In this document: positions 1 through 64,000 of the stretch, one piece after another
Layout: the number at the start of each line of letters is the position of its first letter
Numbering within the stretch: the stretch's first letter is position 1
DNA from: a virus
Length of the DNA stretch: 64,000 nt
Direction: 5' to 3' (one strand)
IMG/VR virus record: IMGVR_UViG_3300027801_002517
Span: 32,001-96,000 of that record
Translations under genes and position numbers: made by a program
Notes under the pieces: generated by a model
Databases searched by the model: none
Seen by the model: only the letters and a program-made list of their open reading frames with translations
What the model was told of the DNA's origin: nothing

Positions 1-1
1 T

Positions 2-448
2 AATGATTATTTAGGAGAAATAACTTATTCTACACAATTCGATAATAGACCAAGTAATATCATCTCTGGTGTTTTAACTGAAAGTATATCTGTAAACGAT
101 ACTTATCCTGGTGATGTTTTTGCCATCATTCCTGTTCTGGGTAGAAAAACTGGTCCAGTATTACAATATATCGGCGGGAGAACTGAATACACAAGAGATC
201 TTTCAATTAATCTTTTAATGGATTATACAAAGATTCCTTATGGTAGTGGTAGAAATCCACTGTTACTCAAGAAACCAAGTGTCATTGAGCCATCTGCCAC
301 ACAGATAGGTAATTTAATTAAAGAACTGTCTCCTCAAAATGAGCCTGGAATTAGAAAGTATTTCGTTAATCCTCCGTCAGAAAGTTGGGAACCAAAAACT
401 GGATCATATTCTTTCAATCTTACTTGGACATATGAGCTTGATAAATGA
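2..448 (+). CDS. 5'-partial probable virion structural protein
   Basis: The frame of ORF 218..448 stays open back to position 2 (NDYLGEITYSTQFDNRP...). It overlaps the next gene by ATGA and lies in the structural block. Confidence 0.6.
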   Translation, partial: NDYLGEITYSTQFDNRPSNIISGVLTESISVNDTYPGDVFAIIPVLGRKTGPVLQYIGGRTEYTRDLSINLLMDYTKIPYGSGRNPLLLKKPSVIEPSATQIGNLIKELSPQNEPGIRKYFVNPPSESWEPKTGSYSFNLTWTYELDK

Positions 449-849
449 CAAATGAACCTTTAACAGATGAACAAAAAGTTTTGGGTTCTGGACAGGTTTT
501 GCCCTCTGGAGAATCCAACTTTTATGATTATTCCCAAGACCATTCTTACAATGATGGTTCTGGTATTAATGTCAATTTTCCAAGTCCAAGTAATTTTATA
601 GATGCTTCAGGTACAATTAGGACATATGCTCCTAGTGGAAATGTTATAGAGACTTCCGGTATTTTTGCTGCTAATGAATTGAAGACATCTTTTTCTAATT
701 CTATGGATGCGGCATTATCAGGTATCACAGACTTTACTATTTTTAATGATTATATCCATCATACTACAGGTGTAGATAGTGTATCTATACAGATACCATA
801 TCTTTCAGATTATACAATATCTAGCGGTTTTAATCCATACGGAATTTAA
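445..849 (+). CDS. Small Ser-Gly-rich putative virion protein
   Basis: 134 aa, acidic, 8 SG dipeptides, coupled to neighbouring structural genes. Confidence 0.55.
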   Translation: MTNEPLTDEQKVLGSGQVLPSGESNFYDYSQDHSYNDGSGINVNFPSPSNFIDASGTIRTYAPSGNVIETSGIFAANELKTSFSNSMDAALSGITDFTIFNDYIHHTTGVDSVSIQIPYLSDYTISSGFNPYGI

Positions 850-860
850 GGTAGGGAAAA

Positions 861-3800
861 ATGAGTGATTATTCGGTAATACCTCCATCAGCAGTGTATG
901 GCAACGATTGGCCTGATCACCATGTGTTACCACAGGGTAAAGGCGGATCTATTTCCCAAGCTGGATGGACTGAGGAAACACAGGGATTCCCCCAGCAAAC
1001 TTTCTTGGGTGCTTCTATTAGAAGTTTTAATATAAGTGCTGGCTTTGGTGATACTTCATCTCAACTAAGTGTAGATTTAGTTAATGATGAATACAACAAA
1101 TCTGATGGCTTACCGGCTGGTCAAGGAGATGATGTCTACCATAGTGGTTTGCTTGATACATTTAGACCTCCTGTAGTCGGTACTCCTGTGTATTTTAAAT
1201 TTGGTAAAAACTTTGCTACGATAGATCAATCTTACAGAAAAACCTTAGATGATACATATAACGAGAGTACTATTCCATCCGTTATTGATTTTCCCACCGT
1301 GACAACTAATGGTGATATCACACAGATTCCTGGTGATAATTACTTCTTAAGAGATACTACTGGTACTGGTGCCAACACAGTTCATACATGGGTTGATAAA
1401 AGTTCATTGCTTGATGCCACTAATAATTCCCGTGGTAAAGATCATTTTGTGTTTGGGGGTATTTTACAGAGTTATACTCAAACTAAAGGTCCAAATGGTA
1501 ATCCATTATACAGTCTAAATGTAACCGACCCAAGAGAAATTTTATCAAATGCTTCTGTGATCTTGAATAATTACCAAGGAACTACTTTTAATAATAAGAA
1601 CCTATTTAATGTATATGGTTTTCTTGAGTATGATGTTAGTGATGAATTGAAAGAAGAAATTGAAGGTACTGATGTTTTACCAAATACTGATTTAGAGTCT
1701 AAAAATATACTCACAAAAAATGTGGATGCACAAGGTATCATTACATATACGGGCGATGATACATATAGTTTTAATAGTTTACCATTTTCTATCAGTAATC
1801 TTCCTCCTTCATTTCCTATTACTGGTCAGGGGTTTGCTAGACGTGGTGATCAAGGTATTCCTTGGTATAGAGTCGATCAGGCATTAACAGCTTTGTTTGG
1901 ATTTAATGGTGCTTTACCAGATGAGTATGTCAATGCTGGATTTGGAGGAACTATTGATTTTAGGGGTTATAAATATGTAGTTGATTTTACTGGTATTCCA
2001 CTCGAAAAAATACCTCAAATGTATTTTATGGATTTCGATCAGTTGACATTAATGGACTTAGCACAAGAGCTTGCTGATGTTATTAGTCATGATTTATTTG
2101 TTAGTCTGTTGCCCGTCATTGATCATCCAGCATATTCTTGGTTGTATAATCTTAATCAGTATAATATTGATAATGGGAATACTACAGATGTTATTACTGG
2201 AGTTATTCGTATAGATGCTATTGATAGATCCGTTCAGCCAGATTATGGTTCAATTAAGTCTTATATTGATGATCTTGCGGTGAATGGTGTTGAGGTTGAA
2301 AATCAAGATGTTGGTTTTGAATTATCTAATGTGACAACTGACAAGTTTGTTGTCGGTGCAAATGAAGTTGACATGTTCTATTTTACAAATCATAGGGATA
2401 GGAACAATTTACAGCTTAGAAGAAAAAATAATGGACTACCTAATGATTTTGAATTATTAGAGGAAACACAGTGGGATTTAGAAACTTCACTCAAACAACA
2501 AATCCTTCCGTTTTATGGTTTCTTAGGTAAAAGTGCTGTCACTATTCCAAGAGGATTTGGTGCATATCAACAGATATTATTAGACACTTCTAAACTGAAT
2601 GCTTATGGAGTTGGTAATTATTATATTACTACTGAACTTGAATTAAGAAATGCATTAAGCAGTTATCAAGATTGGGCTAAATTTTTAACTGATTATAGTG
2701 AATTGTATATTGAAGATCTCTCTGCCGATCAACAGTTCTATAAAGGTTATGCTGGTGCTGCTTTAGTGAATTTACAAGATGATGCTTCAATGCAGTCATT
2801 ATTAGATAAATACTCAGAGACAAGTGATAGAAACAGATTGGCACTTGAGGCTATAAAGAATGGTAATTATGGTGTTACGGTTCCACGTTGTTTATTCAAT
2901 TCTGATAAAGACTTTATGGGTAACGATGGTTATCCCGCAAGCCCTTGTTCTCCTCCTTATGGATATCCATTGTACTACAAACGTGCAGAGAAAATAGGTA
3001 TCTTTCAAGCCGCATCGGCGGATTTTGGGGCACCATATCTAAAAATACAAAGTAATTATGAAGAACTGAAAAAACGTCTAGCAGACAAATTGGATAATGG
3101 TTCTATAGTTGTCGAAGAAGATGATTTATCTGATGTTCTTGAAGATATTATTTCTGGAACAATGGATGATATTGATATATCTAGTTTATCTGCGGGTTCT
3201 TTAAAATCTCTTTATGGTGAATTTGAAGAAGGACGTAAAATTACTAAAGATTACAAGAATTTTTATCAACTGGTTGGTCAAACTGTTAGAGCTGCTAATG
3301 TATTAACAAGTAATAAAAGTTATATAGCTGCTGTTACAGATATTGGTTTAGATGGTGAAAAGAATGCTAAAAAAGTATATGCTTTTCTAAAACGAATTGC
3401 AGAAGAAAATTTAGGTAAGAAATTTTTAGTGAAAATTCCCAAGGCTTGTAATTTATCTTATGATAGTAAATTTGAATTTGATACAAGTGAAGTTGAGATC
3501 GAAAAAGGTCCATTTGGATTTAAGCCACAGCCGATTAATTTCGACGCTGGTTATTCTTCATCTACTGAATTTAATATAGAGATTAGTGGATTATTAACTC
3601 AAATACAAACAATAGATGTTAATCAAGGAACATCAGCAATGAGTAGTAGGGAATTGTTTAATCATTATTTAGATAAGGATGCTAAGGCAGAATATACATA
3701 TGGTGCATTGAAGAATAATTACAATCCCGTTTCTGAAAAGTGGGAGTTTAATTATCAACCTGCTACTAATGGTGGGTTTTTTAACTTTGCTTTACATAAT

Positions 3801-5720
3801 AGAAATTTATCTTTTACAGAATCTTCTGCTCTTAGTGAATCAGAATTACCTTTGTCAACTCAATTTCTTTTAGCCCCAAAAGATTTAAGCACTATCGTTG
3901 ATTACAATGGTAGAATGAAATGTTATGTTAGATATGACAATAGTCAATTTTTGGATATGAGTACAGTATCTAAAGATAAGATCGTACAGCAGTCACAAGG
4001 GGATAGAGGTTTTATCCCTGATATTATGGAGGAATTAGAAAATACAAATCCTGCTCATGTTAATAAAATTAAAATGAATAGAGAGAAGAATTTGAATGCA
4101 ATAGATACTCCAAAAACTGTTACATTTGTTTCGTGTGATATTGATGCTCAATTGTATATGTGTCCAAAGCCCTCTGGTTCACAAGTTACTGTTTATGGCA
4201 GGAATGTAGAATATGTAGCAAATGAAAGACCATTACAATTTAAAGAGGAATCTTCTGGATGTTATAAACCAGTCATTCAAAATCAATATAGAATATATTC
4301 GCCAAGTACCAATGGTGGTGCTGATGGTCAGGTTGTAGAAAATACAGATTTCCAAAGAACATATAATGAATATTTAGATGCTCATTTAATCGATACTGAA
4401 AAAGAAAATCTTGATCCAGATCATGTATATGCCTTAATTACTATACCTGGTAGAATTAAGCCTATCATAGATTCTAGATACAACGATGCAGAACTTTATG
4501 CTGTCAATGCACCCGTGATTAAACATAATTTGACTCAAGATGTGGTGCGAGGCCCGAAGGGTTTTGAAAAACCAGCACCTGCTGTAAATAGGGATGAATT
4601 TACTTTTGACTGTCCATTAGCATTAAGTGATTTTAACAAATTGGATGAAGCGGGAATAACTAATGCAGAAAAAGCAAAAACACTTTTAAATTGGCAAAAA
4701 CAGGAGTTTAAACAGTTCAATGCCGGTATAAGAGCACAACGAGAAGTTATGAATTCTGCATCTCAAGGGAATGAAGATTTTAATGTAAGCAAGTCACAGC
4801 CTTCACCAGTATATCCAGATTTAGTTGCTATGCCATTACTTTCTAACGAAAGGTGCTATGGACCTTGGATGTCTGCGAGTATTATAGATTCCAATGCTTC
4901 AGTAAGATACTCAAATATAGGTGGTAAAGTAGAATTTGTCAAGGATGAAAATCTTGCTCCTTGGAATTTTGCTGGTTATCAATTAATGAACGAGGCTGGG
5001 TCGTTACAGGCTCAATTTTCTAATAGCCTATTATTGTTTGGTGAAAAGGGTAGTTTCTCTATGCCTGAAGCACCAACTGGATTATCTATTGCTGCAGCAT
5101 TAAAAGCTGGTGGTCCTCTTGTCACTTCTATTAATGTTTCTGTTGGTGATTCAAGTATTCGTACCAGTGTAAATATGGATCTATATACTTCACGGTTTGG
5201 TAAATTACAGAAACAAAAAGAAGAATTAATCGGCAAAATTTCGAGAGAAAGACAAAAAATTATTGATCAGAATAATAGTATGGTTCGTCAAGGAATTGGT
5301 AAATCATTTTCGAATGTTAACTTAGCGGCTCCACTATTACAAACAGGGGAAATTTTAGAGAGGGCTGCGGAAGATATGGATACTGTATTTAATCAATTAA
5401 TGTCGAATCAAACGGTGTCTTTTAAGTCTCGTGTTGATGTTACGTCAGCTAGGGGTATAAATGGTAGTCCAACAACAGTACTGAATCGTGGGCAAAGTGC
5501 TGCGACTGAGGGTGATTCAGATGGAATAAGAACAGAGGCTAATTTATCTTCAGCGGCAAGACATTCACGAAAAGATAAAAGGTTTAATAAACGCCCTGGT
5601 GATGACACAGAAATATTCTCCGCAGATGGGAGGAGTAGTTCTCAATTTATTGATGGTGAAGGAATGGATAATATGGACCTAAATGATGTTAGTGATTTAT
5701 TCGGTGAACAAGTTGTATAG
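861..5720 (+). CDS. Very large putative tail/baseplate structural protein
   Basis: 1619 aa, no enzyme motifs recognised, AGGTAGGG SD-like sequence upstream, structural-block context. Confidence 0.55.
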   Translation: MSDYSVIPPSAVYGNDWPDHHVLPQGKGGSISQAGWTEETQGFPQQTFLGASIRSFNISAGFGDTSSQLSVDLVNDEYNKSDGLPAGQGDDVYHSGLLDTFRPPVVGTPVYFKFGKNFATIDQSYRKTLDDTYNESTIPSVIDFPTVTTNGDITQIPGDNYFLRDTTGTGANTVHTWVDKSSLLDATNNSRGKDHFVFGGILQSYTQTKGPNGNPLYSLNVTDPREILSNASVILNNYQGTTFNNKNLFNVYGFLEYDVSDELKEEIEGTDVLPNTDLESKNILTKNVDAQGIITYTGDDTYSFNSLPFSISNLPPSFPITGQGFARRGDQGIPWYRVDQALTALFGFNGALPDEYVNAGFGGTIDFRGYKYVVDFTGIPLEKIPQMYFMDFDQLTLMDLAQELADVISHDLFVSLLPVIDHPAYSWLYNLNQYNIDNGNTTDVITGVIRIDAIDRSVQPDYGSIKSYIDDLAVNGVEVENQDVGFELSNVTTDKFVVGANEVDMFYFTNHRDRNNLQLRRKNNGLPNDFELLEETQWDLETSLKQQILPFYGFLGKSAVTIPRGFGAYQQILLDTSKLNAYGVGNYYITTELELRNALSSYQDWAKFLTDYSELYIEDLSADQQFYKGYAGAALVNLQDDASMQSLLDKYSETSDRNRLALEAIKNGNYGVTVPRCLFNSDKDFMGNDGYPASPCSPPYGYPLYYKRAEKIGIFQAASADFGAPYLKIQSNYEELKKRLADKLDNGSIVVEEDDLSDVLEDIISGTMDDIDISSLSAGSLKSLYGEFEEGRKITKDYKNFYQLVGQTVRAANVLTSNKSYIAAVTDIGLDGEKNAKKVYAFLKRIAEENLGKKFLVKIPKACNLSYDSKFEFDTSEVEIEKGPFGFKPQPINFDAGYSSSTEFNIEISGLLTQIQTIDVNQGTSAMSSRELFNHYLDKDAKAEYTYGALKNNYNPVSEKWEFNYQPATNGGFFNFALHNRNLSFTESSALSESELPLSTQFLLAPKDLSTIVDYNGRMKCYVRYDNSQFLDMSTVSKDKIVQQSQGDRGFIPDIMEELENTNPAHVNKIKMNREKNLNAIDTPKTVTFVSCDIDAQLYMCPKPSGSQVTVYGRNVEYVANERPLQFKEESSGCYKPVIQNQYRIYSPSTNGGADGQVVENTDFQRTYNEYLDAHLIDTEKENLDPDHVYALITIPGRIKPIIDSRYNDAELYAVNAPVIKHNLTQDVVRGPKGFEKPAPAVNRDEFTFDCPLALSDFNKLDEAGITNAEKAKTLLNWQKQEFKQFNAGIRAQREVMNSASQGNEDFNVSKSQPSPVYPDLVAMPLLSNERCYGPWMSASIIDSNASVRYSNIGGKVEFVKDENLAPWNFAGYQLMNEAGSLQAQFSNSLLLFGEKGSFSMPEAPTGLSIAAALKAGGPLVTSINVSVGDSSIRTSVNMDLYTSRFGKLQKQKEELIGKISRERQKIIDQNNSMVRQGIGKSFSNVNLAAPLLQTGEILERAAEDMDTVFNQLMSNQTVSFKSRVDVTSARGINGSPTTVLNRGQSAATEGDSDGIRTEANLSSAARHSRKDKRFNKRPGDDTEIFSADGRSSSQFIDGEGMDNMDLNDVSDLFGEQVV

Positions 5721-5734
5721 TTAGGATTAATATT

Positions 5735-8700
5735 ATGGCAGATACACATACAATTACAACTACAAATCCCATAATGATCGATATTGGACTTGGGTCTTTT
5801 ACGACGGGTGTCTTGTATAATTGGGTTACTGATGAAAATGGTGCTAATTTAATTAATATTACACCAGATTACTGGGATGCTTTCTTTGACCAGCCCAATG
5901 ATCCTCTCGCTGCGATGCGACATATTCTAACACAAAATGTTCCAGCGGGAAGTGATAATCAGTTTTATATTAAAACCACCAGACCAAAAGATAGGACATT
6001 TGAAAATAAAATCTATACTAATCTCGATGCTGATACTACATATATTTCTAACTGGAAGTATAATGTAAACAATTTAAGCTATTCTTTTAATAGTCTCAGG
6101 ATTGGTGATTTTTCATCTGGTGCTGGAGAATATGCGGATAAGATAACTCCTATCATCCAGATGAGCGAGTGGGTGAATGACAAAAGACATATAAATGAAA
6201 CTACATATCCTGCTCGTGCTGTATTCTTTAGAGATATTCGTCTAAGTAAATCTAAAGGGATTACTTGGACTAACAATGTAGATATTCGTCTACCCGGATC
6301 TGATCAAGTATGTACTATTCCAGTTGAATGGAAACTTGTTTTACAGCAAAAGAAACCTCGTAGAAGTCATGTAGCTGCTACTAAAAATCCAGTTTTTTCT
6401 ATCTCTAATCAAAATTCATTAGGTCAACAATCTGGTGGTAGAGATGACGATGGTCGTCAAATCGGTAGTAAACGAGCTGCTGGTGAATTATCTATGTGGA
6501 GAGATCCTGTTTCTGGTAAAATGCGTGCTGGAAATAAATTGGTTATGGCTGTAATGACTACTGATCTTGCTTCTGCTCCAGCACCTGAAAATGGAGTTGA
6601 AGCTACTCCCAAGGATTCTCAAGATCCCGTCAAAGGGCAAGGGAAAACCTTTGGAAGAGCAAGACCCATTGTTATGAAGGATGGTAATGCTTTTGATTGG
6701 GGTCCAGAATACAAATATAAAAACTCTTGTGGACTTACTACTGATGAAAAAAATGAATTATATGATGTTCAAGTAATAAATGTATTTTCAAATGTTTCCT
6801 TCGTTAAGGGTGAACAGGTAATGTTGACCGATAACGGTGCGGAGGGGGTTTGGCAACCTTTAAAAATAGGTACTACAGATGCCGCTGGAGTTACGCCAGA
6901 GGTCAATGGGTGGGAATTTATGTATTTAGCATCAAATTCAACTCATTATTTTCGCACTGCACCTGTTTTCTCCGTCCTTGGTACACCTGTTGGAGGAGGG
7001 ACTCTCCTTAATTTTTCATCTTATGAAAGTGCTATATATGATTTATATTATGATATCAATAGACATGACAGTATAATTTTAAATGTAGCCGATAGAATAA
7101 TTGCGGTAGGTACAGCAAATGTCGCAGAAAATGGCTATGTACAGTTAACATCTTTTGATTTTATGGGAGATAGTGTTGGGGGTTTAAGAGGTGCTAAACA
7201 CGCATTGTCAAATACTCAATTTGGAGCAAGAGTAGATAAAGAAGAAATACACGCAATTAATGATAGATTACCAGGCAATACAACTTCTCCGTTTTTTGGT
7301 TGTGTATTTCCAGGTGGATATACTGGTGGTGAAAAGTATACAAGTTATAATACCCAGCTTAATACTCCTCTTGTAGCCACAAATTCAAATTACATAAAAA
7401 CTGTTCCTATTGGGGAAACACCATTTAGTGCTGGCAACTCTGCTAGAACTGGTAATAATTTGGAAACACCGGGGGATATGTTTTCGTCATTTACTGATGA
7501 AACACTTAAAAATCTACCAGCAGATATAGCATTAAATGCTAATTCTGCCAGTACAAATGGTGCTCCAATTCCTATATTAACAGAATTACACCACGCAGCA
7601 AAATATAGAGACAATTATTTACCAGCTACCAGTGACAATGGTGGTTCATTTAAAAGCCGTTTTAATACTTTTTTATCTGATGAATCCAAAAGATGGGCGT
7701 GGTTAAAGACCGCAGATGAAACACCTGCTTATGATTTTGTACCTTTAGATAAAACAACTATACAATTTCGCCCATTAAAAGCAGAGGTTTATGCTTCTCT
7801 TGAGGTTAATGGTGTAGCTTTTCCAAATCTATTTGCTAAAGAATTAGGTAGATTTGGTAGTCAAGAGTGGAAATTATTAGATGATAATTTAGGACCAATA
7901 TCAGATGCAGTGTTGACTCGTGCTGGAACTGGTGGAATTATTGGTCCTCATGGGCAAGGTGCTATAGACTCTTTTGCTTATGGAGTTAAAGACGGTCTTC
8001 TTAATTTACCACCAGATTCAACTGATTATCCATTTCCATATTGGGTTTGGACTAATCAAGGTGACTGGTTGACTTTTGACGAACGACCTGCTGGTGCGGT
8101 TGGTGTTATTGGTGCTAAATGTACAGTTACTGCTACTAATGTTATTACATTCCAAACGGAAAATAATTATGGTATGGATGATTATAAATCAGAGGGAACG
8201 ATTACAAATCCAGCCGGTATAAATCATTCATCGTTTCGTAATGGTACTTATTCTGATTTAAATTGTACAGAAATGTTTGTAAGAATATATCACGCACATC
8301 CTCGACATCTAACTATTTACGACCCAAGATACTTCGCCATACATCATTTTGCTGATGGACCAGGAGATACTGTAATTGGGAAAACTTATTATAACGGCTC
8401 CAGTGAAATCGAATACGCCGACACACCAATAGATCTGCTCAATGCCACTTTTGGAGACCCACCCGAAGAGTATACACAAGCCGCTGATGATAATACTATT
8501 GGTTATCCAAATAACTATTATATATCTGACTCACTAACATATGACGGTGGTGTTGATGTTAGAGTGCCCACATTAATTGGGAACCTTGGTGGGGACCAAG
8601 AACTTGGTGTTATACCTAATATAGGCGAAGAGGTCTATTCAGATTCTCCGTATAGAGAATATAATGACTGGCAGGTTCAAGGTGCTCATCGTGGCAATTT

Positions 8701-9517
8701 ATTGCCTTCTATATCTACAGCAAGGACTATTGGTTTAGGGGGTTGGGGAATTGAATATGATGATACTAGTGGCAGTACAGGAGGCACAGGTTATAGTGAA
8801 TCTGATAGATTTACTACGGACGGTGGCAATGGTACTGGTATTCTTCTAAAACCAATTCTTAATAATGGCTCTATTACCACTTTTGAAGTTGTTGATGGAA
8901 AATTAGGTTATAATTTTAGACCTGGTGATTTCTTTTCTGAAGAAATTTTACAGAATGATGAACATAGTTGGGATTCAGCTCAAGTGAAAATTGTTCCAAC
9001 TGGTACTGTGACTGGAAAAGATCTCAAAGCTTATATTGCTTTTGGTATAATCACTGATTCTCCAACTACTATTAATAGACCCGCAGAAGCTTCGAGTTCT
9101 TCATTTACTAAAATAACTGGTAGTGTTCCTACACATCCTTCGTTTAGCCCTATATTTAACCAAATGTATACTGGCACAGATTCAGTACCAGTAGAAATTA
9201 CTAATCCCAGCTCAGACAATAAATATGATGTATTTTTACATTTTCATAATGATATTTCACACACATTTGGGCAAACTATGACTGCAGCTTTTGTACCTAC
9301 TGCTATAGACCAAGTAATTCAACTTAAGATGATACCAGATGGTTCAGCGAGTAGTGCAGCATCCGCTTCTAGCAGTGCCAGTTCAAGTTCAAGTTATGCT
9401 GATAGTAATGCTGCTACAAGTTCTGCTGTCTCTAACATTCGATCTCAAGCATTTCAGAATACTCTAACTGGTGGAAATGCTGGTGTTGTAAGGTCTACTA
9501 GCCTCTTTGGTTTTTAA
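5735..9517 (+). CDS. Large putative tail/baseplate protein with Ser/Ala-rich C-terminus
   Basis: 1260 aa, Gly/Thr/Asn-rich. Contains a GGTGY...GSIT..V..GY segment resembling myovirus baseplate/fibre repeats. AGGA SD upstream. Confidence 0.55.
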   Translation: MADTHTITTTNPIMIDIGLGSFTTGVLYNWVTDENGANLINITPDYWDAFFDQPNDPLAAMRHILTQNVPAGSDNQFYIKTTRPKDRTFENKIYTNLDADTTYISNWKYNVNNLSYSFNSLRIGDFSSGAGEYADKITPIIQMSEWVNDKRHINETTYPARAVFFRDIRLSKSKGITWTNNVDIRLPGSDQVCTIPVEWKLVLQQKKPRRSHVAATKNPVFSISNQNSLGQQSGGRDDDGRQIGSKRAAGELSMWRDPVSGKMRAGNKLVMAVMTTDLASAPAPENGVEATPKDSQDPVKGQGKTFGRARPIVMKDGNAFDWGPEYKYKNSCGLTTDEKNELYDVQVINVFSNVSFVKGEQVMLTDNGAEGVWQPLKIGTTDAAGVTPEVNGWEFMYLASNSTHYFRTAPVFSVLGTPVGGGTLLNFSSYESAIYDLYYDINRHDSIILNVADRIIAVGTANVAENGYVQLTSFDFMGDSVGGLRGAKHALSNTQFGARVDKEEIHAINDRLPGNTTSPFFGCVFPGGYTGGEKYTSYNTQLNTPLVATNSNYIKTVPIGETPFSAGNSARTGNNLETPGDMFSSFTDETLKNLPADIALNANSASTNGAPIPILTELHHAAKYRDNYLPATSDNGGSFKSRFNTFLSDESKRWAWLKTADETPAYDFVPLDKTTIQFRPLKAEVYASLEVNGVAFPNLFAKELGRFGSQEWKLLDDNLGPISDAVLTRAGTGGIIGPHGQGAIDSFAYGVKDGLLNLPPDSTDYPFPYWVWTNQGDWLTFDERPAGAVGVIGAKCTVTATNVITFQTENNYGMDDYKSEGTITNPAGINHSSFRNGTYSDLNCTEMFVRIYHAHPRHLTIYDPRYFAIHHFADGPGDTVIGKTYYNGSSEIEYADTPIDLLNATFGDPPEEYTQAADDNTIGYPNNYYISDSLTYDGGVDVRVPTLIGNLGGDQELGVIPNIGEEVYSDSPYREYNDWQVQGAHRGNLLPSISTARTIGLGGWGIEYDDTSGSTGGTGYSESDRFTTDGGNGTGILLKPILNNGSITTFEVVDGKLGYNFRPGDFFSEEILQNDEHSWDSAQVKIVPTGTVTGKDLKAYIAFGIITDSPTTINRPAEASSSSFTKITGSVPTHPSFSPIFNQMYTGTDSVPVEITNPSSDNKYDVFLHFHNDISHTFGQTMTAAFVPTAIDQVIQLKMIPDGSASSAASASSSASSSSSYADSNAATSSAVSNIRSQAFQNTLTGGNAGVVRSTSLFGF
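9344..9433 (+). repeat. Low-complexity Ser/Ala coding tract
   Basis: Encodes SASSAASASSSASSSSSYADSNAATSSAVS. Confidence 0.8.
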
Positions 9518-9537
9518 ATTAATAAATAACATTTTCC

Positions 9538-9556
9538 GTGTATAATACAATATAAT
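9538..9556 (+). promoter_or_regulatory. Putative late promoter, GTGTATAATA plus a second TATAAT
   Basis: GTGTATAATA at 9538-9547 and TATAAT at 9551-9556 in the intergenic gap, then AGGAG SD. The identical 10-mer occurs at 60547-60556 (-). Confidence 0.6.
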
Positions 9557-9579
9557 GACCTTCTTTTAGGAGAATTTAA

Positions 9580-10320
9580 ATGGCAGCTATTACATTTCAT
9601 ATAAATAACTTTGAAGCGGCAGCAAATCAGACTACTGAAGCTACATTGATTCGACATGACCTTGGTTCAGGTCTTGGTTTCTATGGTGGTGGATTTGGTA
9701 TTTCCGTGCCTGTTGCTGGCTATCAAGATACAACTTTCGTCACCAGTGCTGATGGTACTACTCAGGCGGTTCAGACGCAGAATACAAAATATGTTTCAGA
9801 AAGTGGCTTATCTTTCAATAGTGCTGGTTCTGCTGGTACATCTGGTATTCCTAACTTTAAAGCACCACTCAATATTAGATTTACTCATGATTCTGCTGTT
9901 AGTGTTCAGAATTGTAAATTGAGAATTTTTGATAGAAGTGATATTGGAACTCATGCTACTGAGGTTACTACTAAAGCTTATGAATTGAGACATCCTAATC
10001 CTCTTGATGGACATAGTGCTGATAAAGGACATTTAGCACATCGTGGTTCAGCTAATCACGGCTGGACAGAATATGACCCTACAGAAGGTGGCACTCCACC
10101 CGATTTGACTTTAACAGCATCTCCTGGTACAAGTGGATTAAATACTACAGCGGGTGATGTACTACCTACAGGTGATGGGTCTTATTTCAATCATCTGACT
10201 AAAGAAGGTGCAGCCCACCAAGCTACAAGGCACGATTGGTATTTAGCATTATCTGCTTCTCCAACTACCATTGGTAGTAAAACAAACTATGGATTATACT
10301 TCACTTTAGAGTATATTTAA
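9580..10320 (+). CDS. Putative virion structural protein
   Basis: 246 aa, Gly/Ala/Thr/Ser-rich, strong SD, own promoter and terminator. Confidence 0.55.
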   Translation: MAAITFHINNFEAAANQTTEATLIRHDLGSGLGFYGGGFGISVPVAGYQDTTFVTSADGTTQAVQTQNTKYVSESGLSFNSAGSAGTSGIPNFKAPLNIRFTHDSAVSVQNCKLRIFDRSDIGTHATEVTTKAYELRHPNPLDGHSADKGHLAHRGSANHGWTEYDPTEGGTPPDLTLTASPGTSGLNTTAGDVLPTGDGSYFNHLTKEGAAHQATRHDWYLALSASPTTIGSKTNYGLYFTLEYI

Positions 10321-10359
10321 GCCGTCACCATTATTTCTTATTATTCGACGGTCATTATT

Positions 10360-10392
10360 AAACCCCCGCCCATGAGGACGGGGGTTTTTTAT
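10360..10392. terminator. Intrinsic terminator at the convergent strand switch, probably bidirectional
   Basis: AAACCCCCG-c-CC-atga-GG-a-CGGGGGTTTTTT hairpin with T tract between convergent genes. Confidence 0.85.
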
Positions 10393-10397
10393 TTGGT

Positions 10398-10733
10398 CTA
10401 TTCGTTCTTCTCAGTCTTTGGATTCCACTTGGTCCATCCACCATCAGGTAGCCAGTTACCCTCAACATCTTTACGACGTGGGAACAATCCACCACCCTTC
10501 TTGTGGGAACCAAATGCAAGTTTAGCACCACAATCCATACAACGAACTTCGTAATATAGGTTGTCGTCCACATTCCTCACTACAAATCGTACATTCTCTG
10601 ATCCGCATTTGCCACACTTGGTTTCTTCAAAAACCTCCTGAAACTTAGATAGATCTTCGAATACATTCTTTGCAGAATCACCTTCTAATTCTACTGTTAA
10701 TCTACCATTTCCCGTTGTGTAATTTACTCTCAT
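10398..10733 (-). CDS. Hypothetical protein with zinc ribbon
   Basis: CGKC...CMDC motifs. Confidence 0.6.
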   Translation of the reverse strand: MRVNYTTGNGRLTVELEGDSAKNVFEDLSKFQEVFEETKCGKCGSENVRFVVRNVDDNLYYEVRCMDCGAKLAFGSHKKGGGLFPRRKDVEGNWLPDGGWTKWNPKTEKNE

Positions 10734-11501
10734 TTAATTTCTCCAGTCACTGTTATAGCCAATAATAGACTTAGGGATTGACGATGCATCACGTTGGAAG
10801 GAATTTAACTTTTCGATAGCCGCACTGGCTTGTTTCTTAGTTACTTTTCTACTCACAGATACACTAAACACTTCTTTAAATAAATTGCTTGCATTAATGT
10901 CTAATTGCTTACATTTTACATTAATATGATTACTTTGTGGATCAGTCATTCTTGACGAATCTTGATATTCACCAGCGGTTGGTTCCTCAACCGTTTTTCC
11001 ACGACTAATACTACGTACTACTTGTGCAGTATCTTTCTTGGTTACCTCTTCAGCAGCCACAGCACGTAGTCTGAGAGCCTTCCTCAAAGCTCTGGCTTCT
11101 GCACGGGTTCCAGCCGTAGCGACTGAGAAGGCACAAAATGTATCGTCTGTGTTGCCCTCCCAGCAATCTGCTACATCACCAAAAGATTGTCCGTTCATAA
11201 ACTCGATTTTCCATACTACAGTAGCACGTCCATGAGAATGGTCATCTTTAGGTGGGAACACCTGTACAGGTCCACTACTTCTTACTGGTCCTAAAATTAA
11301 CTCTGCTACTCGTCGTAAGCCAGCAGATAATGGCATACCATCGATTAGCTCGTTAGATTCGAACAAACTGATCACATAATCATTCCATTCTGGAGATGTT
11401 ATATGTGGTGCATCTTCCAATACAATGTCCGTTACAGATGTATCAGTATTCATTGGTGAATCTAATGTAACACTATCAAATAAATCTCTTTCCTCATTCA
11501 T
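10734..11501 (-). CDS. Putative Rad52/Sak-like single-strand annealing protein
   Basis: ATAGTRAEARALRKAL helix after a beta-hairpin core, and a C-terminal MTDPQ...KKQASAAIEKL domain typical of phage SSAP tails. Confidence 0.5.
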   Translation of the reverse strand: MNEERDLFDSVTLDSPMNTDTSVTDIVLEDAPHITSPEWNDYVISLFESNELIDGMPLSAGLRRVAELILGPVRSSGPVQVFPPKDDHSHGRATVVWKIEFMNGQSFGDVADCWEGNTDDTFCAFSVATAGTRAEARALRKALRLRAVAAEEVTKKDTAQVVRSISRGKTVEEPTAGEYQDSSRMTDPQSNHINVKCKQLDINASNLFKEVFSVSVSRKVTKKQASAAIEKLNSFQRDASSIPKSIIGYNSDWRN

Positions 11502-12265
11502 AATTCAACCTCAATAAAGCGTTTAGATTTAGACGGAAAACTTTCCTTAATAGACTCTAAATGTTCAATAATATTATCAAGCAGTTTTTTAGTTCTACTT
11601 AACGATGCAGCATTTAATGCCTTAACTCTTATAACAACAAATCCTCTTGATAGCAATGTTCCATTTTTCTTTAGATCAAACTTTTCTTGTTTTCTTAAAT
11701 GATCATCTCCCCATATTGGTAAAAAATGTGATGGACCGTCTACCTCTATTATAGTCTTCAAATCAGGAATGTACATATCTATTTCTAATTTTTCCATAGG
11801 AATTAAATTTTCGTTATGGAAGTCTACTGAGTATCCTGCTGAAGATAATCCCTTCAAAATTTCTTTTTCAAGCTTTGACCCTTCTTTAGCTGTCCTACGA
11901 ATTGCATTAATGCCAGATGAGATCATTTTTTGTTTGTCTTCTTCTGATCTGGATTCCCATCTTTTTCGGGCTTCTTCTGCTCTTCTCTGTTTGACATCTA
12001 CATCCATATCATCCCAATAACCCTCCATGCTACTGCTGATTTTTAATTTTTCAGCTTCGGTTCTAATTTTCCCCTTTGTTGGGTGTGTAGACGTACCCTT
12101 TTCCAAAGAAACCTTTTGAGCTTCACTGGCATTTCTGGTTTCAATACCATTTTTTATTAATGTCCTTCGGATTTTATTGGGGTATGTCTGTAGCTTTTTT
12201 GCTATTTCGTGTGTACTGTGACCATCTTCATACATAGTGATGATTTTATTATCTATTTTGCTCAT
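11498..12265 (-). CDS. HTH + NUMOD3-like + Vsr/DUF559-type endonuclease (homing-endonuclease-like)
   Basis: STHEIAKKLQTYPNKIRR HTH; KGKIRTEAEKLKIS NUMOD3-like; EIDMYIP..IIEVDGPSH nuclease motif. Confidence 0.7.
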   Translation of the reverse strand: MSKIDNKIITMYEDGHSTHEIAKKLQTYPNKIRRTLIKNGIETRNASEAQKVSLEKGTSTHPTKGKIRTEAEKLKISSSMEGYWDDMDVDVKQRRAEEARKRWESRSEEDKQKMISSGINAIRRTAKEGSKLEKEILKGLSSAGYSVDFHNENLIPMEKLEIDMYIPDLKTIIEVDGPSHFLPIWGDDHLRKQEKFDLKKNGTLLSRGFVVIRVKALNAASLSRTKKLLDNIIEHLESIKESFPSKSKRFIEVEL

Positions 12266-12708
12266 GTTAACACCTCTAATAATTCTATAGCATCAATGTG
12301 CTCAAATTGGTGTACTGGTTTCTTACCAGTAATTCTGTAAAATTCCTTTGAATCCTCTTCGTCTTCGGTAATAACGTCTATAGTATTTGAAACTTCTAAA
12401 ACTTTTAGTATATCTTTATCATCCCATCTATTGTAGATATGGAAGAGTTTAAATTTGTTCACAATTTTATTGGCACTAAATGCATTATTCAGTGATGTTG
12501 TGAACAATGTTCCCGTGAAGTTCCACATATCCGCAGCGTTAAACATCCCAAAAGCTGGAATTAGAGGATTGTAATCAATATCATTATAGAACAGACTAGC
12601 ATCCTTTATTTTTCTACGTCGAATACTGCTATTGAGAGTTTTGAAAATATCTATGTTGCGATTTTCCGTATTTACTTTGTCTATATAAAAACCAATATTC
12701 TTAAGCAT
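12262..12708 (-). CDS. Hypothetical protein, possible glycosyltransferase-like fragment
   Basis: 148 aa ORF coupled to fcl. Confidence 0.45.
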   Translation of the reverse strand: MLKNIGFYIDKVNTENRNIDIFKTLNSSIRRRKIKDASLFYNDIDYNPLIPAFGMFNAADMWNFTGTLFTTSLNNAFSANKIVNKFKLFHIYNRWDDKDILKVLEVSNTIDVITEDEEDSKEFYRITGKKPVHQFEHIDAIELLEVLT

Positions 12709-13630
12709 TCTTATTCTCCATATACCAATTAATTGTTGTTTGTAAACCTTCTTTGAGTTCTACCTGAGCTTCGAATCCCAATCGTTCTTTAGCACGAGAT
12801 GTATCTAAACATCGACGCGGTTGACCGTCTGGCTTGGATGGGTCATAAATAATATCTCCTTTATATCCCATAATATTTGTAATCTCTTTTACAAGATCCT
12901 TGATTTTAATTTCCTTGCCAGTACCAATATTAATAGGCTCTGGACTTAAGTTATCACTATTGATGGCCTTGACAATTGCTTGTCCACAATCTTCAACAAA
13001 TAAGAATTCACGAGAAGCTTCACCAGTTCCCCATAAAGTAATTGATGGATCACCATTTTCTATTGCTTGATGAACTTTCAAGATAAGTGCGGGAATTACG
13101 TGACTAGAAGTCAGATTGAAATGGTCGTGAGGTCCGTACATATTTACTGGAATTAAATTAACACCATTAAAATCGTATTGCTCATGATATGCTTCCACCA
13201 GTCTCATAAGAGTCTTTTTGGCAATACCATAAGGTGCATTAGTTTCTTCTGGATAACCATTCCATAAATCTTCTTCCTTAAAAGGTACAGGTGTGAATTT
13301 GGGATATGCACAAACTGTTCCAAGTAAAATAAACTTAGGGACTTTTGCTTTCATCGCTGAATGAATTATGTTTGTACCCATGATTAGATTGTCATACATA
13401 AACTTTCCGGGATTTTCCTGATTTGCACCAATACCTCCCACACTTCCAGCAGTATGTATAATGACATCTGGAACACTTCTACTGATAACAGTATCAGTGC
13501 ATCTACATTTACGTAAATCATAAGGCTTACTGCCTATTGACCTAACTTGGCTACTGCCAAATGTTTCTTGTAAAATTTTGGTCAGGTTTGTTCCCAAAAA
13601 TCCCGTACCACCTGTTAGTAATATTCTCAC
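12701..13630 (-). CDS. fcl: GDP-L-fucose synthase / GDP-colitose synthase (Fcl/ColC family)
   Basis: TGGTGFLG, VGGIGAN, LGTVCAYPK, YGIAK, SHVIPAL, WGTG..SREFL, KPDGQPRR. Confidence 0.9.
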   Translation of the reverse strand: MRILLTGGTGFLGTNLTKILQETFGSSQVRSIGSKPYDLRKCRCTDTVISRSVPDVIIHTAGSVGGIGANQENPGKFMYDNLIMGTNIIHSAMKAKVPKFILLGTVCAYPKFTPVPFKEEDLWNGYPEETNAPYGIAKKTLMRLVEAYHEQYDFNGVNLIPVNMYGPHDHFNLTSSHVIPALILKVHQAIENGDPSITLWGTGEASREFLFVEDCGQAIVKAINSDNLSPEPINIGTGKEIKIKDLVKEITNIMGYKGDIIYDPSKPDGQPRRCLDTSRAKERLGFEAQVELKEGLQTTINWYMENKNA

Positions 13631-13653
13631 TAGTAATAATCTCCTCTAAAATA

Positions 13654-14358
13654 TTATAATCCCTTTGCTAACCAACCACCATCAACGTATATATCTTGTC
13701 CTGTTATATAGGAAGATGCGTCGGATGCAAGAAAAACAAAAGTACCAACCAGATCCTTGGGTGTTCCCCATCTATTTAGCATTGTTTTTTGAGATCTCTG
13801 CTTGTATGTTTTTTCGTCTTGCCAACTATTCTTTGTCATCTCTGTAATAAAGTATCCAGGTCCAACATTATTAACTCGAATACCATATTTACCTAAATCT
13901 AGTGCGGCTGATTTCGTTAGCTGCTTTAAAGCACCTTTAAATGCAACATAAGCAGGATTGTTTGGAAAGGCCAGTTCTGCATTTAGACTAGTGACATTAA
14001 TAATTGATCCTCCACCAGCACTTTGCATTTTAGGAGTAATGTATTGTATTAATTTATATGGAGCTTTTAAATTTACTTCATATGTTTGATTCCAAAATTT
14101 ATCAGGATAGTCCACGAAATCTGAAACATGTGTGACTCCTGCATTGTTAACTAAAATATCAATTGTATCAAATTTATCAAGATGTGTTTTCACTTGATCG
14201 TGATTTGTTATATCACACAGAATTGTATCATCACTTTCAATGATATCCAACCCGATAACATTAGCACCAAATTCTCTTAATCCATCTGCAATAGCTTTGC
14301 CGTTTCCTCTAGCGGCACCAGTGACAATAGCCACTTTATGTTCCAATGAAAATATCAT
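13654..14358 (-). CDS. SDR-family oxidoreductase
   Basis: TGAARGNG, NNAG, YVAFK, DGG. Confidence 0.9.
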   Translation of the reverse strand: MIFSLEHKVAIVTGAARGNGKAIADGLREFGANVIGLDIIESDDTILCDITNHDQVKTHLDKFDTIDILVNNAGVTHVSDFVDYPDKFWNQTYEVNLKAPYKLIQYITPKMQSAGGGSIINVTSLNAELAFPNNPAYVAFKGALKQLTKSAALDLGKYGIRVNNVGPGYFITEMTKNSWQDEKTYKQRSQKTMLNRWGTPKDLVGTFVFLASDASSYITGQDIYVDGGWLAKGL

Positions 14359-14786
14359 AGTTCTTCTACCAATTCGATTAGAGTTCCATCTGGGTCTTTA
14401 CAAAATGTAAGCATAACAGGAAAATCTGGAGATTTTTGTGGTTCGCATATAACAGTTACGTCATTTTCTAATAGCTTGTCATATAATTCCGAAAGGTTTT
14501 CTACAGTAACTGCGAAATGAGAACAACCAATATAGGTTATATCCTTATTTAATGTAATGACACCCTCGTGAGATTTATAATGTAATAACTCTACAAGCCC
14601 TCCATCATTATCTGTCATTTTAACAGTCCTGACATTCACTCCTTTTAGCCCAGAAAAGTTATCGATGTGCTGTCCAGACTCATCTGCTTCTACTATAATA
14701 GAGAATCCTAAAATGTTTGTATAAAAATGAATAGATTTTTCCAAATCTCCAACAGTTATTCCCACATGTCTAAATTTAACACTCAT
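14355..14786 (-). CDS. VOC/glyoxalase-family protein
   Basis: HVGITVGDLEKSIHFY, VELL, HFAVTV, DPDGTLIELVE. Confidence 0.9.
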   Translation of the reverse strand: MSVKFRHVGITVGDLEKSIHFYTNILGFSIIVEADESGQHIDNFSGLKGVNVRTVKMTDNDGGLVELLHYKSHEGVITLNKDITYIGCSHFAVTVENLSELYDKLLENDVTVICEPQKSPDFPVMLTFCKDPDGTLIELVEEL

Positions 14787-15493
14787 TTATTTTTCCTCGC
14801 AATTGAAAACAACATCGGTTCTTTTGAGAATCTAACTAATACATTAAACCAATGTGAAACTTCTAGTGGTGTGTCGTAATTTGGTTTGTATGGTATAGGC
14901 AACTTTCGGAATAATTTTATCAAAGGTTTCAGATAAGGGTATTTCCATAAAAAGGGTAACTGAAAAAAGTGTTCCACATAAATGTCTTCAAATCCTGCTA
15001 ATAACAGTGCTTCAGCAAGTGATTGTTTAGTCCAAGGTGTTACATGGGTATGATCACAATAGAATGGTCCCCAGTACGTATATTCCCATGCAGGTGTCAT
15101 CATTACAGCAGTGCCTCCTGGTTTTAAAGCCTCATAGGTCGCATTCATCAATCCCATAGGATTTTTCATATGTTCAATTACTGATTTAGTAAAAATCAAA
15201 TCATATTGCCCAGCATATTCTGGAGGTAAACTTTCAGATTCCAAATCAATTATTAAACTTTTGTGACCTTCAACCATATGAGTCATTAAATCAAATCCTG
15301 TGACATCAAATCCCATATCAGAGAAAACGTCTAAATATTCTCCTCTACCACATCCTAAGTCTAAAAACTTACCAGATGTCTTGCCTGTTCTTTTTACTAA
15401 TTCCTTTCCAAGTGCATATGGATATTGTGTTTTAGGAGTTTTTTTATCGGAATAAGTGATATCTAAATATTTTTCATTATTCATTATACTCAT
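14783..15493 (-). CDS. Class I SAM-dependent methyltransferase
   Basis: FLDLGCGRG, KSVIEH, LKPGG, DHTH. Confidence 0.9.
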   Translation of the reverse strand: MSIMNNEKYLDITYSDKKTPKTQYPYALGKELVKRTGKTSGKFLDLGCGRGEYLDVFSDMGFDVTGFDLMTHMVEGHKSLIIDLESESLPPEYAGQYDLIFTKSVIEHMKNPMGLMNATYEALKPGGTAVMMTPAWEYTYWGPFYCDHTHVTPWTKQSLAEALLLAGFEDIYVEHFFQLPFLWKYPYLKPLIKLFRKLPIPYKPNYDTPLEVSHWFNVLVRFSKEPMLFSIARKNK

Positions 15494-16743
15494 TGTAGCA
15501 CTCCTTCCAAGACATCAAATGCCTCATTTATTGCTTCTACTGTTATAGTGAGAGGTGGTCCTAGCTTGATAGATTTACTCCAAGTATTGACTGGAAATAT
15601 ACCATTGTTGAAACAAAACTCAACCACTTCATCTGCTGTTTGTTTATCTTTAAAGATTATACCTGCAACCATTCCTTTAACATTTACATAAGAAATGGAA
15701 TCATATTTTTCTAATGTTCTCAGTCTGTCTTCAAATACTTCCACTCTTTTAGACAAGTCTTCTTGAAATTGTTTGCTTGTTAAGTAGTTTAAATTAGCTA
15801 ATCCTGCTGCACAACACAAAGCATTGCCTGCATGAGTACTACTCAAGTTAGTATCGACATCAATAATTTCTTTAGTAGATAGAACAGCAGACATTGGCAA
15901 TGAAGAAGTTATAGCTTTACCCAAACAAATAATATCTGGTTCATAGTCACCATATGTCATATATCCGTACAGTTTTCCCATTCTATAAAATCCAGATTGA
16001 ATTTCATCAAAGCAAACCAATGCACCATTATCTCTAGCAAATTTGTATAAATTTTGCAGGTATGATTGTGGATACATTTGTGCGGTTGGTCCTTGATATG
16101 TTTCAATAAAGAATGCGGCAATTTGTTCTGGTGGTGGTAATAAACTTGCATCGAATGCCTCGTCTTTATCGTATGGAAAATCAATAAATATAATATCGTC
16201 ATCAACAAGATTGGACCACTTAGTGCTATCCTTGTTGCCACAGATTAGATCAGAGCCAACAGTCCTACCATGATAACTACCATTGAAACTGACAATATAT
16301 TTTTTGTCATTCTTTTTAGCCCATATCTTTATTAACCTATAGGCAGCATCAGTGGCTTCACTACCTGAATTTAATAGAACAACTTTTTCAAAATGGTCAG
16401 GCGAACAATCTAAAAGTTTTTCTGCAAATTGTTTTCTAATATGCGTATAGTACTGATATGAGTATACTAAATCATCATCCAATTGTTTCTTAATTGCATT
16501 ATTTATTTCAGAATTAGAGTGTCCTGCATTAGATACAAAAATACCCGAAGAAAAATCTATCCATTTGTTTCCATCTTCGTCAAAAATAGAAAAGTCTTTT
16601 GCTCTATTCCACCAGATAGGAGATTGAGGATTTATAGAAGTAGATTCATAGTTATACCTTATACTATCTCGTTCCTCATTATAAAGTTTAAAGTCATTTC
16701 TAATAATTCGATGTTTAGTTTCTATCAGATTTACACTCGGCAT
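15490..16743 (-). CDS. Class III PLP-dependent aminotransferase
   Basis: WIDFSSG, NSGSEA, SYHGRT, FDEIQSGFYRMG, LGKAIT, STHAGN. Confidence 0.9.
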   Translation of the reverse strand: MPSVNLIETKHRIIRNDFKLYNEERDSIRYNYESTSINPQSPIWWNRAKDFSIFDEDGNKWIDFSSGIFVSNAGHSNSEINNAIKKQLDDDLVYSYQYYTHIRKQFAEKLLDCSPDHFEKVVLLNSGSEATDAAYRLIKIWAKKNDKKYIVSFNGSYHGRTVGSDLICGNKDSTKWSNLVDDDIIFIDFPYDKDEAFDASLLPPPEQIAAFFIETYQGPTAQMYPQSYLQNLYKFARDNGALVCFDEIQSGFYRMGKLYGYMTYGDYEPDIICLGKAITSSLPMSAVLSTKEIIDVDTNLSSTHAGNALCCAAGLANLNYLTSKQFQEDLSKRVEVFEDRLRTLEKYDSISYVNVKGMVAGIIFKDKQTADEVVEFCFNNGIFPVNTWSKSIKLGPPLTITVEAINEAFDVLEGVLQ

Positions 16744-17459
16744 TTATTTAAGCTTTCTAGCAAAACATTTTCTTGGATTTCCAACTGATGAGTTAATAAA
16801 TCAAATTCATACTGGGCATCGACTTCAGTAATAAATTCTGATTCATATGGAAGGATTTTGGTTGAAAAGGCAGAATTGCCAGACTCTATAGTTTCCCTTT
16901 TAGTAATATCTAAATAACCATTAGGTTGATATGCTTTAGGAAATTTTTGTCTTGGTAAATTTGTATAATCTTTTATACCATCAAAATCCTCAAAGAATCC
17001 TTCGCAATATCCTTCTTCACCTAATTTAAAAACCTTATAGGGAGATTCTGGTAATTCATGCATTGACCTCAATGCACTCATTCGGTGCCTGTTATCAAAA
17101 TAAAACTCTATACAATTGTCTATGTTCTCTGGATTCCGCAAAGGCGTTGTTGGTCTGACATATGCAACATCATTAACATCGTATAACTGAAAAAAGTGAT
17201 TAATAACTTGCCAATCTGATGAGTTATCCTGAGCATATTCTTCTGGTCTCTTTAAAATCTCTGCCCCATAAGATTTGGCAACCTCTGCAATTTCATCGTC
17301 TTCTGTTGAGACAACAATTTTATCAATTAAAGAACTCATCTTACATGCTGTAATACTATAAGATATGAGAGGATGTCCTTGTAATAGTTTAATGTTTTTT
17401 CTTGGAACACCTTTACTACCACCTCTAGCGGGAATCAATGCAATCAATTTTTTAGACAT
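16731..17459 (-). CDS. neuA: Acylneuraminate cytidylyltransferase (CMP-nonulosonate synthetase)
   Basis: IPARGGSKGVPRKN, VSTEDDEI, RPTTPLR, RQ...NG. Confidence 0.9.
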   Translation of the reverse strand: MSKKLIALIPARGGSKGVPRKNIKLLQGHPLISYSITACKMSSLIDKIVVSTEDDEIAEVAKSYGAEILKRPEEYAQDNSSDWQVINHFFQLYDVNDVAYVRPTTPLRNPENIDNCIEFYFDNRHRMSALRSMHELPESPYKVFKLGEEGYCEGFFEDFDGIKDYTNLPRQKFPKAYQPNGYLDITKRETIESGNSAFSTKILPYESEFITEVDAQYEFDLLTHQLEIQENVLLESLNKCRV

Positions 17460-18273
17460 TTACTGTTTTCCTTAATTTCTTTGCGATTGGGATCTCTGAA
17501 TCATACACTACCTTCTTACCATCACCCAACATCAATTCAATTTTACGAATTGCCTTACATAGTGCGTCAGCATTCTCGATAGAAGCAGCTTGATCGGAAC
17601 CATAGTCTGCTCTATCGTGTGTAATATGGAACTCTATACATTCTGCACCTATTGCAGTTGCGGCAACACATGCGTCGTGACCATTATAGTGGTTGGAAAA
17701 TCCAACCTTACATGACGGATGTTGTTGCTTTAGAGTTTTAATGTGAAGAAGATTTAATTCTTCTGCTTTGGTAGGGTAGGTACTAGTACAAGCAAGAATA
17801 AATTCTATGTTATCTAAAATAGACATAGCAATATTTATTTCTTCCTCTGTACACATCCCAACCGATAAAATAATAGGCTTTCCTGTTTCGTTTAGCTTGT
17901 TCAAAAAATTAGTGTTTGTTACAAGTGCAGATGCCACTTTGTGATATTTCACATCAAGGCATTGTACATCATCTATACTTTTCACATCCCAACAGGAAAC
18001 AATAAAATCTAATCCCATATCTTCAGAATACTGTTTAAGACCTTTATATTGTTCAATAGAAAATTCTAATCCTTCTTTTTGATCTCTATTAGTATCTCCC
18101 CAAGGTGACTCTCTTGGTGTATCTAATTCTTCTTTAGTATAAACACTTTCAATATCTCTCTTTTGAAATTTTACAGCATCCGCCCCTGCTTGATATGCTT
18201 GTTTAATTAATCGTTTGGCCAGTTTAATACTTCCATTATGATTAATTCCAATTTCCGCAATGATATAAGTCAT
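17452..18273 (-). CDS. neuB: N-acetylneuraminate/nonulosonate synthase, short form without SAF domain
   Basis: IIAEIGINHNG, AVKFQKR, STYP, GFSNH, IEFHIT, GSDQAAS. Start moved to the SD-preceded MTYII at 18273. Confidence 0.9.
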   Translation of the reverse strand: MTYIIAEIGINHNGSIKLAKRLIKQAYQAGADAVKFQKRDIESVYTKEELDTPRESPWGDTNRDQKEGLEFSIEQYKGLKQYSEDMGLDFIVSCWDVKSIDDVQCLDVKYHKVASALVTNTNFLNKLNETGKPIILSVGMCTEEEINIAMSILDNIEFILACTSTYPTKAEELNLLHIKTLKQQHPSCKVGFSNHYNGHDACVAATAIGAECIEFHITHDRADYGSDQAASIENADALCKAIRKIELMLGDGKKVVYDSEIPIAKKLRKTVNV

Positions 18274-18295
18274 AACATTTCCTATTGTTTTTGGT

Positions 18296-18943
18296 TTATA
18301 AGACATAATTTGATTTTCCGCCATCGAAATTAATGGTTACACCCGTGAGATATTTAATGTCTTTATCTACAATAGAAGATATAAAATCACCTATTTCTTT
18401 TGTTGTACCAACTCGTTTAACTGGTATTCTATCCTCAAGTTTAGGAATATCCTTACACAAAGTTTTCAATCTATCTGTGTATATTGGACCCGGTGCAATG
18501 TTGATACAAGTAATTCCTCTATCACCTAAAATTTTGCTCAAGCATTTAAAAACACTAACAAATGCAATTCGGTACGCATTTGACAACATAAGTTTAGTAT
18601 CTGGCTCTTTAATGTTGTATGATGTTATCAGAAAAATATATCCGTTATCGTTTATTTGTGCCTCTTGGATAATTTTCAAAAACCCATAGAACAGTTGATT
18701 ATGGTATAAATCACAATCTTCTTTAGTAATTTCATGAAATGGTTTGGAGGGTGGACCACCAGTATTTAATACTAAAATGTCTATAGGATCTTGATCATTT
18801 AGAAAAGATTCTATTTGTTCTATATTAGATGTATTCAATTCTTTAGAAGAAGTTGCTTTAACATCACAACCTATAGATACTAAAGAATCTGTAATTCCTT
18901 TTCCTATGCCTCTACTACCAGCAGTAACTAATGCTTTTTTCAT
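18296..18943 (-). CDS. SDR-family oxidoreductase (atypical active site)
   Basis: TAGSRGIG, LNTGGPP, SNAYR in place of YxxxK, FDGG. Confidence 0.85.
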   Translation of the reverse strand: MKKALVTAGSRGIGKGITDSLVSIGCDVKATSSKELNTSNIEQIESFLNDQDPIDILVLNTGGPPSKPFHEITKEDCDLYHNQLFYGFLKIIQEAQINDNGYIFLITSYNIKEPDTKLMLSNAYRIAFVSVFKCLSKILGDRGITCINIAPGPIYTDRLKTLCKDIPKLEDRIPVKRVGTTKEIGDFISSIVDKDIKYLTGVTINFDGGKSNYVL

Positions 18944-19656
18944 TTTAAAACTCCATTGCCACAGGCACTCTTACATATGTTTATATTTTCAATTAGTTCC
19001 TCGACAGTATCTATACCTACTGCCCAAATATTATCTGGAAACTCTACATCTGAATTATCATCTTTAACATAAAAAAGCATATCGGTTGGATCGTAACAAG
19101 ACGCTAAAAGTAAATTGATTGGATTGTCACAATGACTGCCATATCCTACATGGTCCCAGTAATTTCTAAGAGTTTTTATAATAGATAAATTTGTTTCTTC
19201 TAATTCTACAGAATCTCGATTTGTATATATTAGCCTAATATCACCCTCAATATCAGATAACAACTCAGATAATTCTAATATATCTTTTTCAGAACACAAA
19301 CCCACGGAAACCAGAATGGGTTTTTTAGTTTTTGCTAATGTAGTAATGAGATTCTTATTAAAGACTCCATCTCGTATTACTTTATAAAAGTCTACCTGAA
19401 GTTCTTCAAAAAAATCAATTAGCTCTTCGTTTGTGATAGCAACACCAAAAAGTTTCCCTTCACTCTTAGTCATTCCATATAAATCATCATAATGACTCCA
19501 ATCAAAATATAGATGTGATTTTCGTTGTCTATGATCTTCTTCTCTGATTTGAAATGTCAATCCATCCAGCCCTTCAACAGAACATAAATTCCTGACATAC
19601 TTTTTTGCCAATTCATAGTCACCTAAATGATTTTGTCCAATCTCTGCAATTATCAT
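18940..19656 (-). CDS. Second, divergent NeuB-family synthase
   Basis: MIIAEIGQNHLG, KPILVSVG, GYGSH, PD; several NeuB motifs diverged (TFQ for KFQ, no EKH). Confidence 0.75.
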   Translation of the reverse strand: MIIAEIGQNHLGDYELAKKYVRNLCSVEGLDGLTFQIREEDHRQRKSHLYFDWSHYDDLYGMTKSEGKLFGVAITNEELIDFFEELQVDFYKVIRDGVFNKNLITTLAKTKKPILVSVGLCSEKDILELSELLSDIEGDIRLIYTNRDSVELEETNLSIIKTLRNYWDHVGYGSHCDNPINLLLASCYDPTDMLFYVKDDNSDVEFPDNIWAVGIDTVEELIENINICKSACGNGVLK

Positions 19657-19670
19657 AATACATTTCCTTA

Positions 19671-20375
19671 TTAATTATTAAGTATTAATTCTTTTAATCG
19701 CTCATCAACTGTTAGTATGTCGTCTCTTTCCAAAAGATTTTTAAAAGCAAAAATTTGTTTTTTAATTGCCATATCACCATGTGTTCCTCCAGTTGGTGGA
19801 GGAGGTCCATCTAAAGGATTGTAAAAACCATCGGCATATGCTTTATCTGTTTGGTAAAAGTCAAATCCAGTGACGTATAGCTCTGCAACTGGACACTCTA
19901 TCAACATAAGAACACTCAAAGTGCCAGTATATGGCTGACAACCTATCATATTATATATCTCTTGATATTTTTTTACACCTATCCACTCAAAGGGAATATC
20001 GTTTGTATTAATGGATTCTGCATTATGAACAACATCACCAATATGATCTTCAGCCCAAGACATATAATTATCTTCTTTGATTCTCGTACCATATATCAAA
20101 GGACATACTAACATTTTAAGAGCATCAAAATCTTCTTTATAATTTTCAATGTTATCCTTCAGTCCGGGAATCCAATCAGTTCCAAAGTTATGAAACAATA
20201 TATCAGTTCTTGACCCATAATCATTGTTCAGTTCATCATTTGTCCAAAAGTGATTTGGTCTACATACTACATCAAATGAATCAATAAGCTCCCCATCATT
20301 ACTACCTTTAAGACCAGTCGATGGACCTACAATTACTACTCTTTTATCGCCTACAAAATTACATAACACAGACAT
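19671..20375 (-). CDS. GT29-like sialyltransferase
   Basis: L-sialylmotif-like RVVIVGPSTGLKGSNDGELIDSFDVVCRPN; S-motif-like PYTGTLSVLML...LYVTGFDFY; VS-like His (THG). Confidence 0.75.
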   Translation of the reverse strand: MSVLCNFVGDKRVVIVGPSTGLKGSNDGELIDSFDVVCRPNHFWTNDELNNDYGSRTDILFHNFGTDWIPGLKDNIENYKEDFDALKMLVCPLIYGTRIKEDNYMSWAEDHIGDVVHNAESINTNDIPFEWIGVKKYQEIYNMIGCQPYTGTLSVLMLIECPVAELYVTGFDFYQTDKAYADGFYNPLDGPPPPTGGTHGDMAIKKQIFAFKNLLERDDILTVDERLKELILNN

Positions 20376-20378
20376 GTT

Positions 20379-21116
20379 TTAGTTTCCTTGGTAGATGGGA
20401 ATTGGAATCATCTTGTGTTTGTTTTGATTGTGTAGTCTGTTGTAGATTTCTGTAACTTCCTTCTGTCTATCTGTCAATTCAGACACACCATCATATTCCA
20501 TAACCCATTCCAGTTCCTCATAGGTGGCACCAATTTGATCTTCATCTGTCCTACCATCATCCCACAAACCATCAGTCGGAGAAGCAACCAGAATCTCTTC
20601 ACATACACCAAGTTGTTTTGCCATTTCACGAACATCTGTCTTAGTAAGATTAGCAATCGGTGAAATGTCAACTCCTCCATCGCCATACTTTGTGAAGAAT
20701 CCAACGCCAAAGTCTTCTACTTTATTTCCTGTCCCGACTACAATACCATTATGTACTTGTGCAATTTGATACAACGTAGTCATACGAAGTCTTGCCCTAC
20801 TATTTGCTAATGCAAGGTCGTCACATTCAATCGCATCTAAACCAGAGATGAAAACATCATACATAGCAGAAAGATTGATATCTCTATGAGACACATTCGG
20901 ATGGCTATCTTTTAACCATTCAATATGGTTCAACCCACGAAGATGCTGATCAGGTGCTTGATGAATAGGCATAGTGAGTAGAATTGTGTCGATATCGGTT
21001 AAAGCACAAATCTTTGAAGTAAGAGCGGAGTCAATTCCTCCTGATACTCCAACAACTAAACTCTTGATGCCATACTGATCACAATATTGCTTAATCCATT
21101 CAGAAATCTTATTCAT
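20379..21116 (-). CDS. nadE: NH3-dependent NAD+ synthetase
   Basis: VGVSGGIDSA, ANSRARLRM, GTGNKVE, FFTKYGDGGVD, PTDGLW..TDEDQIG. Confidence 0.92.
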   Translation of the reverse strand: MNKISEWIKQYCDQYGIKSLVVGVSGGIDSALTSKICALTDIDTILLTMPIHQAPDQHLRGLNHIEWLKDSHPNVSHRDINLSAMYDVFISGLDAIECDDLALANSRARLRMTTLYQIAQVHNGIVVGTGNKVEDFGVGFFTKYGDGGVDISPIANLTKTDVREMAKQLGVCEEILVASPTDGLWDDGRTDEDQIGATYEELEWVMEYDGVSELTDRQKEVTEIYNRLHNQNKHKMIPIPIYQGN

Positions 21117-22360
21117 CTTGCAGTGTCTCCAACAGAAATTAGTTCAACACCATCTTGTTCTGACATCATTCTCCACGGATCAATTACAACTGATCCTTCA
21201 GGAAACTTATAATCAAGGAACTTGTCATGATTTGTTCCAATAAAGAATACGGCTTTCTCATTGAGTGGTGGTTTACCAGCATCAACCCACGGATCATACA
21301 TCTCAGCATCAACATCATGTTCCTTCATCATATTCTTCATTAGAACTGATGGACTTCCTACAGTTAGATTTGTTTCTTTTTTGAAACACTTACCAAGAAT
21401 AATAGGCTTCAGTCCAGTTTCCTTCGACTTAGCAATTAGCATATTTCCCAACCATTCGGTTTGTTTTTCTCGACAAACCATCATACTATCATACCAGTCA
21501 TAACTGAGATCAAGTTCTTGAGCCATCCACGACAGTGCGATATTGTCTCTTGGATGACAACCGCCACCGTCTCCCATCCCACCTAAAAGATACTTAGTGC
21601 TAATAAGTCTATCACTAGCAAGGAACATACCTCTCATAACATTGTCGCAGTTAACATTATCGAGTTTATGTGCTGCTTCCATGATAACATTAGCAAGATT
21701 AATCTTCATAGTAATGTAAGTATTATAAGAGACCTTGATCATTTCCGCTTCTTCAATGGAGCACTCATACACTGGTCTGTCGTGTATGGTTGCATAGAAA
21801 CTTTTAACTGTTTCTACGGCTTCTTTATCGTCAACACCCAAAAGAACAAACTCTGGCTCAGTAAAGTCCTTAATCGTAGTTCCCATTGCAATAAAGAATG
21901 GATTATAACACAGCTTAATATGCTCACTTAATAGAGGCTTAATTTCCTTTCGGACTGTGCCAGGCAGAACCGTTGAGATGATAACGACAATTTTGTCCTC
22001 ACCGTTTCTATCGATTGCCTCTGACAAAGTTTTTAATCCTGACTTCAACCATGCATAGTTAAAGTTTACTCTTTCTTCGGGAAGTCGAGTTGTTCCTTCG
22101 TAACGAGGTTCGTGAGGAGTCTGAATAGGAACAAAGATAATATCACTTTTTTCAACAACGTCATCTACATTAGTGAAGTTAATATTATGATTTTGTAAGC
22201 GTTCCGGAGCACCCTCTTCTCGATATGGCAGTTGCTTTGTATCGAGAATAGTTTTAACACCATCATTAACGTCATAACCATATACAGTATGTCCTTGCTC
22301 GTCAATAGCTAAAGCACAAGGTAGTCCTAATTTTCCCAGTCCAATAAAACCTATGTTCAT
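21113..22360 (-). CDS. ugd: UDP-glucose/GDP-mannose dehydrogenase family
   Basis: GLGKLG, VPIQTP, STVLPG, NPFF, EMIKVSYN, GGGCHPRD. Confidence 0.88.
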   Translation of the reverse strand: MNIGFIGLGKLGLPCALAIDEQGHTVYGYDVNDGVKTILDTKQLPYREEGAPERLQNHNINFTNVDDVVEKSDIIFVPIQTPHEPRYEGTTRLPEERVNFNYAWLKSGLKTLSEAIDRNGEDKIVVIISTVLPGTVRKEIKPLLSEHIKLCYNPFFIAMGTTIKDFTEPEFVLLGVDDKEAVETVKSFYATIHDRPVYECSIEEAEMIKVSYNTYITMKINLANVIMEAAHKLDNVNCDNVMRGMFLASDRLISTKYLLGGMGDGGGCHPRDNIALSWMAQELDLSYDWYDSMMVCREKQTEWLGNMLIAKSKETGLKPIILGKCFKKETNLTVGSPSVLMKNMMKEHDVDAEMYDPWVDAGKPPLNEKAVFFIGTNHDKFLDYKFPEGSVVIDPWRMMSEQDGVELISVGDTAR

Positions 22361-23112
22361 TACATAATTCCTTTCACTTTAACTGCATCTTCGTACCTAA
22401 GATTGCGATATTTTGGTTGATCAAATTCTGGTCGAGAAACTTGAAACATCTCTGTTCTTTCATTCCATGTTTCACGATCTACTTCTTCTGTATCCATTGA
22501 TCCTGTATAGTCCGGGTTGTCCGGTCTATCATGAAAAATTACGATTCGATTTTCTACCCTTTCAATACCTAGCATAGCACCAACCTCTGAGACCCATGTA
22601 TCATTATGGGCCTGAAGAGAGAAGTGTCCAGTGACTTCATACATTTTTCTGGATATAATTGGAAATGTGTTGATGTCTTTTGCGTCGTCATTTCCTGTCG
22701 ATGGATTTAAAACGACAATATCATTTTGATATTCGGCCAGAATGTCATCCCAGCCGCTTTCAGCCATTGTAGTATCATCATTAAACAAAAATAACATATC
22801 CCCTCTAGAAACATCACAACACTCATTAACATACTTGTTTAGATCGATATATCCTCTAAAACGCTCACCTATTATAACGTAAATGTCCACTTTATCGAAA
22901 GGTAATTCTGTGATCCTAGAGATACTATCAACATCATCAGAATCAAATCTAATTATGATTTCAGCTCGACTTGCATCAGTGGCTGTTTCTGCAATCGAGC
23001 TACAAGTATTAAGGAGATTACTAAACCTTTTACGAGACGGAACTAAAAAAGAAACCAGTTTAGCTTTCCCTCTTTTTAAAATTCTACGTTCATTATCGTC
23101 AATGACTGACAT
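22360..23112 (-). CDS. GT2/GT-A glycosyltransferase
   Basis: VSFLVPSRKR, FDSDD, LFNDD. Confidence 0.75.
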   Translation of the reverse strand: MSVIDDNERRILKRGKAKLVSFLVPSRKRFSNLLNTCSSIAETATDASRAEIIIRFDSDDVDSISRITELPFDKVDIYVIIGERFRGYIDLNKYVNECCDVSRGDMLFLFNDDTTMAESGWDDILAEYQNDIVVLNPSTGNDDAKDINTFPIISRKMYEVTGHFSLQAHNDTWVSEVGAMLGIERVENRIVIFHDRPDNPDYTGSMDTEEVDRETWNERTEMFQVSRPEFDQPKYRNLRYEDAVKVKGIM

Positions 23113-23132
23113 TTAAATTCTCCTAAATTATA

Positions 23133-24272
23133 TCAATTAAATTTGTTAACTATTGATGAGACCATCTTGATCTCTGATTCTGTTAAATTGTGATTATTGG
23201 GTAGATAAAATCCATAATCGCTAACGGTATCTGCATTTGGTAAACGTACTTCTCCGTACCTCTTAATCCAAAACGGTTGTCGTCCAAGAGACCCACATAT
23301 AAGTGGTCTTGTTTCTATGTCATTTTTTATAAGCTCACTAACTATTTCAGATCTATTCTGACTTATTACTGGGTAGGCAAAATTTGAAATAAACTTACTA
23401 TCGGTAGACTTTGGGGGATTCCAAAATGGGTTATCTATTAACTCCCTATATAGGTTATAATTATTATTTCGTATTCTGACAATTTCATCAGAGGTCTTCA
23501 GTTGATTAATACCCAAGAAAGCCTGGAGGTCAGTAGACCTGAAGTTAAATCCCATATAGTGAAACCTATATAAAGCATCAAATGTGTCTTCTTTATCTAT
23601 ACGAAACTCTGGATCAACATCTCTTTCCCAGCCATGACTCCTAATAGCCTTCAGTATATTATAAAGATGGGAATCATTAGTTGAAATAATACCACCTTCT
23701 ATAGTTGATAAGTGATGTCCGAAGTATGTGGAGAAACATGACATTTCTCCTGTAGTACCTAATTTTCGACCTCCATAAGATGAACCAAAAGACTCACAAG
23801 CATCTTCTAGTAATGTAATGTTGTATTTTTTACATGTATTAACAATGAGATCCATTTCAGGAACAAGACCAAGTACAGATACTAATATAGCACATTTTAT
23901 ATTATGTGTCAATGCCAATTGTTCAAAATAAGATAAGTCTAATGATAGATCTTTCATATTGCAGTCACACAATATAGGAGTTAGTCCAAGTTGCACAACT
24001 GGAGCTAGATCAGTAGCCCATGAAACAGCAGGTACAATTACTGAGTCACCTTTATTAAGAGTGCCTTTTTCCAACAATGCTTGCAACATCATCATTACAG
24101 CAGAAGATCCAGAATTTACTGATACACAATGTTTATTGCCTAAGTAATTCGACCATCCTTCTTCGTAATCAACTGTTAAACGACCTTGAGTCAACTTAGG
24201 ATGTGTACGTAGCCAATCCGCTAAAGTATCCATTTCTTCATTATTTATTGTATCTCTAACCAATGGTATCAT
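23133..24272 (-). CDS. colD: GDP-4-keto-6-deoxymannose 3-dehydratase (ColD-type DegT family)
   Basis: VNSGSSA, LEDACES, STYFGHHLSTIEGG with His at the Schiff-base Lys position, SHGW. Confidence 0.8.
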   Translation of the reverse strand: MIPLVRDTINNEEMDTLADWLRTHPKLTQGRLTVDYEEGWSNYLGNKHCVSVNSGSSAVMMMLQALLEKGTLNKGDSVIVPAVSWATDLAPVVQLGLTPILCDCNMKDLSLDLSYFEQLALTHNIKCAILVSVLGLVPEMDLIVNTCKKYNITLLEDACESFGSSYGGRKLGTTGEMSCFSTYFGHHLSTIEGGIISTNDSHLYNILKAIRSHGWERDVDPEFRIDKEDTFDALYRFHYMGFNFRSTDLQAFLGINQLKTSDEIVRIRNNNYNLYRELIDNPFWNPPKSTDSKFISNFAYPVISQNRSEIVSELIKNDIETRPLICGSLGRQPFWIKRYGEVRLPNADTVSDYGFYLPNNHNLTESEIKMVSSIVNKFN

Positions 24273-24274
24273 TT

Positions 24275-25369
24275 TCAGCCTTCTATGAAATATTCGTTAA
24301 TCGTATGAATAATATAAGTCTGTTCTTCGTCTGTCAAGCAATATGCTGATGGAAGAGATATACCCATATCAAAAGCCTTATTACTCACTGGCAAATTCTT
24401 ATCAGCAAAATTCATATGTTTATAACACGGCTGCTGGTTTAGTGGATAAAAGAACTCCCTTGTTTGAATGCCTCTTTTTAAAAGATGATTCATTAGTTCT
24501 GACTTTTTAGATGTCAAAAATGATGTAAACCACCAAACAGGACTACAAAAATCATTCACTGTTATTTTAGTTAAACTGTTGTCAAGCTCATTGTTGTACC
24601 TATCATAAATATGTTTTTTCTTAGTCTTTATTCTATCAAGTTTATTCATCTGAGCAATACCAATGGCGGCTTGCATCTCAGTAAAAGCAAAATTATAACC
24701 TATAGCATCATGCTTGAATCGACCTTTGACTAATCTTCCGTGATTCTTTAGTTGGTAAACCTTATTGCGTATTTTTGTAGAATCAGTTAATACAATTCCG
24801 CCTTCGCCACATGTGATAGTTTTGTTTCCGTAAAAAGAAAGTATACCACATTCTCCAAAGGTTCCAACATGACGACCTTTCCATTTTACTCCCACGCCCT
24901 GTGCCGCATCTTCAATTACAGCAAGGTTATTTTCTTCAGCAATTTTAGTAATAGCATCCATATCACAGGACTGACCATATAAATGAACGGGCATAATAGC
25001 CTTAGTTCTATGGCTGATTAATTCCTCTATTAACGAGGTGTCAATACAAAGATTTTCAGGACTAATGTCACATAGAACTGGTGTTGCACCAGCCAACAAG
25101 ACAGCATTCGAAGATGCTATAAATGTCATATCTGGAACAATAACCTCGTCACCCGGACCTATACTAAGTGCCTTTAAGCAACAATATAATGACATTGTCC
25201 CATTAGTTATAGCAATAGCATATTTAGCTCCAGTAAGATCTCGAATCATCTGTTCGAATTCTTCAGTTAGATTATGTTCTGTAACATAAGTACTGTCAAT
25301 CACCCTAGTAAGCTGTTCTAGCTCTTCACCATCTATCCAAGGCTCAATCTGCGGTATAAAGTCCCTCAT
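24275..25369 (-). CDS. per: GDP-perosamine synthase-like DegT/DnrJ aminotransferase
   Basis: NGT, VHLYG, EDAAQ, SFYGNKTITCGEGG. Confidence 0.75.
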   Translation of the reverse strand: MRDFIPQIEPWIDGEELEQLTRVIDSTYVTEHNLTEEFEQMIRDLTGAKYAIAITNGTMSLYCCLKALSIGPGDEVIVPDMTFIASSNAVLLAGATPVLCDISPENLCIDTSLIEELISHRTKAIMPVHLYGQSCDMDAITKIAEENNLAVIEDAAQGVGVKWKGRHVGTFGECGILSFYGNKTITCGEGGIVLTDSTKIRNKVYQLKNHGRLVKGRFKHDAIGYNFAFTEMQAAIGIAQMNKLDRIKTKKKHIYDRYNNELDNSLTKITVNDFCSPVWWFTSFLTSKKSELMNHLLKRGIQTREFFYPLNQQPCYKHMNFADKNLPVSNKAFDMGISLPSAYCLTDEEQTYIIHTINEYFIEG

Positions 25370-25727
25370 AAGACTTTTGTTCCTTTACTACTGATTTAGA
25401 AATATTGTTTATTTCATTTTTAATAAGAAATCTATTATCATTAAGTATAGCATCTAAGCGAGCATGTTTAATAAACTCATCACCAAAAGTTTCATTGTCC
25501 TCCATATCCCTAATGATATCTTCAGTATCCCAAAGCTCTGTATTTATTTGCAACAATTTATCATAAAGTTCTGTAGGAACATCGTGATCCTGCATATTAG
25601 ATTTTAGAATTTTTAGTTCTTGGTTGATATAATACAATTTTGTTTCATCTGTGATGTGATCTCTTTTTATCTCAAGTATTGTAACCTTGTCAACAAGCTC
25701 ACCTACTGATACTTCAATTTTTGGCAT
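25344..25727 (-). CDS. DUF6165-like protein
   Basis: EVSVGELVDKVTILEIK...LW..ED..R...ND.R..IK..IN...EQKSY. Confidence 0.7.
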   Translation of the reverse strand: MPKIEVSVGELVDKVTILEIKRDHITDETKLYYINQELKILKSNMQDHDVPTELYDKLLQINTELWDTEDIIRDMEDNETFGDEFIKHARLDAILNDNRFLIKNEINNISKSVVKEQKSYEGLYTAD

Positions 25728-26568
25728 ATTCTAAAATCCTTTTCTTGTGAAAATCTATATTCAAGAAATTATCATCCCAAGATATATTTGTACTATCCAA
25801 CTGTGGTTTATAGGTAGCAAACCAATCATGAATAATGAAATGTGGTAAGGAATAGTGCTTGAATAATCTAACCATATTTGGCGTTATAACAGGAATTGAA
25901 TTAACTAATAGAGCCTCATAGTTTCTATGAGTATCATACCCAGCACCCTCTAAGCATATCGTGTACCTAAATTTATTAAGTTGTGATAAATAGTCTATAA
26001 AGGATAATTTATTTTTTTCACTATAAACAAAATCTAAAGATTTCAAATGATCAATAAATCTCTGTCTTTCAGGATTAGTCGATGCAGTATGAAATGGAAG
26101 ATAGAACATATCTAATTTATCTTCCCATCTTGACTTTAACGATTGTTGATTTTTCAAGACTGCTTGATTACCACCATCACGTTCTATCTCTTCAAACCCA
26201 ATTGGTATTGGAATTATTTTGTCATTATGAACAGACGGTGGATTTGTACAGAACCAGTATTTTAAATTTGTATTATTTAATATATCAAGGTAGGATTGAT
26301 CACCATTACGACCAACTGTGTATGAAGAAATACCACTAATAAGTGTAAATTTATTTTTTATATTAGGAAGTACATTCTTCTGAAAGACTCCGTTGTAGAT
26401 CTCGTCCGTTTTAACGAATATTATGTCATTTTCTTTAACAGTGGATGGGTCTATAGAATCAACATTGTGTAGACGCGAAACTCCAGCAGATCTATAGAAG
26501 TCTGCAGAGTGGTCAATAATATGATCTGCCACAGTTGGCATCCAATTGTAATTAATTAAGTCAATCAT
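25714..26568 (-). CDS. Exostosin/GT47-like glycosyltransferase
   Basis: YTICLEGAGYDTHRNYEALLVNSIPV C-terminal motif; PIPIG. Confidence 0.65.
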   Translation of the reverse strand: MIDLINYNWMPTVADHIIDHSADFYRSAGVSRLHNVDSIDPSTVKENDIIFVKTDEIYNGVFQKNVLPNIKNKFTLISGISSYTVGRNGDQSYLDILNNTNLKYWFCTNPPSVHNDKIIPIPIGFEEIERDGGNQAVLKNQQSLKSRWEDKLDMFYLPFHTASTNPERQRFIDHLKSLDFVYSEKNKLSFIDYLSQLNKFRYTICLEGAGYDTHRNYEALLVNSIPVITPNMVRLFKHYSLPHFIIHDWFATYKPQLDSTNISWDDNFLNIDFHKKRILEYAKN

Positions 26569-27286
26569 ATTTAATAACTTTCCATGTGTTCAAACTGTTC
26601 TGACCCAAAGGTTGATTTCTAAAATCGTGATAAAATATTTTATCTTGTTTGGCGTATATATCTATCAGGGTCTTAAAAGAACTCTCCATGCAATGAATCT
26701 CTTCTGCTTCTTCAATAATCTTAATGAAATGAAAAACATTTTCAGAGATATCATTTTCTACAATATGTAATGATCTATCTATAAAGTGCTTTCTGTCAAG
26801 CTCAAATCCCCTGTCTACATCTTCATGAACAAATATGTAAGGCTCATTATTAGGGTTTAACTTATTAAAAACTCTTTCTTCTTCTTTTGGATCTCGTTCA
26901 AGATAGAAATATTCATGTCTCACATCATAAGGTATATTTACTTGTTCATAGAAAAATTCCCAACAATTCTTGTTTAGTTCTTTCTCAGCGGCTGGGCCTG
27001 GATAGTACTGATGCCCAACAGTTAACATATACTCAGGCTTCTCTGTCTCTATAATTTTTTTTACATCTTCGTATTCATTATCCTTACTTATTTCCCAAAC
27101 CTCAATATCATCGTTGTCTCTATACATATATTCTATCATATTAAAATAATTCGATTTTGAAAATACCGCTATTTTTTCATAAGCAGTATTTTTGCCGATA
27201 TATCGAACCATTCCATTGCAATCAAAATGATCGCCTAAGCCTAAGTGATGATGGATAAATAACTTACTCAACATATTCTCCACCAA
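26561..27286 (-). CDS. Putative glycosyltransferase-like protein
   Basis: HHHLGLGD N-terminus and AEEIHCMESSF, GT-B-like; glycan-island context. Confidence 0.5.
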   Translation of the reverse strand: MVENMLSKLFIHHHLGLGDHFDCNGMVRYIGKNTAYEKIAVFSKSNYFNMIEYMYRDNDDIEVWEISKDNEYEDVKKIIETEKPEYMLTVGHQYYPGPAAEKELNKNCWEFFYEQVNIPYDVRHEYFYLERDPKEEERVFNKLNPNNEPYIFVHEDVDRGFELDRKHFIDRSLHIVENDISENVFHFIKIIEEAEEIHCMESSFKTLIDIYAKQDKIFYHDFRNQPLGQNSLNTWKVIKYD

Positions 27287-28088
27287 AGGTAGCTAATTCT
27301 GGTTTGAAATTCTGCTTTATAAATTCAAGATATCCCTTGCTATTTTCTATATCATCATATACAGCAGGGTCAAATTCTATACCGTCTATTATATCAATAG
27401 GAGTCGGAGTGTCATTAAAGTTTAAATTATTAACAACTGGGTCATATCTTTCATTAATGTAATCATTAGCGTGATTCCAAGTAACACTTTCATAATGCTT
27501 ATACCATAATTGCTTGAGAGCATAAAATCTTTTATTAATAGATTGTAAATGTATAACACCAACGTCTTTGGTCCACACTTTAGGTAAATTTATAGTTGGA
27601 AGCCTTGGTGTGTGATATTTATAAAGAGACATATCAAACTTTTCACAGTGCTCCAACGATACAAAAAATGTTCTATAATTGTCTACATACATAGGGTCTT
27701 GACGGATAGTATCTAAATTTCCCACAACATTAAACCAGTACAACTGGAGATCGTGCGACACACAAAGATTGGTTACCTCCTCCCAATTGGTTAACAAGTT
27801 AGTACTAAGTAGCTCATCAGCGTCTATAGCAAGGACTAAATCTGCTCCCTGCTCTCTGGAATATTCCAGCATAGTAGATCTATTCCTTGACTCACTAAAC
27901 TTTGATTCCTGCCCCTCAAATACCATAGCATGATCTTGGAAGTTTTCCTTAATTACATTTGTAGTATTGTCTGTAGAGTTATCATTATAGAACACCCATT
28001 TATCTACAGGGTATTGATTCCAATATTTAAAAACATGTGGTAATATAATACTTTCGTCTTTTACCATTACATTAGCATGAACGATCAT
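27264..28088 (-). CDS. GT2-like glycosyltransferase
   Basis: VMVKDE, NDNSTDNT, AIDADE; likely start MIVHANV. Confidence 0.75.
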   Translation of the reverse strand: MIVHANVMVKDESIILPHVFKYWNQYPVDKWVFYNDNSTDNTTNVIKENFQDHAMVFEGQESKFSESRNRSTMLEYSREQGADLVLAIDADELLSTNLLTNWEEVTNLCVSHDLQLYWFNVVGNLDTIRQDPMYVDNYRTFFVSLEHCEKFDMSLYKYHTPRLPTINLPKVWTKDVGVIHLQSINKRFYALKQLWYKHYESVTWNHANDYINERYDPVVNNLNFNDTPTPIDIIDGIEFDPAVYDDIENSKGYLEFIKQNFKPELATFGGEYVE

Positions 28089-28755
28089 AGCCCGCTTCCG
28101 TTTTAATGTAGTCGAAAAAATACCCAGAATCATCTAAAATCTTGTCATTACCATCATATGCCTGACCTACAAAAAACTGTGGATGTCTAGATATACGAGG
28201 AAAATTATTTAATAGATAATGGTCATGCTCTAGTGCTTTGTTTTTAACTAAAGGATATATTATTTCCTTTAAGAACATTTGATCGACTTGCCATTTGTTA
28301 TCCAGTTCACCTTTATCATAATCTTCTATCATAGCTTTAATTCCGGCCAATAAGCTATTTCTACATCCCCACATACCACCTAATATTTCTGTTTGATGAT
28401 ATGGATGATCTCTCATAATATGAAAATCTTTATCACTGTTGAGCCATTCATCAACTGCTGCCTTTTCTCGGTATCCTAACCTAGAATCTGCATCCCGCGA
28501 AATCATTACATCTGGACTATCTGCCGCATAAAAACGCCAAAACATACCGTTCCAACCGACTGTTTCCATTAATACACATTCTGATCCTAAATCTGTCAAC
28601 TGTTTGATAATATCTGATGACACATCTATTCCACAATAAAACCTACATATCCAATCTGGATATATTGACCTAGCCAATTGAGCATTTCTAATAGCTCCTA
28701 TTATATACCTTGAAGATTGTCCCCACAAACTAAAAGCAATGATTTTTTGAGTCAT
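28072..28755 (-). CDS. Putative GT-A-like protein
   Basis: IIAFSLWG, GMFWRF, SRDADSR (DxD), FHIMRDHPYH, ILGGMWG, DQMFL. Confidence 0.55.
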   Translation of the reverse strand: MTQKIIAFSLWGQSSRYIIGAIRNAQLARSIYPDWICRFYCGIDVSSDIIKQLTDLGSECVLMETVGWNGMFWRFYAADSPDVMISRDADSRLGYREKAAVDEWLNSDKDFHIMRDHPYHQTEILGGMWGCRNSLLAGIKAMIEDYDKGELDNKWQVDQMFLKEIIYPLVKNKALEHDHYLLNNFPRISRHPQFFVGQAYDGNDKILDDSGYFFDYIKTEAGYDRSC

Positions 28756-28764
28756 AATAGTTCC

Positions 28765-29526
28765 TCAATCTGTAGTGATTCTCTCCGTTGGAAATCTACG
28801 CTGTTTTCTTTCGTTGAACACTTGATTGTCCCTACCAGAAAAATAGAGAGTCTTTTGTGCAGAATAATCACAATCTCCAGAGTTAGAATTACCTTCTTCG
28901 GCATAGTGTTCATGTTTAATAATTATTTTATCAATATATGTAACCTTATCTAACCTCTTGACTTCTTCTGTAAATTCTTGATCAGAATATAGACTCTTGT
29001 AGTCTGGATGGTAGATATACCCAAAGTGGTCATACAACTTTCTTCCCAAAATAGAAAATGTTATTAGTCCATCCTTATCAGCATGTCCATCGTCAAATGA
29101 GATACAACCATCTAAATCGGGATAATGCTCCTCCATAGCCTGTACGATTTCATCATCCCAATTATTCACTTGTGGAATCATATCATCTGAAATAACAATT
29201 ACAATATCCCAGTTCGTTGATCCCTCTATAAGAGCATTATCGATATTGCCATTTACAGCACTAATTTTAGTTGTATGTTTTTCAAAGCACACGGCTCCAG
29301 AACAAAAGTGATCGTGCCATTTATCTTGATTGTTCCTAGTTTGATAATCAAATGCTTCTTGGATCATATCTTGAACTTCTGTGCAGTTCATAGTCGTATC
29401 ATCAATGTCGCAATTAATGTTGAAAAAGATATCATGCCGACCACTGGTGGTATTGAGATACTTCTTCAAGCAAGACAAAAACTTTTCAGGTCTTGCTAAT
29501 GTTGGAAATTGAGCTAATATTTTCAT
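28765..29526 (-). CDS. GT2/GT-A glycosyltransferase
   Basis: FPTLARP, DIDD, ISDDMIP, YKSLYSDQE, HEH. Confidence 0.7.
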   Translation of the reverse strand: MKILAQFPTLARPEKFLSCLKKYLNTTSGRHDIFFNINCDIDDTTMNCTEVQDMIQEAFDYQTRNNQDKWHDHFCSGAVCFEKHTTKISAVNGNIDNALIEGSTNWDIVIVISDDMIPQVNNWDDEIVQAMEEHYPDLDGCISFDDGHADKDGLITFSILGRKLYDHFGYIYHPDYKSLYSDQEFTEEVKRLDKVTYIDKIIIKHEHYAEEGNSNSGDCDYSAQKTLYFSGRDNQVFNERKQRRFPTERITTD

Positions 29527-30392
29527 AACTGTTCCTCTAAGCTTTTAACCTTATTGGCTTCGTCTGTACATTCAATAGCCTTTAATAGTCTAATAGTTCT
29601 ATTAAAACATGTGTGCTTACGTTTGATTTGTCCTTTTATAGCCTCGGAAATGTTATCAGCTTCTTGCTCGTGGAACAATGTTGCTAAAATTTTGTTCAAA
29701 GTTTCTTTTTGATTGTCTGGAACCTGTAGTATAGTGGAGGGACATCTAAAAGTAGCTTCAAAAAATAATTGAGAAAACACAACATGTAAATCGTCAACCA
29801 GTAAAGCTTTACTATATCTGTCAACTATACTGATAAAACTCGAAATGTCAATATTAAAATCAAAATCTTTTTCATCAGTTCCAATTCCTATTGTGTGATA
29901 TGATTCTTCCTTGTCTGTAAAACTTTTAATTGTATCTGTGCTACCACTCGTAACAATGCAGGTTGGTAAATTGAATGGTGTAACTTCTTGTTTAGGGACA
30001 AAAATATCCAATCCTGGTAGTATGTTAATCAATTTGGTCTGTGATTTATTTAATGGACTCATTAACTCGTGAGTGTTTGTAAACAATAATTTTGATTTAA
30101 TTTTTCTTGATGTAAATTCTTGTTCAATCTGATTAATCATTTGATTATCTGCACCTGTGATATTCAAAACCACCTCAATATTACTGCCACTTAAATATTT
30201 CATAATGTCTTGTGTAATGAACCGAAAGTGAGTCAGGAAAACATCTGGGCTGGTGGCATCGAAAATATCAAATGTACTAATATTCTTATCAGCCCAAAAC
30301 ACTGCATCACATTTAGACTCAACCATACACCTATGTAAATACAATGATTCAGTAGAAAGAGGTGTTGAATAATTTTGTAGTAACATTTTCAT
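29523..30392 (-). CDS. Hypothetical protein, degenerate GT-B-like
   Basis: C-terminal KHTCFNR resembles the HT..R end of GT1_2-like proteins. Confidence 0.4.
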   Translation of the reverse strand: MKMLLQNYSTPLSTESLYLHRCMVESKCDAVFWADKNISTFDIFDATSPDVFLTHFRFITQDIMKYLSGSNIEVVLNITGADNQMINQIEQEFTSRKIKSKLLFTNTHELMSPLNKSQTKLINILPGLDIFVPKQEVTPFNLPTCIVTSGSTDTIKSFTDKEESYHTIGIGTDEKDFDFNIDISSFISIVDRYSKALLVDDLHVVFSQLFFEATFRCPSTILQVPDNQKETLNKILATLFHEQEADNISEAIKGQIKRKHTCFNRTIRLLKAIECTDEANKVKSLEEQL

Positions 30393-31138
30393 AATTTTGT
30401 GGTCTTTCTTAAAACCTTGATGTTATCAATTTTTCTTATTGGTTTATTTACAGTATTTGGTTGAATATTTAAAGTCTTTTTTTTACATAATTCATTAATT
30501 GCCTCAAACATAAACTTGTTTTTATATTCTGTTGTAGATACAATTTTGTAAAAGGCATCTATTAAATTTAAATCGTTCAGATATAGAATTTCCGTCCAAT
30601 ATTTACTCTTTATTCCTAACGACAATCTTTGTAACTTTTGTTGTCTTTCTTCTATAATTCCTATTTCGAAGTTGGAATCATCTATTTGATTTTGTACAAC
30701 AACACAAGAACTGTTTAAATCCATCATATCTAAATGTGATGAATAAAACAAAACTCCTCCACCAAAAAAAATAATCTTATCATTCATTATTGTATTCAAG
30801 CACAGTCTGATACTTTCGCAACAATTCGAGTTGTAATACATTTGATTTTCAACAACTTTGATATTTACATTTGAGAATTTGCTTTTCAAAAAATGTACAA
30901 TTTTTATAGATTCAAATCCAACACAAACAATAATTTCAAAATTCTGGAAGCTCGCTTTAATGCTTTCTATTTGTTTCTCTAGAACTGTTTTTCCGTTCTC
31001 CATCTTTAGCATAGAGATTGGTCCATAACTTTTCATCCTATATCCATGATTTTCACCCAGCAAGACTACGGTCATAAAGTCTTTTTTCTTGGCAGTCTTC
31101 CCTTTTTTCGGACTAGTAATGAAATTCTTATTTCTCAT
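30389..31138 (-). CDS. Nucleotidyltransferase-like protein with degenerate motifs
   Basis: LLGENHGYRMKSYGPISML versus the LAAGxGxRM..PK consensus; VCVGF, VENQ.Y..SN. Confidence 0.6.
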   Translation of the reverse strand: MRNKNFITSPKKGKTAKKKDFMTVVLLGENHGYRMKSYGPISMLKMENGKTVLEKQIESIKASFQNFEIIVCVGFESIKIVHFLKSKFSNVNIKVVENQMYYNSNCCESIRLCLNTIMNDKIIFFGGGVLFYSSHLDMMDLNSSCVVVQNQIDDSNFEIGIIEERQQKLQRLSLGIKSKYWTEILYLNDLNLIDAFYKIVSTTEYKNKFMFEAINELCKKKTLNIQPNTVNKPIRKIDNIKVLRKTTKL

Positions 31139-31896
31139 AAATTTTTAACCATATTATTCAATTCAGCGATAGTTTCAATTTCTTGAATTGTCTTGTTGAA
31201 ATCATTGTGTTTTAAATACTCATTATTAATAGCTGAAAATAACGAACAAGTTATATTCCCCTGTTTGAAGATTATATTCTTATCTAAATCATAATTAAGT
31301 GATGTATCTATTTTAGAGAATAGATCAGGATTGATAATGTCTCCAGCATGTAGTTTACTTAAATAGTTACTACCATACAAATTGGAAAAACAACTGAAAT
31401 CACGAACTCGTGCTTCTTTAACCCCTGTCAAAACTAATCGAGAATTTTTAAATCCATTATTAATTAATGCGTTAGTAAGATGTGCCATTTTTGATACATC
31501 TTTAGTTGTGAATGAACTGATAATTACTTTTATTTTATCGGGTGGATATTGAGTGTCTAAAATTGAGCTGATAGTTTTTTCTACTTTATCGGGAGTACCT
31601 TCGTCGTATATGGCTATCCCGAAAGTAGGCTTAATTTCATTCTGTGCCTCTTCAAGTGTAATTTCAGTGTCTTCATCCCTATATAGATTACAAAGCCGTG
31701 TGAGTCCATATAGTGTGCCTGTGGCTTCTCTAACAACCAAGCACTCTTGACGTTCTTTAAAACTTTTTATTCTTTTACCCCTACAACCTATCTGTAAATT
31801 ACCAATATGCTCACCTTCAAGTTTTTTAGCAAATTTACAACCCTTACAGGTCATAGCCACTTTATCGTTCTGCGGTGATTTCATAATATATACCAT
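31135..31896 (-). CDS. Hypothetical protein, Cys-rich N-terminus plus degenerate GT2-like region
   Basis: CKGCKF...C...C; KTISSILDTQYPPDKIKVII. Confidence 0.45.
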   Translation of the reverse strand: MVYIMKSPQNDKVAMTCKGCKFAKKLEGEHIGNLQIGCRGKRIKSFKERQECLVVREATGTLYGLTRLCNLYRDEDTEITLEEAQNEIKPTFGIAIYDEGTPDKVEKTISSILDTQYPPDKIKVIISSFTTKDVSKMAHLTNALINNGFKNSRLVLTGVKEARVRDFSCFSNLYGSNYLSKLHAGDIINPDLFSKIDTSLNYDLDKNIIFKQGNITCSLFSAINNEYLKHNDFNKTIQEIETIAELNNMVKNL

Positions 31897-32275
31897 TAAT
31901 TTGAGTAGTTATAACTTTTAAATCAAGTTGGGATATCATATCTGCAGTTTGTGTTACATCTGACATAGACTTACAATTTGCAACTACTTCGGATGCATCT
32001 TCAAGGGAAATAAGGTTATTAATAACACTCGTATTAAACATTCTTAAATCAACACCTCCAATTACTATTTTACCACCTATTCTTATCTTTTTTCTTAAAC
32101 TTGATAGACAAACGGTAATATTCCTATATTCAAATTGATTGAGGATTTTACTTGCCAATATAAATTCACATTCATTATCTGACATATCAGCAAAATCAAT
32201 CCCTTGATCTTTCACTAAAATTTTTCTATATCCTTCTAATGCCTCTTCAGATTCTGATACGATATTAATTTTCAT
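31862..32275 (-). CDS. Degenerate methyltransferase-like protein
   Basis: DNECEFILA...KKIRIGGKIVI; lacks the GxG motif. Confidence 0.45.
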   Translation of the reverse strand: MKINIVSESEEALEGYRKILVKDQGIDFADMSDNECEFILASKILNQFEYRNITVCLSSLRKKIRIGGKIVIGGVDLRMFNTSVINNLISLEDASEVVANCKSMSDVTQTADMISQLDLKVITTQINGIYYEITAER

Positions 32276-33282
32276 TATTTTATAACTCCATAAGCTACAT
32301 CAAAAACTTCATTCCAGTTGTTAATAAACTTTTGTTCCGAGAAATTTGTTAGTATAGTACCACGAGCTTCAGCACCCATTTTATTTCTAAGCTCTTCATC
32401 CTCTAACAATTGCTTACAATATCCTCTTAGTTCTTCTTCGTCGTTAGACATAAATCCATTGACACCATGTTCTATAATTTCTGGAATCATACATGTAGCC
32501 GTTGTTACAATTGCACAACCACAAGACATAGCTTCTAACAACGCCGTTGGAACTGGACTGATAGTCGATGTGTTTAAGAATACCTGAGAGGTAGCATATT
32601 CTTTAGCTAACTCTTTTACTGAAGGTGCAGGCTCACTCAAACCTTCTGTTTTACCAACAATTTTAGTTTGAAATGCTCGACCTTCATCGGTAATTCTGAC
32701 ATAACCTTGCCAGTTACAACAATAATCTCTATTGATCCAATCATTAACAACACTCAGTACATGCGGTTGTTTTTTTTGTTCATCAGATTGGTTTGGGTGA
32801 AACAAATCAGTATCAACTGAATGATGAATAACACGAGTACTTACTGCGTCCATATTCCATTTGTTAACAGAATAATCAGAAATGAAAACATTTATATCAC
32901 CTTGTTGTTTTTTAAATGCTTCCAGTTGTTCATTGGGCCAACTCGGAATTGGTAGAGTGTGCTCTAAAGAAACTAACGGTAACTTGAATATTGAATTAAT
33001 ATTTTGAGATATACCAAATTGACCAAATTTGCTTTGAGAAATTATAAAATCATAATCAATTCCAGCTTGTATAGAATTTTGTGGCATTACATAGTGATTG
33101 TCCGGCATATCTCCATAAGATTTATCCCACTCTTTTCCACCATCATGTCTAAAGATGTAAAAGTTATGACCTGTCTTTGCCAGTTGGGTCTGATACCTTT
33201 CATGTGTATCAAACGTGATGATATTATATTTATCTTTCTTTTTGATGGACTTATTGATAAATTGTAATGTTTGATTACTCAC
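32275..33282 (-). CDS. GT4 glycosyltransferase
   Basis: VDTDLF, FLNTS..SPVPTALLEAMSCG, EIIEHGVNG. Confidence 0.85.
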   Translation of the reverse strand: MSNQTLQFINKSIKKKDKYNIITFDTHERYQTQLAKTGHNFYIFRHDGGKEWDKSYGDMPDNHYVMPQNSIQAGIDYDFIISQSKFGQFGISQNINSIFKLPLVSLEHTLPIPSWPNEQLEAFKKQQGDINVFISDYSVNKWNMDAVSTRVIHHSVDTDLFHPNQSDEQKKQPHVLSVVNDWINRDYCCNWQGYVRITDEGRAFQTKIVGKTEGLSEPAPSVKELAKEYATSQVFLNTSTISPVPTALLEAMSCGCAIVTTATCMIPEIIEHGVNGFMSNDEEELRGYCKQLLEDEELRNKMGAEARGTILTNFSEQKFINNWNEVFDVAYGVIK

Positions 33283-34405
33283 TTAACAGTCCTTTCATTT
33301 GCTGACCAATTTTCTCATAAGAGAACAGTTTAACTTGCTCTAACCCAGCGAGTTTCCACTTTCTTTTAGTTCCGATAGGATCTTCTTTATGTTCTTCGTA
33401 TTTACTTCTCATTGCTTGTCGTGTCTGCATTTCGCATGGTTGGAACCAGTACTCTCTGCCTGTAAATAAATCTGGGAATGCTGCATCAGAACATTTACAA
33501 ACAGAGTAAGATCCACCAACCAGTGTGCCAGAATCTTCATTTATAAATTCTTTAGGTCCACCATAATCACTACAGATAGGACTAGAGCCAAATCCCATAG
33601 CATCAAATGATGGCAATGACCATGCTTCCCCATGACTAGGACAAACAAAACAATCAGCATATTGGTGTAAGGCACAAATATGATCGTCGTCTATATTATC
33701 TGAAATAATGATGTTTGTATGGTACTGAGATGGATGGGCATACATTCTAAGGTCTTGTTGTACCTTGCCTATAATACCATCAATTACTTCTTTGCATTGA
33801 TCAGGATTGTGTCCAAACTTTTTAACCTTTAAAATTAATGATACAGGTTCTGATCTATCAAATTCACTATGAAAACAAGTGATAATTGATTCTAAATTTT
33901 TTCTGTCATTAATATCGCCAATATAATAAAACTTAAATGTGCTTTCTGGAATAGGCAAATTAAGCTCTTGATATTTTTTTGTATATCTGGATGCAGAACA
34001 TGGATGTGGTACTACATGTATATCGGTAGTTATTCCATCATTAATGAGAGATTTTTTCAAATCATTGTTAGGCACCCATAATTCGTCCATCTGTTTTAAT
34101 TGCTGTAGCCAACCGATATATTTTAGGCTTGTTGATTCTGAAACAAAATAGGCGATGCTCTTCTTAAAAGCTTTACCTCCAACTAAATGGTGAGGTAAAA
34201 CATGTTGAATACAAATATCACATCCACTACTATCCTTCTGTTCCAATTCAAGTAATCTGGGATGTATATTAGGATTGTCTTGAGTTAGCGTGACGTTGCG
34301 ACAAACAACATCGACTCCAGCATTATCCAGAGCCAATACATGCTCTTTCGCTGCAACTGACCATCCGCTGTTTTCTTTGTAGTGTGCAATATATAAAATT
34401 TTCAT
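33275..34405 (-). CDS. GT4 glycosyltransferase
   Basis: RKNL, DCFVCPSHGEAWSLPSFDAMGFG. Confidence 0.85.
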   Translation of the reverse strand: MKILYIAHYKENSGWSVAAKEHVLALDNAGVDVVCRNVTLTQDNPNIHPRLLELEQKDSSGCDICIQHVLPHHLVGGKAFKKSIAYFVSESTSLKYIGWLQQLKQMDELWVPNNDLKKSLINDGITTDIHVVPHPCSASRYTKKYQELNLPIPESTFKFYYIGDINDRKNLESIITCFHSEFDRSEPVSLILKVKKFGHNPDQCKEVIDGIIGKVQQDLRMYAHPSQYHTNIIISDNIDDDHICALHQYADCFVCPSHGEAWSLPSFDAMGFGSSPICSDYGGPKEFINEDSGTLVGGSYSVCKCSDAAFPDLFTGREYWFQPCEMQTRQAMRSKYEEHKEDPIGTKRKWKLAGLEQVKLFSYEKIGQQMKGLLSE

Positions 34406-36102
34406 TCTTTTATAATACCTCTCTGTTTCATTGCGTCAAATCTCCTGTGTTCCCATTGATTTCTTCTATTGCATTGTCCTTTCATTTGGTCATATGCTAT
34501 ATTGAAATCAAATGATTCTCTAGCACCTGTTCCAGCAAATGCTTGTGAAGATTCATTGAAGTACATACCACCAGTAGAGGCAGTTGAAGATTTATACATC
34601 AAATCTCTTGTTAATCTGGCTTCAAAGAAAGTATTAAGTTTTGATGGATCACCTAAGACCTCAACAATTAACCATCGAGCAAGTTCTGCGTGGGGGATTT
34701 GCGGGACTTGTTCTGGTTTTGGTTTGGACTCATGTATTTTTGGTTGTGATGCCCATGTAGCTTCAATTGGTAGTAATTCAACACTATCAAAATACGCTTC
34801 CCATTTAGCTCCGCTTAGATGCCACTGATAATGTTTTTCAAAATTTTCTCTGATTTTAGTGCCTATGGCAACTCTTTCTTCTTCACTTTTCTCAAAGAAT
34901 TCTTCAAACATTTGTGCTGCCAAATCATTATCTGGAACTGCTCTTAAGCAACCAGTTTCCAATTCCTTATAAAGAGCGGCTGGCTTAATAGGAAAGCCTT
35001 CCAGCTTACGTAGTACCGACTCCATAGCAGAATAATCTGTACCCATAACGGGAACACCACAAGCAGCAGCTTCGACTTGTGGTAAACCAAATCCTTCACA
35101 ATTTGCATACTGCACATAAAGATCAAAATAATTCATAATCTGTGATAGATCTTCATACGAAGCACCATTTTTCACGTTAGATAATGTTGCTCCCCATTTT
35201 TTAGTATACGGAGATTGGGCGATGGCACCTTTAAAAACAGATGGGAATGGCTTCTTCGTGTCAGGGCATATGTACGTAAATAGTACATGAGAAGCCAATT
35301 CATACTGCTGAAGCAATTCTGGAATATCCCATCCTAAATCTGGATAGGAAGTATGACAATACAAATAGCATGGGTCTGTATATCCTTTGGCTACTTGTAA
35401 ATCTAAAAACTTCCTAAACGCAGCAAAAAGGTCCGGGTATAATTTCCTCCGTTGATTTCGCATCACTGTGCCGATAATCTTAGAACTAACGTCTAGACCA
35501 TTATCTAGTCTAAGTTGACGTTTGTCCTCAAAGGGCTTATAAGCCGGGTGTGCGGATGGAGGAGCACTGCCAAGATAATTAATCTTTCCTCCGGACTGAT
35601 CTTTTAAGATACCACCTGCCCAATCCGAATACGTAAAACATGCATCTGCATTTTCATAACTAGCAATCCATTGTCTAGCCTGGGGTCTTGCGTCTACTGT
35701 AGGCATAATAGCCCACTTAAAATAATCCCTGAAAGGAGACCTTTCAGCAAAATCTAACATCCAAAAATCTCGAATGTCACAAACAACATCTGGCAAAAAA
35801 TCTAAACACACATGTTCAAATATCCATTCACCAAATTGATTGACTCCATTAGAATTATATGCATCTATTTCTTCTTGAGCCGCTTTTGGTTCTGATTGTT
35901 GGTTTGGCATAACGCCATAATATTGCCAAGGTATATTTGCAGAACGGGGATCATTACGCTCACCGTAAGCAGCCATCTCTGCAATCTCATACTTGCCTGT
36001 GCCATGCAAATAATTCAATATTTCTCTTGTATATGTAGCATAACCAGTATTTAAAAATGTAGCTTCACTACAAAACAAAATTCTTTTTTTTCTCATATTC
36101 AA
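34402..36102 (-). CDS. GT4 glycosyltransferase (large)
   Basis: TGY, MRNQRRK, EGFGLPQVEAAACGVP. Confidence 0.85.
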   Translation of the reverse strand: MNMRKKRILFCSEATFLNTGYATYTREILNYLHGTGKYEIAEMAAYGERNDPRSANIPWQYYGVMPNQQSEPKAAQEEIDAYNSNGVNQFGEWIFEHVCLDFLPDVVCDIRDFWMLDFAERSPFRDYFKWAIMPTVDARPQARQWIASYENADACFTYSDWAGGILKDQSGGKINYLGSAPPSAHPAYKPFEDKRQLRLDNGLDVSSKIIGTVMRNQRRKLYPDLFAAFRKFLDLQVAKGYTDPCYLYCHTSYPDLGWDIPELLQQYELASHVLFTYICPDTKKPFPSVFKGAIAQSPYTKKWGATLSNVKNGASYEDLSQIMNYFDLYVQYANCEGFGLPQVEAAACGVPVMGTDYSAMESVLRKLEGFPIKPAALYKELETGCLRAVPDNDLAAQMFEEFFEKSEEERVAIGTKIRENFEKHYQWHLSGAKWEAYFDSVELLPIEATWASQPKIHESKPKPEQVPQIPHAELARWLIVEVLGDPSKLNTFFEARLTRDLMYKSSTASTGGMYFNESSQAFAGTGARESFDFNIAYDQMKGQCNRRNQWEHRRFDAMKQRGIIKE

Positions 36103-36410
36103 TCCTGATCAAGACATGCAAAGTCAAATTCATTAATCCTAAATACTATAAAATCATCGTCTCCTGAAACATGTCTAGCAGAGCAATTGACAGTAATTTT
36201 TGTGTCTTTTTTGCCGAGTTTAGCAATTGTTTCGGCACCAGTGTGCCATGCTTCGCAATCAAGATAAACAGGAGTCCTATTCTTTTCCCCGGTACTCTTA
36301 CTTCTTCTGTAGTTATATACCACGATTCTCAGATCTAAAAAGCTAATACCATCAACGCTTCCTAATACTGGATCATCAGTGATATATCCAGTAAATGTAC
36401 ATATATTCAT
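36099..36410 (-). CDS. ssb: Single-stranded DNA-binding protein (short OB fold)
   Basis: MNICTFTGYITDDP...YLDCEAW..AETIAK..KK. Confidence 0.7.
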   Translation of the reverse strand: MNICTFTGYITDDPVLGSVDGISFLDLRIVVYNYRRSKSTGEKNRTPVYLDCEAWHTGAETIAKLGKKDTKITVNCSARHVSGDDDFIVFRINEFDFACLDQD

Positions 36411-36427
36411 ATCTCCCCCTTTAGTCT

Positions 36428-36456
36428 ATTATAGATTTCAAATCCTGAATTAGCAA
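36428..36456 (-). promoter_or_regulatory. Sigma70-type promoter for ssb and the glycan operon
   Basis: TTGCTA-17 bp-TATAAT on the - strand, followed by a GGGGGAG SD. Confidence 0.65.
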
Positions 36457-38028
36457 TTAAATTTCATGAATTTTATCGATAATAAAGGAATTATCTTTGT
36501 TATCTATTTTTCCGTGAAACAGAAGGTTATTTCCCTCATAAAGTATAAACTGGTATTTGTCTCTTGCTTCTGGAAATACAATGACATTATCCATTAAGCA
36601 AGACTCATCTTCTATACTAAGGAAACACATTGTTTTACCTTCTGATTTACCCTTTTTGATTGTATGATTATTCAGCCTATTGATATTTGCCGCAATAGAA
36701 ATATCTTTACCAGTTTTCCCGTTGAGAATATCTTTACAACTTGTATTACCCAAGGATGTATCAGACGACTCTACTTTAGATAGTGATATCGGACATCCCA
36801 AAAACTTAATCTCTTGCTCAATGATCCAACTTGGATCATCCGCTAAATCATATGGAGGATTTATAAGAAGTTCAATTTCACCCTCAACGATTTGGCTTCT
36901 ATTCATATTATGGCATCCACCACCATTCTTTTTTGTCGGATGTAACTCCTTAAAGCACTGACTTAAAGTCTTCCAGTGTTTCCGCTCATAATTTGTAGTT
37001 ACCCACTTCATTTCTGACTTAGTTAATTCTTTATAGATCAGATACTCATACAATGCCCTGTTTCTTGATACTCCAGTGGATTTCATAGAGAAAAACCCAA
37101 TAGAACATAAAGATTTAAATGCAGTAGAATTTATTTTACCAGCTATATAAATAAGGACATCCATCCAAGTGAATTGTTTTACAGATTTTCCACTTTCTTC
37201 TTCAGCTTGCTTTATACATTCAATAACTTTATCACCTGTAACACCTGTTAGAGACTTGATATCTTTAATTCCAAAGTAAATATATTTTCCATCTATATTA
37301 AACTTTGAGCTAAACTTTGATAAGTTTGGCAACTTGATTTCAATATTGAACAACTTAGCTTCTGAAATTAATTCATACACTTCTTCATGAGGATCTTGTT
37401 TTTCCGAAGCATAAAACAGATATGACAGGAAAAATTCTTTAGTATAATTTGCTTTATACCAAGCACTCTCATAAGCATTGATAGCATATGATACAGCATG
37501 AGATTTATTAAATGAATATCGTGCGGACTTTTCAATCCATCCAAATATCTCCTTAGCAGATTCTTCACTGACCATACCTACTTCTTTACAACCATCCATA
37601 AACTTGACACGAACCTTTGCCATCAAGTCTGCCTTCTTCTTACCGATAGCCTTACGTAAGTCGTCAGCTTCTTGTAGATTGAACCCAGCGAGCTTTTGGG
37701 CTATTCTCATCGCTTGTTCTTGATACACCAGAACACCATGAGTAGAACCAAGAATACTTTCTAATGCATCATCAATATACGATACTTTATCCTTACCCTT
37801 CTTGCGATCAACATAGTGCTGAGTCATGGATTTGCCCTCAGACATAGCCTTAAGGGTTCCGGGACGAATGATACTAATCAATGCTGCTAACTCTTCAATA
37901 TTAGTTGGCTCAAGACGCTTAGACCATGATCGTCCCAGTTGACTTTCTAACTGGAAGATACCCTTAGTATATCCATCTTTAAATAGATTCCAAGTTTTTT
38001 CATCTTTGTAATCGACTTCAATTGACAT
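36457..38028 (-). CDS. dnaE: DNA polymerase III alpha, C-terminal half (fingers, HhH, OB fold)
   Basis: GIFQLES, IRPG, LVYQEQAM, ADDLRKAIGKKK, YSFNKSH, C-terminal OB fold; likely start MSIEV at 38028. Confidence 0.9.
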   Translation of the reverse strand: MSIEVDYKDEKTWNLFKDGYTKGIFQLESQLGRSWSKRLEPTNIEELAALISIIRPGTLKAMSEGKSMTQHYVDRKKGKDKVSYIDDALESILGSTHGVLVYQEQAMRIAQKLAGFNLQEADDLRKAIGKKKADLMAKVRVKFMDGCKEVGMVSEESAKEIFGWIEKSARYSFNKSHAVSYAINAYESAWYKANYTKEFFLSYLFYASEKQDPHEEVYELISEAKLFNIEIKLPNLSKFSSKFNIDGKYIYFGIKDIKSLTGVTGDKVIECIKQAEEESGKSVKQFTWMDVLIYIAGKINSTAFKSLCSIGFFSMKSTGVSRNRALYEYLIYKELTKSEMKWVTTNYERKHWKTLSQCFKELHPTKKNGGGCHNMNRSQIVEGEIELLINPPYDLADDPSWIIEQEIKFLGCPISLSKVESSDTSLGNTSCKDILNGKTGKDISIAANINRLNNHTIKKGKSEGKTMCFLSIEDESCLMDNVIVFPEARDKYQFILYEGNNLLFHGKIDNKDNSFIIDKIHEI

Positions 38029-38698
38029 ACAGGTCTCCATCGGCAAATGCTTGCTCAATCTTTAAATTACGATAAACAGCACGGTGAGTTTTCATAAACT
38101 TAATCATAATGTTAGCAGTATCTTTAACGTCTTGTAAGGCATCGTGAGAATTTTCTGAAGATAGTCCCATTCTTTCTCTCATCGCATCCATACTAATAGA
38201 CTTAATACTAGGGTCACCTTCAGTCCACATCCACACATTATCCATTACATCAATTTTATATACCATACTAAACAGTTTTTGTTGTTCTCTTTTATCATCC
38301 CAAGGTCCGAACTCCTTACACAATCTATTAATAATGTGCATATCGTAACCGATAATATTAAATCCTGCTGGAATGGGTGCAAAGAATGGAGTACCCTTCC
38401 AGTTATACTTATCAACAAAGGCACAAAACTTTTTCCAAACAGTTTTCAGTTGTGGTGCTTTAGCAATTCCTTCTCGCGTCTTGCCGGTAACTTTTAGGGC
38501 ACCTTCTTCAATTGGTCCAAGACCTGCGGCAATAGCCTTGTCGTCATCCACAACTGCACGTATTTCACTATTGAATGTTCCTTTCAACTTCAGATTACGA
38601 CCATCAAGTGCGATGGCAGCGAGTTGTGTTGGCTGACAAGTATGTGGATTACGTCCACCTGTTTCAAAGTCATAGACGATGATATCGCGATTAGCCAT
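38018..38698 (-). CDS. dnaQ: DEDDh 3'-5' exonuclease (DnaQ/epsilon-like)
   Basis: YDFETGG, GFNIIGYD, SHDALQD. Confidence 0.85.
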   Translation of the reverse strand: MANRDIIVYDFETGGRNPHTCQPTQLAAIALDGRNLKLKGTFNSEIRAVVDDDKAIAAGLGPIEEGALKVTGKTREGIAKAPQLKTVWKKFCAFVDKYNWKGTPFFAPIPAGFNIIGYDMHIINRLCKEFGPWDDKREQQKLFSMVYKIDVMDNVWMWTEGDPSIKSISMDAMRERMGLSSENSHDALQDVKDTANIMIKFMKTHRAVYRNLKIEQAFADGDLYVN

Positions 38699-40328
38699 TA
38701 ATTAATTCCTTAATTTTCATAAGTTTGTCTAGTAGGTTAATACCAAGAACATCAAATTTAACATGTCCCAATGCTTCAAGATCAGCCATTTCAAGACCAG
38801 CAATCTTTTCATCGCTACTCTTTTGATTCACCATCGGACATACACGGTTTAACTCTTCTTTAGATATTACAACGCCTGCTGCATGTTTACCTTGAGTTTT
38901 AAACGTACCTTCCATATCGATAGCTTGCTTAAAGTACTCAGCATAATCACCTTGTAATTCTCCAACATCATTAATAAAACAATAATCTCTTAATTCATTA
39001 GAGTTATTAATCAGTGCCCATTTAATAATAGATCTATCCTCATCATTCATCGCTGCTAATTGATCTGAAATATCTGCTTCATTTGGAATACTTTTAGTCA
39101 TTTCATTCATTAAACCAAAACCACAAACACCACTAACCCTCAAAACTTCTTTTAGTGCAGATCGACCTTGTAATCTACCAAATGTTAACATTTGACTAAC
39201 ATTACCATGACCGTAAGTGTCTTTTAGATAATTAATAATGTCATCCCTTTTATTTCCGGGAACATCCATATCAATATCTGGTAAAGAAATGTGATCACCA
39301 GTATTTCTACCGCTATTGTAGAATCTTTCGAACAGCAAATCAAACTCAATTGGGTCAATTTTTGTGATACCAATCATATATGATATTAAGCATCCAGCCG
39401 CAGAGCCTCGACCCGGACCTGAGATCCAACCATTACTCTCTACAAAATGTACAATATCTCTAACGATTAAAAAATAACCAAATAATTTTGCTTCTTCAAT
39501 AACACCAAATTCATGTAGGAACCTATGATAATACTTGTCCTTATCTTGCTGATCACTAACTTTACCTTCTTTTGCAAGAATGTTTCTCCAGCCATCGCGA
39601 CATAGTTCTTTCAGATATTCTTCCTCAGACTCACCACCTGGAGTTGGGAATATAGGCAGCATTGGTTTATTAAGTATATCGTATTCTTCACACTGATCAG
39701 AAATTTTATGCAGTACATTCGCATTTTCAATATCGTTTATAAGAATTTCAGAAAGTTCTTTACTGTTACGTAGATAAAAATCATCACATTCAAAAAACTC
39801 TTGATCATCGAATAATTTATCAGACCTTAACATCTCCCTAATTTTAGGCATAGTAGTTTTCATACCTGAACACAAAATAATTCTATGTAATGCAGCATGT
39901 TGTTTATCGGTGTAATATGTTGATCGCAAACATTCTGACACCATATAAAAATCATCACCCTTAATAGGTGAATTTGCTAAATTATTCGAAGTACAAATAA
40001 GGTTACCGGCTCGACATGCATCTTGAAGAATTCTTCCATCTGGATTACCATCCTCATTGATCGAAGAAACAATCTTAATAAGATCAAACCAACCATCTTT
40101 GTTTTTAGCAAATAATTCATAATTATCAAACGCACATCCAATTATAGGTTTTACATCATACTTGTGACAAGCCTGAAAGAAGGTGACTGCACCAGATATA
40201 GATTTGTAATCACAAATACCACAGGCTTTGTAGCCATTTTCGGAACATTTTTTAACTAACTCATCTGGTTTAGAAAATCCTTTTAGTAGTGAGTAATGAG
40301 TAAAATTTCTAAGCGGGAACCAATTCAT
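38691..40328 (-). CDS. dnaE: DNA polymerase III alpha, N-terminal half (PHP, palm, thumb)
   Basis: THYSLL, GPGRGSAAG, LLFERF, SLPDIDMD, GKHAAG, KFDVLG. Confidence 0.92.
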   Translation of the reverse strand: MNWFPLRNFTHYSLLKGFSKPDELVKKCSENGYKACGICDYKSISGAVTFFQACHKYDVKPIIGCAFDNYELFAKNKDGWFDLIKIVSSINEDGNPDGRILQDACRAGNLICTSNNLANSPIKGDDFYMVSECLRSTYYTDKQHAALHRIILCSGMKTTMPKIREMLRSDKLFDDQEFFECDDFYLRNSKELSEILINDIENANVLHKISDQCEEYDILNKPMLPIFPTPGGESEEEYLKELCRDGWRNILAKEGKVSDQQDKDKYYHRFLHEFGVIEEAKLFGYFLIVRDIVHFVESNGWISGPGRGSAAGCLISYMIGITKIDPIEFDLLFERFYNSGRNTGDHISLPDIDMDVPGNKRDDIINYLKDTYGHGNVSQMLTFGRLQGRSALKEVLRVSGVCGFGLMNEMTKSIPNEADISDQLAAMNDEDRSIIKWALINNSNELRDYCFINDVGELQGDYAEYFKQAIDMEGTFKTQGKHAAGVVISKEELNRVCPMVNQKSSDEKIAGLEMADLEALGHVKFDVLGINLLDKLMKIKELING

Positions 40329-40339
40329 TTCCTATTTCC

Positions 40340-41380
40340 TTAACCGGGAGCTTCGTAATAGCCAATTGAAAAACCTTTTCGAGTACAATCCTTAACAGTC
40401 TTATCCATTCCATGTGTTTTTAGATTATCATGCACATATTCACACATACTCTTGTCTGAGCCTTCCCATTTATTTTTACAGAAATGGCATAGGCTTTTAC
40501 ACTTGAAACTTTTTCTATTTACATCTAATAACTTGGGATTTTGATTATTCTTAATCTCTTCAAATCTGTCTTTCAGCATACCCAAAAATCTTGTTTCATC
40601 TGATTTATCAAATGCTAAACTAAATGGATATGGATCAATCTTACCGTCTTTATCCTTACAGAAAAAGATACTCATAATTCTATTTGGAAACTCTGGATAT
40701 AATTTAGAGATAGCATAGAAGTATAAAAGCAACTGAGGATCATTTTGCATCTTCTTATAGTCTTTGACTTCCATAGTAGCCCAGTCAAGCCTGCGACCAG
40801 TCTTCCAGTCAATCACTTCTATTGTATCATCATTAACTTTAGTTACAAGGTCAATGGTGCCTTTAATTGCCAATTGCCCCTCAACTATTGTGCCATCTGC
40901 TGCTTTGAATGAAGTTTTCGCCCAGTCTTCTTCAATTGGAATGTCGAAGTGGGGTTCTGGATGGTGAATGTTTCTATTCCTTGGATCAAACTGACCATTA
41001 TTATGATTCAGCATAAGCCATGCTATTTTAGATATTTCTTTTCTATCGGCAGGTCGCCAAGGATGAACTGAATCTTTTTTGTATGCTTCAAGACTAAGAT
41101 CACAAAGTTCTTCTATCGTTTCATCTAAATAGAGTTTATCTTCATGAACCTTGATTTTGCCTGCGGCATCATCATCAACTAATAGATATTTCTTTTTTGG
41201 ATTATCTTGCTGAAACTTTTTTAGTCCAGCGAGAATCTCCATGACTTTATGTACCATAGTACCAAGTTCCGCCTTCTTACCAGAAGTTGACTGATGACCA
41301 AGCACGTATGTCATAAAATACTGCATCTCACAGTAACGCCAGTTATTATAGCTGGAACTTCTGAAATAACTTATTAACAT
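40340..41380 (-). CDS. Cas4/RecB-like PD-(D/E)xK exonuclease
   Basis: GTMVHKVME, KGTIDL, IDWKTG, QLLLY; N-terminal Cys plus C-terminal Cys cluster. Confidence 0.8.
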   Translation of the reverse strand: MLISYFRSSSYNNWRYCEMQYFMTYVLGHQSTSGKKAELGTMVHKVMEILAGLKKFQQDNPKKKYLLVDDDAAGKIKVHEDKLYLDETIEELCDLSLEAYKKDSVHPWRPADRKEISKIAWLMLNHNNGQFDPRNRNIHHPEPHFDIPIEEDWAKTSFKAADGTIVEGQLAIKGTIDLVTKVNDDTIEVIDWKTGRRLDWATMEVKDYKKMQNDPQLLLYFYAISKLYPEFPNRIMSIFFCKDKDGKIDPYPFSLAFDKSDETRFLGMLKDRFEEIKNNQNPKLLDVNRKSFKCKSLCHFCKNKWEGSDKSMCEYVHDNLKTHGMDKTVKDCTRKGFSIGYYEAPG

Positions 41381-42123
41381 AGATTATCCTTATATAGGTC
41401 TTCGATAACGCTCTGTAATCTTTCAATTGTTCTGCCTTCACCCTGATTGTCTACAACATAGCTAAAATTCTTTTGATTATAATTTTTTGCATCTAACTGA
41501 GTTTCACTAGCATGTTCATCTTCAAACAAATCTCTATTTAACTTTATAACAATTCCACCAGCATCTTTAATAATATCAACCTCATTTGGAAATCTAACGT
41601 CAGCAACAATTGCTAATTGAGATTGTTCTGCAGCAATTCTATTAACTGTATTCTGACACCAAATTGGCTCCCACATTTTCCTCATAATGTCAGTACCAAA
41701 ATACTGCATAAATTCACGAGCTGTCATACTATCAACAAGTTTACTACTCCTCCATGTAGGCATATTGCACCATTTTAAATGGTCAATCTTTTCATTCTTT
41801 TGTTCATTTGTTCCGTATACATTTTCAAATGGAATATTAAACAAATCAATACATATCGTTTTCAAAGCGTCGGCAAAACTATACAGCTTAACGTATGGAT
41901 ACATAGCTCTTTCTGCGTAACTAATAAACTCATTGTCTTTTCTAGTGATATCAAACTCAGACCATTCTACAATTTCATCTGTTTTAATCAACAATTTACC
42001 ATCTGAAGAAATAGTATACTCAGATATCATTCCTTGTTCTTTTAACACAATACCATGTAAAATATTGGCAACAGTATTTTTTCCTGACTGTTTTTTACCT
42101 GCTATTCCTACAATCTTCATCAA
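41374..42123 (-). CDS. Deoxynucleoside monophosphate kinase (T4 gp1-like)
   Basis: GKKQSGKNT, SFADALK, REFMQYFGTD, DVRFPNE, HASE. Confidence 0.85.
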   Translation of the reverse strand: MMKIVGIAGKKQSGKNTVANILHGIVLKEQGMISEYTISSDGKLLIKTDEIVEWSEFDITRKDNEFISYAERAMYPYVKLYSFADALKTICIDLFNIPFENVYGTNEQKNEKIDHLKWCNMPTWRSSKLVDSMTAREFMQYFGTDIMRKMWEPIWCQNTVNRIAAEQSQLAIVADVRFPNEVDIIKDAGGIVIKLNRDLFEDEHASETQLDAKNYNQKNFSYVVDNQGEGRTIERLQSVIEDLYKDNLC

Positions 42124-43160
42124 TATAACCCTTTTAATTTAGAGGTGATTTCTTCTCGAATTGATTCAATAGACATATCTCCAATATCCTTCTTAGACAT
42201 TTTGGGAAACTTCAAAGTAAACAACCTGCTTAATTCTCTTTTAATTTTAATCTTAGCCTCCCTACCAGCTTGATCATTATCTGTCAACACAATTAATGTA
42301 GTCACTCCAGATTTTAATAGTTTATCTTTCTGATAATGTGATATATCTTTACCAAAAAGACCAACGCAATTTTCGACTCCAGTTTCATACATTTTCCATA
42401 CATCACCTTGACCTTCCGTTAAAAACAAACAGGATGTTTCTGTTGCTTTATCCATAGCTCGATGTTGATTATACAGATATTGTGATTTTTTAAATCCATC
42501 TGAGTATAAATATTTTGGTTTTACATAATCTTTATTTGACCGTGCTATAAATCCAATTTGTTTTCCGTATCGATTATGTGCTGGAATTATTGATCTTCCA
42601 TACATGTGAGATTTTTTATCTAAGCAATCGGTTATATTAAAATGTTTTAGTGTTGATGAAGAAAATCCTCTTTGCTTAAAATACTCTGACCCATTACTCG
42701 TTACAATGCTTGGAAAGGAAAGGTTAGTATATGTTTCTTGTTTTTTCTTATTGAAAATCTTTACCATTGTAGAAAATTCAGATTCTACTTTTTCTTCTGA
42801 TTCATCTGAGAATTCTTGATGTGAAATATTATATATCTTACATACAAACCTTAAAACATCACTGAATGATGCTTCATTTTCTTTCGATAGAACCCCGTTA
42901 ATAAATCCAAGTATGTCTGTATTATATTGTTCGTGACAACCTCTCGTCCAGCAACGCCAAGACATCTTGCTTTTTGATATTGATAGACCATGAGGATTAT
43001 CACTCGCCTCATGTATTGGACAACACATGAAGTAATTATCATCTTTCTTTTGGAAAGTTAATTCCAAATTTTGTAGTAACAATTCTATATCACGAAAAAT
43101 AATTTGTTTGACTTTATTTAAGTCTAATTTTTTATTTGCCGGTAGCTTTGTTGTATTCAT
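42120..43160 (-). CDS. dnaG: DNA primase (CHC2 zinc finger + TOPRIM)
   Basis: CPIH...CWTRGC, KYL, TEGQGD, DNDQAG. Confidence 0.88.
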   Translation of the reverse strand: MNTTKLPANKKLDLNKVKQIIFRDIELLLQNLELTFQKKDDNYFMCCPIHEASDNPHGLSISKSKMSWRCWTRGCHEQYNTDILGFINGVLSKENEASFSDVLRFVCKIYNISHQEFSDESEEKVESEFSTMVKIFNKKKQETYTNLSFPSIVTSNGSEYFKQRGFSSSTLKHFNITDCLDKKSHMYGRSIIPAHNRYGKQIGFIARSNKDYVKPKYLYSDGFKKSQYLYNQHRAMDKATETSCLFLTEGQGDVWKMYETGVENCVGLFGKDISHYQKDKLLKSGVTTLIVLTDNDQAGREAKIKIKRELSRLFTLKFPKMSKKDIGDMSIESIREEITSKLKGLY

Positions 43161-43293
43161 ACCACAATAATCCTAAATTAGCTGTTGCATATGAAAACCA
43201 CATCAAACTGTGAGGATAATCTTTTTCTATGAGATTTCCTATACATACTATTACATAACAACATGTAGCTATAGCTATAGCAAAGATTGTCAT
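43132..43293 (-). CDS. Small two-TM membrane protein, missing from the ORF track
   Basis: Hand translation: MTIFAIAIATCCYVIVCIGNLIEKDYPHSLMWFSYATANLGLLWYEYNKATGK (53 aa); fills the dnaB-primase gap. Confidence 0.7.
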   Translation of the reverse strand: MTIFAIAIATCCYVIVCIGNLIEKDYPHSLMWFSYATANLGLLWYEYNKATGK

Positions 43294-43295
43294 AA

Positions 43296-44738
43296 TTACT
43301 CATCTTCCTCTATTGGAATTTCAGCACCTTCGATAGCACCTTCAGCACCTCCACCTGCTCTGAGTTCATCTCTGGTACGCAATTCTAATAGTTGAGCATG
43401 ATCTCCAATCATACGCATATTAATATAATTACCATCTAACAAACCAGAACCATGCCTAGTCTTTAGGGTGACTAGTTTTCTATTACCTGAGTTTGGACCA
43501 TCTTCAGCTAATTCTTCTGCTGACTTTGCTTTAAAAATAGAAAAAGATGTACATAACCAAATCAATCTATCAGACCCACTAACAGCATCTGTAGACTCTT
43601 TAGTTATACCATCTCTATTCAATTGTACAAACGATAAACATGGAAATTCATACTTAACAGCTAAATTATGTAACGATGTAATTTGAAATCCCAATGCTTG
43701 ATATTCTTGTATGTTATTACTGATAGATCCAGAACTCATCAATTTCAAATAGTCATAAACAACAAGGCATTTATTGGTTTTACCATTTTCATCTTGACCA
43801 ACCTCCTGCATAATCCATCGCTTAATTGTATTCATAATTTGCTCAAATGGAGCACCAGCGATTGTGACGTAGGTATAGGGAATATCTTTAATACGATCAA
43901 TCGCTTGCTTTACTTTGATGGTTTTGTCATCATCATCAGTAAATCGTCCAGTAGCTACCTCATTAATCGGAACACCACTAAGATTAGAAATAATACGATT
44001 AAGGTGGTCTTCTTTTGACATTTCAGTATCCAGCATTAACACTGGAATACCTTTAGTAGCTACGTTAATAGCGACATTATCGCCAAACACACTTTTACCA
44101 ACACCCGGACGAGCAGATACCAAATCGACACAACCCGGCCTTAGACCGCCTCCAATGGCTGCATCATATCTCGCAAATCCTGTTGGAATCCCAATTTGAT
44201 CACATTTATTCTCAACGAGAAACTCAAGATATTCCTCTATACCATCGCCAATCCTTTCCGGCTTGTTCCCAGTATCATCCTCTCTTAAAAAATCTGTAAT
44301 TGGATTTTCCAAGATACTGATAATTTCATCGATAGATTCATCACCATTTATATCATCAATATTCCTACCAATTTTATTGGTAAGTTTTTTGATCTTCCTT
44401 GCAAACTCAAATTTCTTTATTTGTGCTGCAAAGTAAAGTACATTATCCTGTTTAACCGGATATTCCATCAAAGAATTTATGTACTCTAATTCTTGATTGG
44501 AATTAATTATATCTTGTAAATCTAATTTCTTAGCTGCTGATAGCAAAGATGGCAAATCTATTTCTGCCCCATCCTTGATAATCTTTTCTATACATTTAAA
44601 AATAACCTGATTATTTTTATGAGAGAAGCTATCACTATCAATGACATCGCATACCTCAACATATGATTCTAAACCATATGACAAAATACCTGCTAGGACT
44701 GCTCTCTCAGCACCTAGATCCATCAGATTGTTAGACAT
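43296..44738 (-). CDS. dnaB: Replicative DNA helicase
   Basis: AERAVL, GIPTGF, ARPGVGKS, DTEM, YDYLKL, VQLNR. Confidence 0.92.
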   Translation of the reverse strand: MSNNLMDLGAERAVLAGILSYGLESYVEVCDVIDSDSFSHKNNQVIFKCIEKIIKDGAEIDLPSLLSAAKKLDLQDIINSNQELEYINSLMEYPVKQDNVLYFAAQIKKFEFARKIKKLTNKIGRNIDDINGDESIDEIISILENPITDFLREDDTGNKPERIGDGIEEYLEFLVENKCDQIGIPTGFARYDAAIGGGLRPGCVDLVSARPGVGKSVFGDNVAINVATKGIPVLMLDTEMSKEDHLNRIISNLSGVPINEVATGRFTDDDDKTIKVKQAIDRIKDIPYTYVTIAGAPFEQIMNTIKRWIMQEVGQDENGKTNKCLVVYDYLKLMSSGSISNNIQEYQALGFQITSLHNLAVKYEFPCLSFVQLNRDGITKESTDAVSGSDRLIWLCTSFSIFKAKSAEELAEDGPNSGNRKLVTLKTRHGSGLLDGNYINMRMIGDHAQLLELRTRDELRAGGGAEGAIEGAEIPIEEDE

Positions 44739-44742
44739 TTAT

Positions 44743-45162
44743 TTATCCGGTACATTTGTTGCAGCGATGGTATTCACCAAATGCAAGCGTGGGGTTAACA
44801 GAAAAAGTTTTACCACAAACGTGACATTCTACTCTTTTCTTCCCTGGCTTAGAACGGTTTCTTGCAGTCCTTTTAACATCTGGAGTTTCAATATCCATAT
44901 GTTCAATACCATCATCTTCCCATCGGTTTTTTCTTGCTCTCACGGCTTGTCTCCCATTTTGTTGTTCCCCTCTAAAAACGGTAAAATCGTCGTTGACCCT
45001 TGTAGCGACTTTATTTTCTGGAGAATCAGAATAATCTACTAAACTATCATCTGGTGACGATGGAGCAATGAATTCTGATTCTTCCGTTGTATCTTCCATC
45101 AACATCTGCATCATTTTTTGTTTTTGTTCTGGACTCAATGATTTCAAGAAGTCTTCTATCAT
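44743..45162 (-). CDS. Hypothetical protein with C-terminal zinc ribbon
   Basis: CHVC...CNKC. Confidence 0.6.
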   Translation of the reverse strand: MIEDFLKSLSPEQKQKMMQMLMEDTTEESEFIAPSSPDDSLVDYSDSPENKVATRVNDDFTVFRGEQQNGRQAVRARKNRWEDDGIEHMDIETPDVKRTARNRSKPGKKRVECHVCGKTFSVNPTLAFGEYHRCNKCTG

Positions 45163-45644
45163 AGCTTTCTTCCCTTTTCAAGTAAGCAATCTGCCTTTTT
45201 TCTAACATTAAATTCTTTGTTTTTCAAGGATAGAATCCTAGTTGCTGCTACAGACTTAAAGTCAACTAATTTTTGTGCCACACTATTTTCTTTAATAATC
45301 ATCTGAGTCTTTAAATCATTGTTAGCATAAACATTTTGAAAGTCCATAAAGTCTCTGGCTACTATCTGATTGATCCATTTGTCACAAAAATGTATTACGG
45401 ACTCCTGCCGTGATCTTTCACTGTTAATATGATCAGAGTAATGATATAGCATTAATGCATAGTTGAAACAATCATCTTGATTTAATTGCCTGATATTGTC
45501 AAGAGATAATCTTTCGGCTTCTCTAAAATCATCAGAATAGTTTAGGGGAGACAGATTTTTATTTTCAATGTATTCATCTATTCTGTCTAGGAATGTTTTG
45601 AGCTGTTCCTCACAATGACTCAAGTTGCTGTCTCCAATTTTCAA
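45159..45644 (-). CDS. Hypothetical helical protein
   Basis: 161 aa, coupled within the recA-dnaB operon. Confidence 0.55.
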   Translation of the reverse strand: MKIGDSNLSHCEEQLKTFLDRIDEYIENKNLSPLNYSDDFREAERLSLDNIRQLNQDDCFNYALMLYHYSDHINSERSRQESVIHFCDKWINQIVARDFMDFQNVYANNDLKTQMIIKENSVAQKLVDFKSVAATRILSLKNKEFNVRKKADCLLEKGRKL

Positions 45645-46032
45645 TATCGTCAGAATATTTCAAAACGATTAAGTTAATATTGTTTAATTCACACCATTCC
45701 TCTTTTAAGGAATCTCTTTTTATCGCTTGTATATATTTAGCTTTAGTCTTATGGAAATATGGTACATACTCATAATGCTGTTTACCATGAACTTCTACGC
45801 CAATCATAAGGTTTGGTATGAAAAAGTCAAGGAATAATACAGATTTTAAATGAGGTTTTCTAGATCCGGGTAATTTTACTTCTTCTAAAATAGAATAACC
45901 AGCAAACATCTGGTGTAATAATTCTCTAGTCTTTAAATGGTACTGAGACTTCTTAGTAGAGTCATCCGCTCTAATGATATAATTATCAAGTTTTACATTG
46001 TATTGTCTACCATTGAACCCAACAAATTTCAT
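45610..46032 (-). CDS. Vsr/DUF559-like endonuclease
   Basis: LFLDFFIP...VEVHGKQHY...RD..K...C. Confidence 0.7.
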   Translation of the reverse strand: MKFVGFNGRQYNVKLDNYIIRADDSTKKSQYHLKTRELLHQMFAGYSILEEVKLPGSRKPHLKSVLFLDFFIPNLMIGVEVHGKQHYEYVPYFHKTKAKYIQAIKRDSLKEEWCELNNINLIVLKYSDDIENWRQQLESL

Positions 46033-47132
46033 CCCAACATCATATCCTTAACTTCTTCGTATATAAAATCACAAACCTCGTGATTGCTTTCTAAAAATTC
46101 GCTTAAGTTTTGCATACCCTGAAATTTGAAAAACTTTTCTATACTTTCTACATCATCTTTTACATCGTTCTTAGTTAGAATATTTTTAATAATTGGATTA
46201 TCAACATTGTTAACACCAGTAGTTACTGTATACCACGCACCAGCCTTTTTAATCAAGCTTAGTTCGGAAGCAATTTGTGCAATTTCCTGAACATGATCAA
46301 TACCAACTCCGTATTTAATCCAACTGTCTGCCAATGAATTAGGAATTCCACCAGCGGCAGATGTCTTAATCTTCCAGTGTGCCACTTGTCCAATGTCATT
46401 GCCAGAAGATGACTCCCACTTACCACGGTGAGTAATTACCATATTGGTTCCTGCCTGATACTGGAGCATATTTCCTCCGTCAGACATCTTGTTAGGTGAA
46501 AATCTACTACCACCAGTATTAGCAATATTATGTGTAATGAAAATACAAATGGCACCTCTGCGAGCTACATCACCACTGATTCTTTTAAAGAACTGTGCTA
46601 ACAGTCTTGGTAATGCATTTCTAATTCCAGTTCTAATGTCACCGTCGAGTTCCTCTTGTGGCAACATGTTAGATGTGGAATCTACAATGGTTACAAGGTC
46701 ATCCTGCTGTTTGATTAGAGTTTCAAGAGTATTTAAATATTCTTCCGCAGAAATCACAGGTTTTGCTTCTGACGTACCAATAATCTTCACATTATCCGGA
46801 TTTAAACCTTTAATTGCGTCCAGATGATGCTTACTCAGTCTACCTTCAACATCAAAATAGAAAATCTTCTTTCCATGTTTTTGTGCCTGAGCAGCAAATG
46901 ACAATGCTGTAACTGTTTTGCCAGTCTTAGGATCGCCAGTCATAACAACAACATTACCTTCTCGTATGCCACCCCCAAGTGCAATATCTAAAGATGGTGA
47001 CATTGGTATGACTTTGTGGTTGGATATATCTTCAAGAACCTTACTTCCTTCTTGAATCAAATCACCCCACTTGTTAACAATTTGACTACAAACTGGATCA
47101 TCTTTGAATTTATCATTCTTCTTTTTTGCCAT
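46029..47132 (-). CDS. recA: RecA/UvsX recombinase
   Basis: SLDIALGGGI, GDPKTGKT, DVEG, IVDS, KKAGAWY. Confidence 0.88.
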   Translation of the reverse strand: MAKKKNDKFKDDPVCSQIVNKWGDLIQEGSKVLEDISNHKVIPMSPSLDIALGGGIREGNVVVMTGDPKTGKTVTALSFAAQAQKHGKKIFYFDVEGRLSKHHLDAIKGLNPDNVKIIGTSEAKPVISAEEYLNTLETLIKQQDDLVTIVDSTSNMLPQEELDGDIRTGIRNALPRLLAQFFKRISGDVARRGAICIFITHNIANTGGSRFSPNKMSDGGNMLQYQAGTNMVITHRGKWESSSGNDIGQVAHWKIKTSAAGGIPNSLADSWIKYGVGIDHVQEIAQIASELSLIKKAGAWYTVTTGVNNVDNPIIKNILTKNDVKDDVESIEKFFKFQGMQNLSEFLESNHEVCDFIYEEVKDMMLG

Positions 47133-47571
47133 CGAACTTTAAGCCTCTCAATTTATTCAATTTAGATTTTTTACCAAAACTTTTCTTGCGGGTCTCAGCA
47201 TCTTCTGTAATATCAAGCTTTTGAGCTTCTTGTTCTTTCTCCTTCTTGACAATGTTACTATACTTTTTGATAATAGGAATTGCTCTTTTATTCTTTAATG
47301 AAAAGATTTTTCCCCATTCTTTAGAGTTAATAGCTCTAACTACGGCTTCTTCACTATATTCATCAATTATTTTATTAGCAGCGATCAATTGTTTTTTAAA
47401 TGTCCAATCCCAAGGCTTTACACTCCAAAACTTAAATGGTAATGAACCGACATTTTTATATTCAGCATATTTCATGCACATAATTTCAGCGACGTATGCC
47501 GCACATGTACAATGATCACCAGTAGATTGATGTTTATACTTACTTCTTTCGGTTCTTTTTCTTTTAGGCAT
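47113..47571 (-). CDS. Basic hypothetical protein
   Basis: Lys-rich ORF; likely start MPKRK. Confidence 0.55.
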   Translation of the reverse strand: MPKRKRTERSKYKHQSTGDHCTCAAYVAEIMCMKYAEYKNVGSLPFKFWSVKPWDWTFKKQLIAANKIIDEYSEEAVVRAINSKEWGKIFSLKNKRAIPIIKKYSNIVKKEKEQEAQKLDITEDAETRKKSFGKKSKLNKLRGLKFDGKKEE

Positions 47572-47965
47572 TACGTATGAGTGCTTCTTCGAAACAGTCT
47601 TCAATATCATCTTCTAATTCTTTCTCAACAATTAACTCTGGAACTAACCACATCTGTTTATGAACAATGCCGTCTTTAAGAATACCAGTTGTATAAAACT
47701 GTTTATTCTCGGAACCCATCTGACCCATAATTGATCGGATTAAATAGACACCTTCAGCATCTTCTAAATCAATTTCAATCTTATGAGAACGGAATTGTAG
47801 TTGTAATTCTTGAATAAATAATCCTTCAGAATCACATTTCTCCTTTACAGATTGCCATCCTGCAAACTCATCATAATAAAATTCCTCACCATTTGTAAGT
47901 TGAATTTTTATCCAAACCGCTTGTTTATTTCCCCTATAAGATTTTAACCATTGCTCATCATTCAT
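47564..47965 (-). CDS. Hypothetical protein
   Basis: 133 aa, coupled ORF. Confidence 0.55.
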   Translation of the reverse strand: MNDEQWLKSYRGNKQAVWIKIQLTNGEEFYYDEFAGWQSVKEKCDSEGLFIQELQLQFRSHKIEIDLEDAEGVYLIRSIMGQMGSENKQFYTTGILKDGIVHKQMWLVPELIVEKELEDDIEDCFEEALIRNA

Positions 47966-48264
47966 TCTTTTATCCTAGTCACACAATGTTCTTGTCTTGA
48001 TGTAGAATGATTATTTTGTCTAGCTACATCAGATAGCTCTGAAGCATTCTGTGTCATCACTGTGGCACCACCTTGATGTGCAAATTGACTACCAGCAGTC
48101 AATACAGAATCACTTTCCTCTTTATCTTTACATTTAGTTACACATCTTTTTACAAGACTTTTCGCTCTATCAAGCTCCTTACATATCTCATCTATTTCCA
48201 TTGTCTTATGATGATGTTGAATATAAAACTCTTCAGCTTTTCCTAATGGTCCTTTTTTAGTCAT
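47962..48264 (-). CDS. Hypothetical protein, possible HTH
   Basis: MEIDEICKELDRAKSLV. Confidence 0.5.
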   Translation of the reverse strand: MTKKGPLGKAEEFYIQHHHKTMEIDEICKELDRAKSLVKRCVTKCKDKEESDSVLTAGSQFAHQGGATVMTQNASELSDVARQNNHSTSRQEHCVTRIKE

Positions 48265-48592
48265 TTAAAAATCCTCTCTGAGCTTTAGTCATATATAAGC
48301 TATTTTTACTAGATAAATACATCATATAGAAATCAAATGTATTTTTGGAAACACTTTTTAAATCAATAGGCAAAGCTCTTTCTCTTCGACCATATATTCC
48401 GTTAGGGTCAAATGGAGAGCTACTATACACTCTTATATAATAGTAGGCACGACCATTTTTTACCACACTTTTTGCATAAAATCTTTCATTTTCACCAGAA
48501 ATTTCTTGGCCATCTTTGTTAAACCACATTTCTTCTTGTTTTTGGGATTGCGGTAGTTCTTCTATCTCTTCTTCGCTGTCAATATATCTCAT
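48257..48592 (-). CDS. Hypothetical protein
   Basis: 111 aa, coupled ORF. Confidence 0.55.
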   Translation of the reverse strand: MRYIDSEEEIEELPQSQKQEEMWFNKDGQEISGENERFYAKSVVKNGRAYYYIRVYSSSPFDPNGIYGRRERALPIDLKSVSKNTFDFYMMYLSSKNSLYMTKAQRGFLND

Positions 48593-48930
48593 TGTCTTCC
48601 TTCCATAATATATTTTTGCTTTTGTTTTGGCGTCATTTGATTGATCTGTGTCTTCGTGGCAGACCCTTTATGCCAAAGAGTATTATCTTTTTTGTTTTTA
48701 CTTTGCTCTTCATTTATAAATGATTTGTGTTTTTTAGTATTTTTATCGGCTAACTGACCAATAGTTGTGACATCTCCACGAACTGAAACATGACAACCAC
48801 CATAAATAACTCTTTCAAGTTTATACTTATTACAATTAGGACATTTTACGAGAGGCTTATCTTTAATGGATTGTTCTATATCATTGATCTCATGGAAACA
48901 ATCTTCACAGATATAATCATACGTCGGCAT
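48589..48930 (-). CDS. FmdB-family zinc-ribbon protein
   Basis: MPTYDYICEDC...CPNC...LER. Confidence 0.8.
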   Translation of the reverse strand: MPTYDYICEDCFHEINDIEQSIKDKPLVKCPNCNKYKLERVIYGGCHVSVRGDVTTIGQLADKNTKKHKSFINEEQSKNKKDNTLWHKGSATKTQINQMTPKQKQKYIMEGRQ

Positions 48931-49606
48931 CTTCTTTCTCCAATGCTGTTAAAATATCACCTAAAATTCCATTCCTTTGAATATCTGAATAAGTCAAATT
49001 ACAAATTGAAACTCCATTAATTCCTTCAAGCTTTTGGATGCATCTACTTAACCCACTATTGTTTTTGATGTCAGTTTGATTAGTATCACCATTGATTAAA
49101 ACTTTAGAATTCTCGCCCATTCTAGTGATAAACATTTTTATTTGTTCAAATGTACAGTTTTGAGCTTCATCTAAAATCATATAGCAATTATGAAAAGTAG
49201 ATCCTCTCATCACTTCTAATGGTTGATAACTAATTTTACCATCGTTATAGTAGTGACCATAATATGCTTGTCCTAAAAAATACCTAAAGTTTTCTTGCAT
49301 CGGTATTAAGTATGGAGCTATTTTATCTAATAATTCTCCGGGTAACGAACCAATGTCTTTACCAGCACATACTAATGGTCTCGTAATTATTATTTTGTCA
49401 ATATCTCCATCTCCACGATGAAGATGTTCAGCGGAAATACCAGCGGCTATAAATGATTTACCACAACCAGATGGGCCAGAACAAAAAATAACATCATTTT
49501 CTATAATAGATTTAATATATTCTTTCTGATTATTTGTTTTGGCTTCTACAGTTTTAATTTTTTGGAAATTATCTTTTACACGACTACTACTTCTTCTCTT
49601 TGCCAT
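48917..49606 (-). CDS. phoH: PhoH-family ATPase
   Basis: GPSGCGKS, ITRP, GSLPG, MRGSTF, ILDEAQN, TRMG, GD..QTD. Confidence 0.92.
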   Translation of the reverse strand: MAKRRSSSRVKDNFQKIKTVEAKTNNQKEYIKSIIENDVIFCSGPSGCGKSFIAAGISAEHLHRGDGDIDKIIITRPLVCAGKDIGSLPGELLDKIAPYLIPMQENFRYFLGQAYYGHYYNDGKISYQPLEVMRGSTFHNCYMILDEAQNCTFEQIKMFITRMGENSKVLINGDTNQTDIKNNSGLSRCIQKLEGINGVSICNLTYSDIQRNGILGDILTALEKEDADV

Positions 49607-49635
49607 TAATTTAAAACCTCTTATATTAAGTTATG

Positions 49636-50247
49636 TTATACTCCTGAGCTACCGAACCCTCCTGCATTCCTATCCGTTTCATTCAAGTCTGTAATTTCAA
49701 CTAATTTAAATTTTGGAACTTCTTGGAATAAAATTTGGGCTATTCTGTCTCCAGTATCGATGGTTACTGGCACTTGACCAGTATTTAATAAGCAAACTTT
49801 TACCTCACCCCTATAACCAGAATCAATTACTCCAGCTAATATATCAATACCCTTTTTAACTGCCATACCAGATCTGGGCCAAATTAAACCCACAAATGAA
49901 TTGGGTATAGCTAACGATATACCAGTGTTAATTGTCGCTCTTTCACTTGGTAATATAGTTTTTGGTTCGCAGCTATATAAATCCCAACCAGCATCTGATG
50001 CATGTGCTTGGGTGGGCTGAACAGCATTTGGCTGGGTTCTTGTTAGATTGATCGTCCAGAAGCCACTCATCACTTGATCAATACACTCCAAGTGTCTACC
50101 AACAGTGTTTGAGCTTTCTCCTACTGGATACTTATCAGGATTACAAAACACATCAAAGAAAAGTTCTTGCGGCATACTTCTATGCTGCGTCTTAGTTCTT
50201 TCGTGCATATCTGATAATTGCTTTTTTCTTGCTTCATGATCATTCAT
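49636..50247 (-). CDS. dut: Trimeric dUTPase with N-terminal extension
   Basis: AGWDL, PRSG, GVIDSGYRGE, GDRIAQ, RNAGGFGSSG. Confidence 0.92.
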   Translation of the reverse strand: MNDHEARKKQLSDMHERTKTQHRSMPQELFFDVFCNPDKYPVGESSNTVGRHLECIDQVMSGFWTINLTRTQPNAVQPTQAHASDAGWDLYSCEPKTILPSERATINTGISLAIPNSFVGLIWPRSGMAVKKGIDILAGVIDSGYRGEVKVCLLNTGQVPVTIDTGDRIAQILFQEVPKFKLVEITDLNETDRNAGGFGSSGV

Positions 50248-50276
50248 AATCAGTCCTTCTATTTATATTTATAATA

Positions 50277-50438
50277 TTAGCCCCGTCTTTCAATAGCACT
50301 ATTAACAATAGAGTTAGCACCCTTCTCTGAGCTGGCATAGCCTACATGTTTCTTCTGATCGTCGATAACAACATAACAGTCCCATCGCCGTTCTTTTTCG
50401 TTTTCCTCGACAAATCCACCAGTAGGTTTGCTTGCCAT
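50277..50438 (-). CDS. Small hypothetical protein
   Basis: MASKPTGG... (53 aa) after AAAGG. Confidence 0.5.
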   Translation of the reverse strand: MASKPTGGFVEENEKERRWDCYVVIDDQKKHVGYASSEKGANSIVNSAIERRG

Positions 50439-50506
50439 GTCTGCTCGCCTTTCTATCCGACTATATAGAGTAAGACAAATCTTGTATACACTTACCACGG
50501 ACTGTG

Positions 50507-50839
50507 TTACGCGGAAAAACTACTACCACAACCACAAGATTTGACGGCATTTGGATTATCGAACTGAAAGCCTCGCTTGTCAAGTCCTGAGTAGAAGTCA
50601 ACGGTTGTGCCATCCAGAAACAGATCGCTTTTCTTATCCACAACAACACCAACACCATACTGTTCCCGAAACACATCTGTTTTGACATCGTATCGATCAG
50701 TAAAGTCAAAGGCATACTGGAAGCCACTGCATCCACCACCGACCACACCGACACGGACATATTTTAGTTCCTCGCGGTTCTGATCTTCAATAATACTCTG
50801 GATTTCAATTGCAGCGGCTTCAGTAAGTTGAACTGTCAT
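50507..50839 (-). CDS. iscA: A-type Fe-S cluster carrier (IscA/HesB/ErpA)
   Basis: GGGCSGFQY, LDGTTVDF, NPNAVKSCGCGSSF. Confidence 0.92.
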   Translation of the reverse strand: MTVQLTEAAAIEIQSIIEDQNREELKYVRVGVVGGGCSGFQYAFDFTDRYDVKTDVFREQYGVGVVVDKKSDLFLDGTTVDFYSGLDKRGFQFDNPNAVKSCGCGSSFSA

Positions 50840-50859
50840 TTACTTTTCCTTTTAATCGT

Positions 50860-51045
50860 TTAATCGTTTAACTTGTATTCCAGAATATCCCAAATTTCAT
50901 CACCGCCGACATACTTACGGTCTTCTTCTTGAGATTTTTCCTTGGCCTTTTCCGCACCATCCATTGTCTTATGGATTGATACTATATGATGATCTCCATC
51001 GTCTCTCCATCCGTATTCCCTGTAGTATACTACGTATGTTTTCAT
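50860..51045 (-). CDS. Small hypothetical phage protein
   Basis: MKTYVVY...VSIHKT.EGA-type small phage ORF. Confidence 0.55.
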   Translation of the reverse strand: MKTYVVYYREYGWRDDGDHHIVSIHKTMDGAEKAKEKSQEEDRKYVGGDEIWDILEYKLND

Positions 51046-51057
51046 TTGTGCAGTCTT

Positions 51058-51396
51058 TTAATCGTTGTTGCGTCGGTTACTACGTCGTTCACCACGTCGC
51101 TCATTATCACGTCTGTGACGGCGACGACCTCTATTGGATTCATATGTAAAACCAAATCCACCACGAGAGAAGTTAAGACCAAATCCTCTACTGGGACGAC
51201 GACCCCTATAATAGCCAAAATTCCACGGTGCAGGTCGATAAAACCCATAATCATAATGTTCAGGATACGCATTAGGATATGCGTTAATGAAGAATCCACC
51301 ACGAAATCTTGGATGTGCAGATGCAGGAGATGATGCAGTAATAAATAGTGTCACTACAATCGCTATTAGAGTAAAGTGTTTAAAAAATTTCATCAT
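51058..51396 (-). CDS. Secreted Gly/Tyr/Arg-rich low-complexity protein
   Basis: Sec signal peptide ending PASA, Y/P/G-rich middle, GFGLNFSRGGFGF, Arg-rich tail. Confidence 0.6.
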   Translation of the reverse strand: MMKFFKHFTLIAIVVTLFITASSPASAHPRFRGGFFINAYPNAYPEHYDYGFYRPAPWNFGYYRGRRPSRGFGLNFSRGGFGFTYESNRGRRRHRRDNERRGERRSNRRNND

Positions 51397-51404
51397 TGTT
51401 CCCC

Positions 51405-52694
51405 TTAAAATAATTCTTTTATACGCTTACCACCATTGACCATACCAAACGGTCTACCTTCAGCGGAATGAAGTTCTTGGTGAGTATTAATATTTAAAGA
51501 TGTTAAAACAGTTTCCGCTAAATCTTCTGGAGTATAACAACCTCCCACACACGACATTCCAGTTCTATCGGTTTCGCCCACGCACATTCCTGAATTTAAT
51601 CCACCACCACTCAGTAATAAACTAAATGCTGCCGGGAAATGTCCACGTCCCCCGGCACCTGCATCAATCTTTGGAGTCCTACCAAATTCCCCAGTGACTA
51701 ATACCAAGGTTTTATCTGACAACCCACGATCTGCAAGATCAGCAAACAAAGTAGAGATGGCAGAATCTAATGGTGGTAGTAATTCATCTTTAAGTAATCG
51801 GAAGTTCTCATCATGAGTATCCCAGTCAGTATGCTGAATAGTCACACACCTCACACCAGCTTCTACTAAACGGCGAGCCATTAAACAACTCTGACCTAGT
51901 GTACTTCTACCATACTGTTCTCTAATTTTAGCTGGTTCACGATCAATGTCAAATGCCGCCTTGGCTTCTGCTGATAGCATTAGAGTTTTGGCAGACTCTC
52001 TAAATGCATTAAAACTATTTGCTTTACGATTTGATCTAACTGAAACTTCCTTCGTTCCTTCAAACTTAGATAGCTGACGCCTCAGCTTTTCCCTAATTGC
52101 TATTCTATCATCGGGCAAATCAAACGGTGGCACAAGATCTGGTACAGAAAAACTTGGTGAATTAGGATCTGCCGCAATGACAAATGGAGCATATGATGAT
52201 CCTAGATATGCAGAACTACCACTCCTATGCATAGTAGGTAAACAAATATAAGGAGGCACAGATCCGATACCACCTTTTTCGTGAGCAATAATAGACCCAA
52301 AGGATGGATTGTGATTATTTGGCATCTGTTTAGACTGAAATGTTGGATTGGGCTTGTACCCAGTCAATATATAATGATCACCAGAACCATGATTAGAGTC
52401 ACTATGTGACATAGATCTAACTATTGAGAACTTGTCTTGCTGTTGTGCGAGCAAAGGAAGATGTTCTGTTATATGTATGTCTGGCACACATGTTGAAATT
52501 GGTGAAAATTCTCCACGATATTCAAGAGGAGCATTCGGTTTCATATCAAACATGTCGATACTACTGGGACCACCTTTTAGAAATACAATAATGAGAGACT
52601 TATCAGAAGCTTCAGCCACCTCAGAAGCATACGAACTCATAGGCAAAAACAATGAAGCCGCTCCACCCTTCAAAAATTTTCGTCTGGTAGTCAT
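51405..52694 (-). CDS. DUF1501-family protein with Tat signal
   Basis: RRKFLK, LKGGPS..DMFDMKP, YG..TLGQSCLMARRLVEAGV, WDTH, GEFGRTP, GRGHFP. Confidence 0.88.
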   Translation of the reverse strand: MTTRRKFLKGGAASLFLPMSSYASEVAEASDKSLIIVFLKGGPSSIDMFDMKPNAPLEYRGEFSPISTCVPDIHITEHLPLLAQQQDKFSIVRSMSHSDSNHGSGDHYILTGYKPNPTFQSKQMPNNHNPSFGSIIAHEKGGIGSVPPYICLPTMHRSGSSAYLGSSYAPFVIAADPNSPSFSVPDLVPPFDLPDDRIAIREKLRRQLSKFEGTKEVSVRSNRKANSFNAFRESAKTLMLSAEAKAAFDIDREPAKIREQYGRSTLGQSCLMARRLVEAGVRCVTIQHTDWDTHDENFRLLKDELLPPLDSAISTLFADLADRGLSDKTLVLVTGEFGRTPKIDAGAGGRGHFPAAFSLLLSGGGLNSGMCVGETDRTGMSCVGGCYTPEDLAETVLTSLNINTHQELHSAEGRPFGMVNGGKRIKELF

Positions 52695-53755
52695 AATAGA
52701 TCTCCAAAATCTACATCTTCTAAATCATTTTTACTCGCACCAATTTTATAGCTGGTAATTTCGTGTTCTTGTGGTGCCACCTGAACAGATTCACTTTTCA
52801 TCCAAGGATCTGTCCAACCAGCAACAGGATTCTTACCAACTTTTTCATATGGTAATCCTATCGCCTTCCTTCTTGACATACACAACCAATCAATATATTG
52901 ATGTAATACTACTTCATTTAAACCAATAATTGATCCGTCTTTGAATAGGTATGACGCCCATTCTTTTTCTTCTTGAGCAGCCCTATTAAACATTTCTACG
53001 GCAGCATCTTGGCACTGTTCCGCCACTTTAACAAACCCTTCACTCTCCTCCTTATGAAGAATTTTGAGTATTTCTTGGGTATTAGACAGGTGCAGAGCCT
53101 CATCTCTTTTAATAAGCTTAATAATATCAGCATTACCAACCATCTTTTTATTTTCTGCGAAGGCAAACGAACAGATGAAACTGACATAAAATCTTATAGC
53201 TTCAAGGATATTGATGCTTATAATCGTCATATAGATTTGTTTTTTAATATCCGCTGTTTTGCTATCAGCCATACCCATAAGATTATTATAATCTTCAATA
53301 GCACTGGATGCTCGTTTCATAATCTCGTTGTCGGTATAAATACCATCAAACACTTCCGTGGGATCTGCATAAACATTCTGAATAATATAAGAGTAGCTGA
53401 AACTATGAATCGACTCAAAAAACATCCATGTTATCAAACATTTCTCTAACTCAGTATTAGACACATATCCCAATAATGTGGGAACACCACGACAAATAAC
53501 ACTATCAAGCATAGTCTGATACTTAAGATTAGAAGTAAAGATAAACTTCTCGTTATCAGACATTTCTTTAAAATCAGACCTATCCTTCTTTAGTTCTATT
53601 TCCTTTGGTTGCCAGAAAAATTCCATCATCTTATTATCCAGATTAGTAAACACTGGATATTTAATCATATCAAATCTCTGAACACCCAAATCTTTACCTA
53701 AAAAGAGGGGTTGACTCAAAATATCTACCTTTTTAGTATTGAAGATAGTTTTCAT
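52691..53755 (-). CDS. nrdB: Ribonucleotide reductase class Ia beta subunit
   Basis: FFWQPKE, QTMLDS, ESIHSFSY, LEAIRFYVSF, RDEALH, VAPQE. Confidence 0.95.
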   Translation of the reverse strand: MKTIFNTKKVDILSQPLFLGKDLGVQRFDMIKYPVFTNLDNKMMEFFWQPKEIELKKDRSDFKEMSDNEKFIFTSNLKYQTMLDSVICRGVPTLLGYVSNTELEKCLITWMFFESIHSFSYSYIIQNVYADPTEVFDGIYTDNEIMKRASSAIEDYNNLMGMADSKTADIKKQIYMTIISINILEAIRFYVSFICSFAFAENKKMVGNADIIKLIKRDEALHLSNTQEILKILHKEESEGFVKVAEQCQDAAVEMFNRAAQEEKEWASYLFKDGSIIGLNEVVLHQYIDWLCMSRRKAIGLPYEKVGKNPVAGWTDPWMKSESVQVAPQEHEITSYKIGASKNDLEDVDFGDLL

Positions 53756-55980
53756 ATTGCACAAGCCCCGCCTTCGCAGTTTAGATCTGCTTCAGTTTCG
53801 CCATCTCCATCTGGAGTATTCGCATAGTAGAAGTTCTTCAGCCCATACTTATAACCATAGATCTGATCTTTAATTAGGATGCTCAAGGGGATATTACCAT
53901 CCTCATAATGAGCATAATTGTAATAGAGATTTGTACTCATGCTCATATCTACAAACTTCTGAATAACAGCAGCAGTATTAAGCATAGCTTCATTATCCCG
54001 CATTTCCCAAGCTTTAGTATAATAATTCTTGCGATTATAATAATTTGGCACCAGTTGTTTCAAGATACCATTCTTTGCCTTCTTGTAAAGTAGAAGGTTT
54101 CTGACTGGCTCAATACCATTTGTACTGTTCTGAATAACACTGGATGATTCACAGGGCATAACTGCGGATAAGGTAGAATGCCTTAATCCAAATTCTTTAA
54201 CTCTGTTTCTTAAACCCTTCCAGTCCATATTATACTTAGGCTTAACCAATTTGTCAACCGACTTTTTATACCAATCAATCGGCAAAAGTCCCTTAGAGTA
54301 TTTAGTGTCTTCAAACTTCTCACATGGTCCCAGCTTCTCAGCAAGTTTACAAGATTCATTAATCAAATTCCACTGAATTTTCTCCATTGTCTCATGGATC
54401 AGTACTAATGCTTCAGGATCTCCATAGAACATCTTATTCTTTGCCAAAAATCCTGCAAGGTTTGTGATACCAATACCCAAAGATCTTCTGTTCTTGGTAA
54501 AGTTTTCACCAGCCAACACAGGATAATCTTGATAATCGATAATTGCCTCAAGGGTATTAACAGCAACTTCGCAAGTCTTTTGAATATCTTCATCTGAATT
54601 TAGTTCAAGGAGATTTAAAGCAGATAAAATACAGATACCAATTTCACCGTCTGGATCATTGATATCTTTGATTGGCACAGTGGGATGAATAATCTCTTGA
54701 CATAGATTTGACATCTTAACAGGAATATCCCACGACCCGTGTTCATTGGCTGTATCGATATTCATAGAGTAAATACGTCCAGTCTCAAGCCGCTCTCTTG
54801 CGAATACCTCCGCGAGCTTCCTTGCTGAGATTTTCTTCTTAAACTTAATACTACGAGCATTCTCGTATTTCTTATATAGCTCTTCAAACTTTTCATTATC
54901 ACCAAAGGCTTCATACAAGCCTTTAGTCTCATGAGGATTAAATAATGTAATCTCTTCATTAGCTATAAGGCGTTCATAGAACAGTTTGCAAAATTGAACT
55001 GAGTAATCCAGCTTTCTAACTCTATTATCATCTGTGCCAGCATTGTTCTTGAGAACAAGGACATCTTCTATTTCATAGTGCCAAAAGGGTACATGTACTG
55101 TAGCAGATCCTCCCCTGATGCCGTTCTGGCTCGTTGACTTAACAGCCGACTCAAAGTTCTTTAGATATGGAATGATGCCTGTGTGAATGACCTCGCCGCC
55201 TCTGATAGGGGCGTTGATGGGTCTGATACGTCCCATATTCAAACCAATACCAGCACGTCTAGCAGTATACTTACCAACAGCGTGTACTGATGCAAAAATA
55301 CTGTCAAGATCATCATCGACATCTACCAAGACACATGAAGCAAATTGCTTAATAGTGGTTCTAACGCCAGCCATAATCGGTGTAGGTAAATTAATCTTAA
55401 ATGTAGAGTATGCATCGTAGGCTTTTTTAACTTCAGCAACATCATCAAACAGACACATAGCGATAAGCATATATGCAAACTGTGGAGTTTCAAATATTTC
55501 CCCAGTTGATCTATTCTTAACAAGATACTTATCTATTAATTGCTGTAATCCAGCATAAGTAAATAAATCATCTCGTGAATGATTGATATAGGATTCAAAT
55601 TTTTCTATATCTTCTTTATACCATTTTTCTAAAATAGCTGGATCATAAACGCCGTTATCAACTCTTATAGCAATGAAATCAAAAAATTCTGGAGGTTTCT
55701 TACCACTAGCCCAAACATCTTTCCTAAGCTGCATATTTAACAATCGGGAAGCACAATACTGATAATTTGGGGCTGATTCTGAAATTAGATCATTAGCAGA
55801 TTTAATTAGGATTTGTTGTATCTCTGAAGTAGGTATACCATCATACAGAGATAGATTAGCATTCATCTCAATATCAGAAAGAGATACACCATTTAGATCC
55901 TCCGTTGCCCATTGTACAACTTGGTGAATTTTTTCGACATTATAGTCTTCCGATTGACCATTCCGTTTAGTTACACGCAT
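53752..55980 (-). CDS. nrdA: Ribonucleotide reductase class Ia alpha subunit
   Basis: ATP cone, PTP, SCVL, SNLCQEI, MPCESSS, YY, C-terminal CxxxxC. Confidence 0.95.
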   Translation of the reverse strand: MRVTKRNGQSEDYNVEKIHQVVQWATEDLNGVSLSDIEMNANLSLYDGIPTSEIQQILIKSANDLISESAPNYQYCASRLLNMQLRKDVWASGKKPPEFFDFIAIRVDNGVYDPAILEKWYKEDIEKFESYINHSRDDLFTYAGLQQLIDKYLVKNRSTGEIFETPQFAYMLIAMCLFDDVAEVKKAYDAYSTFKINLPTPIMAGVRTTIKQFASCVLVDVDDDLDSIFASVHAVGKYTARRAGIGLNMGRIRPINAPIRGGEVIHTGIIPYLKNFESAVKSTSQNGIRGGSATVHVPFWHYEIEDVLVLKNNAGTDDNRVRKLDYSVQFCKLFYERLIANEEITLFNPHETKGLYEAFGDNEKFEELYKKYENARSIKFKKKISARKLAEVFARERLETGRIYSMNIDTANEHGSWDIPVKMSNLCQEIIHPTVPIKDINDPDGEIGICILSALNLLELNSDEDIQKTCEVAVNTLEAIIDYQDYPVLAGENFTKNRRSLGIGITNLAGFLAKNKMFYGDPEALVLIHETMEKIQWNLINESCKLAEKLGPCEKFEDTKYSKGLLPIDWYKKSVDKLVKPKYNMDWKGLRNRVKEFGLRHSTLSAVMPCESSSVIQNSTNGIEPVRNLLLYKKAKNGILKQLVPNYYNRKNYYTKAWEMRDNEAMLNTAAVIQKFVDMSMSTNLYYNYAHYEDGNIPLSILIKDQIYGYKYGLKNFYYANTPDGDGETEADLNCEGGACAI

Positions 55981-56004
55981 TTCTGAATTATTCCTTATAC
56001 ATCA

Positions 56005-56043
56005 AAAGATAAATATAGCCACCAATTTACAAAGGTGGCTATA
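56005..56043 (-). terminator. Intrinsic terminator
   Basis: TATAGCCACC (56014-56023) / GGTGGCTATA (56034-56043) stem followed by a T-rich tract on the - strand. Confidence 0.8.
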
Positions 56044-56050
56044 AATTCAA

Positions 56051-56296
56051 CTATCTAACAATTTTTACTTGTACATTTTTACCAACATTTACATAAACAA
56101 CATCTTTACCATCTTCCTTGGTAAATTCGAGCATATCAATTACTTCTCGTGCTTTATCAATATGAGACTGTTCAAGGTTAACCTTCTTCAATGCTTTCTT
56201 AATTAGCGTATCAGTAATATCAATATCAAATAGCCCACCATACTCACCACTTTCATTACCACTAATTACAACATCTTCTTGCTTAAAATCACTCAT
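56051..56296 (-). CDS. Hypothetical protein
   Basis: 81 aa, last gene of the membrane cassette. Confidence 0.55.
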   Translation of the reverse strand: MSDFKQEDVVISGNESGEYGGLFDIDITDTLIKKALKKVNLEQSHIDKAREVIDMLEFTKEDGKDVVYVNVGKNVQVKIVR

Positions 56297-56796
56297 TGAT
56301 TAAAACTCCAAGCTATAGCGTCTAAAACATTAACTAAACTAGTTCTTGCTTCTGGTGTAAAATCTGCATTTTCTTTACCAAGGGTCGCTATAATAATTTC
56401 ATCTATTGATTCACCAAGATTAGTATATTTATCTTTTAAGTCAAGTCCAGTAAAGTTTAATTGTCCTGCAATTGAATTAAAATTCTTAAATTGTCCTGTT
56501 GTTTGGATCAATCCCGGCTCCGTCTCGACTACATCTGACAATGTATAAAAATAATCTCTCAGTTGAGTTTTATCCTTTTTATTGATATCTAATAGTATCA
56601 GTTCTTCAACTAATGTCTTATTTGTTAATGATGGCTCAACAACTTCTGGTTTATTATCTACTGGCGTTATTTCTGTACTCTGTAATGCTTCAATAATCGG
56701 TTGACCAACAAGAGACACAAACACCAAAACTACAACAATAATAATCTTTGAGGTTTTATCGTTCCAAATTTCTAATATTTTATCACTATTTATCAT
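56293..56796 (-). CDS. Single-TM membrane-anchored protein
   Basis: IIIVVVLVFVSLVG hydrophobic segment. Confidence 0.65.
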   Translation of the reverse strand: MINSDKILEIWNDKTSKIIIVVVLVFVSLVGQPIIEALQSTEITPVDNKPEVVEPSLTNKTLVEELILLDINKKDKTQLRDYFYTLSDVVETEPGLIQTTGQFKNFNSIAGQLNFTGLDLKDKYTNLGESIDEIIIATLGKENADFTPEARTSLVNVLDAIAWSFNQ

Positions 56797-57134
56797 ACTA
56801 CAACGTCCTTTCTATCAATATCAACGTCAGATTCATCTTCTTTGGATATTTGATCCGTATGATCACCTCGATCAGAAATAATCAATAGTGGAAAAATTGC
56901 ATCTACTTTATTAGAGGCTTCAGTAAGTCCGGCATCTACACATTCTTTTTTAAAGGATGACCACGCAGATACAATACGAATAATATCTTCATCATAAAAG
57001 GTGGCTTGCGGTTTAGCGTTTGATCTTAGTTTTGGCTTTGTGACATCACCATTAAAAAATATGCTAATTAAAACGGCAGCAGCTACACCAAGTAAAACTA
57101 ATTGCCATACTTCAATTCCCAATTGATCTATCAT
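56793..57134 (-). CDS. Single-TM membrane protein
   Basis: VWQLVLLGVAAAVLISIFF. Confidence 0.65.
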   Translation of the reverse strand: MIDQLGIEVWQLVLLGVAAAVLISIFFNGDVTKPKLRSNAKPQATFYDEDIIRIVSAWSSFKKECVDAGLTEASNKVDAIFPLLIISDRGDHTDQISKEDESDVDIDRKDVVV

Positions 57135-57559
57135 TGTTCATCTCCTGTAAATAGTCCATGACGTTTATAAATACCAAGTATGTTCTCTATGTCTCCTGCA
57201 CTCATATTATTTGACTGATCTACTATAGACGAATAAAGATCTTTTTGTATCTTAGACTTTGAAGGCATAGTACTATGAGTCCGATAGTATGCAAAGTTTT
57301 TTCTAATGTCTCTTTTAATAAAGAAACGCTGTAAAAGACCCGGTTTTTGTATAGAGGACAAAGCTCTCTCCGCATTACTACTGTAGCATACATATATTAG
57401 TCTTATAACGCTGATTATGCAGTTGCAAATTGCAACAATGGTTATAATATCAAAAAAATAAATATCTTTACCATGCATCTTGTCTACTACTTCGTCGGCA
57501 ATTTTTCTTACATCAGGATGTAAATTATCTAAATTATCCCGTGTTACATACTTAGTCAT
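57131..57559 (-). CDS. Single-TM membrane protein
   Basis: FFDIITIVAICNCIISVIRLIYVC. Confidence 0.6.
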   Translation of the reverse strand: MTKYVTRDNLDNLHPDVRKIADEVVDKMHGKDIYFFDIITIVAICNCIISVIRLIYVCYSSNAERALSSIQKPGLLQRFFIKRDIRKNFAYYRTHSTMPSKSKIQKDLYSSIVDQSNNMSAGDIENILGIYKRHGLFTGDEQ

Positions 57560-58259
57560 TCGTATTATCCTTTATCTTTTTTAATAAGATATTTTTACCA
57601 ACATATCCTGTATAGTGAACTAATTTTTTAGTAGTATCTTTTTTTACCAGTATTGTTTGTGGAAGTGTTCTTACCCTGTATTTATTGAAAAGTTCTCTAT
57701 GATCTTTAGTATCCCAATCAAGCTTGGTAAGTTTGATATTACGATCTTTCAATAGTTCATACAATTCATTATTCTTTTTATTCCAAACATTTGCTTTCAT
57801 TTGCCTACATGGGCCACACCAAGTAGCCCCAAAGTAATACAAATGATAATCAACTTCTGCCTTCTTTTCAACTGTATTAGATATCAGTTGAATTTTTCCA
57901 TCGACCCCTGTGGTTGGGGGAGTACAAGCTTGCCCGCTACGACATTGACAATTACCTCCACACTTACCAGTACAAGTATCTTTTGTGCATCCAGTTTCTT
58001 CATTCTTCCCATGATGAGGACATTTAGTTTCATGTCCATCGCCTTGTTTGATTATACCAGTACCTTTACAGATACATTTATCTGCATCTGGATGTGGACC
58101 TTCTGGTTCTGGTATAGGTTTTGGTGTAGGCTTCGGTGTATTATCTACACCATCAGTCACTAAAACCTTAGCAATATCTACTGATATTTTAGGTCTATAA
58201 TTCGTCTCTGTACCTAATACCATAACAATCATTGTCGCGGCAAGCAATCCAAACTTCAT
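57552..58259 (-). CDS. Exported thioredoxin-domain protein with Pro linker and Cys-rich domain
   Basis: Hydrophobic N-terminus, PKPTPKPIPEP, CICKGTG..CP and CTKDTCTGKCGGNCQC, FGATWCGPC, cis-Pro TLP. Confidence 0.8.
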   Translation of the reverse strand: MKFGLLAATMIVMVLGTETNYRPKISVDIAKVLVTDGVDNTPKPTPKPIPEPEGPHPDADKCICKGTGIIKQGDGHETKCPHHGKNEETGCTKDTCTGKCGGNCQCRSGQACTPPTTGVDGKIQLISNTVEKKAEVDYHLYYFGATWCGPCRQMKANVWNKKNNELYELLKDRNIKLTKLDWDTKDHRELFNKYRVRTLPQTILVKKDTTKKLVHYTGYVGKNILLKKIKDNTND

Positions 58260-58268
58260 TTCTTTCTC

Positions 58269-59198
58269 CTATAGAAAATCTATCATACCGTAATCTGGTA
58301 ACTCTCTAGCAGGAAAACCCTGTACGTCACTAAATACCCAAGAACCACGACCAGCCAACATAGCTCGTGCATCGCTTTCACGAATCCAAAAACTACCATC
58401 TGGTTGTCCATGTGTCTTAGGACCAGAATTCCATCGTCCCCAGCTATTTTGCACTAAGAACAATGTTTCTCTATGTACTTTTCTAGTGTCGTCGCAAGCA
58501 ATCCAAGCCATAGCATGGCTCCATCCTTTACCACGTTTAGCAATTCCATTCACATCTCTTCTTGAGCTAAAACCATAACCACTACAAACAGATATACCAT
58601 ACCCATTAGCTAAAGCATCTCTTGCTTCTTCTATTGTTGTAACCATAGAGACGGTTTTAACTCGATGCTTATTTGCTTCATCGACATATATCTGCATGGG
58701 AATTAAGTGATTTGCACCAATTTTAGAATTATATACAGATAAATCTATTGATCCATAATCTTTTCTAAGGAGAATACCACCTTTTTGGTGTGCATATCTT
58801 GCGGCAATTGAACAAGACATTCCTTGACGTTTATGTCCACGAGATTGATATATGCCTTCTGTAGCACTTCTGGTCAAAAAACTCTCTGGTTCTTTTTTTA
58901 CGTCAATCTCAACAGCCCGTGTGAGATCAATTGCATTTCTTGTAGAATGAGAAACACAATCACCAGTAGTTTGACGCTCCGATGGACCAAACCCTTTATC
59001 GAATTTCAGCAAAGACTTATAAGGTAGTGAGAGCTTCCCTTCTCCACTACCATATAAACTATATGCCGCTGCACCAAATAAAGGGGTTTTTAACTTACCT
59101 AAAAGATCAGCAACATCTTCGTCATCACATATTGTTCCAACGAATCCGTCCTGATAGGTTTTTAGGGTTTTGCGTGGTGTGGTAAAATCTTCAGTCAT
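58269..59198 (-). CDS. Papain-like (C1/CA clan) cysteine peptidase
   Basis: QTTGDCVSH (oxyanion Gln + Cys), WSHAM (His), QNSWG (Asn), GSFWI. Confidence 0.85.
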   Translation of the reverse strand: MTEDFTTPRKTLKTYQDGFVGTICDDEDVADLLGKLKTPLFGAAAYSLYGSGEGKLSLPYKSLLKFDKGFGPSERQTTGDCVSHSTRNAIDLTRAVEIDVKKEPESFLTRSATEGIYQSRGHKRQGMSCSIAARYAHQKGGILLRKDYGSIDLSVYNSKIGANHLIPMQIYVDEANKHRVKTVSMVTTIEEARDALANGYGISVCSGYGFSSRRDVNGIAKRGKGWSHAMAWIACDDTRKVHRETLFLVQNSWGRWNSGPKTHGQPDGSFWIRESDARAMLAGRGSWVFSDVQGFPARELPDYGMIDFL

Positions 59199-59199
59199 A

Positions 59200-59406
59200 T
59201 TACTTCGTATTATCTCTAATCCAAGTAATTAGTGACTGTAGACCAACAGTGACCACAGGTACTATTAGTGGACCAAAAGCACCAAGATCGATATTAATCA
59301 AATTCTCGGACACAAAGGCTAATCCAGCAGCCGCACCTACAAGTAAACCTGTTTTCAATACTAAAATAACTTCAGCACCATTTAACTTAAAACTTTCAGA
59401 ACCCAT
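59200..59406 (-). CDS. Holin-like two-TM protein
   Basis: 68 aa, two hydrophobic helices, short charged C-terminus, directly upstream of the peptidase. Confidence 0.55.
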   Translation of the reverse strand: MGSESFKLNGAEVILVLKTGLLVGAAAGLAFVSENLINIDLGAFGPLIVPVVTVGLQSLITWIRDNTK

Positions 59407-59419
59407 AATTAGACCTTTC

Positions 59420-59719
59420 TTAATTTAGTAAAACAACAACCTTGTCACTAAGTGACTTTAAATCTTCTCTAGCTTGTTCATGACCCTCCATTAATCCCTC
59501 TAATCTACCGACTTTCTCACTCATTGAGACCGCCCACATGTCACGGTCAACATGTCTATCTTCACATTCTTGTAATTTTTTACTGACTCTTTTTTCAGTA
59601 CTCACCATTTGCCGGTGCATTGATTTCCATAACACGGTTATAGCAGCAGCTAAACCACCAATAATTGGTGTACAAAGTTTTAAAATGAATTCGATATTTA
59701 ACTGAAAATCAGAAGACAT
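59420..59719 (-). CDS. TM + coiled-coil protein
   Basis: Start MSSDF after GGAG; IIGGLAAAITVLW then a coiled coil. Confidence 0.6.
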   Translation of the reverse strand: MSSDFQLNIEFILKLCTPIIGGLAAAITVLWKSMHRQMVSTEKRVSKKLQECEDRHVDRDMWAVSMSEKVGRLEGLMEGHEQAREDLKSLSDKVVVLLN

Positions 59720-59750
59720 AAAAACTCCAATCGTCAAACAGTCATATGCA

Positions 59751-59783
59751 ATAAAAAGCCTCACCCCCATATGAGGATGAGGC
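59751..59783 (-). terminator. Intrinsic terminator
   Basis: On the - strand GCCTCATCCTC-ATAT-GGGGGTGAGGC-TTTTTAT: 11-bp stem with two G-U pairs. Confidence 0.88.
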
Positions 59784-59813
59784 TGCTTAATCCTTTAAGC
59801 TACAAGAATCCTA

Positions 59814-60467
59814 TCAGGATTCAAATGTATCTTTAGCCTTATATTCATCTGTTGTAGGTGCCGCCAAACCACCGAAGTGGTATGTAAGTTCACCCGGAAC
59901 AGATCTGGATGTAGAAGCAGCATTATCAATTGCCGCGTGACCACCCGTTCCAGAAGGAGCTACATAATTTACAACAGTACCAGCACCAGCACCCTTGGTA
60001 AAGTTAGGTGTAATTTGAGTGCTTGGTACAGCATAGATATCGAATGTACCACCACCCGTACCAAGTTGTCGAGTAGTTATCAGTTCATGAACACCGTCAC
60101 GAACAACACCCTTCCAGTCTGCTGCCGTCGTATCGAGTGCGGTAGTAGCTACATTAGATAATGTACTTGTAACTCCTCCACCTCTCATTATCCACTGAGT
60201 AGCAGTAGATTCATAAGCTAATGTACCACCACTAAGTGCTTTAGCAACACCTACTCTATCAGTTGTTGCAGCACCAGTACCGTCATTAGCTACTACTTTA
60301 GAACCCACATCTCTTAAATCATCAACAGTACCAACGATTGTTACTGCATTACTAATTGGACCCGTGGTAGTATCAGCATTACCAGCCTGAAAAATAGAAC
60401 CACCATCTTTAACTTCACCAGTGCCAACTGCGACATCACCAGCACCCGAGGGTCTTACTGTAGACAT
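59814..60467 (-). CDS. Gly/Ala/Thr-rich putative virion protein
   Basis: 217 aa, AAGGAG SD, own promoter and terminator. Confidence 0.55.
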   Translation of the reverse strand: MSTVRPSGAGDVAVGTGEVKDGGSIFQAGNADTTTGPISNAVTIVGTVDDLRDVGSKVVANDGTGAATTDRVGVAKALSGGTLAYESTATQWIMRGGGVTSTLSNVATTALDTTAADWKGVVRDGVHELITTRQLGTGGGTFDIYAVPSTQITPNFTKGAGAGTVVNYVAPSGTGGHAAIDNAASTSRSVPGELTYHFGGLAAPTTDEYKAKDTFES

Positions 60468-60483
60468 TTTGCGTCTCCTTCAT

Positions 60484-60545
60484 AAAATAAAACAAAATAA
60501 ACAATAAACAAAATCCAGATCCGCAAAAAAGTCCAATAGTCCAAT
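60484..60545 (-). repeat. 5' UTR short tandem repeats (U-rich tract and ATTGGACT x2)
   Basis: AAAATAAAAC-like units at 60484-60512; AGTCCAAT at 60530-60537 and 60538-60545. Confidence 0.6.
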
Positions 60546-60546
60546 C

Positions 60547-60556
60547 TATTATACAC
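60547..60556 (-). promoter_or_regulatory. Putative late promoter GTGTATAATA
   Basis: Identical to 9538-9547; overlaps the sigma-gene stop codon. Confidence 0.6.
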
Positions 60557-61034
60557 TCTCGACCAAATTTCTCTTCATTATTTTCAGGTTTTTATTAATT
60601 TTTCTCCTAACTAATTCTCTGGAAATATTATTAGTTTTTGCAATCTCTTTGATCGTCATATTATTGTAAAACCTATCAAAAATTATTGATGGATCTTCAC
60701 AATTATTGATTTCATCTAACATATCGACTCTATCATTATATGGATCATATGATTTGTTATGTTTTACAGATCCTCTTAAACCCGAGAATACTCTTTTCTC
60801 GCTTGATCTCTTAAAACTCATACATTCCATAACGACGCCTCGATAAAGATAACTAGAAAATTTACAGTTGTTTAATTCTGCATCATATTTATCGTATGCC
60901 CTCCATATAGCATGGTAAATACAATTTTCTATTTCATCTTCAGTTAAAGAATAACGAAAAGAAGATGCTGCTGCTTTTGTTAATCTTGAAATTTCCTCAT
61001 CCTGTATCAATGTCTTAATCCTATCATCAATCAT
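60549..61034 (-). CDS. Phage-encoded sigma70/ECF-like RNA polymerase sigma factor
   Basis: Region 2-like AIWRAYDKYD...KFSSYLY; region 4 HTH MTIKEIAKTNNISRELVR; likely start MIDD after AAGGA. Confidence 0.8.
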   Translation of the reverse strand: MIDDRIKTLIQDEEISRLTKAAASSFRYSLTEDEIENCIYHAIWRAYDKYDAELNNCKFSSYLYRGVVMECMSFKRSSEKRVFSGLRGSVKHNKSYDPYNDRVDMLDEINNCEDPSIIFDRFYNNMTIKEIAKTNNISRELVRRKINKNLKIMKRNLVESV

Positions 61035-61044
61035 TATATTATCC

Positions 61045-61473
61045 TTATATAAAACTTTCTTCAATTTCTTTTCTTACATTAGAAAAGTCAAACATTCTAC
61101 CAACCCCAATAAAAAATCTATACCTACTACAAATTTTTAATACTTCAACCCCTCTTATATTTTCTAATCTATCTTTAAGTGATTTAGTAATATTGAAATT
61201 AGTATGTCCCAACCAACAGTCAAAATTCGTTATCATTTGTATCTCATTAGATAAATCCTCTGGCATTGCTGAAAATGCAGATGACATATCTGATTCTTGG
61301 TATTCTTCTTGTCCTTTCTCATATTCAAGAGGGTAATCTATTTCTTTATTTATAGAGATGGGCTTCAATATTGAAGCAGCTATCATGTCTATTAAAGGCG
61401 AATTTATTTGTTTCTCTAAAAGATCCTCATATTTTTGCCAACCAATTTTATTTTTTTTAGACATAATAATCAC
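61045..61473 (-). CDS. Hypothetical protein
   Basis: 142 aa; WLGHTNFNIT...GVEVL...RYRF. Confidence 0.55.
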   Translation of the reverse strand: MIIMSKKNKIGWQKYEDLLEKQINSPLIDMIAASILKPISINKEIDYPLEYEKGQEEYQESDMSSAFSAMPEDLSNEIQMITNFDCWLGHTNFNITKSLKDRLENIRGVEVLKICSRYRFFIGVGRMFDFSNVRKEIEESFI

Positions 61474-61476
61474 CTT

Positions 61477-61863
61477 TCATGGTAACATTTCAGAAGGATT
61501 TATGTATGGAGTACTATCTGCCTCCTTTCTATCTGTAAGCTCTTGAGCTTCATTTGTTTTGAGATCTATGTATAATTGTATAAAATCATCGTGTAACTGT
61601 TTTAGATCTTGATCTAACAAATTACTTTGAATTAATTCTAAAGTATCCATTTGACCACGAAAAGAACTAACATAATTAATCAATGTGGCTAATTCAACAG
61701 CTTCAAATGGTCTATTTGAATTTTCTAAATCAATAAATAAAGTACCTTGTGTAGTCAGTAGAAAATTAATATTAATTAGAGGTTTACCGTCTTCTGTATT
61801 CTCTTCTATTTGTTCTTCAGACTTTGTGTTATAATTAAAATAATTTTTTATAAATTTAAACAT
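61477..61863 (-). CDS. Hypothetical protein
   Basis: 128 aa ORF. Confidence 0.5.
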   Translation of the reverse strand: MFKFIKNYFNYNTKSEEQIEENTEDGKPLININFLLTTQGTLFIDLENSNRPFEAVELATLINYVSSFRGQMDTLELIQSNLLDQDLKQLHDDFIQLYIDLKTNEAQELTDRKEADSTPYINPSEMLP

Positions 61864-62899
61864 ACTTTATAATTTCTTGTGTTGTGTGTGACCAAGTGAA
61901 TTTTTTAGAAGTTTCTATACCCGTTTGATTAAATGTGCGATGATCAGACAACGCAAAATCTTGCATGTATTTAGATAATATCTGTATGGTTGAATCTTCT
62001 ATCTTACCCCAATTACCTTGACCAAAGAACCATTTATCATCAAATGCAGGCTCCATACTACTTATCGGGATTAAATCAGAGTTTTCTTTAGTACAAAATT
62101 CAGTATGAGCTGAATAATCTGTAGTTATAATATGCTTTCCACATGCCATCAACTCCAATACCTCTAAATTCCATCCTTCTGCCCTAGATGGAAAGACTCC
62201 ACAATCCACTTCAGCCATAATATTATACACATCTACCTGCGTATTAACCCTTGGTATAAGTTTAACATTAGGGCGATCATATAGATTTCTCCAATAATTC
62301 GCCTCATTAAGAGAATTAAAAGGATTCTCACACATCATCCATAATTCAACATTATCTTGATCTATCATATCCCAAGCTTTGATTAGGATATCATGACCCT
62401 TACGAACTTCCCATTTACCACAGTTAAAGAAGATAGTTTTACTTCTATACTGATCTACTTTGGTTGGGACAAATATATCTAAATCTACACCAAGTGGAGC
62501 TACACTGACTGGCACAGTGATACCATTCTGCTCCACAATTTCTTTAGCCCACTCTGAACATACTATAAGATGATCAACTGAATTTAATTCATTAACTTCT
62601 TGATCTGTAAATGTATCCAACTCAAAAATTGGGAATCCAAATGTTTTACCAGTGAGAGCTTCAGGTATTCTCATATCATGCTGGTGCCAGATCTTTAAGA
62701 CGGGAGCATCCTCAAAACCTGATTTATTCATATTGTTAGCAAGTTTTTTACATACCTCAAAATCCCCAAGATTACTACACTGAATTTCTCCAATAGGCCA
62801 CAATGCTACATCAGCAATTTTATTAAATTCTTTTACAATATTTAATGAAGCAATGCCGTATCCTAATTGATTGATAGGCCCGATGATATTTATCTTCAT
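61856..62899 (-). CDS. GT4 glycosyltransferase outside the glycan island
   Basis: LGVD, GKWEVRKG, VFPSRAEGWNLEVLELMACG. Confidence 0.85.
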   Translation of the reverse strand: MKINIIGPINQLGYGIASLNIVKEFNKIADVALWPIGEIQCSNLGDFEVCKKLANNMNKSGFEDAPVLKIWHQHDMRIPEALTGKTFGFPIFELDTFTDQEVNELNSVDHLIVCSEWAKEIVEQNGITVPVSVAPLGVDLDIFVPTKVDQYRSKTIFFNCGKWEVRKGHDILIKAWDMIDQDNVELWMMCENPFNSLNEANYWRNLYDRPNVKLIPRVNTQVDVYNIMAEVDCGVFPSRAEGWNLEVLELMACGKHIITTDYSAHTEFCTKENSDLIPISSMEPAFDDKWFFGQGNWGKIEDSTIQILSKYMQDFALSDHRTFNQTGIETSKKFTWSHTTQEIIKYV

Positions 62900-62910
62900 A
62901 TATCATTTCC

Positions 62911-63108
62911 TTATTCGCGTGGCACATCATGACTATAAAATAGCTTATGTCTTTGTGTACCATCAGTCTTACTAATTATTCTATCGTCTAAATATCCTTC
63001 TTGGATCAATTTTTTTGCAATAGTACTCTCAATTTCAGTTAAATCTTCTAAATCTTTTTTATTAAACTGTAAGGCAATCCATTCTGTTGTTGTATACCAA
63101 GTTAACAT
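62911..63108 (-). CDS. Small hypothetical protein
   Basis: 65 aa after an AGGGG SD. Confidence 0.5.
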   Translation of the reverse strand: MLTWYTTTEWIALQFNKKDLEDLTEIESTIAKKLIQEGYLDDRIISKTDGTQRHKLFYSHDVPRE

Positions 63109-63120
63109 AAATAATCCCCT

Positions 63121-63366
63121 CTAATTATTATGGAGAGAAACCTCATCAGGTTTGTTTCTGAATCTCTTAAGTGTCTCCAGCCTATCTTCAGCATCTGCTA
63201 AATTTGCCAAGGATTCTTGTAGGTTGTTGTGTAGATCTCCTGTACTATGGTCACCAATACCTGCTGGATGATCCAGCAACATATGTAGACTTGCTTCAGC
63301 CTTTACTTTGTCAGTAATAGCCTGATGGTACAAAGAATCTAATGCTAATTCACGATAACTACTCAT
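63121..63366 (-). CDS. Small hypothetical phage protein
   Basis: HPAGIGDH motif between two helices. Confidence 0.55.
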   Translation of the reverse strand: MSSYRELALDSLYHQAITDKVKAEASLHMLLDHPAGIGDHSTGDLHNNLQESLANLADAEDRLETLKRFRNKPDEVSLHNN

Positions 63367-63998
63367 AGTTCAAATGCCTCCAAGGTTAATTTAAATGGAT
63401 TTCCCTCTATACTTTTCACTTGCTCCAACATTGTAGCAGCAATCTCGCGAATTTCAAGTTGAGCATCAGGTTTATTTCGAAGATTTAAGAAATGTGCGAA
63501 CGATCTCCAGTTGAACATGATATCAGCAGTAATTTGACTGTTGTATGTCTTGAAGAATCTGGCTGATTCTTTTGCTCTCTTGCGTCCCATCCAAGGTTCG
63601 AGGTCTGCTATACATTGATGGTAAAGTTCATTACCTAGATTCGTGTACTTCTCTAAAATGTCCACCCATTCATCGTGAGGTTCAGCAAACGCTGTTGGAA
63701 AATCATCTGCGATATATGCAGTACATTCAGTCTCACCCCAATCTTCCGGTAGGTAATACTTATCTTCCTGCAATTCCTTATAACGAGCAGACTCAGCATT
63801 GACACTGACTCCCACTCTATGCTTTAAAATCTGAATATGTGAGGCAATATCCGTAGTTACTAAGAAATGTATAGAAGATTTCTCAAACGGAGTATGATGT
63901 CCCGCTTCAGCCAACATAGTAAGGAGCCTACCTATGCGTTTTTCCTTGTCTTCAGTAAATTCTCTGGAAGTAGAAGTCCAAGCAGAAAGTGCGTGACT
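63363..63998 (-). CDS. thyX: Flavin-dependent thymidylate synthase (5'-partial)
   Basis: HHTPFE, QILKHR..S.NAESARY, KESAR, NWRSF..F..LR..AQLEIR; frame open to the window edge. Confidence 0.9.
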   Translation of the reverse strand, partial: SHALSAWTSTSREFTEDKEKRIGRLLTMLAEAGHHTPFEKSSIHFLVTTDIASHIQILKHRVGVSVNAESARYKELQEDKYYLPEDWGETECTAYIADDFPTAFAEPHDEWVDILEKYTNLGNELYHQCIADLEPWMGRKRAKESARFFKTYNSQITADIMFNWRSFAHFLNLRNKPDAQLEIREIAATMLEQVKSIEGNPFKLTLEAFEL

Positions 63999-64000
63999 TT

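Follow-up and report, generated by a model that had tools for sequence, protein, structure and literature searches.

The open reading frame (ORF) at 445..849 encodes a 134-aa protein unusually rich in Ser-Gly (SG) dipeptides, which raises the question of whether SG is a structural device of this protein and its relatives, an acceptor site for glycans, or an accident of composition. We analysed a stretch of 64,000 nt, positions 32,001 to 96,000 of IMGVR_UViG_3300027801_002517 (the window, whose coordinates are used throughout), from a 157-kb phage genome that encodes a 1942-aa tape measure. The source is an uncultured marine long-tailed phage, and the locus is its tail-tip gene block. No cultured relative was found: across 50,697 phage records, no large terminase came closer than 25–27% identity. 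The plus-strand genes at this end of the window are as follows.

2..448, plus strand: C-terminal 148 aa, in the window, of a 572-aa gene that adjoins 445..849 upstream
445..849, plus strand: the SG-rich ORF, 134 aa, assessed by translation and residue counts
861..5720, plus strand: tail-block ORF of 1619 aa, downstream of 445..849; SG-poor (5 against 10.1 expected)
5735..9517, plus strand: tail-block ORF of 1260 aa; SG-poor (4 against 9.8 expected)
9580..10320, plus strand: 246-aa ORF at the end of the plus-strand block; SG 4 against 2.28, not significant (p = 0.18)

Upstream of 445..849, the gene order is tape measure, a 120-aa gene, a giant gene of 5382 aa and the 572-aa gene. The TGA stop of the last shares bases with the ATG of the 134-aa ORF, and through this ATGA overlap the ORF appears to be translationally coupled to the 572-aa gene; the pair is syntenic in 13/13 related loci. 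It is gene position that suggests membership of the virion for the 134-aa protein, which could equally be an assembly factor.

From its composition (20 Ser, 12 Gly), the protein would be expected to carry 1.79 SG dipeptides. It carries eight (by Ser residue, GSG 15, PSG 21, GSG 39, ASG 55, PSG 64, TSG 71, LSG 92 and SSG 127) and only two GS. Eight or more SG arose in 2 of 200,000 shuffles of the ORF (p = 1e-5, and p = 6e-5 in a separate set of 50,000), and among all protein–dipeptide pairs in the 187 ORF calls of the genome this is the top excess for proteins of at most 300 aa and the ninth overall. The recount and the shuffles bear out the first-pass annotation, which had counted eight SG, about 20 Ser and 12 Gly with about two SG expected, and which had described the copies as dispersed and independent of any DNA repeat. 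No tandem DNA repeat was found in 445..849, its sole direct repeat, a pair of 17 nt, has nothing to do with the SG sites, and the eight serines use five codons (TCT three times, TCA twice, and AGT, TCC and AGC), with GGA or GGT for the glycines. The dipeptides are preceded by G, P, G, A, P, T, L and S and followed by Q, E, I, T, N, I, I and F. The same annotation had noted that xSG recurs in the proteins of 9580..10320 and 59814..60467; its counts of four and three were accurate, but the recurrence carries little weight, as neither count is significant (p = 0.18 and p = 0.41), and the second protein (3 against 2.28 expected) is encoded on the minus strand and does not belong to the structural block.

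The excess is replicated throughout the family of this protein. Homologue searches returned 21 proteins in one case and 82 cluster representatives in another (a family of at least 82 clusters), all small proteins of 69–271 aa from marine metagenomes, without a family name. Our 84-row alignment consists of the 82 representatives minus seven (the fragments P0013, P0060, P0073, P0074, P0081 and P0088, and the NHL protein P0076) plus 9 proteins from the 21-protein search. Across these 84 homologues, the observed-to-expected ratio (O/E) of SG is 3.9, with TG, NG, DG and GS all near 1 (NG 0.92, DG 0.94); SG lies above expectation in 84/84 and at least twofold above it in 80/84. The excess is strongly directional, with an SG:GS count of 501:111. 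It extends to lineage-specific insertions, which hold 63 SG against 21.2 expected, and the dipeptide is spread over 102 column pairs, 69 of them used once only, which together look like selection for the dipeptide itself. Four of the eight sites are conserved in the family, and the others are variable or lineage-specific.

505..510, plus strand: residues 21-22 (LPSGE), conserved; SG in 68/84, Ser in 82/84, the most conserved Ser
559..564, plus strand: residues 39-40 (GSGIN), conserved; SG in 46/84, Gly in 62/84, Ser in 51
607..612, plus strand: residues 55-56 (ASGT..TY), conserved; SG in 70/84
655..660, plus strand: residues 71-72 (SGIF), conserved; SG in 51/84, Gly in 67/84, Ser in 53, Thr in 9
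487..492, plus strand: residues 15-16 (GSG), variable; SG in 23/84
634..639, plus strand: residues 64-65 (PSG), lineage-specific; SG in 6/84, the Ser column holding D 26, N 14, S 11 and T 8
718..723, plus strand: residues 92-93 (LSGITDF), variable; SG in 17/84
823..828, plus strand: residues 127-128 (SSGF), lineage-specific; SG in 7/84

Because Gly is kept at least as well as Ser at half of the four conserved sites (residues 40 and 72), and because a variable site is filled by D, N, S or T, this conservation looks structural; D, N, S and T are the usual turn-formers, and NG and DG the classical turn dipeptides. The surroundings of the dipeptide are also distinctive. Among the 501 SG of the family, the next residue is most often I (156), E (76), V (72) or L (33), with I, V and L accounting for 261; L, F, N or I takes the second place after SG, and 132/501 SG come directly after P. 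Glu after SG is common at the LPSGE site only.

In the phage as a whole, SG is the most over-represented of the 400 dipeptides in the plus-strand structural block, with an O/E of 1.76 against 1.07 elsewhere, and a distant complete relative, G004, repeats the pattern with 1.86 against 1.13. SG is thus commoner in structural than in other proteins, and the proposal of the first-pass annotation, that xSG may be an acceptor sequon for the phage's glycosyltransferases, withstands the first check that was named as able to refute it. Within the block the excess is again directional (SG:GS 355:216) and specific to Ser, TG having an O/E of 0.89–0.98 in the structural block and the family. NG (0.79 in the block) and DG (1.12) are not enriched, and the demand for Ser therefore cannot be put down to Gly turns in general. 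Selection acts at the protein level: SG-coding hexamers number 355 in frame against 201 +/- 14 (z = 10.8), with z = 0.7 and -1.0 in the other two frames, and both Ser codon families encode the SG serines (AGT 40%, TCT 41%). The excess sits in fibre-type proteins and not in the virion as a whole. None is seen in the capsid protein (MCP, 2 against 2.2), the portal (0 against 2.6) or the tape measure (19 against 16.4), whereas a 975-aa fibre has 52 SG against 15.9 expected, mostly within a repeating SGVA(V/I)SGWA unit, and a 539-aa protein has 13 against 4.4. Inside the tandem repeats of the fibres the dipeptide keeps a fixed register, as in TIINSGVAVSGWA of the 975-aa fibre. Flanking preferences in the structural block are V/I at -3 (2.2–2.3x), A at -2, W/V at +1 and A/L at +2.

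Searches of Pfam, PHROG, NCBIfam and PDB sequences returned nothing significant for the 134-aa protein or its family profile (the sole NCBIfam row for the protein, E = 0.059 and 12.5 bits against a 315-bit cut-off, is insignificant), no Pfam family is shared among the 84 members, and the 572-, 1619- and 1260-aa proteins had no match in Pfam, PHROG, NCBIfam or PDB. The 975-aa fibre matched UspA1 among PDB sequences at a non-significant E = 0.2. Otherwise the 975- and 704-aa pair yielded a structural protein of a lactococcal phage (E = 0.007) and Bactofilin (E = 0.0064, under its cut-off), both marginal at best. A literature search turned up nothing on Ser-Gly motifs of phage tail proteins, nor on glycosylation in this clade. 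AlphaFold2 (AF2) gave a pLDDT of 43.8 for the 134-aa protein from a 19-row alignment; from the 84-row alignment it gave an extended, mostly coil chain (pLDDT 69.9, pTM 0.26), for which Foldseek found no match in the PDB and the protein atlas gave no usable one. A prediction of a three-copy complex scored 0.01 against a mark of 0.42 and carries no weight either way.

On balance, SG is probably a structural turn or hinge motif of fibrous proteins. Each SG would make a tight turn or hinge that leads directly into a short, strand-like run of hydrophobic residues (SG, I/V/L, x, L/F/I), a context that the flanking residues suggest, and the fibre-type proteins of the phage would use the same device in fixed register within their tandem repeats. 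The 134-aa protein itself probably does not fold alone and may gain its shape only inside the tail-tip assembly; the coil-rich, extended AF2 model fits a protein that folds only within a complex. The head repeats of trimeric autotransporter adhesins are Ser-Gly-containing structural repeats of beta-rich proteins. A further analogy comes from P0076, an NHL-repeat protein (Pfam E = 1e-74) with 27 SG against 6.7 expected, 4 GS, and 5 TG against 7.0. What such structural repeats, NHL beta-propeller repeats included, have in common with the phage proteins is a roughly fourfold, directional and Ser-specific SG excess, beside hydrophobic strand residues in fixed register. The 134-aa query alone matched this protein (E = 2.8e-8 summed over 7 stretches), but homology was rejected, since the family profile reaches only 6.2 bits on it and 0/84 members match NHL (PF01436) at E <= 1; the likeness is retained at the level of the motif. 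Several observations count against a turn or hinge. The classical turn dipeptides NG and DG are not enriched, and SG looks selected for in itself, lineage-specific insertions included. The directional excess exceeds that of all 11 comparison phages (SG:GS 1.53 here, p = 6e-9, and 1.75 in G004, against 0.91–1.46), the clade carries a large glycan operon, and no confident three-dimensional model places SG in a turn, the best model being mostly coil.

The glycan operon occupies the following interval.

12262..36102, minus strand: sugar-nucleotide and glycosyltransferase operon of about 24 kb (NeuB x2, a cytidylyltransferase, DegT x2, GT1 x3, GT2, a GT29-like gene and others)

The estimate of about ten glycosyltransferases (GTs) made at first pass is fair: the window holds nine candidates, of which six pass Pfam cut-offs, two were recognised by PHROG alone and the last is a GT47 match short of threshold (25714-26568, PF03016, 20.7 bits against a 33.4-bit cut-off), and a further GT2 gene lies outside the window. 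Above Pfam cut-offs, the genome has GT1 x4, GT2 x2 and a GT29-like gene, plus the two PHROG-only candidates. Neither the GT14/Branch xylosyltransferase-type domain PF02485 (0 matches in the whole 157-kb genome, and none among 74 + 40 Pfam-scanned ORFs) nor the GT9 (BAHT-type) domain PF01075 (0 matches in the genome) was found. GT1 genes occur in 8/9 of the relatives' records searched; the remaining record is a fragment, 67% complete, and its contig probably stops before the position at which its near-identical twin has the island, and no GT-free clade member was found among the nine.

We regard it as unlikely that the soluble GTs of the phage O-glycosylate, in the cytoplasm, the SG serines or an exposed-turn subset of them in fibre-type proteins. 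Such GTs would recognise the folded repeat and not bare xSG, as TibC/AAH do, and glycosylation of this kind would be compatible with a structural role for SG. A clade-wide, Ser-specific and directional excess confined to appendage proteins speaks for it, as do the enrichment of SG even in lineage-specific insertions, the roughly ten GT candidates accompanied by a sugar-nucleotide operon, and a GT2 gene in the structural operon that sits between the SG-rich 539-aa and 975-aa proteins. This GT2 was rejected as a link to the fibres, because G004 has none at the corresponding place and yet its fibres are equally SG-rich. An SG excess is also seen in the tail proteins of other phages: the receptor-binding protein of PBC4 has 21 SG against 8.7, and in HTVC008M, where SG ranks first among dipeptides of ORFs of at least 400 aa (O/E 1.58), the three most SG-enriched large ORFs lie within the baseplate/fibre block. 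PBC4 has no GT1 or GT2 match above threshold, and HTVC008M has no GT1 and only a below-threshold GT2 (17.5 bits), and this loosens the tie between SG and the phage's own GTs; the excess in the tail proteins of both is milder than here. In lambda, whose GT content was outside the scan, SG ranks second (O/E 1.40). The NHL-repeat protein, whose O/E and Ser-specific direction are no different, and the lack of GT9 and GT14 domains also argue against glycosylation. Finally, the 111 SG in non-structural proteins are not depleted, contrary to what a simple cytoplasmic sequon might lead one to expect, so bare xSG is too information-poor to serve as one.

Other functions of SG, such as hinges for strand augmentation onto partners, docking of an assembly chaperone or a different Ser modification, seem quite improbable. 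They would suit an extended, non-globular model of moderate local confidence and a count per protein that stays high although sites in the variable regions come and go, but nothing specific favours any version, and the analysis linked no kinase, protease or other modifying enzyme to the motif. Chance, local S/G-rich composition or DNA oligonucleotide bias can be set aside with near certainty. For the single protein, a Poisson p = 5e-4 among thousands of protein–dipeptide pairs is weak alone and leaves room for such an accident; replication in every homologue, the enrichment in insertions, the direction of the excess in both the family and the structural block, and hexamers enriched in one frame only and drawn from both Ser codon families refute it.

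In eukaryotic proteoglycans, Ser-Gly is the attachment motif for glycosaminoglycans, with Ser as the acceptor and acidic flanks in the consensus, and the reaction takes place in the Golgi and not in a bacterial cytoplasm. The analogy with proteoglycans drawn by the first-pass annotation does not hold up beyond the shared dipeptide: there is no GT14 domain, and the flanks are not preferentially acidic, I/V/L predominating over Glu. As for exostosin-type (GT47/GT64) enzymes of chain building, the one GT47 match is sub-threshold. Virion O-glycosylation of mycobacteriophages was reportedly described by Freeman et al. in 2023, which is also said to be the source for glycosylation of the Che8 virion. 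There, phage-encoded GTs act on the phage's own structural proteins, and this phage too encodes GTs. Excerpts of PMC12619734, which name only 'Mycobacterium phages', place the glycans at the C-termini of capsid and tail-tube subunits. The capsid protein here is without SG excess, and Che8 has none either (O/E 1.09), which counts against glycosylation of SG, although a system of another kind may use other sites. The closest glycosylation precedent is instead heptosylation by TibC/AAH. In this BAHT family of E. coli, according to excerpts of PMC4358343, a soluble cytoplasmic GT heptosylates Ser, not Thr, in the beta-helix repeats of an adhesin (TibC acting on TibA), and of the mapped TibA sites one is the Ser of an N-S-G-G turn and the other is non-SG. 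That turn resembles the N-S-G-V of the 975-aa fibre repeat. The substrate of TibC/AAH, however, is an autotransporter and not a phage protein, and this genome is without a GT9-family domain. By this precedent, the soluble glycan machinery of the clade might take the Ser of SG turns as its acceptor in fibre and tail-tip proteins, with GTs reading the folded repeat, but we consider this unlikely.

The directional, Ser-specific SG excess is a clean and replicated marker of appendage proteins in a widespread and abundant marine phage clade, and it peaks in one small unnamed family of at least 82 clusters. A dipeptide excess does not by itself identify a sequon, and a purely structural motif would make the result a small contribution on the construction of fibrous phage proteins. 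With modified serines, the finding would name the acceptor sites of a large phage glycan operon and provide a sequence footprint for spotting glycosylated virions in metagenomes; the sites singled out are the four conserved SG of the 134-aa protein and, in the 975-aa fibre, the repeat that carries SG. Should they prove to be glycan acceptors, this would be a phage counterpart of autotransporter hyper-glycosylation, in which the SG excess would record, in the genome, a glycan coat borne by the appendages, with the 134-aa protein among its densest substrates.

The window (bases 32001-96000) comes from one phage contig of 157,369 bp (36% G+C), which gave 187 greedy ORF calls. The product of the target ORF, 445..849 (+), is 134 aa long; it has 20 Ser and 12 Gly and contains eight Ser-Gly (SG) dipeptides where 1.79 are expected; only two occur in the reverse order (GS). 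At least eight SG were reached in 2 of 200,000 shuffles (a second shuffle run gave p = 6e-5), and the excess is the highest for any dipeptide among proteins of 300 aa or fewer in the whole genome. The pairs are scattered along the whole chain, use five different Ser codons and have no detectable DNA repeat behind them, confirming the first-pass annotation, which had counted eight dispersed copies independent of a DNA repeat. It had also called on two further proteins. Their counts were correct, but neither has an excess: 9580..10320 holds four SG (2.28 expected, p = 0.18), and 59814..60467, on the minus strand beyond the structural block, holds three (2.28 expected, p = 0.41). For the target itself, the observation is real and stronger than that annotation knew. 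A 17-nt imperfect direct repeat within the ORF (window 520-536 and 742-758, +) encodes F-Y-D-Y and F-N-D-Y, and could have arisen when an 'SG ... F-x-D-Y' unit was duplicated within the gene.

The plus-strand structural block spans the contig ends and is ordered as follows.

Order of the structural block (all on the plus strand)
Large terminase, portal, cement protein, major capsid protein
Gp80-like head-fibre protein
ORFs of 1462, 1252 and 539 aa, a glycosyltransferase family 2 (GT2) gene, a 975-aa ORF
Smaller tail genes, a 704-aa ORF
1942-aa tape measure, ORFs of 120, 5382 and 572 aa
Target gene, ORFs of 1619, 1260 and 246 aa

Because its ATG overlaps the stop codon of the 572-aa gene (ATGA), the target gene is assigned to the tail-tip section of the structural operon, and its product may be a component of the particle or may only assist in assembly. 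The 5382-aa protein is a single ORF (genome 14581-30729, +; L002:382-16530 in locus coordinates) that separates the tape measure block from the 572-aa gene and stops 1271 bases short of window position 1. The ORFs that relatives carry at its place are open-ended, reaching 2560-2750 aa before the locus edge cuts them off; that of G004, a distant complete relative, is 4141 aa long. The GT2 gene (genome 146620-147648, +; L004:5421-6449; Pfam PF00535, 43-45 bits) lies within the structural operon, flanked by the 539-aa ORF and the fibre ORF of 975 aa with its SG repeats.

The adjoining minus strand carries the sugar operon and replication genes. Among the latter, two separate ORFs (36457-40328, -) make up the DNA polymerase III alpha homologue, with PHP and NTPase domains at 38691-40328 and the finger domain at 36457-38058; an RNase_T-type exonuclease ORF (38018-38698) sits between them. 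A 429-aa ORF at 51405-52694 (-), an unusual passenger for a phage, matches DUF1501 over its full length (E = 1.5e-92) and adjoins ribonucleotide reductase genes. HNH/homing-endonuclease-like ORFs lie beside the sugar operon (11498-12265, -) and among the replication genes (45610-46032, -).

Across the 45 plus-strand ORFs of the block, a few enzymes among them, SG occurs 355 times against 201.3 expected (observed/expected (O/E) 1.76, z = 10.8) and ranks first of all dipeptides (runner-up z = 3.6), with O/E values of 1.07 for GS, 0.89 for TG and 0.79 for NG. The other 142 ORFs contain 111 SG versus 103.7 expected (O/E 1.07), so the enrichment of structural over other proteins that the glycan proposal had anticipated is present. 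Leaving out the three proteins richest in SG still gives the structural set 175 against 125.1 (O/E 1.40). The signal acts at the protein level: SG-coding hexamers number 355 in frame (201.3 +/- 14.2 expected), with z = 0.7 and -1.0 in the other two frames, and AGT and TCT are both used for Ser. The excess varies from protein to protein and characterises the phage's appendage proteins.

SG observed versus expected in individual proteins
975 aa: 52 vs 15.9
5382 aa: 96 vs 47.9
704 aa: 32 vs 12.4
539 aa: 13 vs 4.4
321 aa, tail-fibre PHROG: 10 vs 3.3
154 aa, Gp80-like: 6 vs 1.7
Major capsid protein: 2 vs 2.2
Portal: 0 vs 2.6
Tape measure: 19 vs 16.4
1619 aa, window 861-5720 (+): 5 vs 10.1
1260 aa, window 5735-9517 (+): 4 vs 9.8

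G004 (172,984 bp, with terminal repeats), whose target homologue is just 36% identical, has 370 SG versus 198.9 in structural ORFs (rank first) and 124 versus 109.5 in other ORFs (rank 56). Downstream of that homologue, the next two ORFs are likewise SG-poor (3 vs 8.3 and 6 vs 8.7); the depletion in two large tail ORFs that adjoins the target's excess is thus conserved, as is the excess.

Neither the target nor its profile matched Pfam, PHROG, NCBIfam or PDB. Its 21 close to moderate homologues are all metagenomic, and 13 IMG/VR loci (29-92% identity, some near-duplicates of one another) share one gene order: giant ORF, ~575-650 aa, target, ~1700 aa, ~1400 aa. A full-library search gave 82 cluster representatives at E <= 1e-3, all of 69-271 aa barring one NHL protein, rejected as spurious; the search had no length limit and would have picked up fused forms. 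An alignment of 84 sequences (75 of these representatives and nine further homologues, leaving out six fragments and the NHL protein) contains 501 SG versus 127.7 expected (O/E 3.92), above expectation in every member and at least twofold in 80. The other dipeptides stay near 1 (GS 0.87, TG 0.98, AG 0.84, NG 0.92, DG 0.94), and the excess is therefore directional and Ser-specific. Half of the target's eight sites are conserved in this alignment; the other four vary, residue 64 for example aligning with D 26, N 14, S 11 and T 8.

Conserved SG sites of the target (of 84 sequences)
Residue 21, LPSGE: SG kept in 68, Ser in 82
Residue 55, ASGT: SG kept in 70
Residue 71, SGIF: SG kept in 51, Gly in 67
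Residue 39, GSGIN: SG kept in 46, Gly in 62

Of the remaining SG, 193 fall in core columns where SG is not conserved and 73 in insert columns of low occupancy. Taken by themselves, the insert regions hold 63 SG versus 21.2 expected (GS 20), and 102 distinct column pairs hold SG, 69 of them once only.

Eleven other phages processed with the same ORF caller served as controls.

Genome-wide SG enrichment
T4: O/E 1.12, rank 52
T5: 1.14, rank 33
Che8: 1.09, rank 78
MaeS: 1.19, rank 31
PBC4: 1.38, rank 1
lambda: 1.40, rank 2
SPO1: 1.06, rank 120
HTVC008M: 1.40, rank 1
phi38:1: 1.08, rank 88
P-SSM2: 1.22, rank 1
SPP1: 1.20, rank 43
This phage: 1.53, rank 1
G004: 1.60, rank 1

The clade's directional excess exceeds that of every control: the composition-free SG:GS ratio is 1.53 in this phage (p = 6e-9) and 1.75 in G004, against 0.91-1.46 in the controls (lambda 1.46, HTVC008M 1.25, P-SSM2 1.15). 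That the SG excess is an artefact is extremely improbable.

Whether SG is a glycan acceptor, as the first-pass annotation proposed, is doubtful, although Ser glycosylation at SG turns is conceivable. That a GT2 gene is flanked by two fibre genes rich in SG is suggestive, but G004 lacks the gene at that place. GT1 genes occur in eight of nine relatives' records, the ninth being a 67%-complete fragment. The annotation's analogy with proteoglycans is unsupported, since the genome has no detectable GT14 (xylosyltransferase-type) or GT9 domain and its GT47 match is sub-threshold. A better precedent is TibC, which, according to PMC4358343, heptosylates Ser, not Thr, in the TibA beta-helix, one mapped site there being the Ser of an N-S-G-G turn; TibC, however, is of the GT9 type missing here. 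Tail-protein SG excess is not peculiar to GT-rich phages, given PBC4, with no GT1 or GT2 match found and an annotated receptor-binding protein as its top SG ORF (21 vs 8.7), and HTVC008M, with no GT1 match, a GT2 match of only 17.5 bits and its three most SG-enriched large ORFs all in the baseplate/fibre block. The numbers for the NHL-repeat protein (Pfam E = 1e-74; SG 27 vs 6.7, GS 4, TG 5 vs 7.0) show that a purely structural repeat can yield the full signature. A glycan sequon is not needed to explain the data. A motif function other than glycosylation or a structural turn or hinge is improbable.

The sequence context bears on a structural role. Most SG in the 975-aa protein belong to a tandemly repeated unit such as TIINSGVAVSGWA, whereas those of the giant 5382-aa protein are dispersed, often followed by (I/L/V/M), x, N, L. 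Around SG, the structural set favours V/I at -3, A at -2, V/W/I at +1 and A/L/F at +2; in the target family, the next residue is I, V or L in 261 of 501 cases and Glu in 76. From these preferences, we read SG as probably marking where short, strand-like segments begin. The one usable predicted model of the target is an extended chain, mostly coil (pLDDT 69.9, pTM 0.26). SG is probably a structural motif, a turn or hinge, in a small tail-tip protein whose folding would depend on assembly; this reading and candidate glycosylation are compatible, and both can be true.

Follow-up and report, generated by a model that had tools for sequence, protein, structure and literature searches.

Genes resembling the GT29 sialyltransferases were reported in bacteria in 2018 (Petit et al., PMC5811610) as a set of 23 bacterial sequences, mostly from marine bacteria, mostly alpha-proteobacterial and with no phage among them, which were matched by the GT29 hidden Markov model (HMM), carry sialylmotifs and have a predicted function. 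The mammalian GT29 enzymes ST6Gal1, ST3Gal1, ST8Sia3 and ST6GalNAc2 are Golgi-lumenal, and CstII and Cst-I of Campylobacter jejuni (CAZy GT42) are soluble bacterial enzymes. Legionaminic and pseudaminic acids are made by the LegB/C/H/G/I/F and PseB/C/H/G/I/F pathways. Phage-borne CTP_transf_3 and SDR enzymes acting on a nonulosonic acid are known as EpaA/EpaB from Acinetobacter baumannii prophages (PMC12053666), but these merely epimerise a host-made sugar, without a synthase or a transferase, and occur in temperate phages of a pathogen, whereas the module described here has both and belongs to a large marine phage.

The module is carried by an uncultured marine phage represented by a 157-kb IMG/VR record, of which a stretch of 64,000 nucleotides (the window) was analysed; all coordinates are those of the window. 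The phage origin is borne out by the record, which is 94% complete and has genes for RNR, Pol III alpha, DnaG, DnaB and a UvsX-like protein. An initial annotation, made from the letters alone, had described a clustered sialylation module, and its five minus-strand open reading frames proved to be real, including the SDR gene placed within the cluster (SDR-B). Adjacent frames overlap by 4-29 nt or lie 3-14 nt apart, and the five genes are translationally coupled. They are enclosed in a 26-kb glycan operon, which takes up roughly one sixth of a lytic-type genome and has the following features:

12701..16743, minus strand: downstream tailoring block (Pfam and NCBIfam matches)
16731..17459, minus strand: CMP-ulosonate synthetase (cytidylyltransferase, P0183); CTP_transf_3, 82.8 bits
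17452..18324, minus strand: P0040 (NeuB1), a nonulosonate synthase that lacks SAF; full-length match to Pfam NeuB (model 1-241), 214 bits
18296..18943, minus strand: P0182 (SDR-B), partner of NeuB2 and an atypical short-chain dehydrogenase; adh_short_C2, 76.4 bits
18940..19656, minus strand: P0039 (NeuB2), a TIM barrel of divergent NeuB fold whose active site is altered; Pfam NeuB, 52.3 bits, model 44-239
19671..20375, minus strand: GT29/GT42-fold glycosyltransferase (P0001), soluble, 234 aa, presumed CMP-ulosonate transferase; PF00777, 30.9 bits
20379..22360, minus strand: genes for a NadE-like protein and an NDP-sugar 6-dehydrogenase, next to the transferase on its upstream side (context)
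23133..24272, minus strand: second DegT-family enzyme, RfbH/PseC-like (context); DegT, 227 bits
24275..25369, minus strand: LegC/PseC-like sugar aminotransferase (context; candidate precursor enzyme); DegT, 369.6 bits

The two genes directly upstream of the transferase match nadE (TIGR00552, 179.3 bits) and NDP-sugDHase (193.1 bits) above cut-off, and their order is repeated in the related locus L001 at 71-81% identity. The second DegT-family protein stays below the cut-offs of both RfbH (200.9 bits) and PseC (189.8 bits). From high to low coordinates, the tailoring block encodes a class-III aminotransferase, a methyltransferase, a VOC/glyoxalase protein, SDR-A and an Fcl-like epimerase/reductase; the other transferases of the operon are GT2, GT4 and GT47-like. 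No membrane (TM-like) segment occurs in any of the 33 operon proteins, and glycosylation would therefore be cytoplasmic.

We consider it fairly probable that the five genes form one co-translated, fully cytoplasmic unit which makes, activates and transfers a sialic-acid-like (nonulosonic) sugar. The gene identities, the folds, the conserved linkage and the lack of membrane segments were observed directly; the order of steps that we infer, together with the donor, the sugar and the acceptor, would run as follows. NeuB1 would condense phosphoenolpyruvate with a hexose derivative to a 3-deoxy-2-ulosonic acid, the CTP_transf_3 enzyme would convert this acid to a CMP-sugar, and the soluble GT29/GT42-fold enzyme would transfer it to the terminus of a glycan made by the GT2, GT4 and GT47-like transferases, with NeuB2 and SDR-B as an accessory pair for sugar tailoring or an alternative step. 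A more specific version, which we put forward speculatively and with low confidence, is that large marine phages cap their own virion-protein glycan with an undescribed nonulosonic acid, made by a SAF-less NeuB clade with the help of a neofunctionalised NeuB-fold/SDR pair and attached by a soluble cytoplasmic GT29-like enzyme.

The same chemistry could instead be directed at a surface glycan of the host (that of LPS, capsule, S-layer or flagellin) built on host carriers rather than at the phage particle, and such remodelling of the infected cell would block superinfection or mask receptors. This is a possibility to be taken seriously, if on balance an unlikely one. The operon runs in the same direction as the replication genes, with a 4-nt overlap between its first gene (34402-36102) and ssb (36099-36410), which suggests early or middle expression, and bacterial homologues are located in chromosomal polysaccharide-type loci; both observations fit a host acceptor. 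However, the operon contains no flippase, polymerase, ligase, initiating phosphoglycosyltransferase or any membrane protein and would rely wholly on host export, and a sixth of the genome would be a large cost for exclusion alone.

The make-activate-transfer unit recurs in related phage contigs. A cytidylyltransferase homologue was found within 10 kb of the GT29-like gene, often directly adjacent, at 47 of 80 loci in IMG/VR and at 23 of 47 in bacteria, a linkage which indirectly supports a CMP-activated ulosonic acid as the predicted donor of P0001. The order GT29-like gene, cytidylyltransferase, NeuB1 is found in L005 and L010-L012 and, in variant form, in L002 and L008, and 11 of 41 viral loci anchored on NeuB1 have a GT29-like gene within 6 kb. 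Further, L002 preserves the series NeuB1, cytidylyltransferase, AT3, MT, VOC, while VOC comes after NeuB1 in L005 and L010-L012, and SDR-B accompanies NeuB2 in L002 and L008. The proposal that the phage makes and transfers its own ulosonic acid is thereby upheld insofar as synthase, cytidylyltransferase and transferase constitute a conserved linked module, whereas the identity of the sugar and the acceptor stay at the level of prediction. The capped glycan may, as was suggested there, shield the virion or alter host binding.

Two NeuB proteins had been proposed, and only NeuB1 has the canonical catalytic set. Its AEIG, KFQ, KVAS, CTSTYP, SNH and EFH motifs are all present, the one exception being a Leu where NmNeuB has E134 (NmNeuB residues as listed in PMC8208679). 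It scored higher with TIGR03569 (234.6 bits; cut-off 399.65) than with the PseI model TIGR03586 (162.1 bits; cut-off 340.25), both values being below cut-off, and is an equivalog of neither NeuB nor PseI. The protein terminates after the linker and has no SAF domain with Arg314; NeuBs lacking SAF form an environmental group that is already known (PMC8208679), and more than 8000 NeuB1 homologues of about 275 aa were found. Given the absent SAF domain and Arg314, the Leu at E134 and the scores below equivalog cut-offs, the substrate of NeuB1 is not readable from homology. P0183, initially annotated as NeuA, matches CTP_transf_3 (PF02348) and has the N-terminal CTP-binding motif IPARGGSKGVPRKN, with PARxGSKG...KN retained. 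P0183, the sole CTP_transf_3 gene of the phage record, reached 115.7 bits with PseF (TIGR03584) against a cut-off of 205.7, and 30-51 bits with the KdsB models against cut-offs of 155-281.

NeuB2, on the other hand, has no equivalents of K53, S132, CxSxYP and E234/H236. Its AF2 model (pLDDT 91.9) has the NeuB fold (TMq 0.83-0.88 against PseI, NeuB and SpsE; Foldseek E 4e-15 and TMq 0.85 against PseI 8h2c) without half of the metal site. The canonical ligands K53, S132, N184/Y186 and E234 with H236 give way in NeuB2 to T, R, another loop and LFYVK, and the motifs TFQ, FYKVIRD, GYGSHC and LFYVK stand in for KFQ, KxAS, CxSxYP and ExH. SDR-B retains TGxxxGIG and has Phe instead of Lys at +4 from Tyr124, so that the YxxxK catalytic lysine is absent, as it is from the homologues in L002 and L008. 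Losses of this kind, in both proteins, could mean that NeuB2 and SDR-B are catalytically dead partners, serving as scaffold or regulatory subunits of NeuB1. We think this rather unlikely, since both families are strongly conserved with invariant motifs of their own (the NeuB2 replacements are kept across 19 family members at 37-81% identity, with 29 invariant columns) and metal-independent forms exist among the related KDO8P synthases (PDB titles). Moreover, a xylose-isomerase-like TIM barrel stands beside NeuB1 in 18 of 34 related loci, usually with an SDR (24 of 34), suggesting that a real enzymatic step takes place there.

Regarding the sugar that the unit would handle, the initial annotation had recognised no NeuC, PseB/C or LegB/C precursor genes in the window. 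NeuC/LegG and PseB are indeed absent, but a LegC/PseC-like aminotransferase lies 4 kb upstream at 24275-25369 (LegC-family model 301.3 bits, PseC 274.8 bits, both below cut-off), and its homologues adjoin NeuB1 in L003, L004 and L006. In the whole 157-kb record, neither NeuC/LegG nor PseB nor KdsA was found; searches of the phage likewise yielded no enzyme for the NeuC/LegG/PseG role, the release of the free hexose from its nucleotide, and no N-acetyltransferase for the sugar route, and a Gmd-like dehydratase is present elsewhere in the phage. The phage shares with the legionaminic and pseudaminic pathways the core of synthase and cytidylyltransferase, a DegT aminotransferase and a 4,6-dehydratase, but it has no hydrolysing 2-epimerase, UDP-sugar hydrolase, N-acetyltransferase or PseB, all scores are below equivalog cut-off, and it adds a class-III aminotransferase, a methyltransferase, VOC and NeuB2/SDR-B. 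At 34 viral loci that encode close relatives of NeuB1, the recurrent neighbours were SDR (24), CTP_transf_3 (22), 4,6-dehydratase (18), DegT (17) and cupin (12), and the gene content of the relatives' loci hints at a 6-deoxy-amino-hexose route rather than KDN. The sugar is probably one other than Neu5Ac; it is more likely to be a legionaminic/pseudaminic-type amino/deoxy nonulosonate, or a relative of these yet to be described, formed via a GDP-6-deoxyhexose route.

The Glyco_transf_29 search proposed at the outset gave a match for P0001 above the gathering cut-off of 23 bits, over residues 12-63 (L motif) only, and PF00777 was matched by all 33 aligned family members (best E 4.7e-15). As had been noted, P0001 has no hydrophobic segment that could serve as a membrane anchor; its AF2 model is a single globular domain from residue 1 (pLDDT 93.3) and adopts the GT29/GT42 sialyltransferase fold (modified GT-A, variant 2), as the initial annotation had required for its reading to stand. 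The best structural match was ST6Gal1, with 192 residues superposed at rmsd 3.1 A (VIA Z 14.3). The top 14 VIA rows were all GT29, Foldseek gave E 1e-6, and the mammalian enzymes together gave Z 12.7-14.3 with rmsd 2.7-3.6 A over 176-197 residues, compared with Z 11.6 for Cst-I and 11.3 for CstII. Of the sialylmotifs, L is clear (residues 12-63 correspond to Pfam positions 56-106) and S is supported, since in the profile search PYTG...LYVTGF of P0001 aligns to the S motif of ST3Gal-I, whereas VS is tentative. With the family profile, pig ST3Gal-I was matched over residues 92-245, which include the L motif and, from S, the stretch PSTG...LY (41 bits, E 1.7e-9). A His is placed in the loop preceding the last helix. 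His199 is conserved in the close clade and lies three residues N-terminal of the CstII catalytic His column, and the GT29-chain alignments end before this region.

CstII was the best single-sequence PDB match (residues 11-181, E 7e-4). The alignment brings together the RxN motif and the DFYQ...Y region, which contains two Tyr; Asn41, Tyr174 and Tyr180 of P0001 align with CstII residues, and GFDFYQTDKAYA of P0001 aligns to GIDFYQNGSSYA of CstII, the two Tyr being a phosphate-binding pair in CstII. Pfam CST-I (PF06002, GT42), however, did not match P0001 at E values up to 1 and matched one of 33 relatives (E 2.6e-4), and P0001 has no C-terminal membrane-association region. From the mammalian enzymes P0001 differs in having no signal anchor, stem or conserved L-S disulphide cysteines (the 33-sequence alignment has no invariant or near-invariant Cys, with Lys/Arg at the L-motif Cys position), in its 14-20% identity, in being some 50-90 residues shorter than the crystal-structure catalytic domains and in its cytoplasmic location. 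The designation "eukaryote-type" does not hold for P0001, which is a member of a very large family of prokaryotes and viruses, is equidistant from GT29 and GT42 (CstII) by sequence and has no GT29 disulphide. The soluble transferase comes from a large prokaryote/phage branch of the animal sialyltransferase fold.

That P0001 uses another donor, for example CMP-Kdo, or is a non-glycosyltransferase of the wider MptE/DUF115 fold, appears improbable. MptE-type pyrophosphokinase and SteA have the same fold (Z 9.3-9.8), the candidate His is out of CstII register, and many family loci have a cytidylyltransferase and no NeuB, so that the family overall may use other CMP-ulosonates such as Kdo. Against this, the GT29/GT42 sialyltransferases reach distinctly higher scores (Z 11-14), each of the 33 members passes Pfam GT29, NeuB1 is encoded about 1.3 kb downstream, beyond NeuB2 and SDR-B, KdsA is absent from the phage, and relatives are fused to other GT domains. 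Modification of phage DNA (a glycosylated base) rather than of protein or lipid-linked glycans is very improbable despite a dNMP kinase gene at 41374-42123 and the precedent of phages that glycosylate hydroxylated cytosines (PMC13326640), since the phage has ThyX only and no ThyA-type hydroxylase/hydroxymethylase homologue, and about ten transferases with a CMP-ulosonate route go far beyond any known DNA modification system.

The P0001 family comprises about 7,200 clusters at 50% identity and is represented by at least 269 loci in IMG/VR and 47 in bacteria. In contrast to the set of Petit et al. (PMC5811610), it is common among phages, shows linkage to cytidylyltransferase genes and extends to Bacteroidota, Planctomycetota, Verrucomicrobiota and Lentisphaerota. 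We found no biochemistry in the literature for any member; if the more specific version given above is true, P0001 would be the first characterised one, and the family may be the source pool of eukaryotic sialyltransferases. UniProt already carries GT29 labels for uncultured Caudovirales proteins, and fusions of P0001 relatives with GT2, Glyco_transf_7C, a sugar O-methyltransferase or another GT29-like domain are consistent with a role in glycan assembly.

The source record is an IMG/VR virus of 157,369 bp with a CheckV completeness of 94%; its bases 32001-96000 make up the window, which carries phage-type replication and nucleotide genes, including a split Pol III alpha, DnaG, DnaB, a UvsX-like recombinase and RNR. 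The polymerase (36457-40328, minus strand) falls into two ORFs, one with PHP and NTPase parts (38691-40328) and the other of the finger/HhH type (36457-38058), between which lies an ORF for an RNase_T-type exonuclease (38018-38698); a dNMP kinase (41374-42123, minus strand) and ThyX (~63411-64000, minus strand) are also encoded by the phage.

Sugar-nucleotide enzymes and glycosyltransferases form an unbroken run of minus-strand ORFs at ~10.4-36.1 kb, the first gene of which overlaps ssb by 4 nt. Within this glycan operon is a genuine and conserved phage module, dedicated to a sialic-acid-like sugar, whose central member is a predicted GT29-like transferase of the prokaryote/phage kind. The coordinates of its five ORFs agree exactly with those in the initial annotation:

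16731-17459, minus strand: cytidylyltransferase (P0183), CTP_transf_3 at 82.8 bits
17452-18324, minus strand: synthase NeuB1 (P0040), Pfam NeuB at 214 bits over the whole model
18296-18943, minus strand: SDR-B (P0182), Rossmann motif present, lysine of YxxxK replaced by Phe
18940-19656, minus strand: NeuB2 (P0039), NeuB-fold barrel, predicted model with pLDDT 91.9 and TMq 0.85-0.88 to PseI and NeuB
19671-20375, minus strand: GT29-like transferase (P0001), 234 aa

Since neighbouring ORFs of the module either overlap (by 4-29 nt) or nearly abut (gaps of 3-14 nt), they are almost certainly co-translated. A scan of 9500-26000 for consensus promoters and terminators returned nothing exceeding shuffled expectation, and we therefore make no claim of internal transcription signals.

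P0001 passes the Pfam GT29 model across the L motif only; the model is passed by all of its aligned relatives (33/33), one of which (1/33) touches the GT42 model. In a single-sequence search the best solved relative was the GT42 sialyltransferase CstII (E 7e-4, residues 11-181), and at the level of the family profile the mammalian GT29 enzyme ST3Gal-I (41 bits) and CstII (38 bits) tie. The AlphaFold model of P0001 is confident (pLDDT 93.3) and, in keeping with the GT29 fold anticipated for it, has its best matches among GT29 structures (Z 12.7-14.3), ahead of GT42 (9.8-11.6) and MptE-type kinase/SteA (9.3-9.8), with unrelated folds below 6.2. Because the Pfam, profile and structure matches span GT29 and GT42, P0001 belongs to the GT29/GT42 fold superfamily, and Pfam places it under GT29. 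A search for membrane segments in P0001 found none, which bears out the absence of an anchor noted previously, and no conserved cysteine pair was found in the family alignment. A His is conserved in the loop preceding the last helix, lying in the P0001 clade 3 residues off the alignment column of the catalytic His of CstII. The overwhelming majority of family members are prokaryotic or viral, on which ground a eukaryotic origin of the gene is rejected; given also the tie between GT29 and GT42, the "eukaryote-type" label of the initial annotation is not upheld.

A profile search retrieved 7,221 clusters at 50% identity, 674 of them at E <=1e-30, and relatives occur at no fewer than 269 IMG/VR loci and at 47 bacterial genome loci (Bacteroidota, Planctomycetota, Verrucomicrobiota, Lentisphaerota and others). 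When 50,697 deposited phage records were searched by tblastn, P0001 gave no match and NeuB1 only 3, so that there is no annotated relative among isolated phages; a DNA search of phages with the module matched nadE and one NeuB only. Bacterial GT29-like genes appear in a 2018 publication (PMC5811610), and UniProt auto-labels of GT29 are already present in uncultured Caudovirales and a mimivirid. In the literature we found no description of a phage GT29 enzyme, of phage nonulosonate synthesis or of any assay of the family. As a small, soluble, disulphide-free protein from a very large family, P0001 is potentially an easy route into the enzymology of prokaryotic GT29-like enzymes, which would bear on the bacterial origin proposed for eukaryotic sialyltransferases (PMC5811610).

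The cytidylyltransferase P0183 carries the IPARGGSKGVPRKN motif, and its best NCBIfam model is PseF (115.7 bits, under the cut-off of 205.7). Placement of the NeuBs was by HMM scoring and comparison of residues. NeuB1 scores higher with the NCBIfam NeuB model (234.6) than with PseI (162.1), both under cut-off; it keeps the canonical NeuB motifs, lacks a SAF domain and has Leu at the position of N. meningitidis NeuB Glu134. NeuBs lacking SAF are already known as a group of environmental sequences (PMC8208679). The NeuB1 clade is extremely common in ocean metagenomes, with >8000 homologues of about 275 aa and ~70% identity in marine data; once its product is identified, a widespread marine sugar would have a name.

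In gene contexts taken from IMG/VR and GTDB, the GT29-like gene has a P0183 homologue no more than 10 kb away at 47 of 80 viral loci and at 23 of 47 bacterial ones, frequently right beside it. The closest phage relatives share the order GT29-like, cytidylyltransferase, NeuB1, frequently with a VOC gene following. Many database relatives of P0001 (P0184-P0221) are fusion proteins of 500-1200 aa, in which the GT29-like domain is joined to GT2, to the galactosyltransferase-type domain Glyco_transf_7C or to a CmcI-type sugar O-methyltransferase, or is present in tandem. To our knowledge, CMP activates only 3-deoxy-2-ulosonic acids. Judged from this specificity, the cytidylyltransferase linkage, the gene order and the glycosyltransferase and methyltransferase fusions, P0001 is best read as a putative CMP-ulosonate transferase. 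Sialic-acid-like sugars govern cell-surface recognition. Virus-encoded glycosylation is known in giant viruses and in a small number of mycobacteriophages, and would reach into abundant marine phages if a phage synthesised such a sugar itself, activated it and transferred it.

The two NeuB synthases initially proposed are only half right: NeuB1 has the canonical motifs, but NeuB2 lacks equivalents of K53, S132, the CxSxYP loop and E234/H236, and its partner SDR-B is without the YxxxK lysine. Motifs of its own stand in for the canonical ones and are conserved across a small family (22 matches), just as the Phe of SDR-B is common to its two close homologues. NeuB2 and SDR-B co-occur as a pair in related contigs and, in the window's clade, occupy the spot held in most NeuB1 relatives by a TIM-barrel/SDR pair, which hints by analogy that they may perform an equivalent step.

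NeuC/LegG (PF02350), PseB (PF02719) and KdsA (PF00793) were not found in the whole record, absences that its completeness makes likely, not certain; the record thus does not encode the standard routes to Neu5Ac, Pse and Kdo. The previous statement that no precursor genes were recognisable holds for NeuC and PseB but not for an aminotransferase in the window, the first of the following candidates:

24275-25369: LegC/PseC-like aminotransferase, 301 bits LegC-family, 275 PseC
23133-24272: second DegT enzyme
12701-13630: Fcl-like enzyme
126386-127492 of the whole record, outside the window, plus strand: Gmd-like GDP-mannose 4,6-dehydratase, TIGR01472 at 378.7 bits against a cut-off of 415

The Gmd-like gene is ~74 kb from the glycan operon and on the opposite strand.

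Neighbours of close NeuB1 relatives at 34 viral loci
SDR: 24/34
CTP_transf_3: 22/34
Xylose-isomerase-like TIM barrel: 18/34
GDP-mannose-dehydratase-type enzyme: 18/34
DegT: 17/34
Class-III aminotransferase: 13/34
VOC: 12/34
Cupin: 12/34

This recurrent neighbour set points to a 6-deoxy-amino-hexose as the probable precursor, with further tailoring. The chemistry looks more like that of Leg/Pse than of KDN, though no enzyme was recognised for freeing the hexose from the nucleotide. The xylose-isomerase-like TIM barrel and SDR recur together beside close NeuB1 relatives (L003:14357-17944; clusters in loci L134-L167), and in L003 a phosphofructokinase-family protein shares their neighbourhood.

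Also in the operon, directly upstream of the transferase (20379-22360, minus strand), lie genes for a NadE with a bona fide score (179 bits against a cut-off of 64) and an NDP-sugar 6-dehydrogenase, whose order is repeated in the related locus L001 at 71-81% identity. Since NadE works by amidating a carboxylate via an adenylate, it might conceivably form a uronamide alongside the dehydrogenase; a role in supplying NAD, as for the gene in cyanophages and pelagiphage HTVC008M, is just as conceivable.

Among the 33 consecutive operon proteins (10398-36410, minus strand), no TM-like segment was detected with a 19-residue hydrophobic window, the two sub-threshold-like hydrophobic matches both lying within soluble folds. 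Flippases, polymerases and initiating transferases were likewise not seen. On these grounds, glycan assembly by the whole 26-kb system appears to be cytoplasmic. Phage proteins are plausible acceptors, the virion shield of the initial annotation being a hypothesis; the main rival is remodelling of host glycans via host export, for which prophage EpaA/EpaB enzymes offer a precedent (PMC12053666). DNA glycosylation is rejected as unlikely, since no ThyA-type enzyme (PF00303) was found in the whole record. Two very large plus-strand ORFs (1619 and 1260 aa, 861-9517) without a PHROG match are oriented towards the operon's 3' end and are candidate fibre or surface proteins, possibly glycan acceptors.

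Further products of the operon resemble no Pfam family. A 250-aa protein (22360-23112, minus strand), also without an NCBIfam match, has counterparts of 54-75% identity in related loci L001 and L002, and a language-model search groups it, as a lead only, with phage clusters part of which carry GT2 (score 0.99). At 28072-32275 (minus strand), six successive ORFs of 137-289 aa, flanked by recognisable glycosyltransferases, are possible transferases or tailoring enzymes that escaped recognition; related phages keep the product of 28072-28755 beside a GT47-like gene.

Follow-up and report, generated by a model that had tools for sequence, protein, structure and literature searches.

Phage lysis is thought to depend on few peptidoglycan hydrolase families. 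The locus described here, from a large, uncultured marine phage (157-kb genome, 94% complete), resembles lambda S-R-Rz/Rz1-type cassettes in that, across 43 of 80 related loci, a small gene with two transmembrane (TM) segments lies 1–18 nt upstream of a signal-less hydrolase, with membrane-anchored genes after it, and in one relative the block stands directly upstream of the terminase. It differs from them in its enzyme, which has a C1 papain fold where they have a muramidase, a transglycosylase, an amidase or an M15/M23 peptidase, and in the addition of an apparently exported thioredoxin and of a helical partner anchored by a TM segment; furthermore, no lipoprotein spanin is recognizable in the window, that is, the whole 64,000-nucleotide stretch of DNA that was analysed.

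The SAR endolysin Lyz of phage P1 reportedly carries a redox switch that consists of an intramolecular disulfide isomerization in the lysozyme. As in SAR endolysins, the enzyme is periplasmic in about 10% of the peptidase relatives, which are N-terminally membrane-tethered, and catalytic-cysteine chemistry in an oxidizing compartment would be central to both. Unlike in P1, a separate WCGPC thioredoxin gene lies here beside that of a cysteine protease, and the protease itself (g3) has no SAR domain; hydropathy analysis found no SAR-type N-terminal TM on it.

Known papain-superfamily lysins comprise CHAP, NlpC/P60, Amidase_5 and Pei enzymes, and C1 is not among the established lysin families (PMC10318531). 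These lysins cut cell-wall peptides and need reducing conditions (PMC8586454; bioRxiv 10.1101/2025.01.22.634383; PMC10318531). With CHAP, NlpC/P60 (C40, for example, the N4 domain of D29 LysA), Amidase_5 and PeiW/PeiP, g3 shares a papain-like core and Cys-His catalysis, but it adopts the full two-lobe C1A fold (about 230 aligned residues, Z 18–22) instead of the minimal α/β core, and it had no CHAP or NlpC/P60 HMM match. Its best structural matches are xylellain (Xylella fastidiosa, PDB 3OIS; Z 22.1) and Cwp84 (C. difficile, PDB 4CI7; Z 18.2), both bacterial C1A enzymes, the former with a short N-terminal pro-region and the latter an S-layer protease acting on a cell-surface protein; their identity to g3 is 19–20%, they are not phage lysis enzymes and they have no thioredoxin or g7-type partner. 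The V-cath and chitinase pair of baculoviruses offers a case in which a virus-encoded papain-family protease degrades host structures at the end of infection, although this is an insect virus with tissue-level action and another export route, and the shared fold is the sole evolutionary link.

The initial annotation had described eight tightly packed genes, bracketed by two intrinsic terminators and downstream of a late-type gene, and had read them as an undescribed lysis system. The layout is as described: all eight ORFs are present on the minus strand with intergenic gaps of −8 to +13 nt, and both hairpins fold strongly (minimum free energy (MFE) z −5.6 and −5.2). The features are as follows.

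61856..62899, minus strand: GT4-type glycosyltransferase; in other clades immediately upstream of the protease gene and overlapping it
59814..60467, minus strand: u217, a 217-aa Gly/Thr/Ala-rich protein with a strong RBS
59757..59784, minus strand: T1, terminator-like hairpin, 12-bp stem and U-run; MFE −23.7 kcal/mol, z −5.6
59420..59719, minus strand: g1, 99 aa, N-terminal TM and charged coiled-coil-like tail
59200..59406, minus strand: g2, 68 aa, two TMs, holin candidate; stop 1 nt ahead of the protease start
58269..59198, minus strand: g3, 309-aa peptidase, C1/papain fold, Q76/C81/H228/N251
57552..58259, minus strand: g4, 235 aa, signal-like N-terminus, Pro-rich stalk, Cys-rich motif and thioredoxin domain
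57131..57559, minus strand: g5, 142 aa, single central TM (38–56); weakly conserved at this position
56793..57134, minus strand: g6, 113 aa, N-terminal TM and acidic tail; found in both phage clades
56293..56796, minus strand: g7, 167 aa, N-terminal TM helix and helical-bundle domain
56051..56296, minus strand: g8, 81 aa, soluble, acidic, no TM
56014..56043, minus strand: T2, terminator-like hairpin, 10-bp stem and U-rich tail; MFE −16.9, z −5.2

T1 lies 3′ of the late gene u217 and overlaps the longer reading of g1, and the nrdA gene comes directly after T2. Hydropathy gives a single TM for each of g5, g6 and g7 and none for g8, in agreement with the three single-TM proteins and small protein first proposed. 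The phage also devotes ~24 kb to a glycan operon and encodes a virion protein of 5,382 aa.

A late-promoter-like motif, GTGTATAAT, is found at 60556–60548, 89 nt ahead of the u217 start, and also 19–68 nt upstream of seven structural genes; because it is common to all of these, the label of late-type gene is reasonable for u217, which does not belong to the protease module yet is the likely source of late read-through transcription. Between T1 and g1 the motif was not found, and late expression of the block would therefore require read-through of T1. This counts against a role in lysis, as does the neighbourhood of replication and nucleotide-metabolism genes, with a sigma-factor gene on one side and nrdAB on the other.

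That g3 is a signal-less, papain-fold peptidase with intact Gln/Cys/His/Asn residues is borne out jointly by its structure model, fold matches and residue conservation. The AF2 model has a pLDDT of 94; VIA aligns 231 residues with xylellain at 2.7 Å (Z 22.1) and gives Z 17.6–20 against papain and pro-cathepsins, and a Foldseek search yielded 251 PDB matches at E ≤ 0.001 (best E 5e-10), the top ones all C1 enzymes. Across 66 relatives of 30–77% identity, C81 and H228 never vary, conservation stands at 90% or more for Q76 and N251-S252-W253, and the catalytic residues run in the C1 order Gln-Cys-His-Asn, with the Asn inside an N-S-W-G motif. No Pfam family, PF00112 and PF03051 included, matched g3 at E ≤ 0.1, and a PDB sequence search gave no hit; since curated sequence models give no match, g3 represents a divergent C1 subfamily recognized by structure. 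PF00112 is seen on 12% of the members of one related Atlas cluster. On the basis of the modelled fold, we regard the placement of this predicted peptidase in family C1 (papain), clan CA, as genuine. Hydropathy shows neither a signal peptide nor a hydrophobic segment in g3, and its first 50 residues (1–50) align with the final part of pro-enzyme pro-segments.

Export is nonetheless a recurring feature of the family. Twin-arginine signals occur in 5 of 150 representatives, a Sec-like anchor in 1 and a lipobox in 1, and in about 14 of the 150 the peptidase is preceded by an N-terminal TM and a g7-like domain, in that order. Because about 14% of the relatives listed carry such extracytoplasmic signals (Tat, Sec, lipoprotein or N-terminal membrane anchor), their sequences support a peptidase family that works outside the cytoplasm. 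Where g7 is a protein of its own, its family aligns with the N-terminal domain of the fused peptidases (hhalign 99.4%, E 3.8e-21); in other phages the g7 domain is fused between a membrane anchor and the protease.

The WCGPC thioredoxin is likewise well supported, with Pfam Thioredoxin (2.4e-11) and Thioredoxin_2 (1.3e-10) matches over residues 134–230 of g4 and WCGPC at C148/C151. By hydropathy its N-terminus, with a single Lys ahead of a hydrophobic core of ~14 residues, is signal-like, and nine Cys across residues 62–112 form the Cys-rich motif. This motif recurs at the C-terminus of P0171 and, in L089, as a standalone exported 83-aa protein adjoining the peptidase. Peptidase–thioredoxin adjacency is repeated in unrelated phage contigs (L092-94 and L095), and the L092-94 thioredoxin carries both WCGPC and a lipoprotein signal; among g4 homologues generally, a lipobox is present in L092, N-terminal hydrophobic segments in others and neither in L095 as called. 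The gene order in L092 is g7-like protein, Tat-peptidase, thioredoxin, a 116-aa protein, a 71-aa lipoprotein-like protein with a weak Rz-like match (E 0.04), a 108-aa protein, terminase large subunit (PHROG 2, 3e-19) and portal, which places the block in the position of a lambdoid lysis cassette, directly upstream of the terminase. The comparison with related phages thus identifies a conserved functional module and not a chance cluster, the core of which, judged from sequence, appears to be g7, the protease and the exported Cys-rich/thioredoxin protein together with one holin-like gene.

Two families compete for that last place. The TMs of g2 lie at about 13–31 and 42–60 (hydropathy and family alignment), the first Gly/Ala-rich, and a short K/D/E-rich C-terminal tail follows; small, with two TMs and a charged C-terminus, and adjoining a candidate lytic enzyme, g2 looks like a class II or pinholin-like protein. 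It is found in 43 loci, in all of which its stop lies 1–18 nt before the peptidase start. The second family, h58, whose small two-TM proteins also look holin-like, is unrelated to it (hhalign 3.8%) and is found in 37 loci, 1.3–2.2 kb downstream of the peptidase. Exactly one of the two is present in each of the 80 related IMG/VR loci, and none has both or neither. Holin PHROGs are the sole, weak matches of h58 members (E 0.003–0.09), and the ESM Atlas, as a lead only, places both families beside clusters named holin (0.94 and 0.96); for g2, and again as a lead only, these are holin-named clusters at 0.94 and a Phage_r1t_holin cluster at 0.87. The proposal of a two-TM holin-like protein therefore holds for topology, adjacency and pairing with the peptidase in all loci, but not for homology: g2 and its relatives matched no Pfam or PHROG holin family, which counts against the lysis reading.

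No canonical endolysin was found elsewhere in the phage, as the initial annotation had supposed: muramidase, amidase, M15 and M23 families are missing across the 157-kb genome, a search of the 94%-complete sequence in all six frames detected none of 13 endolysin Pfam families, per-ORF Pfam scans gave no endolysin families either, and six endolysin families are likewise missing from nine relatives, of which three are 100% complete. Non-detection by HMMs falls short of proving absence, and this weighs against the lysis reading. A separate ClpP-type prohead protease occupies the head module, which makes it unlikely that g3 serves as the protease of virion maturation.

Taken together, the block is most likely an undescribed phage route out of the host, and its best explanation, to which we assign a probability of about 0.55, is a holin-dependent lysis module in which the lytic enzyme is a C1 cysteine peptidase, neither muramidase nor amidase. 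The module, the extracytoplasmic family, the thioredoxin and membrane partners, the holin-like gene and the lack of an endolysin all speak for the undescribed lysis system first proposed; g1, however, falls outside the core. Several further observations count against lysis. Enzymes of family C1 are not known to cleave peptidoglycan; neither g3 nor the fused relatives that were scanned contain a cell-wall-binding domain; the peptidase is 70–77% identical between relatives, against 27–53% for its neighbours and about 80% for ribonucleotide reductase (RNR), which is unusual conservation for a lysin, and its family carries inteins heavily. Some bacterial homologues, from Balneolaceae and Mucilaginibacter, have no signal and lie in contexts that do not look phage-derived. 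No lipobox-like motif occurs in g1–g8 and no spanin pair is recognizable in the window; g6 and g7 are type II-like, and a lipoprotein partner for a two-component spanin was not seen among the eight genes. In favour of lysis, the BFVD fold neighbours of g3 include C1-like domains in phage proteins that are called, by name only, peptidoglycan-binding, muramidase, endolysin and Lysin A.

In the course of events that we infer, which covers the opening of the membrane by g2, the target of the peptidase, the part played by the thioredoxin and when each step occurs, g4, with its thioredoxin and Cys-rich module, would be exported, and g7, g6 and g5 would be inner-membrane proteins, most of each lying in the periplasm. 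Signal-less g3 would build up in the cytoplasm in a folded, reduced form, perhaps restrained by its short pro-like N-terminal segment, until at the end of infection g2 permeabilizes the membrane. The peptidase would then enter the periplasm and act beside g7, while the WCGPC thioredoxin would keep or make Cys81 reduced in that oxidizing compartment, or would reduce the target. Lysis could follow from cleavage of peptidoglycan peptide stems or cross-links, or of a structural envelope protein; by analogy with other papain-superfamily lysins, the substrate could be peptidoglycan peptides instead of protein.

An abundant marine phage group (over 1,600 protein clusters at 90% identity, 1,340 at 50%) without known endolysin families appears to use a papain-family protease with an exported thioredoxin and an anchored partner. 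Confirmation would extend the endolysin repertoire by an enzyme class and would make this the second case of lysis under redox control, the P1 SAR lysozyme being the first; the gene could then serve as a marker for a large group of uncultured phages, and thiol-dependent lysins with a built-in reductase would become available as a new class of reagents. Whether some bacteria can be lysed through proteolysis of envelope proteins, as opposed to cutting of murein glycan or peptide bonds, is now testable.

The export signals and membrane-tethered forms among the relatives would also suit a periplasmic module for envelope remodelling or superinfection exclusion, with lysis left to an unrecognized enzyme elsewhere. 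Here a protease held by g7 and kept active by the thioredoxin would, during infection, degrade its target, be it a receptor, a host protein of the periplasm or the ejection proteins of superinfecting phages; tethered and Tat-exported forms would face the periplasm long before lysis, the protease is strongly conserved, and the block sits in the early/middle replication region with no late-promoter motif of its own. We nevertheless consider this unlikely: most family members, g3 included, need a membrane lesion for exit because they are signal-less, the rule of one holin-like partner out of two and the terminase-adjacent position in L092 suit lysis better, and the complete genomes gave no alternative endolysin.

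A non-muralytic form of lysis, in which the reductase opens disulfide cross-links and the protease digests an envelope protein layer or its tethers so that no peptidoglycan hydrolase is needed, is distinctly unlikely. If true, it would be a chemistry specific to hosts with protein-rich envelopes, such as Planctomycetota, which account for 15 of 32 genome matches of the peptidase family. The planctomycete link proposed initially survives in part, in that distant relatives (29–50% identity) are concentrated in this phylum, whereas the MAG labels of close relatives are inconsistent.

We give little credence to g3 as a cytoplasmic processing protease that acts with GT4 on a phage glycoprotein or the giant virion protein, or cleaves a host factor, amid unrelated membrane-protein genes kept by synteny. 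The absence of a signal peptide, the enzyme-level conservation, the frequent inteins, the glycan operon and giant protein, and the GT4 gene directly upstream of the peptidase gene in many relatives, overlapping it in several clades, would fit such a role. Tat, lipoprotein and TM-anchored relatives argue otherwise, as do the covalent fusions of g7 and the exported Cys-rich motif to the protease elsewhere; furthermore, thioredoxin and g7 adjacency persists in phages without GT4, whereas that of GT4 is confined to one broad phage group.

RNR is often the partner of the thioredoxins and glutaredoxins that phages encode (T4 nrdC), and about 1.6 kb separate g4 from nrdA downstream of it, but that g4 simply feeds the adjacent reductase among unrelated accessory genes is highly improbable given its signal-like N-terminal segment and Cys-rich stalk, the lipoprotein-signal homologue in L092 that adjoins the terminase block and not RNR, and the fusions and co-occurrence that link g3, g4 and g7.

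With lysis retained as the preferred reading, the membership of g1 was not upheld: it has the TM and coiled-coil-like architecture expected of it, but travels with the upstream late gene and not with the peptidase. Its long start (59770) overlaps T1, and the true start is probably the ATG at 59719, with GGAG 7 nt upstream, giving 99 aa. In sister phages the position is taken by a ~192-aa protein with TM, coiled-coil and PAS-like regions (the PAS_9 match in the L090 protein is weak) or by a ~105-aa TM and coiled-coil protein, the latter always following a u217 homologue.

The initial annotation described a candidate lysis cassette of eight tightly packed genes bracketed by two terminators, in which a holin, a papain-like protease and an exported thioredoxin would act in place of a canonical endolysin. 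The packing and the brackets hold: eight minus-strand open reading frames (g1 to g8) run from 59,770 to 56,051, neighbours being spaced by -8 to +13 nt, and hairpins with U-runs lie at both ends. The cassette is thus a real, conserved block centred on a predicted C1 peptidase (g3) acting outside the cytoplasm with a thioredoxin protein (g4) and a membrane-anchored partner. Lysis, with g2 as the holin, is the most economical reading, to which we give a probability of roughly 0.55.

Hairpins at the ends of the block, and example sites of an upstream motif
59,784-59,757, minus strand: T1, hairpin with U-run (MFE -23.7 kcal/mol, z -5.6)
about 56,043-56,014, minus strand: T2, hairpin with U-run (MFE -16.9, z -5.2)
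window 9538; genome 4731, 131144, 133196, 136290 and 152571: motif GTGTATAA(T/A)

Because T1 overlaps the longer reading of g1 and a GGAG lies 7 nt 5' of the ATG at 59,719, a 99-residue product starting there is more likely. Hydropathy bears out the membrane assignments, with two transmembrane helices (TMs) in g2 (68 aa), one each in g5, g6 and g7, and one followed by a charged tail in g1; g8 is soluble. The g4 protein combines a signal-like N-terminus, nine cysteines within residues 62-112 and a WCGPC-bearing thioredoxin domain (Pfam 2.4e-11). Upstream of the block, the 217-aa gene u217 has a strong ribosome-binding site and the motif GTGTATAAT 89 nt 5' of its start (window 60548-60556). Since the motif, as GTGTATAA(T/A), also stands 19-68 nt 5' of seven plus-strand structural genes, u217 is plausibly a late gene, as first annotated, and the motif a candidate late promoter that one of the two phage sigma-like proteins may recognise. 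No late-promoter-like motif was found between T1 and g1. The u217 product (window 59814-60467) is Gly/Thr/Ala-rich and Cys-free, has no Pfam or PHROG match and is kept in both clades at 26-50% identity; its gene, with a strong terminator, stands alone among early and middle genes, and it may encode an abundant late protein.

Across 80 IMG/VR loci with peptidase identities of 70-94%, the cassette is kept in two arrangements, and its core recurs in more distant phages; the queries for related loci were one protein and an alignment of 11 rows. The order in 43 of the 80 is sigma, u217, (TM/PAS protein), g2, peptidase, thioredoxin, g5, g6, g7, g8 and nrdAB. The other 37 have the glycosyltransferase GT4, peptidase, a signal/thioredoxin protein, a g5-like gene, h58 (a two-TM protein in place of g2), g6 and a g7-like gene and, further on, sigma, a u217-like gene, a TM/coiled-coil gene and nrdAB. 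Identities are 70-77% for the peptidase, 27-53% for its neighbours and about 80% for RNR. Homologues of g1, including longer ones with TM, coiled coil and a PAS-like domain, always follow the u217 homologue, which argues that g1 is part of the u217 unit and not of the peptidase core. At the g1 position in sister phages (L010:7730-8305, L013:8203-8787, L090:12515-13192 and others), a protein of about 192 aa starts with a TM, continues with a coiled coil that holds the conserved segment PNGGxS(M/L)KD and ends in a PAS-like domain; its window counterpart is shortened to 99 aa and has lost the PAS part. The gene for the longer form immediately precedes the holin-like one, so that a role as antiholin or as sensor of lysis timing is possible.

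In the more distant phages, a g7-like gene precedes the peptidase (L104, L114 and L089), with a Cys-rich protein following in L089; elsewhere the order is g7-like gene, Tat-peptidase and lipoprotein thioredoxin with WCGPC (L092-94), or Tat-peptidase and thioredoxin (L095). Downstream of the L092 block lie a 71-aa lipoprotein-like gene with a weak Rz-like spanin match (E 0.04), the terminase large subunit (3e-19) and then the portal. The lysis cassette of lambdoid phages occupies a terminase-adjacent position, and the L092 block shares this site upstream of terminase.

The g3 sequence matches no Pfam or PHROG family and no PDB sequence (for the last, phmmer returned nothing meaningful); its relatives number 1,672 when clustered at 90% and form 1,340 clusters at 50%. 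An AlphaFold2 model built on an alignment of 66 relatives (pLDDT 94) places it firmly, by Foldseek and VIA, in the C1A papain family: VIA aligns xylellain over 231 residues at 2.7 A (Z 22.1), pro-cathepsins and papain at Z 17.6-20, and Cwp84, the S-layer protease of C. difficile, at Z 18.2. Mature plant enzymes align from residue 51-53 of the model and pro-enzymes from residue 7, so that residues 1-50 occupy the position of the pro-segment's end. C81 and H228 are invariant among relatives, and Q76 and N251-S-W nearly so, in keeping with the papain-fold peptidase with an intact Gln/Cys/His/Asn set that had been proposed; g3 is thus predicted to be a divergent C1 enzyme with its catalytic residues intact. 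The C-terminal tail LPDYG-x-I-D (window 58269-58310) resembles the N-terminal motif conserved in the pro-like segment, Y-x-x-G-[FL]-x-G-x-x-x-D (window 59100-59160), and could serve in docking or autoprocessing. The family gene is also an intein hot spot: among relatives with lengths of 540-1,050 aa, almost every one bears Intein_splicing, LAGLIDADG or Hint domains (for example P0122, P0128, P0144 and P0271-P0381), with insertions, two or three in some relatives, that break the alignment at about residues 79/80 and 230/231, beside the catalytic Cys81 and His228.

Among the N-termini of 150 listed representatives of the g3 family, five carry twin-arginine signals (P0136, P0232, P0253, P0266, P0269), one a Sec-like anchor (P0270) and one a lipobox (P0247). 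In about 14 more of the 150, the peptidase is preceded by a short basic N-terminus, then a TM helix and a domain of about 150-200 aa; hhalign shows this domain to be homologous to g7 (99.4%, E 3.8e-21), and the positive-inside rule puts most of each such protein in the periplasm. The Cys-rich motif of g4 is copied at the C-terminus of P0171 (residues 595-617) and forms a standalone, signal-bearing 83-aa protein adjoining the peptidase in L089 (L089:2120-2371), while in L084 a thioredoxin domain is apparently joined to a g7-like N-terminus. Gene fusion thus links g3, g4 and g7, and their common compartment is predicted to lie outside the cytoplasm. The contigs of P0253, P0232 and P0270 are 1.4-2.7 kb long and hold no useful gene context. 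The g7 model has generic helical-bundle matches only (Foldseek E>0.4; VIA Z<=7.1), and a predicted complex of g3 with the soluble domain of g7 scored 0.00, which we count neither for nor against. The small exported Cys-rich module itself, CxC/CxxC-K-x-G ... GDGH-x-T-x-C (window 57950-58080, g4 residues ~60-106), occurs fused to thioredoxin, fused to the peptidase C-terminus or alone, and resembles a DnaJ-type zinc knuckle.

The proposal that g2 is a holin gains from its distribution. With HMMs from g2 and from h58 (57-60 aa) run across the 80 loci, every locus has exactly one of the two, none both and none neither, and the g2 stop, where present, is always 1-18 nt 5' of the peptidase start. 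No homology between the two families was detected by hhalign (3.8%), and g2, the best match of the h58 HMM in the genome, scores E 1.6. Exchange of unrelated small two-TM genes at a fixed module is the pattern expected of holins, and hole formation by g2 is putative. Members of the h58 family match holin PHROGs only (9987, 297, 4712), weakly. In the ESM Atlas g2 and h58 lie beside clusters automatically named holin (0.94 and 0.96), with Phage_r1t_holin and Phage_holin_1 as nearest Pfam-bearing clusters; these Atlas neighbours serve as leads only.

Six-frame searches of the whole genome for thirteen endolysin families (Phage_lysozyme, Amidase_2, Amidase_3, SLT, GH108, GH19, GH25, M15_3, M15_4, M23, NlpC/P60, CHAP and Hydrolase_2) gave no match at E<=0.1, whereas control genomes gave matches; for the ORFs of the glycan operon and the four giant ones, coverage came from these searches alone. 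Six of the thirteen families were likewise missing from nine related phage records, which cover both arrangements and of which three are rated 100% complete, two of these with terminal repeats. The result bears on detectable families and is no proof that the phage lacks an endolysin; the initial annotation likewise recognised none.

Papain-superfamily lysins are known from the CHAP, NlpC/P60, Amidase_5 and Pei groups (PMC10318531; bioRxiv 10.1101/2025.01.22.634383), and cysteine amidase lysins require reducing conditions (PMC8586454). Our literature search found no paper on a C1 peptidase and thioredoxin as a lysis pair. Among the BFVD fold neighbours of g3 are C1-like domains in phage proteins that, by name only, refer to peptidoglycan binding, muramidase, endolysin or Lysin A. 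A role of the block in periplasmic remodelling or exclusion would share the predicted extracytoplasmic site, and we regard it as unlikely beside lysis, the reading that the g2/h58 exchange fits better. Cytoplasmic processing linked to GT4, the neighbour of the peptidase in the second arrangement, is more improbable still; the export signals and anchors among g3 relatives stand on the other side. The idea of a prohead protease is rejected, as the head module has its own ClpP-type enzyme, and the virion-maturation role named as a counter-case is unlikely for the same reason.

The window covers bases 32,001-96,000 of an IMG/VR virus record. The whole record of 157,369 bp (GC about 35%; CheckV completeness estimate 94%) encodes on the plus strand the head, tail and giant virion genes, including terminase, the ClpP-type prohead protease, a cement protein and a 5,382-aa ORF. 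On the minus strand, small early genes are followed by those for replication and nucleotide metabolism (including DnaE, DnaB, SSB, RecA, ThyX, dUTPase, dCMP deaminase and RNR) and then by a long glycan operon. There is no close relative among 50,697 cultured-phage records, since g3 (tblastn) and the cassette region (megablast) gave zero matches and capsid and terminase match distant Bacillus and Microcystis phages only. Sequencing runs containing the stretch are exclusively marine and seawater metagenomes, with no RNA run among them.

On the suggested planctomycete link, a survey of one genome per species gave 32 loci with a g3 relative, 15 of them Planctomycetota MAGs or genomes (29-50% identity) and the others Bacteroidota, Myxococcales and Gammaproteobacteria. 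For the closer matches (63-75%) the MAG labels are SAR202, Flavobacteriales, Dehalococcoidia and Promethearchaeota, a mixture that looks like chance binning of phage contigs. In random sampling by phylum, relatives turned up in 5 of 301 genomes of Planctomycetota and in 2 of 301 of Bacteroidota, counting the seeds, so that roughly 1% of planctomycete genomes have the gene; these counts are too sparse to assign a host. The phage also encodes a DUF1501 protein (window 51405-52694; Pfam 1.5e-92), an unusual auxiliary gene present in up to three tandem copies in sister phages (L061, L066, L071) and a possible host clue; members of this family are widespread in Planctomycetota.

An IscA/HesB-type Fe-S cluster assembly protein (window 50507-50839; Pfam Fe-S_biosyn 1.8e-16) adjoins the dUTPase/dCTP-deaminase and RNR genes. 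In several sister phages (L038, L039, L042, L044, L045) the nrdA match is split in two, about 2.2 kb apart, which suggests that the large subunit of RNR has an insertion there, such as an intein. Outside the window, at genome 102,244-102,605 and 115,190-115,480, intergenic tRNA-like sequence with the T-arm-like GGTTCGAATCC and GGGTTCAAATCCC lies upstream of two early genes.
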